Positions 1-64,000 of a stretch of DNA of 64,000 nucleotides are shown piece by piece (position 1 is the first letter of the stretch; each line of letters starts with the position of its first letter). A model generated the notes under the pieces. That model was not told the DNA's origin and did no database searches. It worked only from the letters and a program-made list of their open reading frames with translations. The stretch is from an uncultured Opitutia bacterium. GTDB lineage: Bacteria; Verrucomicrobiota; Verrucomicrobiia; Opitutales; CAJWYM01. The DNA is taken from assembly GCA_913049555.1 (NCBI GenBank), contig CAJWYM010000005.1, positions 6,719-70,718 of the forward strand, written 5' to 3'. The translations under genes and the position numbers were made by a program.

Positions 1-1922
1 CAGAGGTAGAGCACTTCTTGCATGAATTTTGGGAAATTGCCGCCTTCATTGCGAATGTTATTATTTTTGTGATTGTTGGAGTAATTATTGGTCAAAGAAC
101 ACTCCCGCACGTAACTTTAAACGATGTTTTAATTCTGCTAGCTGTTTATGTAATTATACATTTAGTTAGAATGTTAAACATTATCTTCTTTTACCCATGG
201 ATGAGAAAAGCAGGATATGGGCTTCCTGTTAAAGATGCCTATGTGGTATGGTGGGGGGCTCTAAGAGGTGCAATTGGACTCGCGCTTGCTTTAGTAGTTG
301 CTGGCAGCACTTTGCATGATGGATCAGCAAATCCGATTCCTGTTGCAATAAGAGAACAGTTTCTATTTCACATCTCAGGGATTGTCTTTTTAACATTGCT
401 TGTAAATGCCTCCACTGTGAAAGTATTGGTAAACAAGCTTGGATTGACAGAGGTCCCTGCTGTTAAAAAACTAATGATGCATCAAGCATTTGCAGCGATT
501 CAATCCTCCGGTGCTAGTGAAATCGAGTTGATGAAAAGCGATCGTTTTGTGGGTGGTGCCAATTGGAGTCGGGTTCGTGGATACCTACCAAAAGACAAAA
601 TTGGAACCATCAGCGAACGAGAGTTAGCCAAAGTAGATGCTTTGGCTGAGACTCGAAGAAGAATTCTAGAAAAAGAACGTTCCAGTTACTGGAAACAATT
701 CAAGGAAGGATTGCTTGGTGCACAAGCCGTTAACAAACTAAGCAACAATGTTGCGGAACTTTTAGATTTTGACGGATCTGTTCCATTAACCCGTCGAACT
801 TATCTAGACGACCTTTGTGGAAGGCCTGGTTTGTTAGAGGAATTGGTCAAAATTCCAGTATTAAAATGGTTTCTCTTAAAAAATCTTGAGTACAAATTAG
901 CGAGTTCGTTGGACATTGCTAAAGGTTTTATTATTGCCCAAGAGGAAGTCTTAAAATTAGTCGATCGTCTAACAAATAACTTAGAGGCCGGAGAACAGGA
1001 CGGAACTGAAATTGCAGACAAACTCCGCAAAGAAGTAATGGACAATCGACTCAAGGGTCTGCTTCTCCTGCAACAACTTCATGAACTCTACCCAAAAGTA
1101 ACTGTTGGTATCGAGACGAAACAAGCAATCAGAACTATTTTAAATCATGAACGATCTGAAATTAAAAAACTACAAGGTTCTGGAGCAATTGAAGGGGATG
1201 AAGCTGCGAAACTGATTGCAGATGTAGAACAAAGAATTGAAAACGTCATGAACCGCCCCCTTGAATTAAGGATGCCCACTGCGGTTGAGGTATTGAAAGA
1301 AGCTCCTTGGGTGAAAGGACTGTCTCCACAAATTATCAACAAAATAGTGAGTGCGTCTGAACAAAGAGAATACGCCTCAGGCGATATCATTATGGAGCAA
1401 GGGGAAGATGGAGATGGAATGGTCTTAATCACTCAAGGCAGCGCAGATGTGTTGATCGGAAATGATTTGATAGTCGACATTGTAGGACGAGGAGCAATGA
1501 TCGGAGAGATGGCCGTGTTGGCTGGAGTTAAAAGGACTGCCTCTGTGGTCGCTAAACACAACACGACTGCATTGTGGTTGAGTTCCAATTCTATGCAGTC
1601 AATTATGGAGGAGTCTCCTGAGTTGGCAACCTCTCTCTGGTTGCTTGCAGGTAAAAGATTTGCTGAAAATATTTTGAGCAAAGAAGCGAATATGGCCGAT
1701 TTTTCTCAAATTGAAATGAGGAGATGGTTGTCTTCAGGAAATGTAGTGGCTCCTGTAGATGGCCAGACGGTAAATTTGTATGATAAAATTGTAATATTAA
1801 TTGCAGGATCCGCAAAAGGTTCCAATTCAGCAGAAGAAATTTCGGCCCCTGCCCTTCTTAGTTTACCGGAAGCTCAGTTTTCAAATGACGCTCGTGTATT
1901 TTTCTGTAGTCATCCGAAGTAA
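1..1922 (+). CDS. CPA1-type cation/proton (Na+/H+) exchanger with C-terminal cyclic-nucleotide-binding domain; 5' end truncated by window edge
   Basis: The frame is open to position 3 with no upstream stop. The N-terminal part is hydrophobic TM helices (FWEIAAFIANVIIFVIVGVIIG, typical exchanger motif). The C-terminus carries a cNMP-binding fold signature (GDIIMEQGEDGDGMVLITQG ... GRGAMIGEMAVL ... RTASVVA). Confidence 0.8.
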   Translation, partial: EVEHFLHEFWEIAAFIANVIIFVIVGVIIGQRTLPHVTLNDVLILLAVYVIIHLVRMLNIIFFYPWMRKAGYGLPVKDAYVVWWGALRGAIGLALALVVAGSTLHDGSANPIPVAIREQFLFHISGIVFLTLLVNASTVKVLVNKLGLTEVPAVKKLMMHQAFAAIQSSGASEIELMKSDRFVGGANWSRVRGYLPKDKIGTISERELAKVDALAETRRRILEKERSSYWKQFKEGLLGAQAVNKLSNNVAELLDFDGSVPLTRRTYLDDLCGRPGLLEELVKIPVLKWFLLKNLEYKLASSLDIAKGFIIAQEEVLKLVDRLTNNLEAGEQDGTEIADKLRKEVMDNRLKGLLLLQQLHELYPKVTVGIETKQAIRTILNHERSEIKKLQGSGAIEGDEAAKLIADVEQRIENVMNRPLELRMPTAVEVLKEAPWVKGLSPQIINKIVSASEQREYASGDIIMEQGEDGDGMVLITQGSADVLIGNDLIVDIVGRGAMIGEMAVLAGVKRTASVVAKHNTTALWLSSNSMQSIMEESPELATSLWLLAGKRFAENILSKEANMADFSQIEMRRWLSSGNVVAPVDGQTVNLYDKIVILIAGSAKGSNSAEEISAPALLSLPEAQFSNDARVFFCSHPK

Positions 1923-1943
1923 TATCTATTAAGGTATTTAATA

Positions 1944-2420
1944 ATGACAGAATCTTCATCAGTTCAATCTTGGGATATTTTCAAGGAACACCTCGCAAAG
2001 CAAGGGTTGCGGGTCACCAATCAGCGTCAAGCTATCTTTGATGTCATTTTTTCTGCTGAGACCCATTTTACTGCTGAAGATTTGTTGGATTTATCAAAGC
2101 AACGAGACAATTCCATCTCTCGCGCAACTATTTACAGGACATTGCCTATTTTGGTAGATTGTGAGTTAGTCCGTGAGATTGATGTGGGTAAGGATTACAA
2201 ATATTATATGCCCGTTCAAAGGCAATCTGTTTTTAAAGCACAGGTTGTTTGTTCGGATTGTGAAAACATATACGAGGTAGATGCTCCCTTTATGGAGTGG
2301 TATGGAAAAACAGTTTCAGAAAAATTAGGTTTAAAAGTAGATTCACAGCGATTACAAGTTCATGGGAGTTGTATTGCAAAAAAAGAGGGGAAAGTCTGTG
2401 ATAAACAGCTAGTGTGTTGA
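1944..2420 (+). CDS. Fur-family transcriptional regulator (atypical; lacks the His cluster before the CxxC)
   Basis: Winged-helix region RVTNQRQAIFDVIF...HFTAEDLL...ISRATIYRTLPILVDCELVREI is typical of Fur/Zur/PerR. A CSDC pair is present. It starts 21 nt after the upstream stop. Confidence 0.75.
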   Translation: MTESSSVQSWDIFKEHLAKQGLRVTNQRQAIFDVIFSAETHFTAEDLLDLSKQRDNSISRATIYRTLPILVDCELVREIDVGKDYKYYMPVQRQSVFKAQVVCSDCENIYEVDAPFMEWYGKTVSEKLGLKVDSQRLQVHGSCIAKKEGKVCDKQLVC

Positions 2421-2423
2421 CAG

Positions 2424-2816
2424 ATGCCATTAAAACAACCGCAAAAAGAGGATTACGACTTCCAGATTGGCTTTTTCGAATCCATTTACAAGAGAGATAA
2501 CAAGGAAGTTCGTATTATTGAAATTCTTGGGCACCTTTACACAGTTACAAAGCAATATAAGCTTGGACTGAAGATGGATCGCTTGCTTGTTCATCACAAA
2601 CCTGAAGATTCGATTTCTCACTACAATCTCGCATGTAGCTATTCATTGGTTGAAGATACAAGCAATACTATAAAATATTTAACCTTAGCGGTTGAATTAG
2701 GATACGATGATTTTGAATGGATGAACAAAGACCCGGATCTTGATTTTATAAGAGAGGATCCAGAATTTCTTCAAATTTTAATCTCCATTAAAAAGCCCGA
2801 AGACCCATTTATTTAA
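2424..2816 (+). CDS. TPR-like (end-of-group TPR) domain protein
   Basis: 130-aa ORF starting 4 nt after the Fur-family gene. The C-terminal YNLACSYSL...AVELGYDDFEWMNKDPDLDFIREDPEFLQIL resembles a terminal TPR motif. Confidence 0.45.
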   Translation: MPLKQPQKEDYDFQIGFFESIYKRDNKEVRIIEILGHLYTVTKQYKLGLKMDRLLVHHKPEDSISHYNLACSYSLVEDTSNTIKYLTLAVELGYDDFEWMNKDPDLDFIREDPEFLQILISIKKPEDPFI

Positions 2817-2826
2817 ATTTCTTATT

Positions 2827-3810
2827 ATGAATGCAGATACAGATATTCTTGAGCCCATGTTTTTTAAGCCAATTGGCCAAAAAGCAAAGCTTTCTAAAAT
2901 CCAAAAAGAGATTGTTCGTCTTAAAAAAGAGAAAAACGCAGTGATATTGGTCCATAACTATCAAATTGATGAAATCCAAGAAGTTGGGGATTTTGTTGGA
3001 GATTCTTTGGGTTTGTCCTACAAAGCCGCTGAGTCGGATGCTGATATTATTGTTTTTTGCGGAGTACATTTCATGGCCGAAACTGCCAAAATTGTAAATC
3101 CAGCCAGAAAAGTGATCTTGCCTGAACTTGAAGCAGGATGTTCACTCTCTGATTCTTGTCCTGCAGAAAAATTAAAAAAGTATAAAGACGAAAATCCCAA
3201 CACTTATGTGGTCGCTTACATCAATTGCAGTGCAGGCGTGAAAGCTCTGAGTGATGTAATTTGTACGAGTGGGAATGCGGTCAAAATCATTGAACAAGTC
3301 CCTAAAGATAGAGAAATTTTATTTGTTCCAGATCAAAACTTAGGACAGTGGGTCTCTCAGCAAACTGGGCGTTCCATGAAGTTGTGGCCCGGAAGCTGTT
3401 ATGCGCATGTTCTGTTCACCCAAGATAAAGTTCAGGAATATAAGTTAAAATTCCCAGATGCACCCGTGGTGGCGCATCCAGAATGCGTTCAATCAGTTCG
3501 GGACATTGCCGATGAAGTTTGCAGTACAGAGAAAATGGTTTCTTTTTGCAAATCTCACTCCTCAGATACATTTATTATTGTGACTGAAACAGGGATGATG
3601 CACCGTTTGCAAAGAGAAATTCCGGAAAAGACTTTTATTGCTGGTCCCACCGACAATTGTGCATGCAATGATTGTCGATATATGAAAATGAATACAATCG
3701 ATAAACTTTTAGAGTGTTTGAAATCAGAGAGCCCAGAAATTGATGTTCCAGAAACAATTAGAGAACAGGCATTTGCTCCCATTGATAGAATGCTGAAGTG
3801 GAGTTTGTAG
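2827..3810 (+). CDS. nadA: quinolinate synthase
   Basis: ILVHNYQ...EIQEVGDFVGDSL, VFCGVHFMAETAKI, Cys ligand regions and a 327-aa length are typical of NadA. Confidence 0.9.
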   Translation: MNADTDILEPMFFKPIGQKAKLSKIQKEIVRLKKEKNAVILVHNYQIDEIQEVGDFVGDSLGLSYKAAESDADIIVFCGVHFMAETAKIVNPARKVILPELEAGCSLSDSCPAEKLKKYKDENPNTYVVAYINCSAGVKALSDVICTSGNAVKIIEQVPKDREILFVPDQNLGQWVSQQTGRSMKLWPGSCYAHVLFTQDKVQEYKLKFPDAPVVAHPECVQSVRDIADEVCSTEKMVSFCKSHSSDTFIIVTETGMMHRLQREIPEKTFIAGPTDNCACNDCRYMKMNTIDKLLECLKSESPEIDVPETIREQAFAPIDRMLKWSL

Positions 3811-4074
3811 ATAAAGAGCTGTACGCTTTACATTTTTTCATTTTCTTAATCCATCGAACTCTAGCATATTCTTAGGCTATTACTTTGAATCGAATTCTTT
3901 TTGTAAGAACCATTTCTGGCTTAGAGATTTTTTGGTATTTAACTGTTTCCGATTTCCTCTTTCAATAGCTCTTGCATCTTTCATTAGAATCCAAAAAAGA
4001 GAATCGATGATAAATATAAGATTTTTTTAATCCTCATCTAAAATTCGTCCTCCTACTTGCATTTATGATCGTTA

Positions 4075-4227
4075 AAAAAAGAGAAGATTTCTGAAAAAAA
4101 ATTGAACGTTTTTCAAACTCTTACTGTCTTAATAGATAGAACTTATTATTTTTTATAGTAATTGTTTTAGTTTGTATAGTTTGTATAGTTTGTTACGAAG
4201 GCGGGATTAGTTACCCCGCCTTCTTTG
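4075..4227 (+). ncRNA. candidate small-RNA transcription unit, copy A (A-rich tract + TTGAACG box ... conserved body ... terminator hairpin); paralogue of 22262..22398
   Basis: Aligns by eye with 22262..22398. Shared elements are GAAAAAA..TTGAACGTTTTT, TTATTTTTTATA, TATAGTTT, AGTTTGTTA and an identical GGCGGGATTAGTTACCCCGCC hairpin. There is no ORF, and similarity stops at the hairpin. Confidence 0.35.
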
Positions 4228-4230
4228 TGC
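4197..4230 (+). terminator. stem-loop GAAGGCGGG-attagttac-CCCGCCTTC followed by a weak T tract
   Basis: 9-bp perfect stem (4197-4205 / 4215-4223) with a 9-nt loop. The downstream tract TTTGTG is T-poor, so intrinsic termination is uncertain. Confidence 0.45.
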
Positions 4231-4431
4231 CCCCATTTTTCTTGCGCTTATTCTTTGATTGTTGTTCATTGAAAAAAATACCAGTCCTCTTGTTTGTCAA
4301 AGAATCCAATTATTTGTTCGGAATTATCCATTGAAAAAATTGGACTTTTAATTCTGGCTCTGGGGTATTTAAACCTGATGTTGACCTTCAGGATCTTTTC
4401 AAACTAAGATTCTTATCAATTAAATTTAAAG

Positions 4432-5022
4432 ATGGAAAAATTACAATCACTCAAGGGTCTATATGTACGCCAAAAAAAAGAATGGACTGAAATCCTCACT
4501 AACTTAGAGGGTAAAAACAAGTATGTAGTTTCCACACCTGATGGACATGAAATTTACTATGCTGCTGAAGATAAAGGATCTTTGCTACTTCGTTGGTTTT
4601 TAAAAGCTTTTCGTCCTTTCAATCTAAGCGTTATCACCAAAGAAAATGAGGTTGTAATTCGTGTTGTCAGACCCTTTAAATTTTACTTTCATCAATTAAA
4701 TATTCTCAATAATGAAGGAGAGTCATTAGGAGTTCTTAAACGACAGTTTTCTATATTGAGACGACGCTACACCTTGACAGACAAATCAGGAAAAGAAATT
4801 TTTCACTTACTAGGTCCTCTTTTAAAACCATGGACATTTGTAATTGTAAAAGATCATATTGAAGTAGGCACAATAAGCAAAAAGTGGAGCGGACTGATGA
4901 AAGAAGGTTTTACAGATGCTGATAATTTTAAAATTGTTTTTCCTGAAGAATGGAATATCGAATCCAAAGCTTTGTTACTAGGTGCTGTTTTTTTAATCGA
5001 TTTTGTGCATTTTGAAAAATAG
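4432..5022 (+). CDS. phospholipid scramblase (PLSCR) family protein
   Basis: The C-terminal block GTISKKWSGLMKEGFTDADNFKIVFPEEWNIESKALLLGAVFLIDFVHFE closely parallels the human PLSCR1 C-terminus ([48 protein letters not shown]). The upstream NKY..S..G..IY.A.ED motif is also conserved. Confidence 0.8.
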   Translation: MEKLQSLKGLYVRQKKEWTEILTNLEGKNKYVVSTPDGHEIYYAAEDKGSLLLRWFLKAFRPFNLSVITKENEVVIRVVRPFKFYFHQLNILNNEGESLGVLKRQFSILRRRYTLTDKSGKEIFHLLGPLLKPWTFVIVKDHIEVGTISKKWSGLMKEGFTDADNFKIVFPEEWNIESKALLLGAVFLIDFVHFEK

Positions 5023-5131
5023 GTAAAAGCAAAGCATCCTTATTATGAACGGAACTTGAAAATTTAATTTCAAATACATTTCACATTGAAATCATTACAA
5101 TTTTATTTTTTTGTAAAACGAAACAAACACA

Positions 5132-5500
5132 ATGACTCAAAAACACGAAATTACTAATCTCTTTGAAAAATGGAACCAAGCCCTTCAGACTGGTGACCCT
5201 GAAAACGTTGCAAACTTGTACTTAAAAGATGCAATTCTTCTTCCAACAGTTTCTAACCAAGTACGTCACAATCACTCTGAAATTATTGATTATTTTGTCC
5301 ACTTTCTAAAAAAGAAGCCTTTTGGGACTATCAATGAATCCAATATTAGAATTTTCAATGATATTGCTATAAACTCCGGAGTATACACTTTTACCCTCAA
5401 TAAGGATCTATCTGTTAAAGCTCGCTTCACATTTGTTTACAAGAAAATCGAAGAAATTTGGAAGATTCTTGAACATCATTCTTCAAAAATGCCTGAGTAG
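5132..5500 (+). CDS. NTF2-like protein, CaMKII-association-domain / SgcJ-EcaC family
   Basis: WNQALQTGDPENVANLY..DAILLPTVSN..R.....I.DYF.HFLKKKP.G.I pattern of bacterial CaMKII_AD-type NTF2 folds; 122 aa. Confidence 0.65.
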   Translation: MTQKHEITNLFEKWNQALQTGDPENVANLYLKDAILLPTVSNQVRHNHSEIIDYFVHFLKKKPFGTINESNIRIFNDIAINSGVYTFTLNKDLSVKARFTFVYKKIEEIWKILEHHSSKMPE

Positions 5501-5925
5501 AATTTAGACATCCTTTTTGTAAAAGAAAATTATTTAAATTATGAGTACTTCAAACTCACTTTACATCGATTGCCATGCATCGATGCCCAATTACAAATTT
5601 AGTAAAAATACCCCAAAAAACCACTCACACAGTTTTTGAAAGTCAATTACAAAGGTCAATAAATTGGATTCGATCGATTGAATCTCCTTCAACTTTAAAC
5701 CCAGATTTTTTGTTTATAAACCCTGTGCTACTTACAAACCTATATTCTTATTCAAACATTGATTTCAAGATTTACAGATTTGTTTATAAAAGTTTTTGAA
5801 ATCTTGATGAAGCTAAAAGATTCATCCCAACAGCAACAATACTTTCTCTTTGCGAGAAACTTTAAAAGCTGAAAGGTGATTCCAATAAATCAGCAAATAA
5901 ATCTTAAATAGAAAAGCTCAAAAAA

Positions 5926-6570
5926 TTAGGGTTTGTCTCCACGAATTGTTGAATCCACTTCTATTAAAATTTCATTCTTTCGCAAGCTAGGAACCGTCCA
6001 AGGTGGATCATATCCAGCATAACTAAACCCATTTTTTGTTTTTAAATTTTTTTTCGTCACCCAATCCTGTAACTTTCCTTTTTGTTTTTCAATATTCTCA
6101 AAATCAAAGTTACCACTGAAGGTGTAAACCACCATTCTCTTGGACTTCACTTCTTTTACAGTGACCTCAGAGTTGTTTGGTATTGGAACATTTTTCAAGT
6201 TGTACTTATTTGGCAAAACAAAAGACATTTTCCACTGTGAGCGATCTGGCTCCATGAAAACTGGAGCTGTCATAGCGATCTTCATTGAACTCGCTTCATC
6301 TTCAATTTTTTCGGAGGAAACTATTGAATTATCCCCACTGATATATTTGAAAAGTTTCCTAAAACCATTGCTGCTTGAATCCTTAGAATGAGATTCGCCC
6401 ATAATCGTTTCTGCAACCAAAAAATTGTCATACTCTCGGATTTCGAAAGAACCCTCTTTATCGACAACTGTATAGCCTAATTGTTCTGTTCCAGATCGAA
6501 TTCCCACAGCACTACATCCCAGAAATAGAAAAAACAAAGAAAATATTAAAAAAAAAGAATACCATTTCAT
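5926..6570 (-). CDS. SOUL haem-binding family lipoprotein
   Basis: Signal peptide with lipobox FLGC. SOUL/HBP motifs are present: EQLGYTVV...FEIREY, MTAPV, SFVLP, YTFSG, AGYDPPWT...RKNEILIEV. Confidence 0.8.
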   Translation of the reverse strand: MKWYSFFLIFSLFFLFLGCSAVGIRSGTEQLGYTVVDKEGSFEIREYDNFLVAETIMGESHSKDSSSNGFRKLFKYISGDNSIVSSEKIEDEASSMKIAMTAPVFMEPDRSQWKMSFVLPNKYNLKNVPIPNNSEVTVKEVKSKRMVVYTFSGNFDFENIEKQKGKLQDWVTKKNLKTKNGFSYAGYDPPWTVPSLRKNEILIEVDSTIRGDKP

Positions 6571-6700
6571 AAAATTTATTATTAGACTAACTAGAGCTTA
6601 TCAGTCGCCAAATATTCCATTTAATAGAAGCAACTGCTTTCAACTTCATGGATCGATTTTGTAAGTTTTCACTCATAAAGATGGATTAGGAAATGAAAGA

Positions 6701-7942
6701 TCAAACGATAGGGATCTCATTCCAATTAGTCGTAAAGGCTGGCGACCTTGTCTCTGCTTTTTGAATCCATTTTTTTTGATTCAACTGAGAACCCATCCGA
6801 ATCGTTCCTTTTCCCAATTTTTTATTCAATGCATCATACACCTTCATCGCCTTAGGGCTGTCTGGATACTTCTCAAACAAGGTCAATTGCTTCCGACTTG
6901 AACTTTCAAGAAGCCCGAGAAACACTCCAGCCTTCGCGTACTTATAATTATCCTTATAAATTAATTTTATCATTTCACTGATTAATTGAAAGATCGTTCT
7001 GGTATCCTGAATGGGTTCTTCCAATAGAAGGTGCTTCGAATTGCTGTAATAAGGATCGTCAGAAAAAGGACTTGTTCGTATATAAATTTGGATAAACTTA
7101 GTCGCCAATCCTTTGGCTCTCATCTTGGAACATGCAACATCAGCAAAATCCATCAAAGGCGACTTTAAGCATTCTAACGATTCAATCTTTTCTCCAAAGG
7201 ATCGAGAAACATGGATCCCTTTTTGTTCACTTGCCAGATCGTTGAGGCCAAAACACTTATAACCATCAAGCTCTCGTAAGGTTCGTTCTCCATTCACCCC
7301 CAATCTTTTTCTAATCAAAGACGGCTGAGCATATCGATATTGCTTCGCATTCAAGATATGCAAAGCGTTCAATTTTGGCTTGGTTTTTCGGCCCACTCCC
7401 CAGAGATCTTCAATTTCATAATTTTCAAGAATCGCATCGTAATCTGGATGATCGACCATCATAAACTTCACTCCATGACTCTTTTTTGCCAATTTATTAG
7501 AAATTTTGGCCACCGTCTTAGAGCTTGAGATCCCCACGCAAACTGGGATTCCTAGATCGCGGTATATACGTTTCCGGATTTCCATGCCAATGCGTGCACA
7601 ATCTTTATACGGAAGCTCCAAAAAACACTCATCAATCGAATAGACCTCCTGATCGATTGCATATTCATTTAAAATTTTCATCATTCGATCACTCAAATCT
7701 CCATAAAGTTTGTAATTGCTAGAAGCCACTGTGATTCGATGCAGTCGAATGAGATCTTTAATTTTAAAAAATGGATCCCCCATTTTAATACCCAATGCCT
7801 TGGCCTCATTGGACCTGGCAATCGCACAACCATCATTGTTTGAAAGAACAATGGTTGGTTTGTGTCTTAAATATGGCCTAAAAACTCTTTCACAACTTAC
7901 ATAGAAATTATTACCATCTACTAAAGCAATGACCGTTTTCAT
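6701..7942 (-). CDS. umuC: Y-family DNA polymerase V catalytic subunit
   Basis: [43 protein letters not shown] is a canonical UmuC N-terminus. I chose the start at ATG 7942, which overlaps the umuD stop (ATGA). The ORF-track start at 7978 adds 12 non-conserved residues. Confidence 0.9.
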
Positions 7943-8310
7943 TTTATCTTCTTTACGATCGAAGTGATCACCCCCCAAATTTCATTGTCTTGGTAGAGCT
8001 CATTAGGATTCGGTTGTGATTGTGAGGAAGCGTCAAATACCATGATTTTAAACTCACCATTTCTGCAAAGAACAACTAGATCGTTTTTGCTTGGAATCAC
8101 TTGCCTATCTACAATCAATATTTCATCCTTAGAAATACCAATGGACTTTCTATCGACACCAGATCTAAAGTAAAATGTGGACTGAGGATGCTTGATAAGA
8201 ATATCAGAAATACTGAGGGAAGGTTCCATATGATCCTCAGCTGGAGAAGGAAAACCCGCTGGAATTGAATTCTCTATATTAATATTTAAAATGGGATCAA
8301 AAGCTAACAT
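7939..8310 (-). CDS. umuD: UmuD-like S24 peptidase-fold protein (catalytic dyad apparently not conserved)
   Basis: [10 protein letters not shown]...KHPQSTFYF...[10 protein letters not shown]...GEFKI aligns with E. coli UmuD (CGFPSPAADY...QHPSATYFV..GDSM..ISDGDLLIVD...GEFTVKKL). It is translationally coupled to umuC. Confidence 0.75.
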
Positions 8311-8313
8311 TAA

Positions 8314-8329
8314 GTGTTATTATGTACAC
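8314..8329. promoter_or_regulatory. SOS-box-like palindrome GTGT-N8-ACAC immediately upstream of umuD
   Basis: GTGTTATTATGTACAC has the same 4-8-4 architecture and AT-rich core as the CTGT-N8-ACAG LexA box. It ends 3 nt from the umuD ATG. Confidence 0.3.
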
Positions 8330-8513
8330 CTTTTATGGGTTTTCAATATTTTTAAAATTAAAATAACAATTCATTCCTATTCACACCCTCAATCAACTTT
8401 CAATTTAGAGTCTCTTAAAATAATTGTACTCCAATTTAAAGAACTGTCTGTAATGACGCAGAGGGATCTAGAAGTAGTTTTTATAATAATGGAACGTGGG
8501 AATATAATCTAGA

Positions 8514-9056
8514 TTGAATAGCTCTTCAGAGGATATGATTAAATTTTCTTTTTTACATATCTACATTCTTATTATGGCCTCTATTCTAACAAAACTCTTC
8601 GGTGAGGATAACAACGATGCATCGATTACAATTCACTTGGATTTATCTGCAAAAAATCAGCGGAATGAAACGGTTCATTTAAAAGAGATCTCAAACAGCC
8701 ACGATTATTTGCTAGTTTACTTCTACCCTAAAGCAGACACTCCTGGTTGCACGGCACAAGCTTGTAGTTTGCGAGACTCTTACGCTGAGCTTAAAGAGAA
8801 GAATGTCAAAATTTTTGGAGTCAGCTCAGACAATGTTGGACAACTAGTAGCATTTTCCGAAAAATATCAACTTCCCTTCGACCTGCTTTCTGACCAAAAC
8901 GGTGAAATTGCAAAAGCCTTTTCTGTATCCAGCCTGTTTGGCTTTTATTCGCGCCAAGCATTCCTATTCGAGGGACAGAAATTGATATGGCGTGATACGA
9001 GTGCATCTACCAGAAAACAAGCGGACGATGTTTTAAAAATATTGAACAATAAATAG
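8514..9056 (+). CDS. bcp: Bcp-type peroxiredoxin (thiol peroxidase)
   Basis: YLLVYFYPKADTPGCTAQAC (PxxxTxxC with a resolving Cys five residues on), FGVSSD, LPFDLLSD. The start is uncertain (TTG 8514, ATG 8535 or a later ATG). Confidence 0.85.
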   Translation: MNSSSEDMIKFSFLHIYILIMASILTKLFGEDNNDASITIHLDLSAKNQRNETVHLKEISNSHDYLLVYFYPKADTPGCTAQACSLRDSYAELKEKNVKIFGVSSDNVGQLVAFSEKYQLPFDLLSDQNGEIAKAFSVSSLFGFYSRQAFLFEGQKLIWRDTSASTRKQADDVLKILNNK

Positions 9057-9418
9057 AATTCTACTCTTCCATTTTTGGCATCAGAATAGAAGAAATCAAC
9101 TCAATGGATTCATTTTAGATTCAAGCTTTAAGAACACCTCCAAAATACTGGATTTAGACACCTTTCATGACTCCAGTCATAAGCTCCGAATTCATACAAT
9201 CACCCGTTGTAATTTCTCATGCCTTGGTAGAAAACTTGTAGTTATCCTCTGAAACGAAGGATCCTAATTCAGAGACTCATTCACCAAAAGACCGTACTCA
9301 TAATTACCAGTGAACAAACCAATACCATCTAAATTCTCAGTTCCATTCCCAATTAGGGGTCATTATAATAATGAAAAGCATCAACAGCGAGGCTGTATTT
9401 TTTTGCATTCAGTTGAGA

Positions 9419-9544
9419 TTACAATTCTGAATCTTTGTCTGATTTTCGCTTTTTAATTGTCCATAGGATGTAAACCAGATAGGCAATTACGCAGACAACT
9501 ACTAGGGATACAAAAACAACTATATTTTCTTCTTGTTCAGTCAT
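9419..9544 (-). CDS. possible 41-aa single-pass membrane peptide (below the ORF-track cutoff)
   Basis: My own translation gives MTEQEENIVVFVSLVVVCVIAYLVYILWTIKKRKSDKDSEL. It has an acidic N-terminus, a 20-residue hydrophobic helix and a basic C-terminus. I saw no obvious Shine-Dalgarno sequence. Confidence 0.25.
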   Translation of the reverse strand: MTEQEENIVVFVSLVVVCVIAYLVYILWTIKKRKSDKDSEL

Positions 9545-9668
9545 ATGATAATTTTGAGAATAGCTATCCTTTAATAAATTACAAATAGTAAACCCCCTGA
9601 GCCACAGGATTGTTTTTTCATGTTGGATTAATATCTACGTTTTGAAAGTTTAAAAAGTGATTCAATCG

Positions 9669-10028
9669 ATGAAAAATTGGTATCTCTATATGATCCGATG
9701 TAAAAACGGTTCTCTATATACTGGAATTACCATAGATGTGAATCGAAGATTTTATGAGCATCAATTTGATCTCAAGAAGGGAGCAAAATACTTAAGAGGA
9801 AAAGGTCCGATTCATTTAGTTTGGCAGTATACAGTTGGGACAAAATCGAATGCAGCGAAAATGGAGTATCAATTAAAACGAAAGTCAAAAGCTTTTAAGG
9901 AGCGATTGATTGCAAATCAATCGAATCTTTACATGGAGAATTGGATTTTAGATATAAATAAGGGATTGCCCAAAAAAGATCTTGATAAAAAGGGATTGAA
10001 GGAGAACCTTGAAATCAAGGCTCACTAA
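9669..10028 (+). CDS. GIY-YIG nuclease superfamily protein (UPF0213-like) with a Lys-rich C-terminal tail
   Basis: WYLYMIRCKNGSLYTGITIDVNRRFYEHQ...GAKYLRGKGP matches the GIY-YIG motif. I preferred ATG 9669 over GTG 9657. Confidence 0.75.
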   Translation: MKNWYLYMIRCKNGSLYTGITIDVNRRFYEHQFDLKKGAKYLRGKGPIHLVWQYTVGTKSNAAKMEYQLKRKSKAFKERLIANQSNLYMENWILDINKGLPKKDLDKKGLKENLEIKAH

Positions 10029-10135
10029 ACCAGTTCGCTATTAAATTTGAAGGACGATTTGCTCTCTAGAATTTTATCAGTTACACACTTCATTTTACAC
10101 CCTCTCAAATTCTTAGAACTCTACATTGTTTCTTT

Positions 10136-10161
10136 AAAAAAAACAGCTCCTCGCTTTTTTT
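10136..10161. terminator. weak A8-stem-T8 bidirectional terminator-like element between convergent genes
   Basis: AAAAAAAACAGC-tcctc-GCTTTTTTTT lies between the GIY-YIG stop and the giant-gene stop. The GC stem is very short. Confidence 0.3.
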
Positions 10162-10204
10162 AAGATCCCTACATAAAAATTCGAATTTGAGTTTCATTTC
10201 CTTG

Positions 10205-13200
10205 TTAAGGGGTGACTCGTTTGTCCTCTTCAATGCTTTTTCTAGATACAAGGATTGTGGCTACATCCTCTTGAGGAACAGGAATCGTATTCAAATAAAG
10301 TTGGATATTGATCAGTAAATCCACTCGGATCTCTTCACTGGTAGACCTTTCTGTCGATTGAGGCAATCTACCAGCAAGTTGTTCTCTACCAGTGTAAACT
10401 TCTCCATCGCTGTTGATATGCATAACAACATCCTTGTCAGTGACCTCCGCTTTGTTAGCCGTCTTTTTTTCATTTTCATTATTCAAATCAAAAGAACTGG
10501 CCTTAGACAAAACATTGTCATCTTCCTCTTCTTCAATCAACTCCAAGTCCTCTTCCTCTTCCTCTTCCTCTTCTTGAATACTGACATATATTTGTTTGCT
10601 GCTGTAGACCTCATTGTATCTTCCATCAAAATCTCCTTTTTCATTCAGGTATTCCTCAGACTCTTCATTGTCAGTCAAATAGTACGGTCCATTCATTTTT
10701 TCTTTGCTTTTATATTTAGGAAAGTCAAAAGACCCAAAACGGAAACCCGGTGCGTATGGATCCGACCCTAGACTGGTTATATCCCTTGGACTTCCAGTCA
10801 TTGAGGGTAATATCACATCCGCAGGATCGACAAGGAGTAGCTTTTCCCAATAGAAACCACTCCCCCCTACAGGATCGATAGGATAAGACACACCATAAAG
10901 TTGGAAATCTCCCAACAAGCCCCCGAGATCCGCAAAGTATTCAGCATAAACAACCCATCTGGAATCCGTATCAAAGACACTCGCTCCAGCATAATTATAA
11001 AATTGCCCGCCTTGGCCCTGAAGAAGAATATCGTTGCCAGCACCGCTTGTTTTAATATTCAGACCACTGGATAATTTCAAGTCTCCGACTGTTCTAATAG
11101 TAACATCATTGGCGGTATTTCCAGTATTTATATCTCCGTCAATTGTGAGACCTCCTTGGCTGTCAAACAGATTTAGGGCACCTCCTCTTGAGACAGACCC
11201 CAATCGATTCAATTGATTGTTTGAATTTCCTAGGGCAATACTACCCCCAGAATCAACTGTAAGATTCTCACTGGTCAATCCATCTGTTTGGCTCACATCC
11301 GAGCCAGACTTCAAGCTCAGGGTTCCTCCAACATTTGTTTTACCCAAAGAAATACGATTGCTTGCATCTAGGTTCATATCCGTTCCCACGATACTCGTGT
11401 CCGTTGTTATGGATCCTCCTGAATTCGCATTTAGGGTTCCAGACACGGACGTTATTCCTAAATTCAAGTCATTGATATCCTTAAGATCAAAATCGGCACT
11501 GCTAATGAGATCTACCGTTCCCTGGAAATCATTGTTTTTTGTTGTCAAATCCGTTTTTATACCCCCATTAATATGGGTAAGCTCAGATTGGCCACTGACT
11601 GTCAAGTTCACTGCCTGATTGATTCCTGCAGCGGTAACTTTAAGGTTATTGACCAATAAGTCTCCTCCAGCCTCAGTTCCATTTAAACTCAAAGTAGAAT
11701 TGTCGAATACTGTGAGATCATTGGATGAAAGGAGAGTGTAATAAACTTCGTCTGAAAAGTTATTTCCTGAATAGCCCAGATCGATGTGGTCCCCATTAGC
11801 AACCCCAGCGACAAAGTAGCTTTTACCGCTGGATAGTATGGATCCACTGTTAGAGATTGAATTGCCAGCTGTGATTCTTAGTTCAGCTGAACTTACGGAT
11901 TGGGTGACTCCAGCTATATTTACATGATCCAAATCGATTACTTGAATATTTCCAGAACTAGAGTTGGACAAGCTTAGCGAGGCTACAGTCGTCTCAATCC
12001 AGTCACTGGAACCAATTCCTGTGGCAGCAGAGGCAGAGTAATTTCCAGTAGTCAGTATATTGTTGGCGGCACCATTGCCATCAATAATACTATTTGAGGA
12101 TGACTGAGTTAGGATTTGACCCGAGCCATTGCTTGAAAGAGTGTCTACTCTTATGTCTCCATCCGCGTAGGCTAAGATTCCTCCCGTTCCACTGTTTGAA
12201 ATCAACAAATCTCCGTTGACCGAATCATTTTTTAAATCTAAAACCTGGGAACCATCCAAGCTAGAATCTGAGTCTGCGGTCAGGATAAAATTGCCCGAAG
12301 AAGAAGTAAAACTGTAATCCATTGTCAATCTTACATTTGCAGTGGCACTGATGTTAATATTTCCACTGGCAGAAGTGATTCCATCGTTGATAATAATATT
12401 ATTTCCTCCAGCCCCTCCAGAAGACAAATAAATAATCCCAGAGTCCACAGTTTCGACGAGAGTCAGAGTTCCGCCGCTAGAGTCGTCCACTGTCAAAACA
12501 CCATTTGTGGTCGCTAGATCTATATTCCCTGATGTAGACTGTTTTGCATTCAAAACAGTGACTGCATCGGATTCCTGAATTTCAATATTGCCAGAGGTTC
12601 CATTCAAAAGGTTCAATATGTCTACGGACGTTTCCAGTTTATTTCCACTTCCGATTCCAGTCTCAGCAAGAATCTTTAAAGTTCCGGATGTATTTATCTC
12701 CAAGTCACTGTCTCCCCCATCAATCACTGCCGCATCCGTTGTGATTAAAATGGACTCTGTTTGAGGAGCCGAAACTGCATTATTGTTGGTAGAAATAAGA
12801 CCTCCTAATGTGATATTGCCAGCGTTCGATCCCGTAGCAGTCAGGTTGATTTTACCACTGCCTGCATTTACAACGGATCCATCCGACATGCTGATTCCAT
12901 CCCCTGAATCTCCATCTGTGACAGCGGTATTGGAGGTGACTGTAACATTTCCGGAACCTGTCGTAGTATAATCCCCCGCTGCCGTAAAGCTTACTGCATC
13001 GTCAGCAGTTATGGTTAAGGTTCCAGTGGAGGTGTTTAGGAGGGCTGCTTGTATATTGACATCGCTGTTTTGACCATCTGCATTCAATGTAATCGCAGCA
13101 TTCACAGCACTGATTCCTGATTGACCACTAGAAACAGTAATCGAGCCGGTAGTAGATTGGACGCTAATATTTCCACCATTGACTGTGTTGAATGCTCGAT

Positions 13201-16200
13201 CGATTGATACATCATCAGTCTCTACAATTTCAATGTGATTGCTTCCTGTATTGTCCAAATCTAGACTGTTGGCGGTTGTTTCAAGAGCGTTGCCACTTCC
13301 TACTCCGCTGATAGCATCTATAACAATTCGACCACTTGTTACAATATCAACATCCGTATCTCCTCCATCCACCACTCCTGACTGATCAGAAGTAATTGTT
13401 ACGGATGTATTAGTAGTGTTGGTAGTAGTCAAACCACCCAGCGTGATATCCCCAGCATTTGAACCTGATGAAAGAAAAGTAATGGTTCCACTTCCCGAAT
13501 CAATGACTGCTCCATCTGACATTGTGATTTTATCCCCTGAATCTCCATCAGTGACAGCGGTATTAGAAGTAAGTGAAATATCACCCGAACCCGTTCCAGA
13601 GATATCTCCGGCTGAGGCCAATAATATGCTATCATCAGCGGTCAATAGAATGGATCCTGATCCAGTATTTAGAATGCTACTATTAATATTAAGGTCTGAA
13701 TTTAAGCCGTTTGCATCCAGAGAAATGGACCCCTCTGCAGATACAATCGAGACCCCGTTTGTAATCGATCCATTTGTAGTACTCAAAGATACAGTGCCAC
13801 TTCCTGATGAAGTAATAGTCCCAGTATTAGCAGTAGTAATTGCTCCATCTGATGATAATGTAATGGCACTCCCTGTTCCGAGAGAACCAGTTCCATTTCC
13901 AGTTCCAACTACTGAACTCAAGGCAGCGTTCACTGTCATTGCATGAGTATCATCGGATCCTGTATCTCCAGTTGTAATGCTTATATTACCAGAATGACCT
14001 CCATTGCCATTGCCCCCAGTCGAATTTCCACCATTCGCACTGAATGGAACTCCAATAATTAGGCTATTGTCAGAGGTATTGACCGTTATAGAACCAGCAT
14101 TACTTCCATTGCCTGAATTATTACCAGCACCATCCGTTGTAATATCCCCAAGTAAAGTTATGCTGCCCGTGTTCCTAGCAAGTATACTGACATTTCCTGA
14201 AGCAGTTCCTGTGTCACTATTGGCCGTTGTTAAAAGATCACCATCAGCTGATGAACTAAAATTCCCTCCAGAATTTAAATTTACGTTTCCTCCCTTTGTG
14301 GTTACAACATTGCTCAACGCTAAAGTATTTGCGAGCAAAGATCCATTATCAATGGTTACAGCACCTGTCCCTGATGTTATAATTCCACTTCCTCCACTTG
14401 CAGAACTTAAAACAGTGGTAACACCATTAGAAGTGATCGAAACGTTGCTATCCCCCGCCTGAGACACCTTTACTACATCCAGCGCATCTGTCTCAACCAT
14501 CTGAATCGCTCCCAGAGAAGTGTTTGTCAAATCGATGCTAGGCAAAGTGGTTTCAATGGCATCACTCACCCCAAAACCAGTAGTAGAGTTGACAACGAGA
14601 CGACCCGGAGAAACCACATCTACATAGGTATCACCCCCATCAAGTACAGCCGCTCCGGTTGACAATTCAATGGAGCTTGTGGATGAATCCGTAGTTGTTA
14701 AACCGCCAAGAGTAATATTTCCACCGTGGGTGCCAGTAGATAATAAGTCGATTGTTCCACTGCCAGCATCTATCAAAGAATCATCAGTCATACTTATCAC
14801 ATTGCTGGAATCTCCAGAGGCACTATTGACATTCGCAGTAATAGAAATGTCTCCAGTAACAGTGGTGATGTCTGAAGCGGCAGTAAATAGGATACTGTCA
14901 TCCGCATTTAGAGTTATGTTTCCGGAACTTGCATTGGAAGCTTGGACTCCGACATCGATATCAGAATTGATTCCATTAGCATCTAGGACTATATTCCCAC
15001 CAGTTCCAGTAGCCCCCTCTCTAAATTGGATGCTTGAAGTCATGGTTCCACCGCCTGAAGAAGTCACAACTAGGTTGTCCAAAGTATAGGGTGTGCCAGG
15101 AGAAAGTGATTTGATGTAAAGAAATTTACCATAATTAATAGCAGTCACTGCACTATTGACATTGGCATCCGCGTTGATTGCAGTTTCAAGAGCATCAGCA
15201 ACCTGCAAGTTGGCATCAGAAGCGGATAAAGGTTCTGATGAAATTGTGAACCCATTAATTTCGACCGCAAAGGTATCTCCGTCAGTAAGTGTTCCATTAG
15301 AAATTGTAATACTGTCCTCTTGAAGTCCTTGAATAAGAGAGATTGAGGCATCAGAAAGTGAAGAGCCCTGATTTGTCTGGATAGCAATTTCACCACTGGA
15401 ATTTTGATTGTTTATTTGAGATACGTTCAATGCATCCACTTCATCGATCGCAATGTGGTTGGAGGTGAAATTGATGGCATCTAACTCTGTTATCTGGGTC
15501 TCAATCGCATTTCCAGATCCAATCCCATCCAAAGCCTTCACAATCAACTTTCCAGCATTGCCACCGGAACCATCAGAAACATTGATGGTGGTCGAGTTGT
15601 TATCAATCAAGGCCCCATTGATATTGAGATAAATTTCGCCCGTATTGGAGATCTGATTGAGATTCATGTCTGAATCTTCAATTATACTCACTTTGTTACT
15701 TGCTGCAGTCACACCCAGGGTTCCAAAATTGGTTGTTTTAGTGGTATTCTGCTGAACATTGCCATACTCACTAGATCCTAACACGATTTCTCCAGTTCCA
15801 GTAGATGACAAGGTAGCATCTGAAACCACATTGATAAAAGTGGACTCACTATTCAATGTCCTATCGCTTATTCCCCCGGAGGCATTCTCAAAATTAAAAT
15901 TACCCCCAGCATCCACATGTTTTAAAAGACTTTTACTCCCATCATAAACATCCACATTCCTTCCTACAAAACTGATATTTTGTTGAAAACTATTGGCCGT
16001 GTTCGTTAGTGTAATATCCTTGCTTGTATTTTGAGTGCGAAAGGAAGTCACACCGTTAGCAATCAAGCCACTAGTTTGAATGATATTACCCGGATTGATA
16101 GCTGGACCTGTAAGCGGAAGAGAATCTGCAGTATCGGTTGTAATAGAAATATTCCCATCAAAATCATTGTCAGCATGCGACAAAACAATTGCATCTCCCG

Positions 16201-19200
16201 ACAATTTAGAGTTAGCAAAACTACTGGCTGAAGAAACAGAAACCACGACCAAATCCGCAGTGACAGTGTGGGTTCCGGAATCAAGATCCTTTGAAATGTT
16301 CTGGGATTCGAGATCGATTAAATTATTCAATTCATGCGTTAAATTGATATCTGCTCCATCTGATTTTCTGATAACGATATTATGAGTACCCTCAGAGCTC
16401 GCGCTGTAGCCTCCCTGATAGAGAGTGGTGTCCGCTTGCTCATAAACATCTCCAGTGGCAACCAGTGAGGTATCTCCATGCACAAGTATCGTGGCTCCGC
16501 TCACAGAGGCATAGTCACCTGTCGTAGTCACACTGAAGTCTCCTCCGATTGTTGAAGTGTCCAAATAGGTGTCCGTCGAATCCCTTAATTCAACATTACC
16601 CTTACCAGTTGACCCAGCGGTATTGATTGTAGTTGTTTGATTTACGGTGATTCCTTGCATTTGCGTTACAGGGATTCCAGCTGTAGGTCCCGTAGTGAGA
16701 GAAAAACTTCCACCGACTGAAGAAGCAGAACCATTGCCGATGACAAAGCTGTTGGCATCTACATAAGTAGCGTTTGCAGATCCAGAGGTGCGAATACGAT
16801 TTTCCCCTTGAAAATCATTGATTGTTCCCTCAAGGCTGATTCCTCCACCATTGCCATTGATATCTGAATTTCCATAAACCACCAATTCCCAAGTGTCACT
16901 ATCTTGACTAAACCCCAAGGAATCCACCACCAGATCTCTCACTATTAGATTATGCTTCAACTCAATGGCAGTAGTATCTGTAATACTAATATTATCCTCA
17001 AAATCAAAATTGGTAAAAGTGATGTCGTTATTGAATTTATTTGTAGAAAAATCCAAGATTAGATCATGACTACTGGTATCAAAGGTGGATGTTCCTGAAA
17101 CTCTTATTTCATTGTCGTCTGTCATGTCGCCATTAGAAGTAGCAACCAAATTTCCACCAATAAGCGTTGTATTACTTAAAGATAAGTTTAAAGTCCCATT
17201 ACTATCTACTGTCAAATCATTGGAAGTTGTAGATCCACCACTTCCACTTAAAGTCAAAGCATTGGTATCCCGAATACTTACTACTTGCCCACTATTAATA
17301 GTTACATCAGAAAAATCATTGTATTGATTGTCTAAGGTTATATCTCCGGTGCCGCCCAATAAGATCAAATCTTGATTTCCAGTAATCCCTGAATCACTTT
17401 GAGTTATATTTCCAGAACCTGTATCTGTGCTAAGGGTTGTGACACCAGTCATCGATGAGGTTCCAAAAGATAGATTTGTATCGGTCGTCCCAACGGTTCC
17501 AATCAAATTATTACTAGAGGATGCTGAAGCTGTAAGCCCTCCTATGAATGTGATTGAATCTTCTGTAGTATTATTGAAAGTAACAGTTCCTGTATTCTGC
17601 AAAGTAGTCGCATCACTGATCGTTGAAGTTTGATTGCCAGAGGAGCTATTGAAGCTAAGATTATAATCTTGAGATGTAGTATTAAGGGTATTAGCAGTCA
17701 ATGCACCCTGAAAATCAATAGTTCCAGTAGTGTCCGTCAGGGTCACTGTAGATGCATCCACAGTGCTACTGAAAGTAGTTCCTCCTGATTGTGTGACCGT
17801 AACAGTCCCAAAACCCGTTCCAATAGTTCCTACCGAAACTGTTCCCGTGTTGTTGATTGTTAGATTTGATTCGGTCCCACTTACGCTCGTGACATCTATG
17901 TTGCCACTGGATCCATTCCCAACCGTGAAGGTTACTCCGTTAGACAATGAGGAAGCCCCTACATCGATCGTTCCACTCCCTCCATTCAATGTGGTGTCTG
18001 CTGTTATATTTACAGCTCCTATATCGATTTGCTGATCCGTTGCTAAGATTGTACCTGCAAGATTTTCTGTGGACCCCGCTGTTGTATCCAATCCCCCAGT
18101 AAATTCAGTGCTGTCTCCAGATCCGTCCCCTATTGTAATCGTTCCCGTATTGTTAAAAGTTGTGTCTGTAGTGATCGCTCCTCCTCCTGTCATCGATACA
18201 TCGTATCCTCGACTGAATGTGGTCAAAGTATTTGCCGTCACTGATCCTGCCAAACTAACAGATCCAGTAGCCCCCGCATTGTCTTCCTGTAAAGTCAATG
18301 TGCCAATACCCGTTTCAATTGCTCCAGAGACACTGATTGTTCCGCTTCCTGATTCCAAGGTCACGTCTTCTCCAGCGACTCCTGTGATGGATGCAACTGA
18401 AAGATTGCCTCCTCCGGTATTGGATGAATCCAGTGTCAGAGTTTGACCCGATATTAGACTAACCTCTCCCAAAGTAATGTTGTCGTTGGTGCTACTAATC
18501 GTTCCTGCTGCTTTGATCGCTCCTGAATTTGCTGTCACTCCACCATTAAAAGCAATGGTGTCTGCTGAAGCATCCCCAAACTGAGTGGTTCCTGTATTGG
18601 AAAAAGTAGAGGCACTTCCTACAGAATTACTAGACCCCTTAATGGTTACATTAAAAGCGCCACCCGCAGAAACAGTCATTCCAGAGGAGACATTTAAATT
18701 ATCGTTAAAAGCAACGGTTTGTCCATCAACCGTGTCCGTCAGGACAATTGAAGTGCTGCTAACAGAACTTTGAAAAGTTGTATCATTGCTTTGAACTACA
18801 GTTAAGGATCCAAGTGGGGTTGTAGAGCCCACGGCTCCGACAATACTAACGGTTCCCCCTGTACCACTGTTTAATGATAAATTATTGGATCCGTCGATGG
18901 TGCTGGAAAATAAAATATCTCCAGCTCCTGTTGAACCGGAACTCACTTGAGCATTCCCACCCAAAGTGACTTGATTGGAAAAAGTTATATTATCGTTGGA
19001 TGTCGTTATATCTTGGTTCAAATTGATTGTTCCTCCAGATGCCTGAACCCTGAGGGCATTAAAATTCGAACTATTGTTGGAAAAATTCACATTTCCCGAC
19101 CCACCCGCATTTAAAGTGCTCAATCCAGAAACATTTCCTGAATTCGCAGAAGATATATTATCAACTGTGATCGCTCCAGAACCACTGGTATTTAGATTGA

Positions 19201-21733
19201 TGCCGCCCGAACTGGTAATTTTCTGAAGTTCCGCACCACTGATTGAAGTATCCCCAGAAGTATCCCCTAAACCAATGGAGCGATTGTTTGTAGCTGTAAA
19301 ATCAACCGAGCCTGATCCAGCATTGACAGTTCCTGTCAAATTCAAATCGGCTCCAGTCATGGTAATATTTCGATTTTGAGTAGAAACATTGGCCGCCAAA
19401 TTCAAAGTACCACTGCCATCGGAACCATTCGCATCCGCTCGCAAAGCAATTGTGCCAGTACCAGTGGCAGAAAGATCTGCATTTATATTGATATCATTGC
19501 CTGCATCCAGTTCAACACTGATATTGGAACTACCAGTTGAGGTAGCCAAATCCCATGCATTGGATACGGTAATATCATTGGTCGCTTGCAGGATTATGTT
19601 AGAACCAGAACTGATTCCATTGAAGCTTCCAGTTCCTGCAGAAATATCAAAAACACTGTTTAAACCTGAATCATCAGCAAACAACTCACTCAAATCCGAG
19701 CCCACTGTGAATCCAGTGGTGTTTGCATCCGATCCGTTAGAAATCGTTATATTTAAAGGGTCAAACAAAACATCTCCCCCTCTTCCGATTTCATTTCCAG
19801 CAGATACATCCGCCTGACCTTTAAAATCAAGAAATTCCTTACCAGAGATCTCAGCAAATCCACCATTTCCAAAATCTTTACCGCCTGTAGCGGACAAATT
19901 TCCATAAAAACGGGTGCTTTTATCAGCCCATACTATAATTTCACCACCATCTCCAGATTGAGTCGCATCTGCTTTGATATTTGCACCCATGGAAACAACT
20001 GTTTGATCTGCATTCATAATGGACTTATTTTTGCCTTGATAGTCTCCTCCGATTAGTATTTTACCCCCTTTTTCTAATCCAGAAGCATCTAAAAGGGCAG
20101 ATTCTGTAATGGCTACTTTTTCTCCTAAAACCTGAATTTCTCCCCCAAGATTCGAATAATTTTCATTCGGTGAGGTCGAAGATGCGTCCAAAGTTCCAGC
20201 AACACTGACAATGCCTTTGTTTGCTATTAGTGAAATCCGACCTGTTGTTTCATCAAACTGCACACCTTTGGCTCGGATGATCCCAGTATTGTTGATAGCA
20301 AGTGCGTAAGAATTTCCTCCAACCGCCTGAATCTCAGTAGAAATTGCAGCTTCAATATTACCCATGTTCACAAACTCAGCACTTTCCATCTCGTCTAAAA
20401 TTTGCTTCGCTTTTTCTTCTATACTCAAATCCTCTACTGAGTCCGAAGAACTCTCCTCATTTGTGGAATCAATCACTTTTTTTAATGGTTCTGCAAGAGA
20501 AATTGAGGACCCCAGAGACCCTTTGTAATGTTTGGCTGCAATCCATTCAAATTCTGGTTCTTGAGCCTCTGAATTTAAAATTAGACTGTTCTTAGACTCT
20601 AAATTTGTGTCTGCTTTTACTTCTTCGACTGGCTGATTCTCAAAGTCCTTGGAAATGAATGCACTGTCCTCAAATGAATCCTCTTCAGTCTTCTCATTCT
20701 TTAATCCACTGGATTTAGAAAAATCTTTTTGCACGGTATTGTTATTTTCATTGTCCTTCTGATTTGCATCCGTTTCTCCAATTAAATTGTCAATAAGATC
20801 GGAATTCTTTACAAACTCACTCTCCTCCGATAAATCTTCATCTAAAGCTTCTTCGGCAACCGCCTCTTCAGCAACTGCCTCTTCAGCAACCAACTCACTT
20901 TTTGGATCCAAAGGATCACTCACACCCTCATCTAGCTGTTCACTTTCCTCTACTTTTTTATGAGAATCTGATTTTTCTTCTTTTTCTTCTTCTGGACTGG
21001 ATTCAGATTTTACCTTCTTTTTCTTTTTAATCTTAATAAAGATTCGCTGCTCTCCCGATTCTTTTATTAGCACTTCATCCGATCCAGTTGCAATTCCAAT
21101 GGTTCCATTATGAGCCCCAATGTATCCATGATTTGCAACAGAATGAGCGATTAAAAAAACATCTCCTCCGGTAGCAGAAATAGAACCCAAATTCTTTATA
21201 TTTCCTGAGACATCCCCTTTTTTAAAATGATAATCACCCCCATCCATAAAATCTGAATTGGGTATATTTAAAGTAGATCCAATGAATGAATTTACATTGA
21301 TCCTACCACTTTCTCCAATCAAAATTCCATTTGGGTTGACCAACATTACTTGGCCATTTGCCTCTAGGTTACCATAAATGGAGGAAATATTTCCAGATGT
21401 GACACGGTTTAGAGCTGCACTTCTAGAACTCGGTTGAATAAAACGGGTGGTTTCACCAACAGCTATTGAAAAACGATTCCAATCAATAATTGCTCGATCA
21501 GTCCCCTGATTGATTAGCAGCGAATTTCCCTCATAAGATAGATTTGCTTGTCCTTGCCGAACGATTCCCCCTTGTGGGTTAGCAAAAACAAGTAAAGGAG
21601 AAAAGGTGTAAATTAAGAGTAGAAAAGATAAAAAGACACCAGAAAGCTGGCGACAAAGTGGAAGGGAATATGTCTCCAAAGATTTCGAACAGTTGGCTTT
21701 GTAGGAGCCACCATCGTTGATTGGGTATCGCAT
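10205..21733 (-). CDS. giant (3842 aa) TpsA / filamentous-haemagglutinin-like beta-helical exoprotein
   Basis: There is a long leader, then a TPS secretion domain (NPQGGIVRQGQANL...LINQ.TDRAIIDWNRFSI..GETTRF.QPS..SAALNRVTSG..S.I.G.L.ANGQV.LVNPNGI..G). Further on come the GGFAEISGKEFLDF...GGDVLFDPLNITI motif and thousands of residues of T/S/G/N/D-rich repeats. The ORF is uninterrupted. Confidence 0.85.
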   Translation of the reverse strand: MRYPINDGGSYKANCSKSLETYSLPLCRQLSGVFLSFLLLIYTFSPLLVFANPQGGIVRQGQANLSYEGNSLLINQGTDRAIIDWNRFSIAVGETTRFIQPSSRSAALNRVTSGNISSIYGNLEANGQVMLVNPNGILIGESGRINVNSFIGSTLNIPNSDFMDGGDYHFKKGDVSGNIKNLGSISATGGDVFLIAHSVANHGYIGAHNGTIGIATGSDEVLIKESGEQRIFIKIKKKKKVKSESSPEEEKEEKSDSHKKVEESEQLDEGVSDPLDPKSELVAEEAVAEEAVAEEALDEDLSEESEFVKNSDLIDNLIGETDANQKDNENNNTVQKDFSKSSGLKNEKTEEDSFEDSAFISKDFENQPVEEVKADTNLESKNSLILNSEAQEPEFEWIAAKHYKGSLGSSISLAEPLKKVIDSTNEESSSDSVEDLSIEEKAKQILDEMESAEFVNMGNIEAAISTEIQAVGGNSYALAINNTGIIRAKGVQFDETTGRISLIANKGIVSVAGTLDASSTSPNENYSNLGGEIQVLGEKVAITESALLDASGLEKGGKILIGGDYQGKNKSIMNADQTVVSMGANIKADATQSGDGGEIIVWADKSTRFYGNLSATGGKDFGNGGFAEISGKEFLDFKGQADVSAGNEIGRGGDVLFDPLNITISNGSDANTTGFTVGSDLSELFADDSGLNSVFDISAGTGSFNGISSGSNIILQATNDITVSNAWDLATSTGSSNISVELDAGNDININADLSATGTGTIALRADANGSDGSGTLNLAANVSTQNRNITMTGADLNLTGTVNAGSGSVDFTATNNRSIGLGDTSGDTSISGAELQKITSSGGINLNTSGSGAITVDNISSANSGNVSGLSTLNAGGSGNVNFSNNSSNFNALRVQASGGTINLNQDITTSNDNITFSNQVTLGGNAQVSSGSTGAGDILFSSTIDGSNNLSLNSGTGGTVSIVGAVGSTTPLGSLTVVQSNDTTFQSSVSSTSIVLTDTVDGQTVAFNDNLNVSSGMTVSAGGAFNVTIKGSSNSVGSASTFSNTGTTQFGDASADTIAFNGGVTANSGAIKAAGTISSTNDNITLGEVSLISGQTLTLDSSNTGGGNLSVASITGVAGEDVTLESGSGTISVSGAIETGIGTLTLQEDNAGATGSVSLAGSVTANTLTTFSRGYDVSMTGGGAITTDTTFNNTGTITIGDGSGDSTEFTGGLDTTAGSTENLAGTILATDQQIDIGAVNITADTTLNGGSGTIDVGASSLSNGVTFTVGNGSSGNIDVTSVSGTESNLTINNTGTVSVGTIGTGFGTVTVTQSGGTTFSSTVDASTVTLTDTTGTIDFQGALTANTLNTTSQDYNLSFNSSSGNQTSTISDATTLQNTGTVTFNNTTEDSITFIGGLTASASSSNNLIGTVGTTDTNLSFGTSSMTGVTTLSTDTGSGNITQSDSGITGNQDLILLGGTGDITLDNQYNDFSDVTINSGQVVSIRDTNALTLSGSGGSTTSNDLTVDSNGTLNLSLSNTTLIGGNLVATSNGDMTDDNEIRVSGTSTFDTSSHDLILDFSTNKFNNDITFTNFDFEDNISITDTTAIELKHNLIVRDLVVDSLGFSQDSDTWELVVYGNSDINGNGGGISLEGTINDFQGENRIRTSGSANATYVDANSFVIGNGSASSVGGSFSLTTGPTAGIPVTQMQGITVNQTTTINTAGSTGKGNVELRDSTDTYLDTSTIGGDFSVTTTGDYASVSGATILVHGDTSLVATGDVYEQADTTLYQGGYSASSEGTHNIVIRKSDGADINLTHELNNLIDLESQNISKDLDSGTHTVTADLVVVSVSSASSFANSKLSGDAIVLSHADNDFDGNISITTDTADSLPLTGPAINPGNIIQTSGLIANGVTSFRTQNTSKDITLTNTANSFQQNISFVGRNVDVYDGSKSLLKHVDAGGNFNFENASGGISDRTLNSESTFINVVSDATLSSTGTGEIVLGSSEYGNVQQNTTKTTNFGTLGVTAASNKVSIIEDSDMNLNQISNTGEIYLNINGALIDNNSTTINVSDGSGGNAGKLIVKALDGIGSGNAIETQITELDAINFTSNHIAIDEVDALNVSQINNQNSSGEIAIQTNQGSSLSDASISLIQGLQEDSITISNGTLTDGDTFAVEINGFTISSEPLSASDANLQVADALETAINADANVNSAVTAINYGKFLYIKSLSPGTPYTLDNLVVTSSGGGTMTSSIQFREGATGTGGNIVLDANGINSDIDVGVQASNASSGNITLNADDSILFTAASDITTVTGDISITANVNSASGDSSNVISMTDDSLIDAGSGTIDLLSTGTHGGNITLGGLTTTDSSTSSIELSTGAAVLDGGDTYVDVVSPGRLVVNSTTGFGVSDAIETTLPSIDLTNTSLGAIQMVETDALDVVKVSQAGDSNVSITSNGVTTVLSSASGGSGIITSGTGAVTIDNGSLLANTLALSNVVTTKGGNVNLNSGGNFSSSADGDLLTTANSDTGTASGNVSILARNTGSITLLGDITTDGAGNNSGNGSNAGSITVNTSDNSLIIGVPFSANGGNSTGGNGNGGHSGNISITTGDTGSDDTHAMTVNAALSSVVGTGNGTGSLGTGSAITLSSDGAITTANTGTITSSGSGTVSLSTTNGSITNGVSIVSAEGSISLDANGLNSDLNINSSILNTGSGSILLTADDSILLASAGDISGTGSGDISLTSNTAVTDGDSGDKITMSDGAVIDSGSGTITFLSSGSNAGDITLGGLTTTNTTNTSVTITSDQSGVVDGGDTDVDIVTSGRIVIDAISGVGSGNALETTANSLDLDNTGSNHIEIVETDDVSIDRAFNTVNGGNISVQSTTGSITVSSGQSGISAVNAAITLNADGQNSDVNIQAALLNTSTGTLTITADDAVSFTAAGDYTTTGSGNVTVTSNTAVTDGDSGDGISMSDGSVVNAGSGKINLTATGSNAGNITLGGLISTNNNAVSAPQTESILITTDAAVIDGGDSDLEINTSGTLKILAETGIGSGNKLETSVDILNLLNGTSGNIEIQESDAVTVLNAKQSTSGNIDLATTNGVLTVDDSSGGTLTLVETVDSGIIYLSSGGAGGNNIIINDGITSASGNINISATANVRLTMDYSFTSSSGNFILTADSDSSLDGSQVLDLKNDSVNGDLLISNSGTGGILAYADGDIRVDTLSSNGSGQILTQSSSNSIIDGNGAANNILTTGNYSASAATGIGSSDWIETTVASLSLSNSSSGNIQVIDLDHVNIAGVTQSVSSAELRITAGNSISNSGSILSSGKSYFVAGVANGDHIDLGYSGNNFSDEVYYTLLSSNDLTVFDNSTLSLNGTEAGGDLLVNNLKVTAAGINQAVNLTVSGQSELTHINGGIKTDLTTKNNDFQGTVDLISSADFDLKDINDLNLGITSVSGTLNANSGGSITTDTSIVGTDMNLDASNRISLGKTNVGGTLSLKSGSDVSQTDGLTSENLTVDSGGSIALGNSNNQLNRLGSVSRGGALNLFDSQGGLTIDGDINTGNTANDVTIRTVGDLKLSSGLNIKTSGAGNDILLQGQGGQFYNYAGASVFDTDSRWVVYAEYFADLGGLLGDFQLYGVSYPIDPVGGSGFYWEKLLLVDPADVILPSMTGSPRDITSLGSDPYAPGFRFGSFDFPKYKSKEKMNGPYYLTDNEESEEYLNEKGDFDGRYNEVYSSKQIYVSIQEEEEEEEEDLELIEEEEDDNVLSKASSFDLNNENEKKTANKAEVTDKDVVMHINSDGEVYTGREQLAGRLPQSTERSTSEEIRVDLLINIQLYLNTIPVPQEDVATILVSRKSIEEDKRVTP
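12488..13099 (-). repeat. intragenic ~200-aa repeat unit, copy 3
   Basis: AAITLNADGQNSDVNIQ...SNTAVTDGDSGDGISMSDGSVVNAGSGKINLTATGSNAGNITLGGLIST...GIGSGNKLETSVDILNLLNGTSGNIEIQESDA. It shares a 12-aa identical block (SNTAVTDGDSGD) with copy 2. Confidence 0.65.
13133..13732 (-). repeat. intragenic ~200-aa repeat unit, copy 2
   Basis: GSISLDANGLNSDLNIN...SNTAVTDGDSGDKITMSDGAVIDSGSGTITFLSSGSNAGDITLGGLTTT...GVGSGNALETTANSLDLDNTGSNHIEIVETDD. It is followed after 11 aa by copy 3. Confidence 0.65.
14411..14998 (-). repeat. intragenic ~200-aa repeat unit, copy 1 (within giant exoprotein)
   Basis: Unit pattern: LDANG.NSD.....ADDSI...A.D.....GD(I/V)S(I/L)T....(DG)DS....(I/M)SM(T/S)D....(D/N)(A/S)GSG.I.......GGNITLGGL.T......DGGD...D......GxGSxxAIETT...(I/L)DL.N......(I/M).E.DA. 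The boundaries come from my codon count. Confidence 0.6.
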
Positions 21734-22261
21734 GAAGTGAAATGAAAAGAAAGAGCTTCAGTAGAAACTCATAAAAAAGATACTAAACTTAACATACATT
21801 AAAAATATGTCAAATAAGCTCCATGCTAGCGTTCAGCATAGCTGGATGGAAAATTTTATATTTTTATTTCCTGAAACACATAATTTAAATACAAAGGTTG
21901 CACAAATCACTTGGAAAATAATAAACTATTATTGGTAAATAACATAAAAATATATCCCTTCTAAAAAGTTTCAAATTTTTAAAAAGTGACTATTTTTTAA
22001 AAAAAAACTTCATACAGAAATTTTAAAATAAAATTTTTATACCATTATCAATTAATAGTTAATGGAATATTATTGTTACTCCCTTATAAAATCCTACAAC
22101 GCATTCATCTTTATTACGATCGAATACAAAAAGGGAATTAAAAAGACTCAGAGGAGATTCAGAATGAAAAAGAACGAACCTTCCATTCTAGACCCCCAAA
22201 TTTTCATTCCGTTCAAGGATTGATATAGAAAACGAATGAAATGAGAACTAAAGATTAGGGA

Positions 22262-22398
22262 TAAAAAAATTTGAAAAAATTTTTTGAACGTTTTTTTTAA
22301 TGAGCAGTCTATCATATTGTGAATTTATTTTTTATATTTTATAGTTTATAGTTAAGCAGTTTGTTATGGGCGGGATTAGTTACCCCGCCCTTTTTTTT
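22262..22398 (+). ncRNA. candidate small-RNA transcription unit, copy B; paralogue of 4075..4227
   Basis: It shows the same ordered blocks as copy A (AAAAAAA..TTGAAAAAA..TTGAACGTTTTT, TTATTTTTTATA, TATAGTTTATAG, AGTTTGTTA). It ends in GGGCGGGATTAGTTACCCCGCCC followed by T8, and contains no ORF. Confidence 0.4.
22368..22398 (+). terminator. Rho-independent terminator (GGGCGGG-attagttac-CCCGCCC-TTTTTTTT)
   Basis: A 7-bp all-G/C-rich stem and 9-nt loop are followed immediately by eight T residues on the plus strand. The minus-strand reading lacks a T tract. Confidence 0.7.
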
Positions 22399-22555
22399 GG
22401 ATTGATCGATGATACCCTCATTCGGGTTTTAATTTTTTAGAAAAATAAGTTTTTTCCGTTCTTCATTTCGTATTTTTTTAAATGACCTAATAATCCATTT
22501 TAAGAGTCAAATAATCCATAGGCATCTCAAACATTACTCATATAATTGTAAATCT

Positions 22556-24064
22556 ATGTTGATTTTAAAACCTATTTTCGTTTGTTACAAAAGATTCAGT
22601 CTTCTGATTGGAACCCTCATTTTAGCATTGAGTTTGAATGCTAAGGTGCATGGAAAAAATCCAAATGTTCTGTTTATAGCAGTGGATGATCTCAACGATT
22701 GTATTGAACCATTAGGGGGCCACCCCGACTCAATCACTCCAAATTTCAATCGATTGGCTAAAATGGGAGTGACTTTTGAAAATGCCTTTTGCAATGCGCC
22801 CATTTGCAACCCTTCGAGAGTCAGTCTTCTGACTGGTAGAAGACCCTCTTCAACTGGAGTCTATGGTTTCCAACCAATGCGCGAAGTTTCCTCTTTAAAA
22901 AATGTGGTTACACTGCCTCAACATTTTAAGAATAATGGGTACCATGTGATGGGTTCGGGAAAAATATTCCACGGTTTTGGAGAACCCCATGGACCTGACA
23001 AAAGATCCTTTGATGAGTATGGGCCTTTCAATCCTTCCGGAAAACAAGCTAAAAAAATTTGGGAAGACAGGATACCCGGAACTCAGCTTAGATGGGCAGC
23101 AAAAGAAAACCTTGCAGAAGATCCCTACTTAGATGGAAAAGCAGCAAGGTGGACGGCTGATAAACTGAAAAAGTCCCATGACAAGCCTTTCTTTTTGGCT
23201 TTTGGCATGGTAAAGCCCCATCTTCCATTATACGCCCCAGAAAAGTTTTTCAATCTTTACGAAAAAGAAAATATGACGCTTCCTGTCATCAATAAAAAAG
23301 ATCTCGAAGACCTTGATGGGATGGCAGCGAGTCAACAATCAAAAGGAATTAAAAGAGCCATAAAAGTAGAAGAATTGTCCAAAACCAAAGATTTAGTTCA
23401 TGCTTATCTAGCGACTGTTTCCTACATCGATTCATTGATTGGTGAAGTTTTAGATGCTCTAGAGGAAAGTCCTCACAAAGAAAATACAATAATTGTTCTA
23501 TGGAGTGACCACGGTTACCATATGGGTGAAAAAAACACTTGGAGTAAATCAACACTTTGGGAGGAATCACTTAGAATACCACTATTTCTACATGCTCCAG
23601 GAGTCACACCCATGAATGTCCGATGCAAAAGAACCGTTTCTTTGATTGATCTTTACCCAACCCTCATAGACCTATGCAATTTGCCTAAAATTGAAGTACT
23701 TGAGGGAAGAAGTTTTCTACCGCTGCTTAAAAAAGCAGATCATCCATGGAATTATCCGGCTCTTTCCTGCAATGGGTTGAACAACTTCAGTGTTAGAACT
23801 GAGAATTGGCGTTACTCTAAATATAGAGATGGATCCGAGGAACTGTATGACCACTCCAAAGACCAAAAAGAATGGAGAAATCTAGCGAAAAATCCAGAAT
23901 ACGATTCTGTAAAAAAGGAACTTGCTCAACACATTCCAAAAAAACCCGTGAAAGAGGCCGAGACTCTATGGACTTCCATAAAAGTAAGCACACAAGAAGG
24001 GGGAACTGAGGAAAGAAAAAGAAAGTATCAGGAATTGATTGAAGCCCAGAAAAAACAAAATTGA
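22556..24064 (+). CDS. Cys-type sulfatase (iduronate-2-sulfatase-like), secreted
   Basis: Signal peptide; NVLFIAVDDLND metal-binding start; formylglycine motif CNPSRVSLLTGR; downstream WSDHGYHMGE. Confidence 0.9.
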   Translation: MLILKPIFVCYKRFSLLIGTLILALSLNAKVHGKNPNVLFIAVDDLNDCIEPLGGHPDSITPNFNRLAKMGVTFENAFCNAPICNPSRVSLLTGRRPSSTGVYGFQPMREVSSLKNVVTLPQHFKNNGYHVMGSGKIFHGFGEPHGPDKRSFDEYGPFNPSGKQAKKIWEDRIPGTQLRWAAKENLAEDPYLDGKAARWTADKLKKSHDKPFFLAFGMVKPHLPLYAPEKFFNLYEKENMTLPVINKKDLEDLDGMAASQQSKGIKRAIKVEELSKTKDLVHAYLATVSYIDSLIGEVLDALEESPHKENTIIVLWSDHGYHMGEKNTWSKSTLWEESLRIPLFLHAPGVTPMNVRCKRTVSLIDLYPTLIDLCNLPKIEVLEGRSFLPLLKKADHPWNYPALSCNGLNNFSVRTENWRYSKYRDGSEELYDHSKDQKEWRNLAKNPEYDSVKKELAQHIPKKPVKEAETLWTSIKVSTQEGGTEERKRKYQELIEAQKKQN

Positions 24065-24296
24065 CATTCTTGTGATTCAAGACTTTTGAAGATTGAATGA
24101 CTCTAGCCTTTATCCAATTCCTCCCTACATTTTTTAATAGAAAATGTAATTCAATCAAAAGGTAAAGCGAAATGTGATTTTTGATTCTGAAATGGAACCT
24201 TTAAATTTCTAGAATATTTCTAAAAATCATTCCAGCAGATTAGGAGAAAATTTAGATTAAAGTTCCATCATGGGATTTGGATACCTAGTGGAAGAA

Positions 24297-25094
24297 TCAA
24301 TCAAAATCAACCAAGATGCGGGTGTAATAGGCAGTGTCTAATTCTTTCAAACCCTCAAGAGGAACATTGTTGTAATGATTGGACAAACCAAAGCGTAAAG
24401 ACCATTTGTCGGTTTTTCCCAAGGGGATATTGATTCCTGAATCCTGCTCCAATAAAAATTCGTCTGTCTCTTCTATGGAGGGGGTGAAAGTAAGTTCATT
24501 CGTCATTTTCCCCCATTCAGCAAACTTCCAGTAATGCTCCAAACTTAAATTCAAACCCCATGCTTTATTCACGGAGTTGTCTTTAAAGTCCTCATACCGG
24601 TAGGAAGCACCTAATTTCCCAGTCAACTTATGATCCTCAACAAACAAAAACCTGTATGCGAAACCCACAGAGGGGACTAGTCTTAGATTCAGTCCCTCAA
24701 AATCGTCCTCTTCCCCATCGATTGATAAATAAATTCCAAATTTATCAAACAGATAACCAGTAAAAGAAGCTCCTAACTTTTTTTCATCAGAAGTCTTAAT
24801 GCTTTCTTGTTTCGCCCGATCGTAGGAAGCATAAATTTTACTACTAGAATCAAGGATTTCTTTTTTTAGAGAGAAACCAAATTGAGTTCCAAATTCATCA
24901 GAATTTCCAGACTTCCCTGTGAGATCCAGATAAGTTGTAAATTTCCAATTCCCAAACATTAATTGCTCGGAGCATTCTCCCACGATAGAGTCTAAACTAC
25001 GAATTTGCGAGAGATGAATCCTCTCATTTTTGTCCCTAGCGAATACGGATAAAAAAGGAATCAATAAGCAGAAAAAAACAGGTAAAAATTTCAT
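24297..25094 (-). CDS. outer-membrane beta-barrel protein, DUF481-like
   Basis: Signal peptide, alternating amphipathic beta-strand pattern, aromatic C-terminal strand (YYTRILVDFD) and GNS motif after the first strands. The family call is from pattern recognition only. Confidence 0.45.
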   Translation of the reverse strand: MKFLPVFFCLLIPFLSVFARDKNERIHLSQIRSLDSIVGECSEQLMFGNWKFTTYLDLTGKSGNSDEFGTQFGFSLKKEILDSSSKIYASYDRAKQESIKTSDEKKLGASFTGYLFDKFGIYLSIDGEEDDFEGLNLRLVPSVGFAYRFLFVEDHKLTGKLGASYRYEDFKDNSVNKAWGLNLSLEHYWKFAEWGKMTNELTFTPSIEETDEFLLEQDSGINIPLGKTDKWSLRFGLSNHYNNVPLEGLKELDTAYYTRILVDFD

Positions 25095-25457
25095 ACTACT
25101 CTAATTTAAAGCCAATAAAAGATACAATCAATCCTCTTTATTTTCTTTATTGGCCCATCAATTGGCGCATATTTATTCAAAATTTTTACTACTTAAAATT
25201 TTACAAAAAAGAGTTTAAAACCCTCTTCATTCCATGATTTTTGATACTTTCAACTTTAAAAATCTACTCTTGCTTGATTGATACTGTGAAATTTTAATGT
25301 TCTAATTCAGCTAAAATTGTTGATTTAGACACCCTCAAAAAGAGCGCTGTTTATATGAATTCGCTCAGGAATTTCCTTAAAATCAACGACATCTAATTTG
25401 TATAAAACAATTCAATTTTCCAAAAACTGAATGTCTTTTTATCTATCTATAAGTCTA

Positions 25458-26489
25458 TCATTTTGATTTGTTAATAGTAGCTCCATCTCTCCAAAAGCCC
25501 TTAACCAAAACTTCTTTAGGAGATTTGGGTAAACCAAGTTGGTTCGTATTAAGATTAGTAATTACCAAATCGATTGCCGTTGCTCCGACCTGATTTAAAT
25601 TACCATCAATTCCTGCAGCCCTTTTCATCTCTGCTTTGGATCTAAATAGATATCCAACTCCAATGTCATTAGGAATTGAAATCCCTAACTTTTGCAACCA
25701 CTTTTCTACAGGTAACTTGTAAACAATCAAAGCGTCTGGTTTTTCTTTTTCTATCCAAAAAGAAAAGCTATCAAAACTGGTATCTGATTCTGGAATATAA
25801 GGATTGCATTGACAAGTTTCTGGTAAACGTCTCTGCCAATCAAGCATAGCACCTGACCATAAATAACCAGAAATTCGATTATTAAACTCAGGAACTACAA
25901 GTCCTATTTTTTTATATCCGTAGCTATTTAAGGTTTCCAAGGCAAGTCTAACGTTATGATGACCATGAAAGTTAGATCGATCGACATCGCTTTTTCTAAA
26001 ATAAGCACTTAAGCCAGCAACGGCAAAATGTTCTGTCGGTAAATCTAGTCTTCTCTGAGGATTTCTTGAAAATCCAAGTAAAACTCCCCGAATCCCCCTA
26101 GACCTCAATATCTTTTCAAGTTTTAAAGGATCATACTCATATTTCGACAATGGAAATTCTTCAATTTTAAACCCCATTTCGTCCGCCCTTTTTGATAAAC
26201 CCTCAAACTCCCATTGGCATACATCTTTTTTCTGCCAACCCCCTTTTGAGGGATAATCAGTGACTAGTGCAATCGTTCCTACCTCTTGGAAATTACTTTT
26301 TTTATGTCGATTCTTTATCAATGCACTGATCATAGGATTCGGCCGATATCCCAATTCTCTAGCTACTGAAACGATTTCTTTTCTTCTTTTTTCACTGATA
26401 CGACCGCTTCCACTCAAGGCACGAGAGACCGTGGAACTAGAAACACCTAATCGCTTTGCAACATCCAACATCCTAACTGTGTCTCTCAT
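25458..26489 (-). CDS. LacI-family transcriptional regulator
   Basis: N-terminal HTH MLDVAKRLGVSSSTVSRALSG...ISEKRRKEIVSVARELGYRPN followed by a periplasmic-binding-protein-like sugar-binding core. I chose the start at ATG 26489; the ORF-track start is 26519. Confidence 0.85.
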   Translation of the reverse strand: MRDTVRMLDVAKRLGVSSSTVSRALSGSGRISEKRRKEIVSVARELGYRPNPMISALIKNRHKKSNFQEVGTIALVTDYPSKGGWQKKDVCQWEFEGLSKRADEMGFKIEEFPLSKYEYDPLKLEKILRSRGIRGVLLGFSRNPQRRLDLPTEHFAVAGLSAYFRKSDVDRSNFHGHHNVRLALETLNSYGYKKIGLVVPEFNNRISGYLWSGAMLDWQRRLPETCQCNPYIPESDTSFDSFSFWIEKEKPDALIVYKLPVEKWLQKLGISIPNDIGVGYLFRSKAEMKRAAGIDGNLNQVGATAIDLVITNLNTNQLGLPKSPKEVLVKGFWRDGATINKSK

Positions 26490-26552
26490 ACTGAAACTTA
26501 AGCATATAATAGACCGCATTTAAAATTGTTCAGATTATAAACAATTTAAAAT

Positions 26553-27536
26553 TCAACCTATTTCTTTATTTTCATATTCTCCAAAATCTAAAGCGATTGA
26601 GATGCCTTTATGGGCAATTGAAATTCCAGGCTGTTTTTTAAATTTTCCTATTGAATCTACAAAAATAGATTCTTGATCGCTAAAAAGAGTTTGAACTTCT
26701 TTCAAATCATTTCCTTTTAATGCTAACAGATATCCAAAACTAGGAAAGGAAATCAACCATTTTAACCAATTGGTTTCTTTAGGAATAAACAAAGAATCTA
26801 AATCCAAAATGGCACCCAGCTTGGAACATTTTGAAAACATTGCAAGGGTTCCGATTATGCCCCCATTGGAAATATCTTTAGCGGCTTTACACAATCCTCT
26901 GTGAGCCAATTCAGGGAAAATGGATATTATTTTTTGAAGTTTTTTTGGACTACTTGATGTACTCGAATTCCAAAAAGGTTTTTCGCGTCGAAAGGCTCCA
27001 TCTGTATCGAGAACCATTACCAGTTGATCCCCTGCCTCAGCCTCAAAACTAGTTAGTAGTTTAGAACCTGCACGTCCCAAGACTGATGCAGCTAAGTAAA
27101 CCTTCTCTGTTTTTTCAATATTTTTTGTTGTATGACCACCCACTATAGGCACTGAATAGTCCTGAGAAGCTGCACACATGCCCATCCATATTTCATTTAC
27201 CATGTCTTCATCATGATCAGAACACCAAAGCACATCCGTAATAGCGATAGGTTTTCCACCCATGGCAACGACATCGCTAATATTGACCATAATAGAGGAA
27301 TATCCTGCGAACCAGGGATCTTGCTCAACAAAACTACTGATCATTCCTTCGGCAGCAAAAAGAATATGCCCCCCAGATATTGGGTCTAATATTGCAGCAC
27401 AATCATCTCCGATTTTTATGTCTTTAGATTGACCTTCTGCATGCTTGTATGTCTTAGAAATAAAAACTTTTTCTAGAACAGACGGATGACGAGCCAAATC
27501 CTTAGCCAACTGCTTGAGATTTAAATTTTTTGGCAT
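26553..27536 (-). CDS. AIR-synthase-related protein, Sll0787-like (Nit1C cluster member)
   Basis: ThiL/PurM-type N-domain motif IGDDCAAI...GGHILFAAEG, NISDVVAMGGKP, GGHT. The 327-aa size and context match the sll0787 family. Confidence 0.7.
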   Translation of the reverse strand: MPKNLNLKQLAKDLARHPSVLEKVFISKTYKHAEGQSKDIKIGDDCAAILDPISGGHILFAAEGMISSFVEQDPWFAGYSSIMVNISDVVAMGGKPIAITDVLWCSDHDEDMVNEIWMGMCAASQDYSVPIVGGHTTKNIEKTEKVYLAASVLGRAGSKLLTSFEAEAGDQLVMVLDTDGAFRREKPFWNSSTSSSPKKLQKIISIFPELAHRGLCKAAKDISNGGIIGTLAMFSKCSKLGAILDLDSLFIPKETNWLKWLISFPSFGYLLALKGNDLKEVQTLFSDQESIFVDSIGKFKKQPGISIAHKGISIALDFGEYENKEIG

Positions 27537-27578
27537 CTAAATTTGAATAAAAAAACATTTCATTAAATTCTTAAATCT

Positions 27579-28145
27579 TTATGCAACCCTGCAAGCAGGT
27601 TTGTAATAATTCAGATCCGCTTGCATCAATGCATGTTCTAAACCATGCAATTCAATTGAGTTTAACTTCAACCAGTGCAATCGTTCAAAAAATTTTACAT
27701 TTTGTTTTTGAACAGTAGCCAAAAATTGATGGCAGCCAATTGCATTTGCAGTGGAAACTGCTTTGTAAATCAGTCCTGCACCAATGGCTCCAAGTCCAGC
27801 GTTGCAGGGTTGCTTGTTTCTAATAGAAGCAGCAGAACTGAAACGACGGACCCTTCGATAATTGTGAGCAACACCAAGCCTACTTCCATACCAAACACCA
27901 GACTCTCGTTCGTTAATACGAACGCAACCAATCAAATCATCCTCCATACCAGCGATAAGAGATTTGCAAACAATGGGAATCATCGATTCATCTATGAGAT
28001 CTAAATCACTGATTTCAAAAAGAGACTGCTCGGCACAAAAAATGTCTTTTCTCAATTGATAAAACCCTTCAATGTCTTCGCTAGATGTAGCAATCTTAAA
28101 TATATAATCCTGAGATTGATAATTTTTAAACTTTTCTAAAATCAT
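27579..28145 (-). CDS. GNAT N-acetyltransferase, MSMEG_0567/Sll0786-like (Nit1C cluster member)
   Basis: 188 aa with a GNAT-like core (VRINE....WYGSRLGV...R). The assignment rests mainly on size and conserved cluster context. Confidence 0.6.
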   Translation of the reverse strand: MILEKFKNYQSQDYIFKIATSSEDIEGFYQLRKDIFCAEQSLFEISDLDLIDESMIPIVCKSLIAGMEDDLIGCVRINERESGVWYGSRLGVAHNYRRVRRFSSAASIRNKQPCNAGLGAIGAGLIYKAVSTANAIGCHQFLATVQKQNVKFFERLHWLKLNSIELHGLEHALMQADLNYYKPACRVA

Positions 28146-28175
28146 GATGCAAAGGTTGATAAAAATAAAGTTTCC

Positions 28176-29444
28176 CTAAATTAAATGATAATCATTTGTT
28201 GGATTATGACTTAGAGATTCTACCACATTATCAGCAATAAACTTTGAATCTTCAGCAATACCGGAAAATCTTGAAGACCCCCATGTATTTTGCCAAGGAA
28301 GTCCTATAAAAAAAAGTCCAGAAATTCTAGTAATTCCTCGCTCGTGAACTGGAAAACCACGATTGTCAAATATGTTTGCATGAATGTAATCAAAATTCGG
28401 TTTATAACCGATACACCAAATAATGTTGGCAATCTCATTGTCTAGAAAATTAAGCTCCGTTTTCTCACTAGCTGGATTCCAACAGGGTTCATAATCAGAT
28501 TCTAAAGGAACATCGATTCCTTTTTCTTTAATGTAATCATCAATACGCTTTCTGATTCCTAGGTAAGATTTATCTGCATTGTCTAGTTTTTCTTTCAAAT
28601 CAGCTTTAGCAACAAAACCATCCTGATTGACTTTTTCTAAATACCCGTACAAGCGTACTCCTTGTTGAGCAAATTTACGTAAATCGATTTCTTTGCCACC
28701 ATCTCTGCCTGACAAGTAATGATTTGTGCCTGTAAGTGCTTTTTTCTGATTTGGATGTTCTGCAAAGGTAGTTTTATAATATCCCATCTCTTCCAACCAA
28801 GCAACTGCATCTTTACCTCTGTATTTACGAGGAGATCTTGGAGCGTTCCCAAGAAACAAGTGAACTTGATGACCTTCCAACATCAAATCCTCAGCAATTT
28901 GACATCCTGATTGACCCGAACCAACAATTATTGTGGCTCCATCTCTCATTTGAGATGAATTCTTGTATTTATTGGCTTGAATTTGAAGGATTGATTTGGG
29001 TATAGATTCAACGTTTTTTGGAAAAACCGGAGTGTGAAATGAACTAGTAGCGACAATGACATTTTTGCAATTCCAGCGACCATTGGTAGCTTTAATGATA
29101 AATGCATCGGATTCTTTTTCTACTGAAATTACTTCAACACCCTCGAAAATTGGACATTTAATTTTCTCAGCAAACTTTAATACATATTCAACAATTTCTT
29201 GCTTCAACATGAATCCGCTAGGATCAGATCCAGCGTAATCATGATCAGGCAATCTACATTGAAAATTGGGTGTTACTAAAGAAAAGTTGTCCCATCTTTC
29301 ATTTTTCCAACTATGGGCAATTTCATTTTTTTCAAAAATAATTTGATTTAAAATACCCATCTTTTGTAAATAATAAGACACACTCAATCCCGCTTGACCC
29401 GCACCAATAATTGCAACGTCCACGGTATTTACTAAGTCGCTCAT
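28176..29444 (-). CDS. flavin-dependent (two-dinucleotide-binding-domain) oxidoreductase, MSMEG_0569-like (Nit1C cluster member)
   Basis: FAD motif VAIIGAGQAGLS near the N-terminus and a second Rossmann motif IIVGSGQSGCQIAEDL; 422 aa. Confidence 0.8.
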   Translation of the reverse strand: MSDLVNTVDVAIIGAGQAGLSVSYYLQKMGILNQIIFEKNEIAHSWKNERWDNFSLVTPNFQCRLPDHDYAGSDPSGFMLKQEIVEYVLKFAEKIKCPIFEGVEVISVEKESDAFIIKATNGRWNCKNVIVATSSFHTPVFPKNVESIPKSILQIQANKYKNSSQMRDGATIIVGSGQSGCQIAEDLMLEGHQVHLFLGNAPRSPRKYRGKDAVAWLEEMGYYKTTFAEHPNQKKALTGTNHYLSGRDGGKEIDLRKFAQQGVRLYGYLEKVNQDGFVAKADLKEKLDNADKSYLGIRKRIDDYIKEKGIDVPLESDYEPCWNPASEKTELNFLDNEIANIIWCIGYKPNFDYIHANIFDNRGFPVHERGITRISGLFFIGLPWQNTWGSSRFSGIAEDSKFIADNVVESLSHNPTNDYHLI

Positions 29445-29451
29445 TTTTTTA

Positions 29452-29727
29452 CTAAATTTTGATGACTACGATTTTATCATCATGTTTGAAGTTTGAAGAA
29501 ATTTTTTGAATTCTTTTTAAAGAATTCAAAGCTCCAGTGCATTGGAATCCATACTTTTCTTCCACTCGATCGGAAGCAATCTTGAGAGACTCCTGAGCTT
29601 TAGTTAGAAAAATCGAATTTGTCAGGACATCACCCTCAGAAAAATAATCCAGTACAATGGAAGAGGGAGAATAGCAATCCATCTGTGATCCGTCAGGCAA
29701 ACCAATTGTAAACGTTGTTTCAGGCAT
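29452..29727 (-). CDS. small (~91 aa) MSMEG_0570-like protein (Nit1C cluster member)
   Basis: I chose the start at ATG 29727, 4 nt after the radical SAM stop. The ORF-track start at 29793 would overlap by 62 nt. The size and position between the rSAM and flavoprotein genes fit the family, and there is no other recognisable motif. Confidence 0.5.
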   Translation of the reverse strand: MPETTFTIGLPDGSQMDCYSPSSIVLDYFSEGDVLTNSIFLTKAQESLKIASDRVEEKYGFQCTGALNSLKRIQKISSNFKHDDKIVVIKI

Positions 29728-29731
29728 AAAT

Positions 29732-30886
29732 TTAGAAAGCTGAGCAGCTGTTGTGGTTGTTTTCAAAAGTGGAGAGCGTGGAGCAAGCTCCACATTTAGC
29801 GCAACCTGCTTTGACAGTATTTGAGGACATGCCAGCCTTTGCTAGCATAGCTCCAATTGGAGACAAAACCGAACGCATGAAGTCAGTATTTGGCGCTGGA
29901 TGATTTTCAAGTTGTGTTCCAGTAACTGGAACAAAAGGAACAACAAATGGATAAACGCCTAAATCTATCAAAGTTCGAGATGCATGAATAAGCTCCTCTT
30001 TGGTATCTCCCAAACCCGCTAATAAATAGGTGCTGACTTGACCACGACCAAACACTTTTACAGATGCTTTAAAAGCATCCATGTAATAGCTAAGGGGAAC
30101 TTCCGCTTTTCCCGGCATTATTTTTGCCCTTACCTTATCATTCCAAGCCTCTAGATGCATTCCCAAACTATCGACACCAGATTCATGCAAACGCTTAAAC
30201 CAAAAGAAATCGTCTGGGGGTTCACATTGAGCCTGTATGGCAAGACCTGTCGCATCTTTGATTGCCCTAGCAGAATCACATAAAATAGAAGCACCTCGAT
30301 CATTCGTGGTGGGCGTTCCTGTAGTAAGAACCACTTGACGAACTCCATCATACTTCATGGCAGCATAGGCAACCTCAGCAAGTTGTTCAGGGGATTTTTT
30401 AGCAATTGTGCGCCCCGATTTTAATGACTCACCAATGGCACAAAATTGGCATTTTGTATTTTTATTACCATAGCGTATGCAGGTTTGTAAAACCGTTGAA
30501 GCTAAAACATCGGTTGAATGAAGGGTAGCAATTTTCCAGTAGGGAATCTCATCTACAGTCCTCAGAGAGTAAAATCTAGGTTGAGGGGGAAAAGTTACTT
30601 TGACCACAGGAATATTGATAAAGTTTAAAGAAGCTGTTCCATCAGATTGAATGGGTCCCAAAGAAAATGGAGATCCTTCCACAGAATATGTGTGAACTGG
30701 AACCATAACAGTGCTCCCTAAAACAGTCATTGCCTTATGATCAGTGGGACCGGCACCACCTATTCTTGAAGGAGCACCAAAATCAGAGGACAACTGAACT
30801 CCGTAAGATTGAAGTTCAGTCAACAAATAGCTCTTGTCAGCGATAATATTGTGACTGTAGTTTTTAGCAGTTGGTAACCGGTTCAT
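29732..30886 (-). CDS. radical SAM-type protein, MSMEG_0568-like (Nit1C cluster member)
   Basis: Cys cluster ...[18 protein letters not shown]..., TIM-barrel-like pattern, 384 aa. The start overlaps the nitrilase stop by 23 nt. Confidence 0.65.
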
Positions 30887-31838
30887 TCAAGGCATTGGAT
30901 TTAGGTTTTAAAGGTTCATGATTATCAATTTTAAGTTGTTCCTCCTTGTTGACAGACAATGAGAACAGGTCGGGTCTTGAATAATGTCCAACTGAGTCCA
31001 TCATTCGTTTTCTTTTGGTGATCAATGAGAAATCAAGATCCGCAATCGCCATGCCCTCACCATCAGTAATAGGCTCGCACATGTGGGAACCATCAGGTGC
31101 AATTATAGCTGTAAAACACCCACCAGTAAGTGTCTTTTGCATTTTCTCGTTCGGAGTAATGGTTGCACGCTGGCTCGGAGTCAACCAACCAGTTGAATTG
31201 ACAACGAAACAACCTGATTCCAGAGCATGATGACGGATAGAAACCTCAATTTGATCAGCAAATATTTTTCCGACCATAGAACCAGGAAATTGAGAACAAT
31301 GTATCTGTTCAGAATCCGCCATTAAAGTATATCGAGCAAGAGGGTTGTAATGCTCCCAACAAGCCAAGGCTCCAATTCTTCCAACAGATGTATCTACTGC
31401 TCTCAAGCCAGAACCATCCCCTCTGCCCCAGATCATTCTTTCATGAAAAGAAGGCGTGATTTTTCGTCTTTTCAACTTTATTTCCCCATCCGAATCGATT
31501 ATCAATTGAGAGTTATAAAGAGACTCACCATCTCTTTCGTTCATCCCTATACAGAGAACCATATTGTGTTCCAAAGCAGCCTGTTTGAGCTGATTTACTA
31601 ATGGTCCAGGAACAACTACGGCTTCCTGATAAAGCTTTAAATGAGAATTCCCTGAAGACACCGGCGGTTCAACAAAAGAAAAATATGGATAATAAGGGAT
31701 GAAAGTTTCTGGAAAAACAGCCAGCTGCACGTTTTGTTTGGAGGCTTCGAAAATAGCATCGCAAACTAAACGGACTGTGCCTGAACAACTGTTAAGGTCA
31801 GGAGCTATTTGAATGGCTGCAGCTCTAACTGTTTTCAT
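30864..31838 (-). CDS. nitrilase (Nit6803/Sll0784-like)
   Basis: Carbon-nitrogen hydrolase Glu-Lys-Cys triad regions: [38 protein letters not shown]. Confidence 0.9.
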
Positions 31839-31860
31839 CTGACAAACAATTCAACAGAAA

Positions 31861-32343
31861 TTAAACCGTCCAGGAATCCATGATTACAGCATTCGCTTTT
31901 TTATGAATCAGTATGCAATCAAGAACATCGAGTGGGTTTATGGGAATAATTCCAGGAATGAAAGCCTTTTCCGTTTGACCGTACAAGGCTTGGGTCGAAA
32001 AACGACAACCATACACTTTCCCTCCCTCTTCCATGAATTTAGACAATCGCTGATTAACAAAAAGATGTCCTGGGAAAGCTTCATCTCCTAAAGTTGGGAA
32101 TCCCCTTTGAAAACCCATTGTAACACCAGGACCGTATAGCAGGATGGAAGTTTCATAACCCTTTCGCTGCAATCGGGTCGCAGAAAGAGTATTAACGATG
32201 CTGATAGAGCCTTCAAAAGCCACTGTATGAAAAGTAACCAACGCCTTTTCTCCAGGTTCTGCTTTTACATCCTCGAAAACTTTTTCTTCATAATCTACTA
32301 AAAAGTCTCCATCTTTGTGTTCGGGTAATTCTACTTTGGGCAT
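31861..32343 (-). CDS. 160-aa MSMEG_0572/Sll0783-like protein (first gene of Nit1C cluster)
   Basis: The size and its position directly upstream of the nitrilase match the conserved cluster. I recognised no catalytic motif. Confidence 0.5.
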
Positions 32344-32389
32344 GATTTTAATCCTTTAATTGTGAGTTGGGTGAATGAAATGAGAGTTT

Positions 32390-32405
32390 TGCAATTAGAA
32401 TGCCA
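32390..32405 (-). promoter_or_regulatory. sigma-54 (-24/-12) promoter TGGCAT-N5-TTGCA upstream of the Nit1C operon
   Basis: The minus-strand sequence GGGTGGCATTCTAATTGCAAAA has GG and GC separated by exactly 10 nt, as in the TGGCAC-N5-TTGCA consensus. The -12 element lies 48 nt upstream of the ATG at 32343. Confidence 0.6.
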
Positions 32406-32433
32406 CCCTTTTATTTTAGTCATTGTAATTTGC

Positions 32434-32479
32434 GCACATCATTGTCCTAGTTAATTTCATTTATGCATATCATTGTCCT
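32434..32479. promoter_or_regulatory. two 15-nt direct repeats (GCACATCATTGTCCT / GCATATCATTGTCCT) 31 bp apart, upstream of the sigma-54 promoter
   Basis: 14 of 15 positions are identical. The repeats are centred roughly 60 and 90 nt upstream of the predicted start site, and a third partial CATTGT lies at 32421. Confidence 0.35.
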
Positions 32480-32841
32480 TCACAAATTCAGTGGCAAAAA
32501 ACTTTACAATTTTTTATTACAAATGGTTGAATTGTTTAATGTGTTTATTTTATAGACAATTAAAATCGATTGCTAAAACTATTGGATTTAATACCTATTC
32601 AAATATGAATTTAGACCATTCTGATTGCTCTTTTTAATTCAAAATTATAAAAAAAGTATACTTATGATCAGATTCAATCTGTTAATCCCAACTGAATTGG
32701 GTATAATTTGTTTGAATTTAATTCCTGAAAAAGGAATCACAATATATTGATTGATAATTACTAAGTGAATGCAGAGTGCTTATTGGATTGGTAAATAAAT
32801 TTTTAGAGCAAATAGAATTAAGATCGCAAAGAATCTCTTTA

Positions 32842-34248
32842 CTAAGCCCCTCTTCTCGCTTCTAAATCCATTCGTAGTTGCTCCACCTTTTTTTTGCTTA
32901 AAGGGTATTTGTTTAAAAAATAAATTGAAATTAAGGGTAGAATAAAGGCCATGGAGACAAAAGATACTCTTAAGATTAAAATAGAACCTCCCTGAGATGA
33001 ATCTGCAGAATGGACCTCTCGATCGATTCCACTCAACATCAAAACTAGACCGGTTAAAAGGTAGCTCAAAGCCATTGCAATTTCGGGAATAATCCCAAAT
33101 ACAGAACCGATCAAGCCTTCCCTTCTCTCGCAACTAATCCATTCATCTTGATCACATACATCGGCAATCATTGCTGGTAACAAAACAGCCAATCCAGCCC
33201 AAAGCGGACCACATAGAATTGCATCAAAGAAAATCAAATAGGGCATTTCTGAATTAAAAGTAAACCATTTTATCAGTCCTCCAAAAGAAGCAATTACCAA
33301 CAGGGTTTTAAGCATTTTCTCTTTCCCGATTCGAAGTGCAATCTTGAGTATTATCGGAAGCGTTATAAAACCAATAATACCAAACAAAGTGCCATTCATG
33401 GCATTGAGTTTCATCCCCTCTCCAAGATCCCCCAGAAACATATAATGGATGACAATGTACTGAGCGATCACTCCCATAAACACTCCCATAACATTGATTG
33501 GTAAAATAACACCCAAGCAAGACATTAGAGCTTTATTCGAACCTATCTGTTTTTTTAACGAGGAGAAATTAAAGCCCTCGGAATGCCCAGATCCCAAAAT
33601 TGATTTTGCTCTTTCTTTGACCAAAAACAATGGCACCATACCCAAACCAATAAATAAAAACAAACCCGCTATGAGAGCCAACCATCGTGCCCCCAAAAGT
33701 GGATTTCCTCCAAATATACTGTGATTAGTCATAGGTCCAAACCAATGAACGGACAAACTTCCCAAATTAACGAACAATGCCCAAAAAAACATCAAGCGGA
33801 TACGCTCATCGTAATCGGGAGTCAATTCATAGGTCAAACTCGTCATGGGAACCGCAAAAAGTGAATAAGCAGTAAAAAACAAAATATTCCCAATTAAAAG
33901 CCAGAGGAATAATACGAGTTGGGTGGCATCGGATGGAACCCACCAAACTAGATTGAAAGTGAGGGCCATAAAAACAAGGCCAACGAAAATTAAAGGTTTT
34001 CTTCTTCCCCATCGAGTTTGCAAGCGATCTGAAAAAACGCCAATAATTGGATCCACAAAGGCGCCCCAGAGCCGGGGAAGCATCATGGCAATACCAAAAA
34101 GAAGCGGATTCATGCTCAGATGAATCTGATAAATAGAAGGGGCCATTGTGGAAATAATTTGCCCTCCTTGACTGTAAGGAACCGCTCCAAAACCAACAGC
34201 CACTTTTTGCTTTGTATTCAACTTCTGGGGTGAGTTCTTGTTTTTCAT
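32842..34248 (-). CDS. GPH-family (MelB/glycoside-pentoside-hexuronide) cation symporter, MFS
   Basis: 12-TM pattern with the GPH signature region DPI.G..SDR..T.WGRRKP. It is paralogous to 34398..35804 and 60346..61785. I chose the start at ATG 34248. Confidence 0.8.
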   Translation of the reverse strand: MKNKNSPQKLNTKQKVAVGFGAVPYSQGGQIISTMAPSIYQIHLSMNPLLFGIAMMLPRLWGAFVDPIIGVFSDRLQTRWGRRKPLIFVGLVFMALTFNLVWWVPSDATQLVLFLWLLIGNILFFTAYSLFAVPMTSLTYELTPDYDERIRLMFFWALFVNLGSLSVHWFGPMTNHSIFGGNPLLGARWLALIAGLFLFIGLGMVPLFLVKERAKSILGSGHSEGFNFSSLKKQIGSNKALMSCLGVILPINVMGVFMGVIAQYIVIHYMFLGDLGEGMKLNAMNGTLFGIIGFITLPIILKIALRIGKEKMLKTLLVIASFGGLIKWFTFNSEMPYLIFFDAILCGPLWAGLAVLLPAMIADVCDQDEWISCERREGLIGSVFGIIPEIAMALSYLLTGLVLMLSGIDREVHSADSSQGGSILILRVSFVSMAFILPLISIYFLNKYPLSKKKVEQLRMDLEARRGA

Positions 34249-34397
34249 TGGGTTAAATGGGTGAATTGAGTGTAATAAATAAAACAAAAGTTTGGATTAC
34301 TACAATTTTTCAATTTCTTAAAGTCTCAAAATACTATCATAGATCCAAAAAAGATTTTTCAATTTATTTTTAAAGGATTAGATCAGTCGCATCGTAA

Positions 34398-35804
34398 CTA
34401 AACTTTTCCTCTTCTTTCCTCCAGTTCTTTTCTAATTTGGTATGCTTCTTTCTCGCCAATTGGATAGAGTCTTAGGCAAAGCATAGCTATAATCGGAGCC
34501 AATACAGAGGCCCCTACAAAAAACACTCTTAAAGCGGTCATAGTTCCCTCTGGCTGATTGGCTCCTAATGTTTCATCGAACCCACTAAAGCTGACTGCAA
34601 TCCCTGTAACAAGAAAGGTAAAAGAAGTTCCAAACTTGGTGATCCAATTAAAAACGGAACTGATAATTCCGGCTCTTCGTTCCCCAAATTTCCACTCATC
34701 CCAATCGCATAAATCAGCAATCATAGAAGGGACTATTACTCCGAGGGATACCCAAATTGGACCATTCAAGATAGAATCCAATAACATCAGGTAAGGAAGA
34801 TCGGATGTAAAAATAAACCATTTAGAAATACCACCCAAAAATGTGAGTGACAAGACAACATACATGGCGCGTTTTTTTCCAAAATTGAGTGCCATCCATC
34901 GCAACAATAGAATTCCAAGAAAGCCAACAATTACAAATCCTGTTCCATTCCATGAATTTAAGATCATTCCGCCTTCTAAATCCCCTCCTTTTACATGATA
35001 AATAACAATGTACAGTGCAATGCTTCCAGCAATCGTTCCTCCAAAGTTTAGAGCAAATACGATTCCGACAAGTCCAAGCATAGGTTTAGACGATGCCGCT
35101 TGCTTAATCGCAATAAAAAACCCAATTTTTTCCTCAGATTTAACGGTGACCGATTGATACCTTTCACGTCCCAGGATCGCTGGCATAATTCCCATCAAAA
35201 CAAAAACCAAAATCCCTAAAATCAAACCAATATATCGAGCTCCGATCAATGGAGTTTCAAAAATCTCCCAATTGGTGATAGGAGCATACCACATAAGAGC
35301 AAGGTTGCCTATATTGATAAAGATAGCCCATACAACCATTACTCTTGTTCTTTCGTGATAATCAGGAGTCAACTCACAAGCCAAGGCATAACAAGGAACT
35401 GCATAGATCGTGTAAGCAGTAAAAAACAAAATGCTGGTTATGACTAACCATGCAAACATCCCCATTTCCCCCCATCCTTGTGGAACCATCCAGATAGAGA
35501 TAAAAGTAATCGCCATTAAAAACGCACCTACAAAAACAAACGGTCTTCTCCTTCCATACTTGGATTGATAGCGGTCGGAAATTCTGCCCATAATTGGATC
35601 CGTAAAAGCATCCCAAAATCGAGGAATGGTCATCGCAAGTCCGAAAAGCATTGGATTCATACCCAAGAAAAGCTGGAATATTGGCAATCCCAAATAATTT
35701 ACAACCATACTGCCAGTTATAAATGGAAAAGCACCTAGCCCAACTCCCAATTTTTGTGCAAAAGGAACACGATCTTCTCCCTTTGTAATGTAATGTTCGC
35801 TCAT
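34398..35804 (-). CDS. GPH-family cation symporter, MFS
   Basis: DAFTDPIMGRISDRYQSKYGRRRPF motif and a multi-TM profile. The C-terminal tail ..ELEERRGKV is shared with its paralogues. Confidence 0.8.
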   Translation of the reverse strand: MSEHYITKGEDRVPFAQKLGVGLGAFPFITGSMVVNYLGLPIFQLFLGMNPMLFGLAMTIPRFWDAFTDPIMGRISDRYQSKYGRRRPFVFVGAFLMAITFISIWMVPQGWGEMGMFAWLVITSILFFTAYTIYAVPCYALACELTPDYHERTRVMVVWAIFINIGNLALMWYAPITNWEIFETPLIGARYIGLILGILVFVLMGIMPAILGRERYQSVTVKSEEKIGFFIAIKQAASSKPMLGLVGIVFALNFGGTIAGSIALYIVIYHVKGGDLEGGMILNSWNGTGFVIVGFLGILLLRWMALNFGKKRAMYVVLSLTFLGGISKWFIFTSDLPYLMLLDSILNGPIWVSLGVIVPSMIADLCDWDEWKFGERRAGIISSVFNWITKFGTSFTFLVTGIAVSFSGFDETLGANQPEGTMTALRVFFVGASVLAPIIAMLCLRLYPIGEKEAYQIRKELEERRGKV

Positions 35805-35977
35805 TTTATAATATTCTCCGAATTTTAAATACTGCTTAAAAGAAATGGTCGCTTGTTTCCAAGTAGATGGATTGGTAAGCGGACAATTGAATTTAATATA
35901 ATGTTAATCATATAAAAGTCAAATGATAAACATTTAAAACTATTCACGAAACCTTGGATGAATTCAAGAAATTGAGG

Positions 35978-35991
35978 TAATTTCGAAACTA
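35978..35991. promoter_or_regulatory. LacI-type operator-like 14-bp palindrome with central CG (TAATTTCGAAACTA)
   Basis: 5 of 6 half-site positions are symmetric around a central CG. It lies about 175 nt upstream of the GPH transporter start at 35804, and only one copy was seen. Confidence 0.25.
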
Positions 35992-36027
35992 AATCGGGGT
36001 TCAAAAACAAAATCTCAATTCTTAAAA

Positions 36028-38439
36028 TTAGATGGATTGGATCAAGTATCGGCCGGGTTTCGCTTGAAAAGTCCCATCTTGATTAGCCACTTCTAGCGGA
36101 TCTCCTCCATCCAGTCTATAAACCTCCATAGTATTTTTCAATCCGGGCAATTGAATAGTAATTGGCATCAATCTTTCCTTATCGACAAGAACCGCTGGGC
36201 TTCTTTTTCTTTTATCAAACTTAAAAATTCCAGGTGTAAACTCCGCATGTGGTTTTAATTCTAACAACCAAGAAACCCTGCCGGTTCGCTCCTCAATTTT
36301 CTTTTCTATAAAATACAGACCCTTTCCTTGATATTTGATAAAAGGGGAATCTCCGTATCCAATAATCTTTAAGACACTTTTTTGTTCTCCTAAAAATTCT
36401 GAGGATACATCTCCAGTATGAATAAAAATCTCTTCCGAGGAATAAGCACTTAAATCCTCGGTAAATGAAAAATGAGCATTCTTGGATCGATCCGAAAAAT
36501 CCGTCGTTGTTTGATAATTAATATATCGTGGAGTTTCATAAAAGATTTCTCTAGCAACTAAAAAACTCGCTGCTTTTCTTGGAGTTGTCATCAAATTTAA
36601 ATTGTGAGACACATTTTTTGACATGAACTGCCCAATATTTCCCATATTGTAAGTCCACATAGTTGCAATTTGAGCACCCTGTGCGCGAAAATATTTAGCC
36701 ATAGCTGGGTATAGGTAGGTTGTTTGATTGTGCCAAGTCTCAAACTCATAAACGATAGAAGACTTTCGACCCTTGAAGCGATCCTCTGTCAACCAAGACT
36801 GGTAATCTGGAAGTTTGTACGATTTTTTTAAATAGGGTAAATAATTCTTTTTTTCCAGACCATGCTCTTTATCATTCAAATGGTCTTCATCACTATCATT
36901 TTGCCCAGGATAAGTGGAAAAGGAAACCATATCGACCTCAGAGTCAGCAGCTGCCCGAAAAGCCTCTGGTCCCTGATGCTTAGGACCTTGTGACCAATAA
37001 AGATTCCAACAAGTAATCGCTGGAACTTTTTCTCGATCTAGCAAATCCTTGATTAAATTTATATATTTCTTGATCGATTCATATTTATAAGTCGAATAAT
37101 TCCTATTGTTGACCTCTTTATTTCGTGAAGAACACCACTTTTTAAGTGCTTCATATCCTTCAGGAAATTCTCTTTCTCTAGGAATTTCTTTGGGCCATCC
37201 GGGCTCATTGATCAGCTCAGCTACAATCCAAGCAGGATTGTTTTTATAAAGACGATTTTGATCGTAGGGATTCTTTCGGTTCACAAACTGCTTGATATAG
37301 TTTTCGCTTGCTTTTAAGAATCTGGGAACGGTCATGAGTTCCCATTTATGCTCTTTCAGTCGACTGTTGAAAAATGAATTTTTAACATGATTTCCAAGAT
37401 GATTTAAGAGGGCAAAGTTTATATAAATCCCTCTTTTTACACATTCAGCCATAGTATAATCCACCATGTCGAGCCATTCATTTTCTACTAAATTACCATT
37501 CTCATCGGTGAAATCACCGGGACCCAAATGGATTCTTATCACATCACATCCCATTTGCTGAATTTCATCGAATCCTCGATCTGTAATAACCTTCCAATCC
37601 TCTAAATTAAATTTTGAAAAATCTCTTGCTAATCGTCTGTATCGATTGAATTCCCAAGACATAGCAGACTGAAAATTCACGCCCCATAATTTTACCTCTT
37701 CACCATCCTCAAAGTAGAGCGTTCCCTCTTTTACAAATACAGATTGAAACTTTGAATCCAATTCTAGCTTGGACCTATTGGATTTAAGACTTGGCTTCAC
37801 AATTTTAGATTCTGGTAATAATTGGTTCAAGGGATTAGCCTTGTCGACAACGGGTTTTACAAGTTCCGTGAGAGCAGAAATTGTCTCGGGATCAAAAGAT
37901 GGAGTTGTAGGGTTTGAAAAAGCGTTTTTATCAGATTTAGTAAATCCCTCAGAATTAGTTTTAATTGTTAAATTATCAGTTTGTTCCGTCACATCAGTTA
38001 ATACACTTTGTTCATTCAGCGTTTCGTTGGATTCAAAATCTTTCTCGCTTACAGACAAAAGATCCCTCTCCGTTTCAGAAGAATCTAGGAATTTTAAAAC
38101 GAAATAACCTCCAGAAATTATAAGAATAAAGATTAAAAAAATGGAGGCAACGAACCCCCAAGAAAAAAAAGAACGGCCCGAATCGTTTTTTTCAGTGGTA
38201 ACGACCTTCGATTTAGAAGCTGGTTTTTTATTTTTGTTTTTGGAAGATTTCTCTTTATTTAATTTTAGGTTTTGTTGCCTCTCCATCCAATCCCCAATGA
38301 GATGCCAGTTTTCTCCATCCGTGCACAAATAATCTGAGTCAAGAACGGATCCCTCCTCAAGCAAAGCTTTCAATTCAGAAAGACGATAGGGTCCGTAAGT
38401 CTCTTCGTCAGCGAGAGTATGTATAAAAATAGATGCCAT
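36028..38439 (-). CDS. GYF_2(DUF4339)-like N-terminal domain + single TM + clan GH-A (GH5-like) TIM-barrel glycoside hydrolase
   Basis: The N-terminus is YGPYRLSELKALLEEG.....YLCTDGENWHLIGDW. The TM segment FFSWGFVASIFLIFILIISGGYFVL covers aa ~91-117. The catalytic region is DVIRIHLGPGDF.DENGN...WLDMVDY....C.KRGIYI, with AELINEPGWP (NEP acid/base motif) and VYEFETW. It is paralogous to 40071..41876. Confidence 0.6.
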   Translation of the reverse strand: MASIFIHTLADEETYGPYRLSELKALLEEGSVLDSDYLCTDGENWHLIGDWMERQQNLKLNKEKSSKNKNKKPASKSKVVTTEKNDSGRSFFSWGFVASIFLIFILIISGGYFVLKFLDSSETERDLLSVSEKDFESNETLNEQSVLTDVTEQTDNLTIKTNSEGFTKSDKNAFSNPTTPSFDPETISALTELVKPVVDKANPLNQLLPESKIVKPSLKSNRSKLELDSKFQSVFVKEGTLYFEDGEEVKLWGVNFQSAMSWEFNRYRRLARDFSKFNLEDWKVITDRGFDEIQQMGCDVIRIHLGPGDFTDENGNLVENEWLDMVDYTMAECVKRGIYINFALLNHLGNHVKNSFFNSRLKEHKWELMTVPRFLKASENYIKQFVNRKNPYDQNRLYKNNPAWIVAELINEPGWPKEIPREREFPEGYEALKKWCSSRNKEVNNRNYSTYKYESIKKYINLIKDLLDREKVPAITCWNLYWSQGPKHQGPEAFRAAADSEVDMVSFSTYPGQNDSDEDHLNDKEHGLEKKNYLPYLKKSYKLPDYQSWLTEDRFKGRKSSIVYEFETWHNQTTYLYPAMAKYFRAQGAQIATMWTYNMGNIGQFMSKNVSHNLNLMTTPRKAASFLVAREIFYETPRYINYQTTTDFSDRSKNAHFSFTEDLSAYSSEEIFIHTGDVSSEFLGEQKSVLKIIGYGDSPFIKYQGKGLYFIEKKIEERTGRVSWLLELKPHAEFTPGIFKFDKRKRSPAVLVDKERLMPITIQLPGLKNTMEVYRLDGGDPLEVANQDGTFQAKPGRYLIQSI

Positions 38440-38473
38440 CTCTATATAAATTGAAATTTATAAGGAACGAGGA

Positions 38474-40051
38474 TTACTTTTTTGGTTTAATCTCAGCAAA
38501 CGTATGCGGCATCTTTTCTAAAGATTGAGCCAACAGTGTCTTCATCTTCTTCAATTGAGGGGCGTATTCAGGATTTTTAAAGAGATTGTTTTGCTCTCTA
38601 GCATCCTGTTTTCTATCGTAGAGTTGGTCAAAGTCATAATAGTGCTGCGGGTAGTATCTCACTCCATTCTTTCTGAAATTTTTACTCGCTGATGAGGCGT
38701 TGTAATTTACATTTGTAAGTCCCCCTTGTTTTTCAATCTCCGGAAGTTCAAAGTCTGGAAATCTCAAGGCGATATATTTCCAATCTTTGGTCATAATCGC
38801 CCTACCGTATCCGACTTCCAACATCAAATGTTGACGGACTGGCTCTTTATTTCCTTTGAGTAATGAATAAATACTCACTCCGTCAAAAGGATCTTCCACA
38901 GAGAATCTTGCCATCTCTAAGAGAGTCGGAGCCACATCAATGTTAGCCACGTATTCACTGCAAACTTGATCCTTAGCAATTACTTTCGGCCACTTCACAA
39001 AATAGGGCACTTGAGCACCTCCATCATACAAGGCCTCCTTTGCATAATTGCCATGGTCGCTGATAAAAAAAACAGCCGTATTTTCAGTGAGTCCACATTC
39101 CTCCACTTTGTTTAGAAGCGAACCCACAGCATCATCTACCCAAAGCATTCCAGCAGAGACCTCAGGAAGACCCGCTTTTTTGATTCGCTCCAAGACACTC
39201 TTGCGACTAGGCATTCCCGACTCAGGCAAAGCGTCTAATTTTCCACCCGGAGTCAATAAAGGATCTGCATCCACTAAGGTTTCCACAATTTGCATTCCCT
39301 CACCATGAGGGAGGGTCAATGCGTAATATAGGAAAAATGGTTCCTCTTTGTTTTGCTCGATAAAATCAATCCCTCTAGCAGTCATCCACTCTGGGTTGTG
39401 ATGCGCATATTCAGAAGGATACCCGGTGCTTCCAAGGGCTCTTGCATTGTTTGAATAAAATCCATCTACAAAATCAAACCCATAATTTTTTTTGACATAT
39501 TGTACGCAATTTTGATAAAAATCTCCAATCCTCCTTTGTCCCTCCTGAGATTCCGGGCGGACTCCTTTGGGAAACCATAATTTTTCTTCTTTATATCCCC
39601 TAGGACCCCTTCCCAAATGCCATTTACCTACGATCCCTGTTTTGTATCCCGCGGCCTGTAAATGATTGGCAATTGTTTTTTCTCCTGGTCCTAAGATCGC
39701 ATTGAAATGAACATTTGCTTCTCCACCAGCTGGATAATTTCTGTTTCTCCAAGAAGATGAAGGAATGTTTTGCAGAGGTTGGGAACGACTCGCATACCTT
39801 CCAGTCAAGACACCATATCTACTTGGGGTGCAAATTGAAGAAGTCACAAAAGCTTGATTAAAAATCAATCCCTCTTTTGCTAAAAGGTCGATATTAGGAG
39901 TCAACAACTCCTTATTTCCTAGGACTCCCAACTCATCACAATCAAGATCGTCTACATAAATTACAATGATATTGGGCTTCGAGTGGGCCAGTAATAAAAA
40001 TGGATAAAAGAAGATAAAAAAAAGAGCGAACAATTTTGTGTGGGTTTTCAT
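38474..40051 (-). CDS. Cys-type sulfatase, secreted
   Basis: Signal peptide; PNIIVIYVDDLD; formylglycine motif CTPSRYGVLTGR; GKWHLG; ISDHG. Confidence 0.9.
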   Translation of the reverse strand: MKTHTKLFALFFIFFYPFLLLAHSKPNIIVIYVDDLDCDELGVLGNKELLTPNIDLLAKEGLIFNQAFVTSSICTPSRYGVLTGRYASRSQPLQNIPSSSWRNRNYPAGGEANVHFNAILGPGEKTIANHLQAAGYKTGIVGKWHLGRGPRGYKEEKLWFPKGVRPESQEGQRRIGDFYQNCVQYVKKNYGFDFVDGFYSNNARALGSTGYPSEYAHHNPEWMTARGIDFIEQNKEEPFFLYYALTLPHGEGMQIVETLVDADPLLTPGGKLDALPESGMPSRKSVLERIKKAGLPEVSAGMLWVDDAVGSLLNKVEECGLTENTAVFFISDHGNYAKEALYDGGAQVPYFVKWPKVIAKDQVCSEYVANIDVAPTLLEMARFSVEDPFDGVSIYSLLKGNKEPVRQHLMLEVGYGRAIMTKDWKYIALRFPDFELPEIEKQGGLTNVNYNASSASKNFRKNGVRYYPQHYYDFDQLYDRKQDAREQNNLFKNPEYAPQLKKMKTLLAQSLEKMPHTFAEIKPKK

Positions 40052-40070
40052 GTCTACGATTGAATCATTT

Positions 40071-41876
40071 TTACAATTTAGAACGTTTTAATTCCTCAGA
40101 AGTGACTATTAAGTATTCTCCTGAACTTCCTTCAAACTTGTAAGAACTTGAGTTTACTGAAACTGGAATTTCCTTGAAAATAGAGCCCTTCTTAAAAAGA
40201 ACTTTGTATTTTATATCGGTTGGAAACAGCGAACGGTTTAAGGAGATTGAATGTTGTTTTTCACGCAGTTCCAAAACGGGCTCCCCAGTATGCAATTCAT
40301 TCCAATGAGGATTTATGTAGAATCGATCTGGATATACAGTAAATCGAAAAGATTCATTTTCTTCTTTTTCCAGAAAATACAATCCATTGCCACTGTATTC
40401 AATTAGAGAGGAACTCCCGGTTCCTACAATTTTGTCAAAATCTTTGGCTCTTTCAGAGAAATCCTTTGACAATCCATTGCTGTAAATCAATTCGTTCTCA
40501 AAATTAGAATGAGAGTGATTCTCTGGGAAAGACCATTCTGCAAAAGAAAGCCGATCGTCTTGAGGAGAAGTCGTTAGATAAGCACTTCCAACAGGCAGTT
40601 TTTTGAAAACTTGCTTGGCAACCATAAAGGAAGCGGCTTTGTTGGGGGATCCTTTCAAAGAGAATGCATGCGTTCCTCCCCGATGAGTAAAATAACTGGA
40701 GAGTGCATAAGTCCACTGGGCTGCGATTTGAACTCCTAAAGAACGAAACAGTTTTGCCATTGCAGGATACATATAACCCGTTTGTTGACAGATCGTTTCA
40801 TACTCATAGACCACTTTTACCATTTTTTTAAAACGAGAATCCTTCAAATATCCCAAATAATTCCACTCCTCATAACAACTTTGCAAATAGGGTAGAAAAT
40901 TGGTTCCATCCAAATTCTCCGTATTGGCCCACATAGGGGGTTTCAATTGGTCTTGACCTGGATAGTTACAAAAAGAGATTCCATCTACTTTAGAATCCGC
41001 AATAGCATCATAAACATCCAATTTACCACTGATATTTTTGGGCCAATTTGCATTCCATATCACTGGAATTTCAAGGCCTTCTTCACGAAATAAATCCACC
41101 ATTTCATTTAGATAATTAAGCGTTGCTCGATATCGGTACGCAGAGAAGTCGTCTTTAGATTTTTCGGGATTTTTCTTAGACCATTTCTGAAAACGAATAA
41201 AAGCAGGTTCATTGATAGGCTCAACCAAGGCTAGAGATTCAGTTTCTTTATAAAGAATGTTGGAATAAGGGTTGGTGCGGTTTAAAAGTTGACGAATGAA
41301 GTTCTTGGAAGCTCTTACAGTTTCTAGATCATAAATCCAATCCTCCCTAGGTTTGGTGGAAAAAGAATCGGCGATCGGCCGAAATTGAGTCCCCTCATGG
41401 GCGAGTTCATTGATAAAAGTCAAATAGACATAGAAGCCTCGATTGGTGGCTTGAGAAATTGTATAATCCAACATATCTAACCATATATTTTGAACCAGAT
41501 TCCCGTCTCTATCCGAAAAATCTGAGGGAGCCAGATGGATTCGAATCAACTCAGCACCTAACAATTCTATTTCTTCAAAACTCTCATCCGTGGTTTTTTT
41601 TAAGTCTTTGGATCGCAAAGGCATCAAAACCTTTTGATTTTCCATGTAAGCAGCATGTTCGAAACTTAAACTTGGCTGGAAATTAATCCCAAATAGATTC
41701 ACCTTAGACCCATCCTCGTAAAAAAGAGTCCCTTCTCTAGCAAATATTTTTAGAAAATTACCCTTGCCATTTAAATCTGTAAGATTTACCAAAATGAACC
41801 CTATAAAAGCCAATTTGTAGAATAAAATGGGTATATTAAACATTCCTGATAGGAAATTTTTAAAAATGAAATTCAT
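40071..41876 (-). CDS. clan GH-A (GH5-like) TIM-barrel glycoside hydrolase, signal-anchored
   Basis: ELIRIHLAPSDFSDRDGN...WLDMLDYTISQATNRGFYVY, LVEPINEPAF, VYEYETI. It is collinear with 36028..38439 over the catalytic and C-terminal beta-sandwich-like regions. Confidence 0.6.
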   Translation of the reverse strand: MNFIFKNFLSGMFNIPILFYKLAFIGFILVNLTDLNGKGNFLKIFAREGTLFYEDGSKVNLFGINFQPSLSFEHAAYMENQKVLMPLRSKDLKKTTDESFEEIELLGAELIRIHLAPSDFSDRDGNLVQNIWLDMLDYTISQATNRGFYVYLTFINELAHEGTQFRPIADSFSTKPREDWIYDLETVRASKNFIRQLLNRTNPYSNILYKETESLALVEPINEPAFIRFQKWSKKNPEKSKDDFSAYRYRATLNYLNEMVDLFREEGLEIPVIWNANWPKNISGKLDVYDAIADSKVDGISFCNYPGQDQLKPPMWANTENLDGTNFLPYLQSCYEEWNYLGYLKDSRFKKMVKVVYEYETICQQTGYMYPAMAKLFRSLGVQIAAQWTYALSSYFTHRGGTHAFSLKGSPNKAASFMVAKQVFKKLPVGSAYLTTSPQDDRLSFAEWSFPENHSHSNFENELIYSNGLSKDFSERAKDFDKIVGTGSSSLIEYSGNGLYFLEKEENESFRFTVYPDRFYINPHWNELHTGEPVLELREKQHSISLNRSLFPTDIKYKVLFKKGSIFKEIPVSVNSSSYKFEGSSGEYLIVTSEELKRSKL

Positions 41877-42063
41877 GAAGATTTGTTTTCTGGTCTAGGT
41901 TCTTTAAATGGTCTCAAACACTATTCTTATATTTATCAGCTTTTTTATTTTGTCAATAAACATAACTGATTTATTCATCATTTAATTATAATTGTTAAAC
42001 ATTTGACAAGATTGAAAGCTTGTGCTCCTTTGATAAGGGAACCCAGAACTTAATATTTTTATC

Positions 42064-43890
42064 ATGAAGCCTATCTTTTATTTGTATTTAGCCTCCACCC
42101 TATCCATGGTTTTATCCATTTGCTTGGCAGTAGAAAAACCCAACATCATTCTTATTTTGACCGATGATCAAGGATATGATGATTATGGCTTTAGAATTCC
42201 AGAATTAGATACGCCTCATTTAGATAAGATTTGTACTCAAGGGGTTCGCTTCGATCGTTTTTATACAGCCTCAGCCTGCGCTCCAACCCGATCTGCACTC
42301 ATGACCGGTAGAAACTTCTTAAAAACTGGCACTTCAGCCGTTGGATACGGAGCGGAATCTCCTCACCTTGATGAATATCTATTGGGCCAAGCCATGCAAG
42401 ATGCAGGTTATAAAACTGCCCTGATGGGTAAATGGAATCTTGGGCTTGCAGATGCAGACCTGCCTTCAAGGCGAGGTTTTGATGAAACCTGGCCCATTAT
42501 TCGCGAAGATGTCAGAAGTTATGGCCGATATGAACACTTCAATGCGCCTTTTTTTCATAATGGAGAATATTCGGGACGAGAGGACGGCTGGCAAGTGGAA
42601 GTGGTGACCAACAAAGCAATCCAATTTATTGAAGAAAATAAAAACAATCCTTTCTTTCTTTATATTCCCTATGCACAACCGCATGAACCTTGGTTGTGCC
42701 CCAAGGATCTACAAGATAAATATCGGTCCCTTGGTTTCAGTCCCGAATACTCTATGTTCCTTGGCATGATGGAACAGCTTGACCAACAAATAGGAAGAGT
42801 GCTTGCAAGTGTTGAAAAAGAAAACTTATCCGAGAATACGGTCGTTCTTTTTTTCGGAGACAATGGACCCACCCCAACCACTCGATATTTAGAGAAACAA
42901 GAGGATGGTCATTACAAACTTGTTCCAGGCTATTACACGATGACCGATGAAGAATGGTCCCATCGAAACCCAAGCGGACTTAGGGAAAAAAAAGCTACTG
43001 GCTGGGAAAATGCCATGAGGAACCGTTTGTCCATTTATTGTCCCTCCAAATTCAAACCAAAAGTCATCCATGACATGACTCTAGTAATGGATGTTTATCC
43101 AACGGTTCTTGAACTTGCAGATCATTCATTCAATCATCCAACTCACAAACTAGATGGTAAAAGTCTAATCCCCTTGATATCTGGCAATACGGATTGGAAT
43201 GAGAGAAGTTATTTTACAGGAGAAACAGGTAAACCTGAGCAATCTCTTTCCGAAGATGGATGGAATTATCGTTTTACCAAAGAGAGCCTTCCACTGGATC
43301 AAAGAAGCACCTGCTTTATCCAAGGAGACTGGGTGGTGGTTTATCACCTAGGCGAATGGGGCTTGTTCAATGTCAAAGAAGATCTAGGACAAAAAAACGA
43401 CCTCAAAAAACAAATGCCAGAGAAATTTTTATCCATGAAAGAAGGATTTTATGAAGAGTGGTCTCATATTTTAGAAGACAAACATGCTTACTCAGATCCT
43501 GTTCAAATAATTGGCCTGGAGGGGGTCAAAACCTCCTATGTGGAAATTGAAGGGGCCTACCGTTTCAAGGGGAAAAACAACACTACTTGGGCAAATACTT
43601 TCTTTTATGAAGTCGGCGCTACTCAAGAACTGAAAATAAGGTCTGAAAGTAAGAGCAGCTATAAATTAACGCTCCGAGCAGTTGGAGTTCCTGAAGATAC
43701 TGAAATCTCTTTATCCGCAGGAGAAACAACCAAGAAAATCATGCTCAATGAAGGTAAAAATTATCACTATCTAGGAACCTTTGATTTTCTCCAAGGCGAT
43801 CAAACAATCCGCTTGTCTCTCTTAAAAACAAGAGATCTGAAGCAGATTAAGAAAATGGAATTGTTCAGCCTCAACTTAGAAAAAATTTAA
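42064..43890 (+). CDS. Cys-type sulfatase with ~140-aa C-terminal extension
   Basis: PNIILILTDDQGYDD; formylglycine motif CAPTRSALMTGR; GKWNLG; FGDNG. An extra non-sulfatase C-terminal segment runs from about aa 470. Confidence 0.9.
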   Translation: MKPIFYLYLASTLSMVLSICLAVEKPNIILILTDDQGYDDYGFRIPELDTPHLDKICTQGVRFDRFYTASACAPTRSALMTGRNFLKTGTSAVGYGAESPHLDEYLLGQAMQDAGYKTALMGKWNLGLADADLPSRRGFDETWPIIREDVRSYGRYEHFNAPFFHNGEYSGREDGWQVEVVTNKAIQFIEENKNNPFFLYIPYAQPHEPWLCPKDLQDKYRSLGFSPEYSMFLGMMEQLDQQIGRVLASVEKENLSENTVVLFFGDNGPTPTTRYLEKQEDGHYKLVPGYYTMTDEEWSHRNPSGLREKKATGWENAMRNRLSIYCPSKFKPKVIHDMTLVMDVYPTVLELADHSFNHPTHKLDGKSLIPLISGNTDWNERSYFTGETGKPEQSLSEDGWNYRFTKESLPLDQRSTCFIQGDWVVVYHLGEWGLFNVKEDLGQKNDLKKQMPEKFLSMKEGFYEEWSHILEDKHAYSDPVQIIGLEGVKTSYVEIEGAYRFKGKNNTTWANTFFYEVGATQELKIRSESKSSYKLTLRAVGVPEDTEISLSAGETTKKIMLNEGKNYHYLGTFDFLQGDQTIRLSLLKTRDLKQIKKMELFSLNLEKI

Positions 43891-43913
43891 GTTTTCAAAC
43901 CCATTGGATTGAA

Positions 43914-44951
43914 CTATTCAAAAAAGTCCCACTCCAATGGGGTCCCTTTTTCAATTCTAACCCTCGCTTTTTTACCCATAATTTCTGACAAAAAACGTGG
44001 GGCGATCCCTTGAGCGGGTCGGATAGAACGGAAATTCTTTTCTGTCATCCTCTCCCCTTTCTCAATATCTTCAACAGCAAACAAGGATCGTCGGAAGGGA
44101 CGGTTGAGCTTTTCTTTTTCGGTGACTTCATAGGAAACGGTTCCCATAGACTTTTCAGTGGTTCTAACAGCCTCCACTAGTGCTTTCATCTCTGCTGGTT
44201 CTAATGAGAACGCAGCATCTGGCCCCCCCTCCTTTCGATCCAGTGTAAAATGTTTCTCAATAATTGAAGCACCCAAAGCCACAGAAACGACTGCTGAAGT
44301 GAGCCCTAAAGTATGATCCGACAAACCCACTGGAAGATTGAATCGAGAGGCTAGATCTTGAAGGGTTCGCAAGTTCATCTCCTCTGCTGGAGCCGGATAG
44401 GCACTCGTGCATTTCAAAAGTGCCAATTCTTTGCAACCGGATTTGATTGCGGTATGAACCGCTCGCTCAATTTCAGTCAAACTTGCCATACCTGTGGACA
44501 TAATGACCGGTTTTTTAGTTTTACAAACATACTCAATCAGGGGAAGGTCTACGAGCTCAGCAGAGGCAATTTTATAAGCTGGAACCTCCATTTTTTCTAA
44601 AAAATCAACCGATGTATAATCAAAAGGGCTGGAAAAGCAAGCCATCCCCAGATCTTCAGCTAAACCCTTCAACTTAGGCTGCCATTCCCAAGGAGTATAA
44701 GCTTCTTTATAAAGATCATACAAAGTCCGACCCTCCCACAGGGTGCCCTTAGAAACCTTGAAAAAATCTTTATCAGATTCTAGGGTGATTGTATCTGGGG
44801 TGTAGGTTTGTAGTTTGATAGCGTCTACGCCAGTCTCGGAGGCTCGTCTAACAATTTGTTCTGCTCGCTCAAAGCTTTGGTTATGATTTGCAGACAGCTC
44901 TGCTATAATATAAGTGGGACCAATTCCAATTTCAAAATCTTTAATTTTCAT
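43914..44951 (-). CDS. pseI: pseudaminic acid synthase (NeuB family)
   Basis: IAELSANHNQS.ERA..IV..A...GVDAIKLQTY..DT.T motif and a C-terminal SAF-like domain. Its context with pseB/C/G favours PseI over NeuB/LegI. Confidence 0.8.
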   Translation of the reverse strand: MKIKDFEIGIGPTYIIAELSANHNQSFERAEQIVRRASETGVDAIKLQTYTPDTITLESDKDFFKVSKGTLWEGRTLYDLYKEAYTPWEWQPKLKGLAEDLGMACFSSPFDYTSVDFLEKMEVPAYKIASAELVDLPLIEYVCKTKKPVIMSTGMASLTEIERAVHTAIKSGCKELALLKCTSAYPAPAEEMNLRTLQDLASRFNLPVGLSDHTLGLTSAVVSVALGASIIEKHFTLDRKEGGPDAAFSLEPAEMKALVEAVRTTEKSMGTVSYEVTEKEKLNRPFRRSLFAVEDIEKGERMTEKNFRSIRPAQGIAPRFLSEIMGKKARVRIEKGTPLEWDFFE

Positions 44952-46017
44952 CCAAATCTACAATTTTTAGCATTTCTTTTACGACTCTTTGGCGTCCCAT
45001 CCCATCCACTAAATGATTGCCTTTCTCTTGGAGGATCGTCCGCTGTTCTGGATCATTGAATATGAGTTTTAATTTCTGTTTCACACTCTCAGGATCCCAA
45101 GTCCGAGCATCCCCAAGATGAACAATCGCTCCGAGTTTATTCAGGTGCTCCGCATTCATCCGCTGATTGTCTGCAATCGTGCAAGTGACACAAGGAACTC
45201 TCTTATTCATGAGTTCCCAAAGAGTGGCACCAGCCGCTGTGATTGCAAGGTCCGACCATTCAACCCAACGTGAAAAATTATCTTGAGCGGGAATTACAGA
45301 AAAACACCCATTTTGTAGTTGGATTCCCTCCCATTCTTTTAAATTATCAGCAATCACAACGAGCTCTAGTCTCAAGTGGGTTTCTATCTCGGCAATCCAC
45401 TTTAGTAGATGGTTAACCCAAGGATTGATAGAGCTTCCACCTAAAGTCAAAAGAACCTTAAAGGATTCATTTTCTTCTTGGGATTTTTGGGCCAGGTCTT
45501 GGTTTTGGGTCTGGTCATGGTCATGGTCATGGTCAAAATTTAAAAACTCGTTTCTCAACAAGCAATAATGAGTGCCCATCAAAAACTTAGAACCACTGGA
45601 AGATTTATTTAAATAATCCTCCGCTTTTGCATAAGGGTTCTGGTTGACGACCAAATCGGCATGATAAAAATCTCGATCCATCCCATCATCCATAATCCCC
45701 AATCTCACATTTGAAAGTTGATACACTTCATGGATCCAGTCCTCCTTAAAGTGATAACCATCCAACCAAACCCAGATCGGCCCTAATTTTGATAGGATCT
45801 TTGTTACCTGCTCGCAATAATCTTGAACAGAAAATAGCTTTAATTGAGCTCCTGATTGGTCAATCTTGCATCGAACGTGCTCTAACATATCGGAGGCTAA
45901 AAACTGAACTCGCCCCCCTCTTAAAATCCACTCTTGAGCAACAGCGATAGATCTCATTGCATGACCCGCACCTATGGATAAATTGGAGTCAGCCAAAATA
46001 ATAAGGGGCAAAATCAC
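44941..46017 (-). CDS. pseG: UDP-2,4-diacetamido-2,4,6-trideoxy-beta-L-altropyranose hydrolase-like (GT28-fold)
   Basis: N-terminal ADSNLSIGAGHAMRSIAVAQEW resembles the PseG G-x-GH-x-MR motif. It sits between pseC and pseI and overlaps pseI by 11 nt. Confidence 0.65.
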   Translation of the reverse strand: MILPLIILADSNLSIGAGHAMRSIAVAQEWILRGGRVQFLASDMLEHVRCKIDQSGAQLKLFSVQDYCEQVTKILSKLGPIWVWLDGYHFKEDWIHEVYQLSNVRLGIMDDGMDRDFYHADLVVNQNPYAKAEDYLNKSSSGSKFLMGTHYCLLRNEFLNFDHDHDHDQTQNQDLAQKSQEENESFKVLLTLGGSSINPWVNHLLKWIAEIETHLRLELVVIADNLKEWEGIQLQNGCFSVIPAQDNFSRWVEWSDLAITAAGATLWELMNKRVPCVTCTIADNQRMNAEHLNKLGAIVHLGDARTWDPESVKQKLKLIFNDPEQRTILQEKGNHLVDGMGRQRVVKEMLKIVDLDEN

Positions 46018-46019
46018 AG

Positions 46020-47174
46020 TTACAAAATACTCTTAAGCAATTCAATCACTCGATCCTGTTCCTTCTTCTTTAGATCATAGAACAAAGGAATAGAAATTGC
46101 ATTTTCATAATAATTCTCAGAAACAGGACAATAACCTCGATGAAAGCCAAGTTTTTCATAAAAAGGCTGCCAATAAACCGGAATGTAATGAACATTCACA
46201 ATGACATTTTTTTCACGCATAAAATCAAACACTTCTTTTCGGGAAATTCGATCGGATTGAACTTGAATCACATACAAGTGCCAAGAGGATGAAATCCCTT
46301 CTGCTTCGGTGGGTAAAATTAAGGGAAGACCAGACAGTTGTTCATTATAATACTGAACCAATTCCTTTCTTCTTGCCACAAATGCATCCAATCTTTTCAT
46401 TTGACTGCATCCTAAAGCCGCTTGAATGTCCGTCATTCTGTAGTGATATCCCATCTCCTCCATTTCATAATACCAGGCTCCCACTTCAAGACAGGCATCA
46501 TCACGAACGATTCCATGGGTTCTTAATTTACGAACTCGCTTTGCCAGATTTTCATCATTGGTAACGAGCATCCCACCCTCTCCAGTAGTCAAAATCTTGA
46601 CAGGATGAAAACTAAAAACCGTAATATCTGAGTATTTGCAAGAACCGACCTTCAACTCATTGTAAGTCCCGCCAATAGCGTGAGCCGCATCTTCAATTAC
46701 TTTAAACCCATACTTTTTAGACAATTGAAAAATTCTCTCCATGTCACAAGAACTTCCAGAAAAATGGACCGCTACAAGCACTGAAGGTAATTTTGCCAAT
46801 TCTTGGGCTTGCTCGAGCTTCAACGCGAGTGCGTCCACATCCATACACAAAGTTCGAGCGTCAATATCTACAAAATCGACTTCAGCCCCACAATACAAAC
46901 CGCAGTTGGAAGAAGCTACAAAAGTATTGGGAACCGTCCATAACAAGTCTCCTTTACCTATTTTTAAAGCGAGGCAAGCCAAATGTAGAGCTGCTGTACA
47001 ACTAGAAACTGCAATCGCATGCGCGGAGCCAACATACTCTGAAACTGAACTTTCAAATTCTTCAATTTTAGGTCCCTGAGTCACCCATAAAGATTGCAAT
47101 TGATCGACCACCGCATCCAAATCCTCTTCTACAATACTTTGTCTGGCATAAGGAATGTAAGGAGAAGCACTCAT
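46020..47174 (-). CDS. pseC: DegT/DnrJ/EryC1-type PLP aminotransferase (UDP-4-amino-4,6-dideoxy-N-acetyl-beta-L-altrosamine transaminase)
   Basis: IPYARQSIVEEDLDAV...WVTQGPKIEEFE, PLP-lysine region SFHPVKILTTGEGG. I chose the start at ATG 47174; the ORF-track start 47258 would overlap pseB. Confidence 0.85.
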   Translation of the reverse strand: MSASPYIPYARQSIVEEDLDAVVDQLQSLWVTQGPKIEEFESSVSEYVGSAHAIAVSSCTAALHLACLALKIGKGDLLWTVPNTFVASSNCGLYCGAEVDFVDIDARTLCMDVDALALKLEQAQELAKLPSVLVAVHFSGSSCDMERIFQLSKKYGFKVIEDAAHAIGGTYNELKVGSCKYSDITVFSFHPVKILTTGEGGMLVTNDENLAKRVRKLRTHGIVRDDACLEVGAWYYEMEEMGYHYRMTDIQAALGCSQMKRLDAFVARRKELVQYYNEQLSGLPLILPTEAEGISSSWHLYVIQVQSDRISRKEVFDFMREKNVIVNVHYIPVYWQPFYEKLGFHRGYCPVSENYYENAISIPLFYDLKKKEQDRVIELLKSIL

Positions 47175-47191
47175 AAGGTTTAAACTTTTTT

Positions 47192-48199
<1,008 letters not shown>

Positions 48200-48396
48200 T
48201 CAATAAACCCATCAGCATAGGGCGTTCCAATTGGATCAGCAAGACAAAGTATTTGTGGATTGAAGATTGTAGACAAAGGAAAAGTGCTCGAAATCAAAGA
48301 CTCTATGCCTCCCTATTAGAACCCAGAAAACCATCGAGAGAAAAGGCTGCTGAATAAAAAGGAGCGGTCTTTCCACCAAAAAACATCCAGATAGCT

Positions 48397-49194
48397 TCAA
48401 AGAACCATCGTTAAATCTTGATGTTCGAACTCGATTGCCAAACCTAAAAGGGTGAGAGATTTTTCATAGTCATAAACCCTTAAATTAGACTGTAAGAGTT
48501 TGCCCGCATCCCCGCCAGTAAGAGTAACAGAAACCTTCTCTTGACTGCTATTTCTCAACTCCTCCAAGACGGCCTTGAGCATAGACTCAATCATGCCGGC
48601 ATATCCAAGACCGCATCCCACTTTCATCGCAGCTACAGTCGATTTTCCAATCACAGAAGCAGGAACTTCAATCTCACTAGCGGGAATTTTCGGTAACAAC
48701 TCAGTCTTTTCATTCAGGTAATGAGTCATTAAACTCAAACCGGGAGCAATAATACCTCCCTCATAATATCCCTCAGCAGATAAAATATCAAAAGTAACTG
48801 CGGTTCCCATATCTATCACAATTGCTGGACAGCCATATAAATTTTTGGCTGCCACCGCATTTGCTAGGCGATCCTGTCCGATCTCTTCAGGCTTCGGGTA
48901 TTGAATCTTTATTCCTTTGATATTCCTACAATTTAAATGGTGGATTTTTTTGACAATTTTAGACAAATGCCTTTCAAAAACCTTATTCACTGAGGGAGCC
49001 ACGGAACAATAGCAACATCCAGATAATTTTTTTCCTTTTAATTTGTCCTGCCAGCTCCACAAGGATAAATCATCCCCCAGTGAACTCGTGGGGACTGACC
49101 ATTGATCTAATATTTTGCGCTGATTTATGATCCCAAAGTGCGCATGAGTATTGCCAATATCTACAGCTAAGAAGTTCTCAGTATTGGCTATCAT
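48397..49194 (-). CDS. coaX: type III pantothenate kinase
   Basis: LAVDIGNTHAHFGI N-terminal motif, IVIDMGTAVTFD, GG acetate/sugar-kinase fold. Its adjacency to birA is typical. Confidence 0.85.
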   Translation of the reverse strand: MIANTENFLAVDIGNTHAHFGIINQRKILDQWSVPTSSLGDDLSLWSWQDKLKGKKLSGCCYCSVAPSVNKVFERHLSKIVKKIHHLNCRNIKGIKIQYPKPEEIGQDRLANAVAAKNLYGCPAIVIDMGTAVTFDILSAEGYYEGGIIAPGLSLMTHYLNEKTELLPKIPASEIEVPASVIGKSTVAAMKVGCGLGYAGMIESMLKAVLEELRNSSQEKVSVTLTGGDAGKLLQSNLRVYDYEKSLTLLGLAIEFEHQDLTMVL

Positions 49195-50240
49195 AGCTGA
49201 GCCCTAGAGATACTCACTTCCCCGGAACGACAGCGAATCATTTTTCCAAATGAATCTTGAAGTAATAATTCACCCTGATGATTAATCCCCTTGCAAAAAC
49301 CAGCGATTCGACCATTGCCTGTCTTGACTTGGATTTCCTTACCTGCCAAAAAATCGTATTCGGACCAATCGAAAGATTTTAAAGTTAAATGACCTTTTAA
49401 ACACATTTGATAACAAGCATAGACCCGTTGCACCAACTCCGCAGAGAATTGATTGATAGGAAGATTGTACCCTAGTTCGTTAGAGAGGCTGGATGCTTTT
49501 TCTCTAAGTTCATTGGACATGAGCGTAATTCGCCCATTTATATTCAGACCCAATCCAAAAACAAGATCGATGACTTTTTCGGACTCTAAGCGAGACTCGG
49601 TCAACATGCCCGCTACCTTTTTATCCCCAATATAAATATCGTTGGGCCACTTGACCATCGCTTTGAGTTGTGTCTTCTCTCGAATAAACTCACATACAGC
49701 AGCCCCAACGATCAAAGTAAAAGGTTCTAACACTTTAATTCTTGCAGCAGGTCTAAAAGCAAAGCTTAAATAAAGATTTCGAAAATCTTTACTAGACCAC
49801 TCGCTGCCCATTCTTCCTTTGCCTTTAGATTGTTGGTTCGCAGTTACAATAAAAGGGGTATTTTCACCCAGTACCAATTTCCTGCTAGCCAGCTGATTCG
49901 TGCTCTCCATCTTCTCCTCATAGAATACAGAATCCTTCCATAAATCCGGAAGATAAGCGGTTAAAAGCTCCCCATGTATTTTGTTAGGTTCCTTAGATAA
50001 AGAATATCCTCGATTCCTTTGAGCTTTTATCTTAATTCCATCCTTTTGAAGCTTTTGTAAGCGTCCCCAGACAGAAACTTTACTGATTCCCAAGCGGAGA
50101 GCTAAATCGCTGCCAGACATATAACCTGGCTTCGCTTTTATGAGTTCTTTCAAAACCGTGACTTCAAGATCTTGAGTATCTTTTCGACGTTTACGAGAAG
50201 CGTTCCTATTTTTTTTACGAGCTAATGGTTTGTTGGGCAT
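49191..50240 (-). CDS. birA: bifunctional biotin-protein ligase / biotin operon repressor with basic N-terminal extension
   Basis: HTH MSGSDLALRLGISKVSVWGRLQKLQKDGIKI, ligase motifs QQSKGKGRMGSEW and VKWPNDIY..KKVAGML. It overlaps coaX by 4 nt. Confidence 0.85.
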   Translation of the reverse strand: MPNKPLARKKNRNASRKRRKDTQDLEVTVLKELIKAKPGYMSGSDLALRLGISKVSVWGRLQKLQKDGIKIKAQRNRGYSLSKEPNKIHGELLTAYLPDLWKDSVFYEEKMESTNQLASRKLVLGENTPFIVTANQQSKGKGRMGSEWSSKDFRNLYLSFAFRPAARIKVLEPFTLIVGAAVCEFIREKTQLKAMVKWPNDIYIGDKKVAGMLTESRLESEKVIDLVFGLGLNINGRITLMSNELREKASSLSNELGYNLPINQFSAELVQRVYACYQMCLKGHLTLKSFDWSEYDFLAGKEIQVKTGNGRIAGFCKGINHQGELLLQDSFGKMIRCRSGEVSISRAQL

Positions 50241-50246
50241 AAAAAG

Positions 50247-51176
50247 TTAATTTTCTTTCCAATCGAAAGCAATATCAATCCACTGACTCTGGTGAACCAA
50301 GGAGCCACAAGAGATAAAATTCAAACCGAGGTTTGAATAATTCTGAATTGTCTCCAAAGAAATCCCTCCACTTGCCTCGGTGAAGGCATCCGAACCTATT
50401 AAATCTAAGGACTCGACAATGGCTGCAGGTGAAAAGTTGTCTAGCATTATAATATCTGCATTTGCATCCAGAACCGGCTGGATTTGACAGAGGTGATCCA
50501 ATTCTACTTCAACTAAAAGCTCAGGATACTTTTGCTTGGCGGATTCAACCGCTCTTTTTAAGCGATCTCCTTGGGTCGATGAGGATGCAGCCAGATGGTT
50601 GTCTTTAATCAATACACGATCAAAAAGACCGATTCTATGATTCCAAGCACCCCCACAAGCCACAGCATATTTTTCTAAAATCCGATATCCTGGGGTCGTC
50701 TTTCGAGTATCCAACAATCGAGTTTGAGTGCTACCCATTTGGTGAATATACCTTTGGGTGTTCGTAGCGATTCCAGAAAGATGCTGAATGAAATTGAGAA
50801 AAACTCTCTCTAACTGCAAAATTTGCGAAGCATCCCCGGTCAATCGAGCTAAAGTTTCACCCGGATGAACAGAAGATCCGTCCTTGGCAGTGACTTCAAA
50901 ATGACCATTAAAACCATATACTTTCACGACCGATGGCAACAATTCCAAACCAGAGACCACCATAGATCGACGAGCAATTACTGCAACCTCCCCAGTATTA
51001 TTGTAACTGAATGATTGAGACGAAACATCCTCATGCTTGAAGTTTTTTGCCTTGAGCCAACCCAAACCTTCTAGATCTTCCAATCTTGCCAATTCAATCA
51101 AATTTTCTATGGCTTTGAGGTCTACTTCATTCCATACAACTCGAGAACATACTCGATCTAAATCAAGCTCTGACAT
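50247..51176 (-). CDS. nadC: nicotinate-nucleotide (quinolinate) pyrophosphorylase
   Basis: LLDTRKTTPGYRILEKYAV.CGG..NHR.GLFD.VLIKDNH and IMLDNF, EASGGI motifs. Confidence 0.9.
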   Translation of the reverse strand: MSELDLDRVCSRVVWNEVDLKAIENLIELARLEDLEGLGWLKAKNFKHEDVSSQSFSYNNTGEVAVIARRSMVVSGLELLPSVVKVYGFNGHFEVTAKDGSSVHPGETLARLTGDASQILQLERVFLNFIQHLSGIATNTQRYIHQMGSTQTRLLDTRKTTPGYRILEKYAVACGGAWNHRIGLFDRVLIKDNHLAASSSTQGDRLKRAVESAKQKYPELLVEVELDHLCQIQPVLDANADIIMLDNFSPAAIVESLDLIGSDAFTEASGGISLETIQNYSNLGLNFISCGSLVHQSQWIDIAFDWKEN

Positions 51177-51196
51177 TGAAAAGCACAGGATTAAGA

Positions 51197-52348
51197 TTAT
51201 TGAGCTGCTACGAGATCGTAAAAACTTTTAAAATAACAATCAGCATCGTTAGGACCCGGAGCCGCTTCTGGATGGTATTGGACAGAAAATACTGGCAACT
51301 CTTTGTGGCGTAAACCCTCCACCGTTTGGTCGTTCAAATTAATCTCCGTTACCAGAGCTCCAACTCTCTCTAACTCTTCTTGCGTGGAAGCAAAACCATG
51401 ATTCTGAGAAGTGATCAATACTTGACCTGTTTCCAAATTTTTAACAGGTTGATTTCCTCCCCGATGACCAAACTTCAACTTGAATGTTTTGGCACCCAGA
51501 GCATGGGTAATGATTTGATGTCCCAGACAAATCCCGAAAGTTGGATAATGTTGCATCAATTCTCGGACCGTTTCATGGGCATATTTAACAGCAGAAGGGT
51601 CCCCAGGACCATTGGATAGAAAAAGGCCTGAAGGATTGAACTCTTTAATTTCATCGGCACTGACACTCGCTGGAAAAACTTTCACCTTAAAACCATGGTA
51701 GCGAAGTTTTCGGTAGATGGACAGCTTTGCACCAAAGTCAATCGCTGCAATTTGAAATTCTTTACGTTTGTGAGAAGGAGGAATCAATTCGGTTCCTGGC
51801 ACTGCAAAAGGAGCAGTTTCCTTGTGGTTGACATCCCAATCATAAGACTCTTTTACCGTTACTTTCTGAACATAATCATGCCCCTCAAGACCCTCAAATT
51901 TTTTGGCTTCAAGGATTGCATCTGCTTCCGAAATCTTTTCCGTTGAAAGACACACCTTCATAGCTCCAGACTCTCGAAGTTTCTTTGTGATCGCACGAGT
52001 ATCTACCCCTTCAATTCCCGGGATATCAAACTCTTTCAAAAAATCACAAACACTTTTTTCTGACCTCCAGGAACTGGTTATTGGACTCAGTGCTCGAACG
52101 ACAAAGCCGTGAAGTTTTACACCGTCAGATTCCATATCGGAAGCGTTCACTCCATAGTTGCCTATTTGGGGAGTAGTCATGGTTAGAACCTGACCAGAAT
52201 AAGAGGGATCCGTGAGGATTTCTTGGTACCCTGTCATACTGGTATTGAATGCCGCTTCTCCGGAGACTGTTTTGGATGCCCCAAAACCACTGCCTCGAAA
52301 TACTGTGCCGTCTTCAAATGCTAAAATTGCCTGCTTTGTATCTGCCAT
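51197..52348 (-). CDS. carA: carbamoyl-phosphate synthase small (glutaminase) subunit
   Basis: LAFEDGTVFRG..FGA, TDPSYSGQ, GICLGHQ catalytic Cys, VQYHPEA. Confidence 0.95.
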   Translation of the reverse strand: MADTKQAILAFEDGTVFRGSGFGASKTVSGEAAFNTSMTGYQEILTDPSYSGQVLTMTTPQIGNYGVNASDMESDGVKLHGFVVRALSPITSSWRSEKSVCDFLKEFDIPGIEGVDTRAITKKLRESGAMKVCLSTEKISEADAILEAKKFEGLEGHDYVQKVTVKESYDWDVNHKETAPFAVPGTELIPPSHKRKEFQIAAIDFGAKLSIYRKLRYHGFKVKVFPASVSADEIKEFNPSGLFLSNGPGDPSAVKYAHETVRELMQHYPTFGICLGHQIITHALGAKTFKLKFGHRGGNQPVKNLETGQVLITSQNHGFASTQEELERVGALVTEINLNDQTVEGLRHKELPVFSVQYHPEAAPGPNDADCYFKSFYDLVAAQ

Positions 52349-52385
52349 AAAATTCTAATCTACTGGTTCTAAACATTCCTGCAAT

Positions 52386-52685
52386 TCAAAAAGGGGTAAC
52401 TCCCTTTTTAAGGATAAGATTCCCATACTTTACGGTCTCCCCAGTCATAACAACTGCAAAGGCCTTTTTCGCTCTTTCATAAAAGGCAAATCTCTCAATT
52501 TTCTCGATGCTATCAATCTTTAGTTGGGTTGCTTGAACCTTTTTCAAATAGCTGGCTTCTACTTTTGGATTGAATGTTTCACCATTAAAGTGAGCATCCG
52601 CAAGAATAATTTCATCTCCATGTCCCATTCTGTATAAAGTGGAAAGCAAATCTGGACTGAGAAAGGGAGAGATTCCTTTTAGCAT
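52386..52685 (-). CDS. RbsD/FucU-family (fucose mutarotase-like) protein, unusually short
   Basis: [33 protein letters not shown] and the C-terminal [21 protein letters not shown]...[10 protein letters not shown] match FucU ends. The middle of the family consensus seems to be missing. I chose the start at ATG 52685. Confidence 0.55.
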
Positions 52686-52692
52686 AAAATTC

Positions 52693-54810
52693 TTAGTCAA
52701 GATCCAACATAGACTGTTCTGAGGGTTTGTCATTGAAATTTGGCTTGTCGCTTTTAGGAGACAAAATTGAGGAGTCTTTTACTGGAAGCTCTTGATTAGA
52801 ATCCACCTTGGGAGCACGAACAATTTTACTTACTTTGTGCTTGGTAATGATATTTCCAATAGAACCACGACCTTTTATTGCCAAGGATGAAAAATCAAAT
52901 TCTAAGATCAATTTGCGCAGCTTCAACTCAGAATCTAAATGAACCAATAACTTATCGGCAACTCTATCATCCTCGTGCCAAGCAAAGAATAAAACTCTCG
53001 TTCCTGGAGACCCTTTCGTAAGCTCATACTCTCGATCTCTAGTAATTCCACTGACTTGAAATCTTTTTCCATAAACCGTTCCATTCTTTCCATCTCGGTA
53101 AATCAAACTGTAGGTCCGCTTCACCTCTTTTCTAAAAACAGCCACGTATAGAGAATTTTTCCCTATGAATGATTTTTCTTGGATTTTAGAGACAAACATC
53201 GTTCCATTTCTTCTAAAAACAACGATGTCATCTAAAGTAGAGCATTTCTCAATTTCAATATCTTTTTTTAAACCATAACCGGCAAAACCGTCTTGTCTAT
53301 TGAGATATAAGACTGCGTTGCTCATAGCGACTGCAGCAGCGGAAATGGTAGAGAATGAGTCCACTATGGTTTTTCGATCCCTTCCAGATCCGTATTGCTT
53401 CTTGATTCTCTTAAAATAACGGATTGTAAATTTAGTCAAGTGAGCCAAATCATTTTTTACCTCTTCAATCTCGTCTTCAAAGCCTCGAATCTGTTCTTCT
53501 GCCTGGAAAGAGTTGAATTTAGAAATTCTCTTGATTCGAATTTCTAACAGTCGAAGCAAATCTTCGTGAACAATCGCTCGCTTAAAAAGCTTTCGATAGG
53601 GATCCAATCCCCTCTCAACAGTAGCGATTACACCCTCCCAAGTCTCCTCTTCTTCAATTCGACGATAAATTCTTTTCTCAATAAAAATCTTTTCTAAAGA
53701 TGCAAAGTGCCATTTTTCCTCCAATTCAGAAAGACGAATTTCTAATTCGCGCTGAAGCAAGCCCTTTGTCTCAAAAGTAGAAAGCTTTAAAAGCTCATCC
53801 ACGTTAGTGAAAACCGGTTTCTCGTCGTGAATCACACAAGCATTCGGAGAAATACTCACTTCGCAATCAGTGAATTTGTAAAGGGCCTGTATGGACTGTT
53901 CCGAGCTGTATCCAGAACTTGTAGGGAACTGAACCATAATTTCTACATTTTCAGCGGTATTGTCATCGACCCTTTGGATTTTAATCTTCTGCTTTTCATT
54001 GGCAGACAAAATCGAATCGATCAAACTCGTAGTGGTTGTATTGAATGGAATTTCAACAATTTTCAATAAATTCTTCTTAACAACCTCAATTTTAGCGCGG
54101 ACTCGGATCTTACCACCTCGGTGACCCCTGTTGTAGTCGCTTGCATCAATCAACCCGCCTGTTGGGAAATCTGGTATTAGATGCGTCTCCTTACCTCTTA
54201 AAACATCTATGGAAGCATCTAAAAGCTCATTGAAGTTATGAGGCATCACCTTCGTAGACAAACCGACAGCGATCCCCTCGACCCCTTGAGCCAAAAGCAT
54301 AGGAAACTTCATAGGCAAAGTAACCGGCTCTTTATTGCGTCCATCGTAGGACAATGCCCAAATCGTTGTTTTCGTATTAAAAGCAACATCCAAGGCAAAC
54401 TTGGTCAAACGAGCCTCAATATATCGAGGTGCGGCCGAAGAATCCCCCGTAAAAACATTGCCCCAGTTTCCTTGAGTATCAATCAGCAACTCTTTTTGGC
54501 CAATTTGAACCAATGCATCCCCGATCGAAGCATCTCCATGGGGATGATACTTCATTGTGTGGCCAATCAGGTTGGCTACTTTGTTATAGCGACCATCATC
54601 CAAATCTTTCATTGAATGCAAAATCCTGCGTTGAACCGGCTTCAAACCATCATTCAAATGGGGAACAGCACGTTCAAGAATTACATAGGATGCATAATCC
54701 ATAAACCACTCGCTATACATATCCGAAACGTGCGTAACGTCCGTTTTGATTGTTTGCGATTGAATTTCTTGTTGTTCCTCTTCGTCCATAAATTTCAAAG
54801 TAAAATTCAA
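52693..54810 (-). CDS. parC: type IIA topoisomerase subunit A (ParC-like; no GyrA box seen)
   Basis: [44 protein letters not shown], active-site Tyr region [10 protein letters not shown], and a short C-terminal beta-pinwheel region without a QxRGGxG box. Confidence 0.8.
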
Positions 54811-54865
54811 ACTATGTCTAGGTATTCTTTCAATATTAAAAGATGAAAAATAATACAGAGGTGCT

Positions 54866-55717
54866 CTAACGCTTTTGAATGATAGCCTTCAGTCGATCCC
54901 ATTCATCCATAAATTTTTTCAAATGAGTTTTACCATTTTCAATTTCATTCAGTAAAAGTTCACGAACAAGCCTTTGTTCCTCCTCATAAGCAGAAGAGTT
55001 TAAAAGACCTGCAAAATGAGCGATTCGTGCCCAAAGTAAATGAGTTGTAAAGGCATCAAATTCGTTGTACTGGACAATGGAGTTCAGATCCCCTCGGATC
55101 CACATGGCCGGAACAGACTGTCCGTCCATCTCCATCTTACCAGGGATTCCGCTCAAAGTAGCCGCTTGATGAAGAGAAGGAGTTTGAGCCCCTCGTCCCA
55201 TGCAGGCACCAAGATCAATATGATAATCGCTGTGATTGCTGAAATAATCCACACCCTCCCATGGTTTCTCAGGTCGGGTTCCAACCCCTTGTCCAAAAAG
55301 TCCGTGAACAACCGACCTTTGCATAATGATAGGCACATCGGCATTGACAGAATTGTAACCAACTAATTGAGGTTTATTTCTACCCACTGCCTTTAAAAAG
55401 CCTTTTAAGATTTTCTCTTCCTCGCACAATTCTTTATTGGATGCATCTGAAGGCAATGAAATCAATTTTAAATCGACTTGGTCTTGGTTGTTTTCTCGTA
55501 GGATTCCACAAATAGAAACAATGCGGCATAAGATTGTTTTTATGTAAGGTTGAGGATTTTCTTTGGTGCCTCCATTGTTTTTCCACAATGCATGAAAAGA
55601 GTCCTCATAGCTATGAGGCGGATGGTCCTCCACTCCATAAAGAATTTCAGCAGACAATGGATCGGGAATCCATTCCACATCAAAAGAAAAAACTGTGGGA
55701 AGAATATTTTTGAACAT
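54866..55717 (-). CDS. DEDDy 3'-5' exonuclease, PolB-exonuclease-like (RNase H fold)
   Basis: Exo I FDVEW, Exo II GYNSVNADVPI, Exo III YNEFDA motifs in the right order; 283 aa. Confidence 0.55.
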   Translation of the reverse strand: MFKNILPTVFSFDVEWIPDPLSAEILYGVEDHPPHSYEDSFHALWKNNGGTKENPQPYIKTILCRIVSICGILRENNQDQVDLKLISLPSDASNKELCEEEKILKGFLKAVGRNKPQLVGYNSVNADVPIIMQRSVVHGLFGQGVGTRPEKPWEGVDYFSNHSDYHIDLGACMGRGAQTPSLHQAATLSGIPGKMEMDGQSVPAMWIRGDLNSIVQYNEFDAFTTHLLWARIAHFAGLLNSSAYEEEQRLVRELLLNEIENGKTHLKKFMDEWDRLKAIIQKR

Positions 55718-55830
55718 AATTCCAAGATTATAATCTCAAACGGGGATTCACAATAGAAAGTGATCTTAATTTAAAAAATCTTAACCAAAGCTTGAATCCA
55801 CCCAGAAAACATAGAGAGGTCTAATGAGGA

Positions 55831-56229
55831 TTATGAAGTTTTCCGGAGGCTTTTAACTTTTTTCATTTGAAGTATAAAACGAACGACTGAAGCAATACAG
55901 ACAACCGCGGTTGGAAACCATAGTGAAAACATATAAAAAACTCCTTTTTGGAGCATAATATCAGCAAAGAAAGCTTGATTACTGAAAAAGAAAAAGGTGG
56001 CAAACCCAAGAATCAATGTAGATCCAACACTTATAAATCTGAGGCTTCGACATTCAATCGTAGCAATTGCTAAAGGTTTGTTGACTTCCTCCTCCCCTGC
56101 AAACTTTGAAATCAGCGAAACCAGCAAACGACTGCCTATGATGACATAGGTAAAAACAGCCAAAACCACGATCAAGCTGTATTTCCATAAAACACCCAAG
56201 CTTGGCAATTGGTTTTCAATCTCGATCAT
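55831..56229 (-). CDS. hypothetical 4-TM membrane protein
   Basis: Hydrophobic segments are present. I chose ATG 56229, just downstream of the M50 protease stop, to avoid the 118-nt overlap implied by the ORF track. Confidence 0.4.
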   Translation of the reverse strand: MIEIENQLPSLGVLWKYSLIVVLAVFTYVIIGSRLLVSLISKFAGEEEVNKPLAIATIECRSLRFISVGSTLILGFATFFFFSNQAFFADIMLQKGVFYMFSLWFPTAVVCIASVVRFILQMKKVKSLRKTS

Positions 56230-56237
56230 GTCCAAAC

Positions 56238-56912
56238 TCAGCCTATTAAAAAAATTAGAATATTTTGATAAGGGATTAAAAGGATCGAAGACAAGATATG
56301 AATGATTCGAATCAATGGACTGAAAATAAAAACAAGCATAATTACAAATCCCCACCTGCTTAAGCTTTCATACATTTCATCGGACATATTTGTCAGATAC
56401 TTAAGAAAATAAGAACCATCTAACGGAGGAATTGGAAGCATATGAAAAATCGCCAAGATAATATTGATTTGAATGATATTGCCAGCAAGTTTAATAAAAT
56501 TCTGGGCAGTTTCAGTATCCGGTCCTAGTATTCGAACTACGATCCCTCCAATGACAGCTGCGATCAATCCAATTGCTAAATTTGAGGCGGGTCCTGCCCC
56601 CATAGAAAGCAAATGGTCGCGAACAGGATTTTTAAAAGATCTGGGATCGACTGTAACAAATTTACCCCAACCAAGCATCATAAACCCCAAAGAGAAACCA
56701 AAGGCTGGACCAATAAAAAAAACAACGGGAATGATAATGGTCCCCAAAATATCAATATGGGGAGCAGGATTCAAAGTGACTCTACCCTCAGATCGTGGAG
56801 TATTATCTCCTAACCTATCGGCAACATAAGCATGAGACCACTCATGGATAATGACACTGATAAACATGATCAAGCACATTACAATGCCCTGAAAAAGAAG
56901 TTCTGTATCCAT
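56238..56912 (-). CDS. site-2 protease family (M50) zinc metalloprotease
   Basis: HEWSHAYVA (HExxH) in a TM helix and the second motif NIILAIFHMLPIPPLDGS. Confidence 0.8.
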   Translation of the reverse strand: MDTELLFQGIVMCLIMFISVIIHEWSHAYVADRLGDNTPRSEGRVTLNPAPHIDILGTIIIPVVFFIGPAFGFSLGFMMLGWGKFVTVDPRSFKNPVRDHLLSMGAGPASNLAIGLIAAVIGGIVVRILGPDTETAQNFIKLAGNIIQINIILAIFHMLPIPPLDGSYFLKYLTNMSDEMYESLSRWGFVIMLVFIFSPLIRIIHILSSILLIPYQNILIFLIG

Positions 56913-58615
56913 TATTGAAACGCAAGTGATGTCAGAATATTATGGCCCTCTATTAGGTCAAAATATTCCTCCTCGGCTTTAAACAAATTTACTTGCAGGT
57001 TCAGCGCCTTTTCAAAATCCCCTTCAAAAACTGCAGCTGCTTCCCTGTTTTTATTGATTAATTCTTTTATCATATTTTTGACTCGGCTGATGTCCCACCC
57101 TTTTTGATGTACATAATCGCCTCGATTGAGCAAGTGATTTTTCAGGCGGAGTAAGGAATTTAAGTCCATGCCAATTTTATCAACCAAAAGAGCCACTGCA
57201 TCATTCAACTGGGTAAAGGCACTTTCATAGGACTTAGAAATCCGAGTAAATCCTTCAATTTTTTCCCCTTTGTGGATCGAAATTTGATGATTCAGCAGAG
57301 ATTCAAATTGCTCTTTCATCTCGAATCGAATCCTGAAAAGCTCTTTTCGAGAAGCAATCTGATTCAGCAATATTTCTTCCATCGCGTCCCGTTCCTCCTC
57401 CAAAAATCCAGGCCATTGAACAGGCATTCCATGAATTTCATTCTTAGATTCGGCAATCATACTCTCCTCTATTTGCCGAATTTTGACAAGTTGTTCATTC
57501 TGAGAAACCGCAGGCGTTTGAGAAGTTTGAGAAGTTTCTAAAAAAGGGGGTTCTTCATTTAATTGAGTCTCTTTATCCGAGCTCTCTACAGATTCTATCT
57601 TGTATTTCCGCTTCAACCTAGCAATCGTATCTTCTAGACTCTCCTCTAAAATTTCATCTTTCTGAATGATTGAATCTAGATCCGTTTCTGTAGACAAAAC
57701 CACGGAGTCCGGGAAATCCTTGGAAATTGGATTTTCGAACCGTTCTATTTTTAACAATTCCTTTTTATCTATCAAATAGACGAGTTCTTCCTTACTAAAT
57801 CGAAGAGAATCATCTTTGACTTGGTTCAATAAATATTTGGCCTTTTTAAGATCTCCTAACTCTGCGACCGCTCTTGCTTTGTGAAGCTTCAGAGCTTGGC
57901 GTTCTAACTCCGAATCTGGATTTTCAAGCAATTCATCCCATAAATCAGAAGCAAGTTTCCAATCTGCATCCTGAACATCATAAAAAGATTGAGCGTAGCG
58001 TTCCAAATATTTACGATTATTAGAGTCCAACTTGGATGCCATACGGAAGGAACTCAACATAAGTTCTTCCAACTCTAGTGGAGACATCCAATTTTGTTTG
58101 AGTATTTCTTCTTTGTAGAAAAACAGAAAAGTTCCGTATTGGTAATGGTAAAGCGGTTCCTGAGGAGCCAGAAGTAAAGCCTGCTTGAGAAACTGATTGC
58201 CCTTGGTTAGGTCCCCTTTTTCAGCGTAATAATTGGCTAATTGTTGTTTGATAACAGGGATCGAAGGGTTGTATCGATCGGCCCTCAAATAGAGCTTATT
58301 TGCCTTTTCAGGGCGATTGACTCGACGAAACAATTTCCCCAGGAGAATATAGGCAGTCTCATCCTCTGGGTTGTCTGCAATGTACAATTCATAATTAGCA
58401 ATGATAGAACGAACCTTGAAGTCTAAATCCGATTGCGAATACTTTTCAGGATTCTCTTTGATGACCGCAAACAAGATTTGTTCCTTATTGACGATTTCAG
58501 CCAATCTCTTTTCTGCCATAGTCGTTCCCCGAACTTGAGAATTTTCTGCAAGCAGAACAAGAGGAACCCAGAAAAAGCCCACTATCAAGAATTTAAGACT
58601 ATAAATCAATGTCAT
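56912..58615 (-). CDS. TPR-repeat protein with signal anchor and C-terminal coiled-coil-like region
   Basis: N-terminal hydrophobic segment; TPR-like repeats (AYILLGKLFRRVNRPEKANKLYLRADRYNP, LANYYAEKGDLTKGNQFLKQALLLAP). Its stop overlaps the M50 start. Confidence 0.55.
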   Translation of the reverse strand: MTLIYSLKFLIVGFFWVPLVLLAENSQVRGTTMAEKRLAEIVNKEQILFAVIKENPEKYSQSDLDFKVRSIIANYELYIADNPEDETAYILLGKLFRRVNRPEKANKLYLRADRYNPSIPVIKQQLANYYAEKGDLTKGNQFLKQALLLAPQEPLYHYQYGTFLFFYKEEILKQNWMSPLELEELMLSSFRMASKLDSNNRKYLERYAQSFYDVQDADWKLASDLWDELLENPDSELERQALKLHKARAVAELGDLKKAKYLLNQVKDDSLRFSKEELVYLIDKKELLKIERFENPISKDFPDSVVLSTETDLDSIIQKDEILEESLEDTIARLKRKYKIESVESSDKETQLNEEPPFLETSQTSQTPAVSQNEQLVKIRQIEESMIAESKNEIHGMPVQWPGFLEEERDAMEEILLNQIASRKELFRIRFEMKEQFESLLNHQISIHKGEKIEGFTRISKSYESAFTQLNDAVALLVDKIGMDLNSLLRLKNHLLNRGDYVHQKGWDISRVKNMIKELINKNREAAAVFEGDFEKALNLQVNLFKAEEEYFDLIEGHNILTSLAFQ

Positions 58616-58657
58616 GACAATAGGAAACTGGATTCTCTAAATTAAGGAGAATGACTT

Positions 58658-60055
58658 TTAAATATGAATCGCTTCGTTGTGAACATCAGCAGCAGCTTCT
58701 GCAAGGGCTTCACTCAATGTTGGATGTGCATGAATGGTGCTGTGTATGTCTTCAACAGTTGCTTCGAGCTGCATTCCTAGAGCATATTCAGTAATCAACT
58801 CAGTGGCATCAGAACCGACAATATGAGCCCCGAGAATTTCTCCATGTTCCGCACCAACGATCAACTTGACAAAACCCTCAGGCTTATTTGTAGCAACCGC
58901 TTTCCCTGATGCAGCAAAAGGAAATTTACCCACTTTATAATCCAATTCTTGTTCTTTTGCTTTTTCCTCAGTCAAACCAATGCTTGCAACTTGAGGCTGA
59001 CAGTAAGTGCACCCAGGAAAGGCATCAAAAGGAACCGGTTTAGAAGCCTTGAACATTCCATTAACCGCGTTCACAGCTCGATAAGTCGCCACATGAGCTA
59101 ACCAAGGCGGTCCCACAATATCTCCAGCAGCATACACACCCGCTAATGAAGTTTGATAATGATCATCCACCATCAGGTAACCACGATCCATTGATAAATC
59201 TAGGTTGTCAGCTAGCAATCCATCTGTGTTAGCAACCACCCCAATAGCCATCAGCAGAGTTTCTGCCTCAACCTCCTCAACGGTGTCCCCCTTGACAAGT
59301 TTCATACTGACAGAAGATTTAGACTTAACAATATCCTCTACCTTGGTTCCCTTATAAATCTTGATGCCAGATTTTTTGAAAGACCTTTCGACCACCGCGG
59401 AGACCTCAACATCCTCAACTGGAAGAATCGTGGGGAGCATTTCAACAATTGTCACTTCACAGCCAAAAGCATTTAGAAAATATGCAAATTCAACGCCAAT
59501 CGCACCTGCACCCATAATTACGATGCTCTTTGGCATTTTGGTCATAGCAAGCGCTTCTCGAGAAGTCATAAGTTGTTTGCCGTCTGGATCTAACCCAGGG
59601 AGAGATCGAGCCTTACATCCCGTTGCGATCAAAACCTTATCCGTTGGTAATAGGCGGACTTCTCCTTCAGCATCTGTAACTTCAACCATTCCAGGAGCTG
59701 CCAATTTTGCTTTGCCAACTATGTATTCAACCTTGTTCTTTTTAAATAAAAATTCAATGCCACCTCCCATCGTATCAGCCACTCCTCGAGAGCGCTTCAT
59801 AACTTTGCTAAAATCAAAGTTGGCGCCTTCAACAGAAAGTCCAAAATCAGAAGCATTCTGAATCGTTTTAAAAACTTCAGCACTTTTCAACAATGCCTTG
59901 GATGGAATACAACCCCAGTTCAAACAAGTTCCCCCAGCGCGCTCCATTTCAACGCACACAACTTTTTTCCCTAATTGTCCCGCACGTATAGCAGCCGCAT
60001 ACCCTGCAGGTCCACCCCCGATTACTACGAGGTCATAAATATTGTTATCAGCCAT
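58658..60055 (-). CDS. lpdA: dihydrolipoyl dehydrogenase (E3)
   Basis: VVIGGGPAGYAAAIRAGQLG, redox-active GGTCLNWGCIPSKALL, C-terminal HAHPTLSEA. Confidence 0.9.
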   Translation of the reverse strand: MADNNIYDLVVIGGGPAGYAAAIRAGQLGKKVVCVEMERAGGTCLNWGCIPSKALLKSAEVFKTIQNASDFGLSVEGANFDFSKVMKRSRGVADTMGGGIEFLFKKNKVEYIVGKAKLAAPGMVEVTDAEGEVRLLPTDKVLIATGCKARSLPGLDPDGKQLMTSREALAMTKMPKSIVIMGAGAIGVEFAYFLNAFGCEVTIVEMLPTILPVEDVEVSAVVERSFKKSGIKIYKGTKVEDIVKSKSSVSMKLVKGDTVEEVEAETLLMAIGVVANTDGLLADNLDLSMDRGYLMVDDHYQTSLAGVYAAGDIVGPPWLAHVATYRAVNAVNGMFKASKPVPFDAFPGCTYCQPQVASIGLTEEKAKEQELDYKVGKFPFAASGKAVATNKPEGFVKLIVGAEHGEILGAHIVGSDATELITEYALGMQLEATVEDIHSTIHAHPTLSEALAEAAADVHNEAIHI

Positions 60056-60345
60056 AATCTAAAGATTCTTTACAAACGTTTTTATTTAAATAAGAAATCG
60101 ATTGAATAGTATTATTCCATCGATATCAATCTGCATTTCCATCAAAAGCTTGACTTCTTAAAAAAAATGAATCCCTCGGAGCTCATTTTTAGAATAAATA
60201 GGAACCTACAAATTGGTTATTAATCATACATTTAAGGACAACCAGCGTCAAAAATAGCTTCATTCTAAGTTAAATCTGGAAACAAACTTGAATCATTAGG
60301 CATTGTTGGAAGAACTATTAAGAGTCTAGTAAATGCAAAATGTTT

Positions 60346-61785
60346 CTATACCTGTCCCCTTCTTTTTTCCAGCTCCATGCGAATATTAACCATTTTTTCT
60401 TTATTCAAAGGATATAATTTATTCATCACAAAAGCAGTCGTAAGAAGAAAAAGAGGCAATGCAATGAACAATACACGCATCATTAAAAATGTTTCCTCAC
60501 CTTGATCCCCCGCTTTGTCTTTGTCAAATCCAGTGACTGTCAAAACATACCCAGAGACCCCAAGAGCGATCGAAGAGGATGCCTTCATCAACCAACCACT
60601 CACCGCATTGAACATACCCTCGCGTCTTTTTCCATGGTTGAACTCATCATAATCACAATAATCAGCTAGCATAGAGATCCAAATAGACCAAAAACAGGTT
60701 TGTGAAGTGGCCATAAAAAAAGGCAACAAAAAGACCAAGTATGGATATTCAGGATTGAAAAGAAACCATTTTGAGCAGGAACCTAGGATCGAAAGACCCA
60801 AAGCAAAAGCAATCAATTTCTTTTTCTCAACCTGCATGAAATATTTCCGTAAAAAGTACAAGACGAAAAAGCCTAGAACGGAAGAAAGATTGGCAGCAAT
60901 TGCTGAGAACACCGAACCTTTTCCCCAATCTCCATCAAAAATATAAAAAATATTAATATACATTCCTAAGGAACCAATAATTAATAAACTACTAAGCAGA
61001 GCGGCCCCAATCCCATGGACATAAATAAAAACAGGATCCCCTAAAAAGTTTTTAAATGCTGGTATCAATTGAACTTTTTCTTGTTTCTGGGCGATTTTTT
61101 GATAACGCTCTTTGGGAACTTTAGCGGCGGCGAGACCAGTCAACAGAATCACCACTCCACATACAGAAGTCACAACCTTGATTCCTATTTCTGGGCCTGC
61201 AAAAAACGCCAAATTAGCTGCTGGAAAAATCCACGGAACCGTCATCTGAGACAACTCATTAAAATAGGATGTGACGACCTGAAGTTTACTTCGCTCATCA
61301 TAATGGGGAGTCATTTCTGCTCCCAATGCTCTCCATGGAACTGAATAAATCGTGTAACAGGTAAAAAACACAACTAAACCGGCGGCCATGTATGCAACAA
61401 CTGCATGCTCATTCCAGTCTGGAGAAGCCCACCATATTATTGGGAAAACGATGGACAATAAGAGGCAACCCAAAAACATAAAAGGCTTTCTTCTTCCAGA
61501 ATGCCCTTTCCAATTGTCCGATATTTTACCCATAATCGGATCTGTAATCGCATCCCAGAGTCTCATGGCTCCAAGAGTCAGACCAATGACTTTTGGATCT
61601 ACTCCCATGATCAAATTATAAACAGGATTGACCAATTGGTTCACTGCTGACTCTCCTGCTTGATTGGCGTACCCCCCTGCGCCATAAGCTAACTTTTCTT
61701 TAAATGGAATAGCCTCCTTATTTCTTGAAACTCCAATCTCGGAAGCAGATTGAGAAGAAGTTTTCAGGGTCTTGTTGGTATCCAT
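60346..61785 (-). CDS. GPH-family cation symporter, MFS (third paralogue)
   Basis: DAITDPIMGKISDNWKGHSGRRKPF motif, multi-TM profile, C-terminal ELEKRRGQV tail as in the other two copies. Confidence 0.8.
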   Translation of the reverse strand: MDTNKTLKTSSQSASEIGVSRNKEAIPFKEKLAYGAGGYANQAGESAVNQLVNPVYNLIMGVDPKVIGLTLGAMRLWDAITDPIMGKISDNWKGHSGRRKPFMFLGCLLLSIVFPIIWWASPDWNEHAVVAYMAAGLVVFFTCYTIYSVPWRALGAEMTPHYDERSKLQVVTSYFNELSQMTVPWIFPAANLAFFAGPEIGIKVVTSVCGVVILLTGLAAAKVPKERYQKIAQKQEKVQLIPAFKNFLGDPVFIYVHGIGAALLSSLLIIGSLGMYINIFYIFDGDWGKGSVFSAIAANLSSVLGFFVLYFLRKYFMQVEKKKLIAFALGLSILGSCSKWFLFNPEYPYLVFLLPFFMATSQTCFWSIWISMLADYCDYDEFNHGKRREGMFNAVSGWLMKASSSIALGVSGYVLTVTGFDKDKAGDQGEETFLMMRVLFIALPLFLLTTAFVMNKLYPLNKEKMVNIRMELEKRRGQV

Positions 61786-62245
61786 AATCTTAGGGTTGAG
61801 GTCATTGAAAAAGGAGGACTCAATCTATGAATCCACTCAAAAACAAAATTTAAATTAGTTACAGGAAAATGAGTCTATTAAAAGGATTCCTTAAATAAGA
61901 ATCAAATCTCTAATAAGTCAAGTATCTTATAATATAATAATACTAATTATTTCTTTTCTTTGTTTTTAGGAGTCTTAGAACTTTTTCTCCTTGAAACGCC
62001 TTGATCGGTAAATTCAAACCTCAAAAAGTCCAGAAGCAAGATTCAAATAGATCCTTTGCTTTTAAAACATTCATAAAATTTTATCGTCTTAAAAGTTAAA
62101 GCAGTGAAACATTTTTATTAGTAAAAGAAAATCTAAGCTTTGTCGGAATTCTCATAGAAAGAGTCTTTAAACTTATAGCAAAATTTTCTTATTATGGCAT
62201 AATAGCTACAAGGAACGTTTGTACCATTTACTACTATTAAACTTT

Positions 62246-63838
62246 ATGCAAAAAAATACCAAATTCTTAAAATTCTTCCTTTTTTTGATCTTGTCTCTTT
62301 CTCTATCGAGCTTCATTGAAGCCTCTAAAAAACCCAATGTAATTCTCATTTATGGGGACGATGTTGGCTACGGAGATTTAGGAGTACTCGGTGCCAAAAA
62401 AATACCCACCCCTAATTTAGACAAACTAGCAGCCCAAGGGTTGGTTTTTACAGATGGCCACAGTCCAGCAGCAACTTGCTCTGCCTCAAGGTTTACTATG
62501 CTTACAGGCCAATTAGCACATCGCAAAAAAATAAGAATTTTAGGTATTTCCGCTCCCCTTTCAATTTCGTTGGAGGACTATACTTTAGCCCATGTATTTC
62601 AAGATGCCGGATACAAGACCGCTGTCATTGGTAAATGGCATTTAGGACTTGGATCACCGGGTGTGAAGACCGATTGGAATGGGATCGTCAAACCCGGCCC
62701 TCTTGAGATTGGTTTTGATTATTCTTTCTTACTGCCCAATACGAACGACCGAGTTCCTTGTGTGTATTTGGAAAACCACCAAGTAGTCAACCTCGACCCA
62801 AACGACCCAATTTATTTGTCTAAAAAAGTGGATCCTAGAAGCACCGAATACCCAAATGGAAGAACCCATCCAGAAGCCATGACCTATTACCCAAACTCTC
62901 ATGGTCACAACCATAGTGTAATCAATGGAATTGGTCGTATTGGCACTATGTATGGTGGAACACAAGCGCTTTGGAACGACGAAACCATGGCCGATGAATT
63001 TGTGATCCGAACGGAAATGTTTATAACTTCACATCTAAAGGAAAATAAAGAACAACCTTTCTTTTTATATTTTTCATCCCAAGACATTCACGTTCCAAGA
63101 GTTCCTCACCCTAGGTTTCGAGGAAAAAGTGAATTAGGCTATCGAGGGGATGCCATGGTTCAATTGGACTGGTCAACTGGGGCAATCATGAACATTCTCA
63201 AAAATCATGGAATTGATCAAAATACCATGATTTTGTTCTCCAGTGACAATGGTCCTGTTTATGACGATGGCTATCAAGATGGCACTACGGTTAAAACCAG
63301 CAGAGAAGAGGTAGACAACGGTCATGACGGTTCCGGCATCTACCGAGGTGGAAAATATCAAATCTATGAGGGAGGAACTCGAGTCCCATTTATTGTCAGC
63401 TGGCCAGAAAAAATAAAACCAGGATTCAGCGATGCATTAGTGACCCAAACCGATTTTATCCGATCCTTTGCTAAAATGTTAAACATAAACTTACCCCAAA
63501 ATGCTGCACCCGATAGCCAAAATACAATAAAAGCCTTTTTAGGAGAGGATCCAATTGGAAACACTTATATGATTGAGGAAGCCAAAGGGTATGCTTTGCG
63601 CCATCAAAACTGGAAATTAATAAGAATGGGCACTAAAGGCGCCAAAAAGAATCAACAGAGCACTCCGATCGCAGCCGAATCTGCAAAATACCAATTATTC
63701 AACCTTGAGAACGATGTTGGTGAACAAAGAAATGTTTTTACACAATATCCCGAAAAAGCAGAAGTTATGATCCAAATCTTGGAGGAAATATTCTCAGGTG
63801 CTGGGGCATACAAGGTATTCCAAAAATTGGCTCTATAG
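62246..63838 (+). CDS. Cys-type arylsulfatase-like sulfatase (CxAxR variant), secreted
   Basis: Signal peptide; PNVILIYGDDVGYGDLG; formylglycine-site CSASRFTMLTGQ; GKWHLG; SSDNGP. I preferred ATG 62246 over TTG 62219. Confidence 0.9.
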   Translation: MQKNTKFLKFFLFLILSLSLSSFIEASKKPNVILIYGDDVGYGDLGVLGAKKIPTPNLDKLAAQGLVFTDGHSPAATCSASRFTMLTGQLAHRKKIRILGISAPLSISLEDYTLAHVFQDAGYKTAVIGKWHLGLGSPGVKTDWNGIVKPGPLEIGFDYSFLLPNTNDRVPCVYLENHQVVNLDPNDPIYLSKKVDPRSTEYPNGRTHPEAMTYYPNSHGHNHSVINGIGRIGTMYGGTQALWNDETMADEFVIRTEMFITSHLKENKEQPFFLYFSSQDIHVPRVPHPRFRGKSELGYRGDAMVQLDWSTGAIMNILKNHGIDQNTMILFSSDNGPVYDDGYQDGTTVKTSREEVDNGHDGSGIYRGGKYQIYEGGTRVPFIVSWPEKIKPGFSDALVTQTDFIRSFAKMLNINLPQNAAPDSQNTIKAFLGEDPIGNTYMIEEAKGYALRHQNWKLIRMGTKGAKKNQQSTPIAAESAKYQLFNLENDVGEQRNVFTQYPEKAEVMIQILEEIFSGAGAYKVFQKLAL

Positions 63839-64000
63839 ATTTAATTTTTGTATTTAGGAAGGGACGTTCACTTTTGCCAGTAAATGGATCCAAAAATAAG
63901 TAATGAATTCCATTTCTGATGATCATTAGAGTAAACCCGGAGTTCACGATAGGAAATTGAATTCAAGCAATATAGATTGAATCGAAAGTAAGCGACTGCT

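Follow-up and report, generated by a model that had tools for sequence, protein, structure and literature searches.

Why should two intergenic stretches of one bacterial genome, each standing before a functionally unrelated gene, share the same series of short sequence blocks and end in the same hairpin? The original prediction, made for the 64,000-nucleotide stretch of DNA that we analysed as a whole (the window), took these two stretches, copies A and B, for paralogous promoter-to-terminator units and proposed them as a candidate family of small-RNA genes. Are they such genes, or do they represent a shared leader of the genes behind them, a purely DNA-level module, or a dispersed repeat?

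The window originates from an uncultured marine bacterium with a GC content of 39%. Contigs nearly identical to it are present in marine metagenomes, including those of Tara Oceans, and the NadA protein encoded in the window is closest to proteins of Verrucomicrobiota/Opitutales, e.g., Coraliomargarita, Lentimonas and Cerasicoccus. Sister lineages of the window's species were reached via NadA. Only two of them were sampled (loci L028/L029 and L030), with a NadA identity of approximately 84%, while all other NadA sequences were at most 75% identical. Ten conserved window proteins were also tried as a route to relatives through the members of their 90%-identity clusters; all of these members were at least 96% identical and thus belonged to the same species, and the approach was rejected.

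Two units in the window and a third in a sister species

The collinear, block-by-block match predicted for copies A and B was borne out, all listed blocks being exact and following in the same order:

4102 and 22284, plus strand: shared block TTGAACGTTTTT
4146 and 22325, plus strand: shared block TTATTTTTTATA
4187 and 22358, plus strand: shared block AGTTTGTTAYG

Gapped blastn aligned positions 4092/4094-4226 with 22263-22395 at 68-70% identity (E ~3e-10), which was by far the best blastn non-self match of either intergenic region, all others having E values of at least 0.001. The 21-nt hairpin sequence reported as identical in both copies, GGCGGGATTAGTTACCCCGCC, was indeed found at 4200-4220 and 22369-22389 on the plus strand. 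Even with 3 mismatches allowed, it had only these two matches in the window, with 0 expected from 100 shuffles. When the hairpin was excluded, the body from TTGAAC to the hairpin was still 67% identical between A and B (z = 5.2), a score reached by none of 500 shuffles. The similarity both starts and stops sharply, as had been claimed, with nhmmer envelopes at 4086-4233 and 22268-22402, and the flanks are unrelated, the sequences past the terminator differing between the two copies. Both copies are present in same-species contigs.

The absence of an ORF from the units also stood, in the sense that none is shared between copies A and B on either strand; a small-peptide reading was rejected accordingly. 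The only ORFs of at least 30 aa touching the units are 4211-4309 (minus strand), 4227-4334 (plus strand) and 22148-22315 (minus strand), and none of them is called in public contigs. Downstream, the scramblase gene (start at 4432) begins 205 nt past the hairpin-tail region of copy A and the sulfatase gene (start at 22556) 158 nt past that of copy B, in line with the predicted 160-200 nt. A direct repeat, TT(G/A)T(T/C)CATTGAAAAAA, is located at 4262-4277 and 4324-4339, in the space that separates the copy A terminator from the scramblase gene. The sequence at 4334-4349, AAAAAATTGGACTTTT, shows 88% likeness to the unit's A-tract plus -35 box (AAAAAATTGAACGTTT).

A third member of the family, copy C, was found in a sister species at L030:11010-11150. 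It occupies a 210-nt gap directly after nadA, i.e., the same place as copy A, and both A and C sit behind a fur-nadA operon. Copy C consists of an A/T tract, TTGAACGTTTT, GTCTAT 16 nt further on, TTTTAGTTTGTAGTTTGTTT, and its own hairpin followed by a T run. Its hairpin, AAAAAAGCGGAG-TGAATG-CTCCGCTTTTTT, is unlike that of A and B, while the upstream boxes and the UAGUUUG repeats are kept. Body identities were 67% for A-B, 68% for A-C and 67% for B-C (z > 5), so that the three copies are equidistant in this part. An identical 3' module (AGTTTGTTA plus the hairpin) is common to A and B and absent from C. The same boxes at nearly the same spacing, the UAGUUUG repeats and the terminator in a third member indicate that this is, as the original prediction had assumed, a real family and not a chance likeness.

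Further members were sought with an nhmmer model of the three sequences, on which A, B and C themselves scored E values from 1e-26 to 1e-30, a circular result given that these three built it. The model detected no further member in the window, in L031 (8 kb to its left) or in L041 (10 kb to its right), and none in the sister lineage L028/L029 or in the more distant relative L039 (GC content 48%). The copy count is thus two in approximately 82 kb of the window's species (the window, L031 and L041) and one in 21 kb of L030. Three known members from two species are too few for covariation statistics.

Public genome and metagenome contigs, neither of which include this organism, and viral contigs returned chance matches, all of which we rejected: a single match of the 19-nt hairpin core in public genome contigs, situated in a GC-rich Erythrobacter coding context; 12 unrelated terminators matching a loop-free pattern in public metagenome contigs; and one match of a three-block pattern in viral contigs, inside a phage ORF. 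Plasmid and phage collections contained no match to the unit. At the gathering thresholds of Rfam 15, there were 0 matches in the whole window and 0 in L028, L030, L031 and L041. In the permissive E-value mode, the best Rfam match on the units was L20_leader; its 13 and 23.7 bits are at chance level, the gathering score being 58.7. To the left of the window, L031 3477-6578 includes 2.9 kb that are gene-free in the gene table and yet are spanned by a 1033-aa ORF; no Rfam match was found there, and the stretch is a gap in the gene table rather than an RNA gene.

It is also important to describe the surroundings of the units. The scramblase and the sulfatase beside them are without close orthologues, their next-best matches being 65% and 51% identical, respectively. 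Synteny with the two sister lineages (L028 and L030), compared over window positions 3811-22555, stops directly after nadA. Such evidence indicates that both units border accessory gene blocks. The DNA between the two copies includes, at 6701-8310 on the minus strand, a Y-family polymerase (IMS/ImuB-like) gene overlapping a short Peptidase_S24 (LexA/UmuD-like) gene. This pair looks like an SOS-mutagenesis cassette; in one strain (L002/L033), the polymerase gene is longer (536 aa). The same DNA also includes an ORF of 3842 aa (10205-21733, minus strand) carrying a TPS (two-partner secretion) domain at its N-terminus as well as DUF5649 repeats, on account of which we regard its product as a filamentous-haemagglutinin-like exoprotein.

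Four sulfatase genes are found in the window (22556-24064, 38474-40051, 42064-43890 and 62285-63838), and three more lie just past its right end (L041 11761-16657). They neighbour MFS sugar transporters and a LacI regulator, a dense assemblage that suggests the use of sulfated polysaccharides. A row of genes at 43914-48190 on the minus strand encodes a NeuB/PseI-like protein, a glycosyltransferase, a DegT aminotransferase and a Polysacc_synt_2 dehydratase; members of this cluster are named by sources as genes for the synthesis of pseudaminic-acid-type nonulosonic acids. The 30 nt before the start codons of all 44 window genes are A/T-rich and without a recognisable Shine-Dalgarno sequence.

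Promoter-like boxes, strain variation and predicted RNAs

The best-kept element of the family is TTGAACGTTTT, identical at 11 of 11 positions in A, B and C. It is preceded in all three by an A/T tract, and (G)TCT(A/T) follows TGAACGT after 16 nt in B and C and after 17 nt in A. The promoter-like features of the window are as follows:

4074-4101, plus strand: A/T-rich, UP-element-like tract of copy A, directly upstream of the -35-like box (read from the sequence)
4102-4113, plus strand: -35-like box of copy A, TTGAACGTTTTT
4126-4131, plus strand: -10-like box of copy A, GTCTTA, with a 17-nt spacer after TGAACGT
22262-22283, plus strand: A/T-rich tract of copy B, upstream of the -35-like box
22284-22295, plus strand: -35-like box of copy B, TTGAACGTTTTT
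22307-22312, plus strand: -10-like box of copy B, GTCTAT, 16 nt after TTGAACG
22189-22216, minus strand: further two-block motif TTGAACG-N16-GTCTA, an exact pattern match

The window has two exact matches to TTGAACG-N16-GTCTA, one in copy B and the other at 22189-22216 on the minus strand, compared with none in 100 shuffles. The second site lies 68 bp from the box of copy B in divergent orientation and faces the giant TPS-domain gene (10205-21733, minus strand), approximately 450 nt upstream of its ATG (21733). That an exact site faces a protein-coding gene argues that the two-block motif is a putative promoter class serving more than these units, rather than a part of the RNA.

Which kind of promoter might this be? 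The motif is unlike the sigma70 consensus, and C has nothing corresponding to the sigma70-like matches (TATAGT) within A and B. Judged by its letters, it resembles promoters of the RpoE-type ECF (envelope-stress) class. In the sigmaE model of E. coli, a -35 element GGAACTTTT and a -10 element (T/C)GGTCAAAA are separated preferably by 16 nt, with an A/T-rich UP region and a discriminator of 5-6 nt (PMC1312014). The units have tGAACgTTTT, a spacer of 16 nt (B and C) or 17 nt (A), and aGTCTAT or tGTCTTA, with the A/T tract upstream. Compared with GGAACTTTT-N16-(T/C)GGTCAAAA, the GAAC, the TTTT, the spacing and the GTC agree, whereas the A-rich end of the -10 element does not. Thus, the likeness is partial (GTCTAT versus GGTCAAA), the consensus being that of E. 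coli, from which the sigma specificities of Verrucomicrobiota may differ. Neither the window nor the fetched loci yielded an ECF sigma gene.

Two other promoter types were considered and rejected. The position of copies A and C behind a fur-nadA operon prompted a test for a Fur box, but the best matches to the 19-mer Fur consensus (12, 10 and 10 of 19 in A, B and C, respectively) equal the window background. As for the Bacteroidetes-type TAnnTTTG promoter, TAGTTTG appeared by eye to be one base short.

Variation among strains is reduced within the unit. Eight same-species sequences of locus A differ at 3 of 135 unit sites, compared with 37 of 486 flank sites (Fisher p = 0.027). The predicted RNA of copy A is variable at 1 of 92 sites versus 7.6% in the flanks, and at its sole variable site, 4198, an A to G change replaces an A-U pair by G.U. 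Across 17 same-species contigs, the hairpin shows no variation. The strain variants TTGAAC to ATGAAC and TCTTA to TCTCA in copy A leave the GAAC and TC cores intact. The ends of contigs L005 and L007 near the predicted start were also considered as evidence for the start of a transcript and were set aside, an assembly break at a polymorphic site being the more likely cause. On the minus strand at 3880-4062, gene callers annotated an ORF of 53-60 aa in other strains (L001-L004), which is reduced to 34 aa in the window. Its shortening here and its location where the intergenic region is most polymorphic make it unlikely to be a real gene.

With the start of the copy A RNA placed 5-6 nt past the -10-like box and its end within the U-rich tail, the predicted transcripts and their parts are as follows:

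4137-4229, plus strand: predicted RNA of copy A, approximately 92 nt (promoter geometry, PMC1312014, and fold)
22318-22398, plus strand: predicted RNA of copy B, approximately 80 nt (putative boundaries)
4168-4196, plus strand: three tandem TAGTTTGTA units (UAGUUUG motifs) of copy A, unpaired in the consensus fold
4197-4223, plus strand: terminator-like hairpin of copy A, GAAGGCGGG / loop ATTAGTTAC / CCCGCCTTC, then TTTGTG
22368-22398, plus strand: terminator hairpin of copy B, GGGCGGG / loop ATTAGTTAC / CCCGCCC, then T8

Before the hairpin, there is a body of approximately 60 nt that is rich in U, A and G, and the RNAalifold consensus structure comprises the terminator alone. No alternative fold that could serve as an antiterminator or an aptamer was obtained with RNAalifold, and inspection of the body revealed next to no C/G runs that could pair with either arm of the stem. 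This consensus fold, which holds only the terminator, speaks against a riboswitch or an RNA-only attenuator.

The predicted 9-nt tandem repeat of copy A is present, with TAGTT at 4168, 4177 and 4186 (period 9), and a fourth TAGTT (4208-4212) lies inside the terminator loop. In copy B, UAGUU motifs are found at 22342, 22349 and 22377, together with AGUUUGUUA at 22358. Altogether, A, B and C have 4, 3 and 4 UAGUU motifs, respectively (P at most 0.007 for each), and within the window, three or more TAGTT per 90 nt are met only at units A and B. Units of the repeat recur every 9 nt in A and every 7 nt in B and C, a difference more in keeping with recognition of a flexible RNA than with phased DNA binding. 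In the -150 to +60 regions of the 44 window genes, no 8-nt complement of the core was found. A 7-nt complement before a SnoaL gene was rejected as a target, such a match being at chance level.

The units end in a G+C-rich stem-loop followed by a U tract, that is, in what defines an intrinsic terminator, and the fold z-scores of the three predicted RNAs range from -3.8 to -5.2. The original prediction was right about the identity of the 21-nt stem-loop and wrong about its extent, since the stems run beyond the 21-mer. The stem of copy A comprises 9 bp (4197-4205 with 4215-4223) and that of copy B 7 bp; immediately beyond the shared core, the former has an A-U pair and the latter a G-C pair. Copy C has a stem of 13 pairs followed by T7 and was flagged by the terminator scan, which missed A and B only through their 9-nt loop, its limit being 8 nt. 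The interruption of the U tract in copy A (UUUGUG) may make its termination leaky.

In copy C, the hairpin keeps its position while its sequence is wholly different. At a background identity of 67%, 21 of 21 matches would arise by chance with a probability of approximately 2e-4, and 9 of 9 matches in the loop with approximately 0.03. These low probabilities lead us to either of two explanations for the 3' module of A and B, namely strong genome-specific constraint or homogenisation by gene conversion. The claim that conservation of the loop suggests a function beyond termination was not supported by the comparison with copy C, in which the loop differs, so that no such conservation is family-wide. 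The identity of the loop in A and B could as easily reflect homogenisation within the genome as a function of the loop.

Proposed small-RNA genes and the competing readings

A conserved promoter, a noncoding stretch of about 80-92 nt and a terminator, situated beside unrelated genes in two species, are most simply read as a small-RNA gene. On the strength of these sequence features, we believe with moderate confidence that A, B and C would be independent, paralogous or orthologous genes of a small non-coding RNA of 80-92 nt. The A/T tract and the two-block promoter would start a short RNA that the intrinsic terminator ends; the identity of the two-block motif as a promoter, the use of an ECF-type sigma factor, the ends of the transcript and its action in trans are what we infer here. 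The unstructured UAGUU(UG) body would be the likely functional surface, with its repeats acting as base-pairing seeds or as places where an RNA-binding protein attaches.

The original prediction had gone further in one respect, holding that the units are independent and dismissing a shared leader. Its first part is consistent with the motif located approximately 90 nt upstream of the hairpin, with the lack of an ORF or an antiterminator, and with both downstream genes in the window having sigma70-like promoters of their own. The dismissal was too hasty, however, since a gene on the same strand follows in all three units, in the sister species at a distance of merely 50 nt. If the units were cis-acting leaders, the promoter would drive the downstream gene, the hairpin would be an attenuator, and a protein bound to the UAG/UAGUU repeats would decide on read-through in the manner of HutP or TRAP. 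The genes in question encode the scramblase, the sulfatase and, in L030, a histidine phosphatase; the last starts 50 nt past the terminator with no convincing promoter of its own in between. The weak U tract of copy A would permit read-through as well, and UAG-N4-UAG in B and C is like the NAG spacing of HutP (PMC2425495). Against this, distances of 205 and 158 nt from the terminator to the ATG are long for attenuators, and the spacer sequences are unrelated. Directly before each window gene stands a sigma70-like promoter (4381-4410 for the scramblase and 22519-22546 for the sulfatase), and the RNA offers no alternative structure. The UAG spacing is inconsistent between copies (4, 5, 6 and 9 nt), the second XAG-rich site that HutP needs downstream of the stem is lacking (PMC2425495), and no HutP/TRAP-like protein was seen among the window proteins scanned. 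Moreover, the three downstream genes have unrelated functions. We therefore regard the leader as unlikely, though as the most serious of the competitors.

More doubtful still is a DNA-level module without a functional RNA, in which a promoter of this sigma class would be combined with TAGTT operator repeats and the hairpin would serve as an insulator. The two-block motif facing a protein-coding gene agrees with such a module, and so do the repeats, which are direct and placed between promoter and hairpin. Nevertheless, the change of period, from 9 bp in A to 7 bp in B and C, fits phased DNA binding poorly, a motif is present within the hairpin loop, and polymorphism is lowest precisely in the transcribed part (1 of 92 sites). 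A promoter with a strong terminator approximately 90 nt away would yield a short RNA regardless. As for a dispersed repeat (a REP, a MITE or the end of a mobile-element remnant) at the edges of variable gene blocks, it is tempting to recall that the genes next to the window copies lack orthologues in the sister species (next-best matches of 65% for the scramblase and 51% for the sulfatase) and that, in all three lineages, synteny is lost immediately behind nadA. This reading nonetheless appears highly improbable to us. Neither terminal inverted repeats nor target-site duplications, by which the original prediction would have recognised a MITE or REP-like repeat, were found, the only inverted repeats being A/T runs of which none is common to both copies. 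A count of two copies in approximately 82 kb and one in 21 kb of L030 is low for such a repeat, the copies are 67% identical with indels instead of near-identical, and the plasmid and phage collections had no match.

Overall, the sequence evidence would most likely describe an undescribed family of small regulatory RNAs with an ECF-like promoter in marine Verrucomicrobiota. A more daring scenario can be drawn for these small-RNA genes, and we consider it a long shot. An ECF-sigma stress regulon, marked by TTGAACG-N16-GTCTA, would co-induce the giant two-partner-secretion exoprotein and the UAGUU small RNAs, which would act as decoys for a sequence-specific RNA-binding protein or as multi-seed regulators, with a motif also in the terminator loop and with the 3' modules of the paralogues gene-converted.

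Nearest known systems and possible meaning for the organism

Several known regulators invite comparison with the proposed small-RNA genes. CsrB, RsmY, RsmZ and CrcZ are protein-sequestering small RNAs whose binding motif is GGA or CA-rich. With the Csr/Rsm type, the predicted RNAs share a short motif repeated in unpaired stretches and in a hairpin loop, within a small RNA ended by a terminator. Their motif, however, is UAGUU instead of GGA or a CA-rich sequence, and there are only 3-4 copies per RNA.

A parallel in architecture is offered by the sigmaE-dependent small RNAs of enterobacteria, MicA, RybB and MicL. These depend on an ECF sigma factor and pair, with the help of Hfq, with mRNAs of envelope proteins. 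MicA (approximately 70 nt) and RybB (approximately 80 nt) have near-consensus sigmaE boxes (PMC1804206). These RNAs and the units are alike in being short and intergenic with a Rho-independent terminator, in the two-block promoter, putatively of ECF type in the units (GGAACTTTT / 16 nt / GTCAAA in the case of sigmaE), with an A/T-rich region upstream, and in that no part of the locus is better conserved than the promoter boxes. The units are analogous to MicA, RybB and MicL and not homologous, as Rfam holds those families and gave no match. They differ in the -10-like box GTCTAT, in belonging to the phylum Verrucomicrobiota, and in having a UAGUU tract in place of a single 5' seed.

The hut terminator of Bacillus bears on the leader reading. 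HutP recognises NAG triplets with spacers of approximately 4 nt beside the G-C stem of the terminator, and requires two sets of three XAG motifs that flank the stem with a linker of 12-17 nt (PMC2425495). The units likewise have NAG triplets next to a G-C-rich terminator stem upstream of a gene. Unlike the hut terminator, they are without a downstream XAG set and their spacing is irregular; HutP, moreover, is a protein of Firmicutes, and none was seen in the window. Finally, we would like to comment on the terminator loop, which is itself required for the regulation of fepA by the small RNAs SdsR, RseX and ArrS (PMC11979758). This precedent, from another organism and with another sequence, is relevant to the 9-nt loop that A and B have in common. 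Given that the loop of copy C differs, such a function, if any, would not be family-wide.

Regulatory RNAs have hardly been charted in the PVC superphylum, for which one review counted 8 small-RNA families versus 345 in Proteobacteria (PMC9029176). Going by sequence features, the units are a candidate under either reading. If they prove to be leaders instead, they would define a small regulon with protein-mediated attenuation. If the small-RNA reading is true, a family of small RNAs with an alternative-sigma promoter would provide a handle on stress regulation in an uncultured, widespread marine polysaccharide degrader, and its promoter motif would be usable for tracing the regulon in metagenomes.

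Follow-up and report, generated by a model that had tools for sequence, protein, structure and literature searches.

EtpA of enterotoxigenic E. coli is a secreted adhesin, and its gene adjoins the transporter gene etpB, as etpBA (PMC10284417). The HMW1 operon of non-typeable Haemophilus influenzae comprises three genes, including those for a TpsB and a glycosyltransferase (PMC5422565). Operon linkage of TpsB is usual but not obligatory (PMC5422565). Bordetella FhaC exports FhaB, FhaL and FhaS, the last two being encoded by orphan tpsA genes (PMC10449530), and TpsB2 of Neisseria meningitidis exports several TpsA proteins, orphans among them (PMC5422565).

Here, a giant tpsA gene is described from an uncultured marine Verrucomicrobiota bacterium that is rich in sulfatases. 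The gene lies in a stretch of 64,000 nucleotides (the window), for which an earlier note had been made from the sequence alone. In every sequence and fold property tested, the encoded protein behaves as a TpsA passenger, with the exception of an operon-linked TpsB.

RESULTS

A Giant Cysteine-depleted Reading Frame

The gene and the segment encoding its leader are located as follows:

10205..21733, minus strand: tpsA ORF, 3842 amino acids, ATG start
21581..21733, minus strand: leader with predicted Sec signal peptide, residues 1-51 (hydropathy, AlphaFold helix and alignment of relatives)

The ORF consists of 3842 codons in one frame without an internal stop and occupies 11,529 of the 64,000 bases (18.0%), in agreement with the earlier note, which had described a single uninterrupted 11.5-kb ORF covering 18% of the window. 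The mature protein would have a mass of ∼385 kDa and a pI of ∼4. The same note had found no cysteine beyond two in the leader, and residues 15 and 27 are indeed the only ones. Given a cysteine content of 1.2% in the other ORFs of the window, from which the expected rate was taken, a Cys-free stretch of 3815 residues has P ∼7e-21; the relatives of TpsA are also Cys-poor (0.12%). TpsA contains 101 NxS/T sequons, as compared with 87 expected, and so shows no enrichment. Motif searches of TpsA revealed neither an RTX motif of the T1SS type (GG.G.D) nor any of the pretoxin motifs VENN, ELYN, NEALV, DAMV and LYVN; a Pfam scan gave no toxin domain, and inspection of the sequence gave no PEP-CTERM-like hydrophobic C-terminus. 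No record of the exact protein was found in a database look-up.

A Sec signal peptide is predicted ahead of the TPS domain from hydropathy, site alignment and a modeled helix. The n-region comprises 30 residues and holds both cysteines, the hydrophobic core spans residues ∼31-48 in the hydropathy profile, and AlphaFold places a helix at residues 26-44. Cleavage is predicted after VFA and before NPQGG, the point at which the ‘..A/NPxGG’ of the relatives (the slash marking cleavage) aligns. The proposal that the leader is extended was thus supported in part: a signal peptide-like leader is present, but its length hinges on the choice between ATG at codon 1 and an alternative TTG start at codon 19, the latter giving a signal peptide of ordinary length. 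In addition, the ESPR motif (PF13018), which is present in some relatives, gave no match at E ≤ 0.01 in a Pfam scan of residues 1-320.

The TPS Domain and Its Insertion

Three segments make up the N-terminal part of the mature protein:

21029..21580, minus strand: core TPS secretion domain, residues 52-235 (PF05860, TIGR01901, PDB matches and fold)
20369..21028, minus strand: lineage-specific insertion, residues 236-455 (alignment, spacing and pLDDT)
19625..20368, minus strand: continued EtpA/HMW1-type N-terminal beta-helix, residues 456-703 (phmmer and pLDDT >90)

The HMM search for the hemagglutination domain, suggested as a check in the earlier note, was positive. With the N-terminus scanned alone, PF05860 matched residues 52-222 at 106.4 bits (E 3e-30; cut-off 33.5 bits). 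TIGR01901 scored 72.9 bits (cut-off 29.1 bits). In phmmer searches of the PDB, the TpsA N-terminus matched EtpA (E 5.6e-51), HMW1 (E 6.7e-37) and also HxuA. The AlphaFold model of this region has pLDDT values of 92-98 over the core TPS domain and >90 over residues 50-240 and 450-660. Foldseek aligned the model with EtpA (8cpk, TM 0.90) and HMW1 (2odl, TM 0.88), with further matches to HxuA, HpmA and FHA, and the predicted fold is a right-handed beta-helix like that of solved TPS domains.

An NPNG motif is found at residues 133-136, N133 and G136 being invariant across 81 aligned sequences, and an NPNL motif is absent from the TpsA sequence. This combination, together with the extended N-terminal helix, places the protein in the EtpA/HMW1/HxuA subclass. 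The continued helix contains the conserved motifs GNSYALAIN, IGGDYQGKN and GGFAEISGK, and its glycine columns are nearly invariant in the alignment of relatives; a second phmmer domain aligns residues 468-703 of TpsA with residues 276-502 of EtpA. TpsA also retains, in the alignment, the TPS motifs on which recognition by TpsB depends.

An insertion of about 215 residues, directly after the TPS core, divides the N-terminal beta-helix. The TPS domain, which had been called textbook, scores far above the PF05860 and TIGR01901 cut-offs but, with the TPS/N-terminal beta-helix region interrupted by the insertion, falls slightly short of that term. The insertion starts Lys-rich and then becomes strongly acidic (net charge −37), and is predicted to be disordered, AlphaFold pLDDT values being below 50 for residues 250-414; two short helices are predicted where it ends. 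All 16 of the aligned relatives lack it, and the spacing from NPNG to YALAIN is 340 residues in TpsA, whereas 100 of 102 relatives have a spacing of 110-139 residues. When 1.84 billion representatives were searched exhaustively with HMMER, only two near-identical fragments were returned; conservation of the insertion in the JGI strain described below is 97.7%. One other marine-type relative (P0013) is interrupted at the equivalent position by an analogous insertion that is not homologous. Among solved TPS domains, there is no precedent for such an insertion inside the N-terminal helix, a point that weighs against the reading of TpsA as a type Vb passenger.

Shaft and C-terminus

Beyond the N-terminal helix, the following features were delineated:

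16820..20115, minus strand: strain-variable shaft cassette, residues ∼540-1638, boundaries approximate (blastn/tblastn against the JGI contig)
12314..15076, minus strand: three diverged shaft-module copies, residues ∼2220-3140 (windowed self-blastp)
10799..11452, minus strand: last beta-helical module, residues 3428-3645 (phmmer, DUF5649 repeats)
10205..10798, minus strand: C-terminal tail with poly-Glu tract, residues 3646-3842 and stop codon

The central shaft is mosaic between strains. In place of the cassette, the JGI strain has a different sequence of ∼5.6 kb, and with this longer cassette its tpsA copy measures 14.1 kb versus 11.5 kb here. The cassette core (residues 633-1638) is unalignable between the two genes. 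Relative to the JGI strain, dS rises from 0.03-0.07 in the conserved N- and C-terminal regions to 0.78 across one edge of the cassette (residues 404-817) and to 0.33 across the other (residues 1465-1948).

The three shaft-module copies are spaced ∼210-420 residues apart and share 36-50% amino acid identity. The ORF had been described as repeat-rich, which does not apply at the DNA level: TRF and a repeat finder detected no DNA repeats in tpsA, and self-blastn gave only one weak match among the modules (71% over 181 nucleotides). Given this lack of DNA-level repeats, repeat collapse is unlikely, and as an assembly artifact it was rejected at the DNA level by the same three methods.

The motif ‘RWVVYAEYF..GGL’ of the last module is common to some Verrucomicrobiota TpsA C-termini. 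The module matched residues 1329-1565 of the TpsA at locus L071 (phmmer E 2e-15), and the similar motifs ‘RFLIYS’ and ‘RYLVYS’ occur in the relatives P0001 and P0008. The C-terminal tail yielded no Pfam family beyond DUF5649 and no PDB match, and its pLDDT in a single-sequence AlphaFold model was below 40 (41 for the model overall). A search of a 5.8-billion-sequence database with the C-terminal 442 residues returned no matches, the poly-Glu tract having probably swamped the candidate step.

Genomic Neighborhood and Relatives

The gene is flanked as follows:

21734..22555, no strand: AT-rich intergenic region, 822 bp, 26% GC, between tpsA and the divergent sulfatase gene
22556..24064, plus strand: sulfatase gene, PF00884, 168 bits, divergent from tpsA
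9657..10028, plus strand: GIY-YIG gene, PF01541, 61.6 bits, convergent with tpsA

This layout corresponds to the earlier description of an 820-bp AT-rich region with a divergent sulfatase on one side and a convergent GIY-YIG gene on the other. Both genes are flanks only; the GIY-YIG gene is neither an immunity gene nor a transporter, and the sulfatase flank is common to all strain contigs. The promoters of tpsA and the sulfatase gene are presumably both located in the 822-bp region, where promoter-like sites were no commoner than in shuffled sequence and no Rfam family was found at E ≤ 0.1. Terminator, promoter and Rfam scans of the tpsA flanks gave nothing above background, and a TpsB HMM detected no TpsB remnant in the 822-bp region.

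The absence of a TpsB gene beside tpsA, also reported earlier, was borne out throughout the 64-kb window. Neither ShlB nor POTRA_2 was matched in Pfam scans of ORFs of at least 150 residues. A TpsB HMM specific to the family, applied with --max to all stop-to-stop segments of at least 25 residues, gave a best E value of 1.6, and tblastn found no TpsB. None was present on the strain contigs, which reach 3.7 kb beyond the window. The TpsB-free stretch around tpsA extends 10 kb downstream and 42 kb upstream. As a surrogate translocator, the DUF481 protein (24297..25094) was rejected, being a 265-residue barrel with no POTRA and no TpsB HMM signal; two Pfam-less ORFs (36028..38439 and 40071..41876) were rejected as divergent TpsBs, having no TpsB HMM match and no NCBIfam model above threshold. 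An HMW1C/EtpC-type N-glycosyltransferase was likewise absent from window ORFs of at least 150 residues, the sole glycosyltransferase match in the window being Glyco_tran_28_C in a pseudaminic-acid cluster 22 kb away. With no such glycosyltransferase in the window and no enrichment of sequons, HMW1-like N-glycosylation of TpsA gained no support.

The closest sequence relatives belong to Verrucomicrobiota and are 48-57% identical in the TPS domain; the best match among GTDB representatives has 57% identity, the source genome lying outside the representatives searched. An adjacent same-strand TpsB gene was observed at 33 of the 35 assessable loci of relatives, which are almost all from Verrucomicrobiota and were found with a narrower alignment. 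The family therefore uses TpsB, tpsA is normally found beside its partner as the earlier note had stated, and the orphan layout is atypical. The two exceptions (L032 and L040) come from a single Verrucomicrobium MAG, in which another locus (L057) is linked to TpsB, and they demonstrate that orphan copies do occur within the family.

Strain Copies and Assembly

The same tpsA flanks were recovered in TARA, ENA, JGI and Logan assemblies, representing at least four independent strain assemblies. The flanking DNA of the JGI strain is 98% identical to the window, and residues 1932-3842 are 96.9% identical. Relative to this strain, dN/dS ranges from 0.23 to 0.64, with a value of 0.24 for the TPS domain, on which purifying selection thus acts between strains, and of 0.5 for the conserved shaft. 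Except for four, the alignable indels are multiples of 3. The exceptions are frame-breaking 1-nucleotide insertions in the JGI copy (at window positions 15915, 20510, 20904 and 20915), which divide it into five ORFs. Given that the JGI contig also has 1-nucleotide indels in umuDC and the GIY-YIG gene, these frameshifts could equally reflect strain decay or assembly error.

Contigs L006, L007, L009 and L010 are 99.7-99.9% identical to the window and gapless where they cover tpsA; for L009 and L010, the identity is 99.7-99.8% over window positions 10202-15052, C-terminal tail included. In two samples, short-read contigs end within the gene, at residues 501 (L006), 528 (L007) and 2227. Metagenome assemblies break inside such surface proteins because shaft cassettes vary by strain. 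The concern raised earlier about repeat-driven misassembly is largely removed by the lack of DNA repeats; residues ∼540-1638, however, were confirmed by no independent contig among those compared. A metagenome scan with the TPS domain returned two distant relatives only and no same-species paralogue of TpsA.

DISCUSSION

The giant TpsA is a real beta-helix protein of a well-known secreted kind, encoded in a transporter-free neighborhood that is unusual yet known in other bacteria. It is probably a passenger of type Vb secretion, a giant acidic surface fiber or adhesin dependent on Sec and on an unlinked TpsB. We infer that TpsA is secreted and has an adhesive role, as a dominant surface or adhesion structure. 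A postulated TpsB elsewhere in the genome is favored on two grounds: purifying selection acts on the TPS domain (dN/dS 0.24), and other bacteria are known to export orphan TpsAs through a TpsB encoded at a distance (PMC10449530, PMC5422565). The signal peptide would take the unfolded, Cys-free chain through Sec, the TPS domain (residues 52-235) would engage the POTRA domains of a TpsB of the Omp85 type, and the chain would thread the TpsB barrel and fold outside the cell as a very long right-handed beta-helix. This beta-helix would constitute the surface fiber or adhesin, with recombination swapping its central shaft between strains.

Neither the window nor the strain contigs revealed a TpsB, and four 1-nucleotide insertions break the JGI copy into five ORFs, as might be expected if tpsA were a decaying or silent relic, a pseudogene in the making whose cognate TpsB and export have been lost. 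However, chance does not preserve an intact 11.5-kb frame, the TPS domain and the conserved shaft have dN/dS values of 0.24 and 0.5, respectively, the four other contigs are gapless over the parts of tpsA they cover, and the JGI contig has 1-nucleotide indels in other genes too; a relic is accordingly improbable. Export independent of TpsB, with a TPS-like N-terminus that only nucleates folding and release through another Omp85-family protein or by lysis or vesicles, would fit the lack of a local TpsB and the unusual charged insertion right after the TPS core. It is very unlikely given that TpsA has no alternative secretion signal (RTX or PEP-CTERM-like), that no other translocator gene lies nearby (the DUF481 barrel is small and has no POTRA), that close relatives pair with TpsB (33 of 35 assessable loci) and that the TPS motifs for TpsB recognition are conserved.

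Delivery of a CdiA-like contact-dependent inhibition toxin, instead of adhesion, is extremely unlikely. TpsA is giant and its C-terminal ∼200 residues have no homologues, but it contains no pretoxin motif or toxin Pfam domain, the downstream gene is convergent, so there is no co-oriented immunity gene, and a conserved C-terminal region with a variable central shaft is the opposite of the CDI pattern. A different doubt concerns the central third (residues ∼540-1638, possibly to 2227), which might be a chimeric join of strain alleles, such that the exact 3842 residues exist in no single cell. The short-read contig ends at residues 501, 528 and 2227, the lack of an independent contig backing residues ∼540-1638, and the different, longer cassette of the only other full-length copy (JGI) are consistent with such a join. 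Nevertheless, the frame is unbroken across both junctions and there are no DNA repeats to drive collapse, and a chimera is considered unlikely. The identity of the gene is unaffected by this question.

Within the preferred reading of a type Vb passenger with an unlinked TpsB, the insertion could be a functional adaptation of the pathway, acting as a flexible tether or as a processing or retention module, and orphan insertion-bearing TpsAs could then form a distinct pathway variant in marine Verrucomicrobiota. This proposal is speculative and has a low probability. As a tether, the insertion would allow the TPS core to stay bound to a shared, unlinked TpsB while the fiber folds outside. The orphan layout and the TPS-region insertion are useful test cases for the specificity of TpsB-TpsA recognition.

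Current understanding is not overturned by a giant orphan tpsA; the protein is a further, well-documented case of type Vb secretion from beyond the Proteobacteria. The host lineage consists of abundant, uncultured marine Verrucomicrobiota that degrade sulfated polysaccharides, and attachment to particles or algae by an acidic fiber of ∼385 kDa is plausible. The exchange of shaft cassettes between strains illustrates how such surface proteins diversify.

Comparison with Known Systems

EtpA (PDB 8cpk, 8vba/8vbb) is the best solved match by sequence and fold. It shares with TpsA an NPNG motif in the absence of NPNL, the extended N-terminal beta-helix, GGDxQG and GGxxExS motifs and a long repetitive shaft. 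By contrast, EtpA has about 1.7-1.8 thousand residues compared with 3842, and ∼40 residues where TpsA has the 215-residue disordered insertion. The etp locus (etpBAC) also includes etpC, which encodes a glycosyltransferase; unlike the EtpA system, the window has neither a TpsB nor an HMW1C/EtpC-type glycosyltransferase. HMW1 (hmw1ABC), of the same TPS subclass, differs in the same respect, its TpsB and glycosyltransferase both being missing from the window.

CdiA toxins have a VENN/pretoxin motif before a polymorphic C-terminus and a co-oriented immunity gene downstream, whereas TpsA has no such motif, its C-terminal region varies little from strain to strain (96.9-99.8% conservation), and the gene downstream is the convergent GIY-YIG gene. 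The orphan TpsAs of Bordetella and Neisseria resemble TpsA in having no adjacent tpsB. They are proteobacterial, belong to the FHA-type TPS subclass and use a known shared TpsB, where a TpsB is postulated here. The Verrucomicrobiota proteins annotated as filamentous hemagglutinin N-terminal domain-containing proteins (P0001, P0003, P0008 and loci L020-L098) differ in having an adjacent TpsB (33 of 35) and no insertion (100 of 102), but they are like TpsA in architecture, DUF5649 repeats and cysteine depletion and, in part, in the C-terminal ‘RxLxYS’ module.

The window encodes a giant TpsA protein of the EtpA/HMW1 subclass

The tpsA gene of the window is a single ORF of 3842 codons that starts with ATG and takes up 18% of the window. 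The earlier note had described it as uninterrupted, with cysteine confined to two residues of the leader and with no transporter-like flank; the flanks agree with that description, and the gene and its surroundings were as follows.

10205..21733 (-), tpsA
intergenic region between tpsA and the sulfatase gene, 822 bp, 26% GC
22556..24064, sulfatase gene, divergent from tpsA
9657..10028, GIY-YIG gene, convergent with tpsA, 176 bp past the tpsA stop codon

The only Cys residues are 15 and 27. Given the 1.2% Cys content of the other window proteins, the Cys-free stretch of 3815 residues has P~7e-21; Cys is likewise depleted in related TpsA ORFs (0.12%, n=83). Ser, Gly, Thr, Asn and Asp make up 54% of residues, and the computed mature chain is ~385 kDa with a pI of ~4.05.

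The TPS secretion domain, which the earlier note had recognized and proposed to check with HMMs, was recovered by two models. A whole-protein Pfam scan returned DUF5649 repeats as its only matches; the whole-protein NCBIfam scan matched TIGR01901 (72.9 bits against a cut-off of 29.1), and PF05860 matched the N-terminal 320 residues scanned alone (E 3e-30, 106 bits, profile positions 4-180 of 252). The best relatives among PDB sequences were EtpA (E 5.6e-51) and the HMW1 pro-piece (6.7e-37), followed by HxuA. The AlphaFold model for residues 1-720, based on an 81-sequence alignment, has a signal-peptide helix at residues 26-44 and then beta-helix at residues 50-240 and 450-660 (pLDDT above 90). 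Foldseek aligned this model to the secretion domains of EtpA (TM 0.90, E 2e-23) and HMW1 (TM 0.88), with further matches to HxuA and HpmA and, more weakly, FHA. The NPNG motif at residues 133-136 is invariant across the alignment. No NPNL motif is present in the sequence, a feature shared with EtpA, HMW1 and HxuA, all three of which also lack it (PMC10284417). Taken together, the domain scores, PDB matches, fold and presence of NPNG without NPNL identify the protein as a TpsA of the EtpA/HMW1 subclass.

An insertion predicted to be disordered, and the C-terminal end

No aligned relative has the insertion found at residues 236-455. The NPNG-to-YALAIN spacing is 340 aa; 100 of 102 relatives have a spacing of 110-139 aa. 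The insertion begins with KKKKKVK, is highly acidic thereafter (net charge -37) and is predicted to be disordered, two short helices preceding the point where the beta-helix resumes. It is 97.7% conserved in the JGI strain, and searching 1.84 billion representatives exhaustively with HMMER yielded just two near-identical fragments. One relative, known from a partial JGI sequence (P0013), is interrupted at the corresponding position by a stretch of comparable style, with no significant sequence similarity; no TpsB was found in its upstream flank either.

At the other end, residues 3428-3645 are similar to the terminus of L071, also a TpsA from Verrucomicrobiota, and the last ~200 residues contain a poly-Glu tract, with neither a homologue nor a predicted fold found for this region. 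A role for the product as a CDI toxin is unlikely, given that the protein has no VENN-type motif, that no co-oriented gene lies downstream of tpsA and that the C-terminal end is kept between strains.

Strain variation and soundness of the assembly

Window proteins have exact matches on NCBI, TARA, ENA, JGI and Logan contigs. Short-read contigs of 99.7-99.9% identity, with zero gaps inside the gene, confirmed residues 2227-3842 (window 10202-15052) as well as the first 501 or 528 residues (window 20148/20229-21733); residues ~540-1638 were confirmed by no independent contig. The TARA and ERZ27286503 short-read assemblies, which are independent of each other, both stop exactly at window 15052, and two other short-read contigs stop at 20148 and 20229, where the strain-variable cassette begins.

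The JGI contig contains tpsA in full at this locus, with flanks 98.3% identical. Nucleotide identity per 150-nt window is about 93-100% over residues 1 to ~540 and 1639-3842 (single windows at 89% and 85% excepted), falls to about 65% over residues ~540-632, and gives way to no DNA-level alignment over residues 633-1638, in place of which the JGI copy has a longer cassette (gene of 14.1 kb vs 11.5 kb). Because dS is 0.33-0.78 across the cassette edges and 0.03-0.07 in the conserved parts, the sequence comparison points to allelic replacement of the cassette via recombination; dN/dS is below 1 throughout (0.23-0.64). Since the breakpoint at 15052 (residue 2227) and the boundary of the JGI cassette (residue 1639) fall at different places, more allele variants probably exist. 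Either assembly error or gene decay could account for the four frame-breaking 1-nt insertions of the JGI copy, since umuDC and the GIY-YIG gene on the same contig also carry 1-nt indels.

The earlier description of the ORF as repeat-rich did not hold at the DNA level, where no tandem or dispersed repeats were found in tpsA. Only diverged modules are apparent in the protein, namely three copies of 36-50% identity at residues 2220-3140 and weaker repeats (32-36%) at residues ~910-1470. Repeat collapse in the assembly is therefore unlikely.

Neighboring gene clusters

The window includes at least four sulfatases and three MFS sugar transporters, and the nearest named relatives of its ParC-like protein are from marine Verrucomicrobiota (TMED44 and others, 62-64% identity). 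The 7.6 kb at 25182-32829, comprising a LacI regulator and an Sll0783/MSMEG_0572-type nitrogen-starvation cluster (AIRS, GNAT, Pyr_redox_3, radical SAM, CN hydrolase, TIGR04044), is a strain-specific indel: two JGI contigs (L099, L100), from a strain with 98% identity, lack it and have the MFS genes directly after DUF481. The cluster at 32842-43890 resembles a polysaccharide-utilization locus, with genes for two MFS_2 sugar transporters and two sulfatases; its two other large products (36028..38439, 803 aa; 40071..41876, 601 aa) matched no Pfam or NCBIfam family. Next to it, 43914-48190 is a nonulosonic acid biosynthesis cluster of pseudaminic-acid type (NeuB/PseI, PseG-like Glyco_tran_28_C, DegT aminotransferase, Polysacc_synt_2 dehydratase).

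About 2 kb past the tpsA 3' end, beyond the GIY-YIG and AhpC genes, lies a umuD-umuC pair (6701-8310; S24 peptidase and IMS Y-family polymerase), fused in the JGI contig into one 536-aa ORF via a 1-nt insertion at window 7972. A 196-aa protein at 4432-5022, kept in all strain contigs, matches the mainly eukaryotic phospholipid scramblase family PF03803 (E 1.6e-44).

No TpsB gene was found beside tpsA

Consistent with the earlier claim that tpsA lacks a neighboring TpsB gene, Pfam detected no ShlB, POTRA_2 or Omp85 domain in any of the 42 window ORFs of at least 150 aa. An HMM seeded with the transporter adjoining a relative's tpsA (L002 14980-16866) and 29 homologues from related loci gave true TpsBs, proteobacterial ones included, scores of 720-790 bits; across all window segments of at least 25 aa, searched with --max, its best E was 1.6. 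A tblastn search for TpsB was also negative, and strain contigs extending 3.7 kb past the window start added only an M16-type peptidase.

Related loci were collected from GTDB genomes (79, almost all Verrucomicrobiota MAGs), 35 of which were assessable for TpsB. The transporter gene lay directly downstream on the same strand in 29 and upstream in four. The remaining two (L032 and L040) had none, so the orphan layout is rare within the family (about 6%) yet does occur. Both come from one MAG, Verrucomicrobium sp. HJP_bin11, with at least four TPS-domain loci (L032, L040, L057, L086); only L057 shows an adjacent TpsB, and none lies within 5-10 kb on either side of L032 or L040. This MAG is a natural setting in which to ask whether a single transporter serves several passengers of this family.

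Tandem pairs of TPS-domain genes on the same strand occur in some Verrucomicrobiota relatives (L001/L041 5638-10464 and L065). The 143-kb contig of relative P0006 (L002) bears a compact CRISPR-Cas module at 2642-6868, ~3 kb upstream of its tpsA-tpsB pair, with a 721-aa Cas12-like protein (C2c1 RuvC-like/Cas12f1-like TNB), a Cas4-Cas1 fusion and Cas2.

In summary, both the observation and the interpretation of the earlier note stand: this is a giant orphan TpsA of a marine Verrucomicrobiota bacterium, whose shaft varies between strains and whose N-terminal helix bears a lineage-specific insertion predicted to be disordered. Export by an unlinked TpsB and use as a surface fiber or adhesin are most likely. 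Linkage of tpsA and tpsB in an operon is usual but not universal (PMC5422565), and orphan TpsAs are found elsewhere, with FhaS and FhaL of Bordetella exported via FhaC and those of Neisseria via TpsB2 (PMC10449530).

Follow-up and report, generated by a model that had tools for sequence, protein, structure and literature searches.

Known Nit1C systems

The Nit1C gene cluster is already well known and, biochemically, unsolved. In Verrucomicrobium, an arrangement was described in which ORFs 6 and 7 lie between ORFs 3 and 4, and conserved transcription-factor binding sites upstream of Nit1C were reported as absent (Podar, Eads & Richardson 2005, BMC Evol Biol 5:42). In Pseudomonas pseudoalcaligenes/oleovorans CECT5344 and in P. 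fluorescens NCIMB 11764, Nit1C is organised as nitA-nitBCDEFGH, and Pseudomonas nitA, nitB and nitC mutants do not grow on cyanide or nitriles. For the clusters of Synechocystis (sll0783-0787) and M. smegmatis (gpr, MSMEG_0565-0572), the common theme is a response to nitrogen limitation. Under nitrogen starvation, Nit1C is induced more than 500-fold in M. smegmatis, in a GlnR-dependent manner, and among picocyanobacteria it is enriched where the ocean is low in nitrogen. In M. smegmatis, gpr also increases the NADPH/NADP ratio and confers peroxide resistance. As for the nitrilase family, its catalytic efficiency is poor with every nitrile tested, and in the Nit11764 study the authors doubted that nitrile hydrolysis is its sole role and suggested a metabolon.

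A complete Nit1C operon of the verrucomicrobial type

We analysed a 64-kb stretch of DNA (hereafter, the window) from a Verrucomicrobiota bacterium, whose closest genomes belong to Puniceicoccaceae and Luteolibacter. A preliminary description of the window had proposed that seven packed minus-strand ORFs form a complete Nit1C cluster of the sll0783-0787 / MSMEG_0567-0572 type. All seven were found, and they are listed here in gene order, with the bit score of each protein against its NCBIfam/TIGRFAM model and the curated cutoff of that model:

31861-32343, minus strand: Nit1C gene 1 (NitB / Sll0783 / MSMEG_0572 family), 160 aa; TIGR04044, 265.5 bits, cutoff 109.85
30864-31838, minus strand: Nit1C gene 2 (NitC, Nit6803-family nitrilase), 324 aa; TIGR04048, 540.2 bits, cutoff 502.6
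29732-30886, minus strand: Nit1C gene 3 (NitD, MSMEG_0568-family radical SAM), 384 aa; TIGR04043, 542.8 bits, cutoff 303.7
29452-29727, minus strand: Nit1C gene 6 (NitG, MSMEG_0570 family), 91 aa; TIGR04042, 95.7 bits, cutoff 79.85
28176-29444, minus strand: Nit1C gene 7 (NitH, MSMEG_0569-family flavin-dependent oxidoreductase, FMO-like), 422 aa; TIGR04046, 574.1 bits, cutoff 498.35
27579-28145, minus strand: Nit1C gene 4 (NitE, MSMEG_0567/Sll0786-family GNAT), 188 aa; TIGR04045, 190.5 bits, cutoff 68.45
26553-27536, minus strand: Nit1C gene 5 (NitF, sll0787-family AIR-synthase-like, PurM superfamily), 327 aa; TIGR04049, 334.6 bits, cutoff 321.3 (a narrow margin)

The spacers along the cluster were 22, -23 (an overlap), 4, 7, 30, and 42 nt, as previously described, and the motifs named in that description were all present: VFPETF (E44), RRKITP (K126), and ALACWEH (C160) in the nitrilase, GAGQAG and GSGQSG in the flavoprotein, and GDDCAAI in the AIR-synthase-like protein. 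The preliminary identification of a complete Nit1C withstood the refuting test proposed with it, as all seven proteins clear the trusted cutoffs; their family scores are far above chance level, and the Pfam domain assignments are consistent with the seven memberships. The operon at 26553-32343 is thus almost certainly an intact Nit1C of the verrucomicrobial type.

The window shares its protein families with Synechocystis and M. smegmatis, after which the NCBIfam models are named, and its seven structural genes have homologues in the two Pseudomonas clusters. The Pseudomonas order is B-C-D-E-F-G-H, whereas here the order is B-C-D-G-H-E-F (1-2-3-6-7-4-5). The difference, pointed out in the preliminary description, is real yet ordinary: both the seven families and the rearranged order are identical to those of Verrucomicrobium spinosum, known since 2005, and the order is typical of the lineage. 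Indeed, it is common to loci L001, L002, L058, L015-17, L083, L084, L086, and L087, and it was found in Luteolibacter, Pelagicoccus, Puniceicoccaceae, Prosthecobacter, and Phragmitibacter, as well as in other Verrucomicrobiales. In the locus comparison, genes 1-2-3 (DsrE-like, nitrilase, and radical SAM) are always contiguous, and the GNAT and AIR-synthase-like genes move together; the latter two are fused in mycobacteria, as implied by the NCBIfam MSMEG_0567 domain models. This fusion is not present in the window, in contrast to M. smegmatis gpr.

The other peculiarities noted earlier were likewise correct but unexceptional. The window contains no homologue of the MSMEG_0565-type glycosyltransferase of M. 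smegmatis gpr; this MshA/BshA-like GT4 protein accompanies Nit1C in 33/80 loci, none of them verrucomicrobial. The NitA-type activator is also missing from the 64 kb, and a NitA-like gene adjoins Nit1C in only 9 of the 80 loci, all gamma-proteobacterial or myxococcal. Finally, sulfatases and MFS_2 transporters flank the cluster, in line with the proposed sulfatase and glycan-uptake setting, yet the adjacency of sulfatase and sugar-transporter genes to Nit1C is not conserved across loci.

Features of the seven proteins and possible chemistry

The model of the gene 1 protein was of moderate confidence (pLDDT 69, pTM 0.71). When it was used for a Foldseek search of the PDB, the top 14 matches were all DsrE/DsrF/YchN/TusBCD proteins, suggesting a DsrE-like fold. 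Its Cys113 is kept in 81/81 sequences; a sequence-level match to DsrE proteins, by which this residue could be compared with the DsrE active-site Cys, was looked for and not found. The nitrilase matches PDB 3WUY with 492 bits, and its E44, K126, E133, and C160, numbered as in the Pseudomonas catalytic tetrad, each reach 97% conservation or more among 79 homologues. The radical SAM protein has a CX9CX2C motif and four more Cys, with C136, C146, C149, C221, C362, C365, and C368 all invariant. No PDB entry is homologous to it in sequence, and its sole outside similarity is a weak one to LipS2/BioB/LipA (49.8 bits against a cutoff of 270).

For the 91-aa gene, the mechanical ORF start is a GTG at 29793; we took the ATG at 29727 because the family has an invariant MPET N-terminus. 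The protein, modelled with a pLDDT of 90, has conserved Cys18 and Cys63, its fold search against the PDB gave no match better than E = 0.39, and in P0306, P0345, and P0364 it and the flavoprotein are fused. The flavoprotein itself carries Pfam Pyr_redox_3, and its nearest solved structures are the type II FMOs 4USR and 4A9W; it too has a conserved Cys (C63), as does the GNAT (C138). The AIR-synthase-like protein carries Pfam AIRS and AIRS_C, and the nearest solved structures are ThiL, PurL, PurM, HypE, and SelD.

By homology, the Nit6803-type nitrilase would hydrolyse a nitrile to a carboxylate and ammonium, the latter supplying nitrogen to the cell. Together with it, the remaining six proteins could form three modules that make or process the nitrile: the DsrE-like protein, the nitrilase, and a radical SAM enzyme with an auxiliary Fe-S cluster; the GNAT and a PurM-type ATP-dependent enzyme; and the 91-aa Cys protein with the FMO-like flavoprotein. 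That the cluster physiologically serves to scavenge nitrogen by way of a nitrile has, in our view, about even chances: the poor efficiency of the nitrilase family stands against it, and the phenotypes in M. smegmatis and Synechocystis point to redox/NADPH effects rather than to simple nitrogen release. The preliminary statement that no substrate or product of Nit1C has been defined agrees with the literature searched, up to 2026.

Nit1C could also be mainly a biosynthetic or redox pathway, making or recycling a small S- and N-containing metabolite under nitrogen starvation. In that case the DsrE-like protein would carry persulfide or sulfur, sulfur or carbon radical chemistry would fall to the BioB/LipS2-like radical SAM enzyme, redox steps would fall to the flavoprotein and its 91-aa Cys partner, and the nitrilase would serve for a single maturation step or as a structural core. 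The predicted DsrE/TusBCD-like fold with its invariant Cys113, the seven Cys of the radical SAM protein and its resemblance to LipS2, BioB, and LipA, the conserved Cys of three further proteins, the NADPH/NADP and peroxide effects of M. smegmatis gpr, the metabolon proposal, and the MshA/BshA-like glycosyltransferase of other loci are all coherent with such a role. Nevertheless, the resemblance to sulfur-inserting radical SAM enzymes is weak, no sequence match ties Cys113 to the DsrE active-site Cys, a product was never detected, and in Pseudomonas the specific defect of nitB and nitC mutants is in using cyanide and nitriles as nitrogen source. Overall, we consider this role doubtful, if possible.

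Putative promoter, linked LacI-family gene, and operator-like motif

Four features around the cluster, absent from the preliminary description, concern its regulation:

32390-32405, minus strand: sigma-54-type -24/-12 element TGGCAT-N5-TTGCA, 46 nt upstream of the first ATG
25458-26489, minus strand: LacI-family gene (Pfam LacI and Peripla_BP_3); the ORF extends to 26519
32462-32479, minus strand: operator-like site 1, AGGACAATGATATGCATA, distal copy of a 31-nt tandem repeat
32431-32448, minus strand: operator-like site 2, AGGACAATGATGTGCGCA, ending 25 nt upstream of the -24 element; PWM match of 10.7 bits

In the whole window, nothing but the -24/-12 element matches the pattern, and chance would give 0.08 matches. 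Of the 80 loci, 52 have a comparable element at a conserved position, 40-100 nt before gene 1, with 0.4 expected by chance; all three Bacteroidota loci and the single cyanobacterial one lack it. A sigma-54-type promoter precedes the first gene in the Pseudomonas clusters as well. From these sequence patterns, we are fairly confident that the operon depends on sigma-54. Neither a sigma-54 activator signature nor rpoN was found within the window.

Where Pseudomonas has NitA, the window has a linked LacI-family regulator; Synechocystis and M. smegmatis differ in having NtcA and GlnR, against the sigma-54 element and this regulator here. On the basis of the alignment, the likely start of the LacI-family protein is Met11, at 26489. 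Homologues with 40-74% identity adjoin Nit1C in the 16 verrucomicrobial loci with a detected regulator (in the tblastn table, one cluster gene is missing from each of two more loci of this lineage, L009 and L014), and independent look-ups found one beside Nit1C in 6/6 cases. The gene is therefore a member of a verrucomicrobial orthologue group that accompanies Nit1C in every case examined. The group is tight: its recognition helix does not vary, nor do many residues of the effector domain. In most relatives the gene is divergent and upstream, whereas here it lies downstream of the cluster on the same strand.

The 18-bp motif, TGCGCAAYGATRTGCRCA, was found only at verrucomicrobial Nit1C promoters. 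In relatives it scores 17-28 bits and occurs only at -106 to -171 of LacI-bearing loci, held-out loci included, once or twice per 20-kb locus and always at the Nit1C promoter. The two copies in the window, 25 and 56 nt upstream of the -24 element in a 31-nt direct repeat (two copies, 77% identity), are degenerate in comparison, at 10.7 bits or less, site 1 being one such degenerate version. The same two-site layout, 31 nt apart, occurs in L083, the nearest other species.

Rather than a LacI operator, the motif could be the binding site of an activator, namely the upstream activating sequence of an NtrC-like sigma-54 enhancer-binding protein, the LacI gene being a conserved neighbour whose product controls other genes or acts elsewhere. 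Two sites spaced by three helical turns upstream of a sigma-54 promoter would fit this, and the layout resembles that of the tandem NtrC sites at glnAp2. The arms TGCRCA ... TGCRCA are loosely similar to the enteric NtrC half-sites, TGCACC/GGTGCA, and in L016 and L017, whose LacI gene has an upstream region to itself, no copy was found there. Against it, every locus with the motif has the LacI-type gene too, and the copies always lie at the Nit1C promoter, with none upstream of the ammonium-transporter gene (amt, 7 kb away) in L085; the sites, whose centres are at roughly -61 and -92 relative to the predicted start, are nearer than most enhancer sites; and a recognition helix invariant family-wide is consistent with a conserved operator. 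We therefore regard an NtrC-like site as rather unlikely. The LacI-type protein is probably a dedicated regulator of Nit1C, even if both gene and motif are lineage-restricted, which makes their co-occurrence phylogenetically confounded.

A model for Nit1C in Verrucomicrobiota

That the cluster is a cyanide-assimilation system as in Pseudomonas, in which cyanide and a 2-oxoacid form a cyanohydrin non-enzymatically, the nitrilase hydrolyses it, and the other genes are accessory, appears improbable: the Pseudomonas model with its mutants, and the same reading inferred for Antarctic and marine cyanobacteria, speak for it, but the nitrilase is poorly active on cyanide and modestly on nitriles, the strict conservation of all seven genes across phyla would be puzzling if two sufficed, and the conserved effector pocket of the LacI-type regulator points to an organic ligand, not to cyanide.

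On the whole, we lean towards a verrucomicrobial Nit1C operon under sigma-54 and LacI control, encoding a nitrilase pathway in three modules. Transcription would start at the sigma-54 promoter through an activator encoded elsewhere, probably of the NtrC type and responsive to nitrogen limitation, matching the control by NtcA, GlnR, and NitA in other phyla. The LacI-type protein would be an extra gate, binding the 18-bp sites and responding to a small molecule related to the pathway. Since its gene has moved downstream onto the same strand in this species, transcription from the operon promoter may continue into it, which would give negative feedback. The 2005 description of V. spinosum mentions no linked LacI gene, sigma-54 promoter, or operator motif, and the combination of a conserved sigma-54-type promoter with a lineage-specific LacI-type regulator and a putative binding-site motif, not found in the literature searched, is apparently the only undescribed feature of this Nit1C.

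Identity and layout of the cluster

The seven minus-strand ORFs that the preliminary description had assigned to a complete Nit1C cluster were all confirmed at their positions, and every sequence motif it had quoted was found. Using the description of Podar 2005 and the NCBIfam models TIGR04042-04049 as the reference set for cluster membership, we found that all seven proteins score above the curated cutoffs of the cluster-specific models, with a narrow margin for the AIR-synthase-like protein. Scores below these cutoffs, which the preliminary description had named as grounds for refuting its assignment, were therefore not seen.

Genes of the Nit1C cluster (minus strand, in window order) and their NCBIfam scores
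Gene 1 (NitB), Sll0783/MSMEG_0572 family, 160 aa (160-163 aa expected): TIGR04044, 265.5 bits, cutoff 109.85
Gene 2 (NitC), nitrilase, Nit6803 family (subfamily 1): TIGR04048, 540.2 bits, cutoff 502.6
Gene 3 (NitD), radical SAM protein, MSMEG_0568 family: TIGR04043, 542.8 bits, cutoff 303.7
Gene 6 (NitG), MSMEG_0570 family (ORF6, about 100 aa expected), 91 aa: TIGR04042, 95.7 bits, cutoff 79.85
Gene 7 (NitH), flavoprotein, MSMEG_0569 family: TIGR04046, 574.1 bits, cutoff 498.35
Gene 4 (NitE), cluster-specific GNAT: TIGR04045, 190.5 bits, cutoff 68.45
Gene 5 (NitF), AIR-synthase-like (AIRS-like) protein: TIGR04049, 334.6 bits, cutoff 321.3

Pfam gave consistent results for the five proteins that have recognized domains. 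The mechanical ORF of the 91-aa gene begins at a GTG and encodes 113 aa; its start was set to the ATG at 29727 by the family's invariant N-terminus MPET. The layout is operon-like, with all genes on one strand and nearly gapless: the spacers are, in order, 22, -23, 4, 7, 30, and 42 nt, the first separating gene 1 from the nitrilase gene and the second being the overlap of the nitrilase and radical SAM genes. No terminator-like site was found in the spacers within the cluster, or between gene 5 and the LacI-family gene that follows it. The generic scan of 24000-36200 for sigma-70 promoters and terminators gave counts no higher than those of shuffled sequences, and the scan is thus uninformative on transcription units. 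In the same interval, Rfam returned no known riboswitch or leader RNA at E <= 1. The cluster is real and correctly identified; clusters of this kind have been known since 2005, and this one is typical of Verrucomicrobiota.

Protein families and structural relatives

The nitrilase is closely related to Nit6803, matching 3WUY at 492 bits, with E44, K126, E133, and C160 conserved, and it can safely be predicted to hydrolyze a nitrile to an acid and ammonium. In the radical SAM protein the CX9CX2C motif is non-canonical and invariant, and the additional cysteines, C221 and those of a C-terminal CX2CX2C, suggest an auxiliary cluster. The protein has no solved homologue in the PDB, and its similarity to LipS2, BioB, and LipA, the only relatives found, is weak. 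The nearest solved relatives of the flavoprotein are small bacterial FMOs, and those of the AIRS-like protein are ThiL, PurL, PurM, HypE, and SelD, ATP-dependent enzymes that activate an oxygen via phosphorylation.

Neither of the two orphan proteins, the gene 1 product and the 91-aa protein, had a Pfam match even at E <= 10, or a PDB match by phmmer or profile search. The gene 1 model, of moderate confidence (pLDDT 69, pTM 0.71), has a DsrE/YchN/TusBCD-like fold. Indeed, the top 14 Foldseek matches all belong to the DsrE/DsrF/YchN/TusBCD fold (best E = 2.6e-6, TM to target 0.73-0.79), and this predicted alpha/beta DsrE-like fold confirms the earlier tentative assignments made by Podar 2005 and in the M. 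smegmatis paper. The invariant Cys113 lies at a strand-to-helix junction in the model and may be the counterpart of the active-site Cys78 of DsrE/TusD.

The 91-aa protein gave a confident model (pLDDT 90) that matched nothing in the PDB, and its Cys18 and Cys63 are conserved. The family is small, with 378 representatives in a set of 1.84 billion proteins; almost every one is stand-alone, and three are fused to the flavoprotein. Among three other representatives (P0389, P0376, and P0313), two have the C-terminal end of the AIRS-like protein linked to NitG and one has an N-terminal part of NitG linked to an FtrA/GbdR-like regulator fragment; such joins may be genuine, or they may be artefacts of gene calling where contigs are error-prone.

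Gene order, missing partners, and neighborhood

The preliminary description had pointed to a gene order unlike that of Pseudomonas, to the absence of both the associated glycosyltransferase and a NitA-type activator, and to a sulfatase and glycan-uptake neighborhood. All of these are facts of the window. Comparison across 80 genome loci, located by tblastn with the seven proteins, shows that the order and the two absences are typical of the lineage and that the neighborhood is not conserved at the cluster.

The canonical order 1-2-3-4-5-6-7 was found in Proteobacteria, Acidobacteriota, and Myxococcota, the order 7...1-2-3-4-5-6 in Bacteroidota, and a split arrangement (4-5 / 1-2-3-6-7) in Chthoniobacterales. 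The window has 1-2-3-6-7-4-5, with ORFs 6 and 7 between ORFs 3 and 4. The same order occurs in loci L001, L002, L058, L015-17, L083, L084, L086, and L087, its carriers including Luteolibacter, Puniceicoccaceae, Prosthecobacter, Phragmitibacter, Verrucomicrobiaceae, and Pelagicoccus, and it was already reported for Verrucomicrobium spinosum (Podar 2005).

The gpr cluster of M. smegmatis (MSMEG_0565-0572) includes a GT4 glycosyltransferase of the MSMEG_0565 family, whereas the window cluster has none. A member of this family (TIGR04047, 455 bits) is inserted between genes 5 and 6 in locus L018, and tblastn with this protein gave nothing better than E = 2.2 in the 64-kb window. Homologues were present in 33 of the 80 loci and in no verrucomicrobial one. 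Similarly, the Pseudomonas nitA-nitBCDEFGH cluster has an adjacent Fis-family, sigma-54-dependent activator, NitA, which the window cluster lacks: no signature of this activator type (bEBP; GAFTGA or Walker A) occurs in any frame of the 64 kb. Signatures adjacent to the cluster (GAFTGA plus Walker A) were limited to Acinetobacter, Photorhabdus, Xenorhabdus, and three myxococcal loci.

The window holds many sulfatases and MFS_2 sugar transporters. However, no flanking gene of the window stands beside the cluster in the 80 related loci, so we rejected the sulfatase, MFS, and DUF481 neighbors as members of the system and consider the glycan context incidental, in agreement with the absence of conservation outside Nit1C reported by Podar 2005. 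Recent horizontal transfer is also unsupported, as the GC content of the cluster (0.36-0.42) falls inside the range of the window. Gene 1 has its closest genomic relatives in Puniceicoccaceae bacterium K14 (95%), a Luteolibacter MAG (94%), and a Verrucomicrobiota MAG (93%), and near-identical contigs (97-100%) are present in two ENA metagenome assemblies. L086 (3800-9600) is a long-read contig of low coverage (4.56x) on which gene calling broke the Nit1C genes into many small ORFs, and tblastn recovered them; frameshift errors of this kind hide such clusters from gene-based indices.

Some other ORFs of the window, separate from the cluster, are listed here.
5926-6570, minus strand: 214-aa ORF directly downstream of the translesion polymerase gene; it could be a umuD-like partner
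6701-7978, minus strand: ImpB/MucB/UmuC-type translesion polymerase gene (IMS, IMS_C, DUF4113)
10205-21733, minus strand: giant ORF of 3842 aa, probably a large surface or adhesin-like protein, whose sole Pfam match is one DUF5649 repeat (residues 1505-1573)
36028-38439 (803 aa) and 40071-41876 (601 aa), both minus strand: two large ORFs in which Pfam detected no domain at E <= 1e-5, located between sulfatase genes, with two MFS_2 transporters upstream of them; they may be uncharacterized glycan-active enzymes

A sigma-54-type promoter element

The intergenic region upstream of gene 1 contains a putative -24/-12 element.
32390-32405: TGGCAT-N5-TTGCA, 46 nt before the gene 1 ATG

This is the single match to TGGCAY-N5-TTGCW in the 64 kb, where 0.08 would be expected, and the predicted counterpart of the sigma-54 promoter that precedes nitB in Pseudomonas. 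Counting elements that match at least 9 of 11 consensus positions, we found that 52 of the 80 loci (0.4 expected from background density) have a GG-N10-GC element whose end lies 40-100 nt before gene 1, and that the three Bacteroidota loci and the cyanobacterial locus have none. Only 3 of the 18 verrucomicrobial loci reach this threshold; the others show weaker GG-N10-GC matches at the same place. The element of L083, the locus of the nearest other species, reads TGGCATCTCGATTGCT. In four verrucomicrobial loci (L058, L002, L015, and L016) a second TGGCA(C) half-element lies about 5-15 nt upstream of the -24 box, as in GTGGCACGGCGTGGCACCCGCTTTGCT from L058; the window carries one only.

The conserved element agrees with the sigma-54/NitA dependence reported in Pseudomonas, and it lends indirect support to a possible induction by nitrogen starvation or cyanide. 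It is present in most proteobacterial and myxococcal loci, is mostly weaker in Verrucomicrobiota, and usually comes without a linked activator, which suggests that Nit1C could be controlled by a general nitrogen regulator, plausibly the unlinked activator that most lineages, including that of the window, would use.

A lineage-specific LacI-type regulator and an operator-like motif

The features that flank the cluster on its two sides are the following.
25458-26519, minus strand: LacI-family gene, likely start Met11 at 26489, with an N-terminal LacI HTH (Pfam PF00356, 53.8 bits)
26523-26547, minus strand: AT-rich hairpin between the AIRS-like stop and the LacI start, a perfect 8-bp inverted repeat, AAATTGTT-N9-AACAATTT
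32431-32448 and 32462-32479: degenerate copies of an 18-bp motif, inside a 31-nt tandem repeat

In the 80-locus survey, 16 of the 18 verrucomicrobial loci have a homologue of the LacI-family protein (40-56% identity) next to the cluster. The other two are short fragments of the L023 type on which gene 1 is the sole cluster gene (L043 among the verrucomicrobial loci), and loci of other phyla have no such homologue. A database search yielded over 120 clusters with at least 51% identity, the named ones being all from Verrucomicrobiota, and six out of six independent look-ups placed the homologue beside a Nit1C cluster, including one on a frameshifted long-read contig. The recognition helix (S-x-STVSRAL) is invariant across the family, as are many residues of the periplasmic-binding-protein-like effector domain; the latter scores exactly at the PF13377 cutoff (26.5 bits) and, beyond the HTH, no sequence match to solved LacI-family proteins was found. 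In most relatives the gene is divergent and upstream of gene 1, and in Verrucomicrobiaceae it is convergent and downstream. The species of the window is alone in having it downstream in the same orientation as the cluster, with 63 nt between it and gene 5. The inverted repeat in this spacer is followed by no T-run; it could serve in attenuation or as a binding site.

An imperfect palindrome of 18 bp, consensus TGCGCAAYGATRTGCRCA, is common to all verrucomicrobial promoter regions and is extended in Chthoniobacterales to GTTGCGCA-N6-TGCGCAAC. With a PWM built from 14 sites, every LacI-bearing locus, the held-out L009, L011, and L014 among them, had a site of 17-28 bits between -106 and -171; no comparable match was found at that position in other phyla. 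The two-site layout of the window recurs in L083, and in newly fetched loci the motif was again found at the Nit1C promoter only. We also considered whether the motif precedes a nitrogen-assimilation gene and rejected this: in L085, a Nit1C cluster of the Chthoniobacterales type has an ammonium-transporter gene (17261-18748) about 7 kb away, and neither the motif nor a sigma-54-like element is found upstream of that gene.

We infer that the 18-bp sites are operators of the LacI-type protein. Alternatively, they could be enhancer sites of the sigma-54 activator; motif and regulator are both lineage-restricted, so their co-occurrence is phylogenetically confounded. As judged from these sequence patterns, Verrucomicrobia would have recruited a dedicated LacI-type regulator, and with it a candidate operator, for Nit1C.

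Modules and possible role of the pathway

Across the 80 loci, genes 1-2-3 are always contiguous and genes 4-5 always move together, and the MSMEG_0567 domain models of NCBIfam imply a GNAT-AIRS fusion. Taken together, this suggests that the seven genes may divide into three functional modules.

As already stated in the preliminary description, the literature, as far as it was searched, still names neither substrate nor product. In M. smegmatis the cluster has been linked to nitrogen starvation, to the NADPH/NADP ratio, and to resistance against peroxide; other links are to cellular redox state in Synechocystis and to cyanide and nitrile assimilation. The reading that we favor is a LacI-gated pathway that nitrogen limitation would induce and that would release ammonium through a nitrile. 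The main rival to this reading is a biosynthetic or redox pathway centered on a sulfur metabolite. We also put forward, as a tentative and rather improbable reading, that a three-module machine builds or recycles a sulfur- and nitrogen-containing metabolite under nitrogen limitation and that in Verrucomicrobiota a dedicated LacI-type repressor with a conserved effector pocket senses this metabolite or a precursor. In such a machine the DsrE-like carrier would work with the nitrilase and the radical SAM protein, the GNAT with a PurM-type ATP enzyme, and the FMO with the 91-aa Cys protein.

Twenty years after its description, Nit1C is among the most widely conserved bacterial clusters with unsolved chemistry, with ties to nitrogen starvation, cyanide assimilation, and redox balance. 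The copy in the window, a typical representative of its lineage, leaves that problem unsolved; what the comparative work adds is a putative conserved sigma-54 promoter element, a candidate lineage-specific LacI-type regulator with its operator-like motif, and a probable module structure. Cultured carriers that share the layout (Pelagicoccus, Luteolibacter, and Puniceicoccaceae K14) make these ideas testable. The ligand of the LacI-type regulator could reveal the substrate of the pathway; if the regulator does sense the metabolite of a three-module machine or its precursor, it would offer, via ligand screening, a direct biochemical handle on that elusive substrate.
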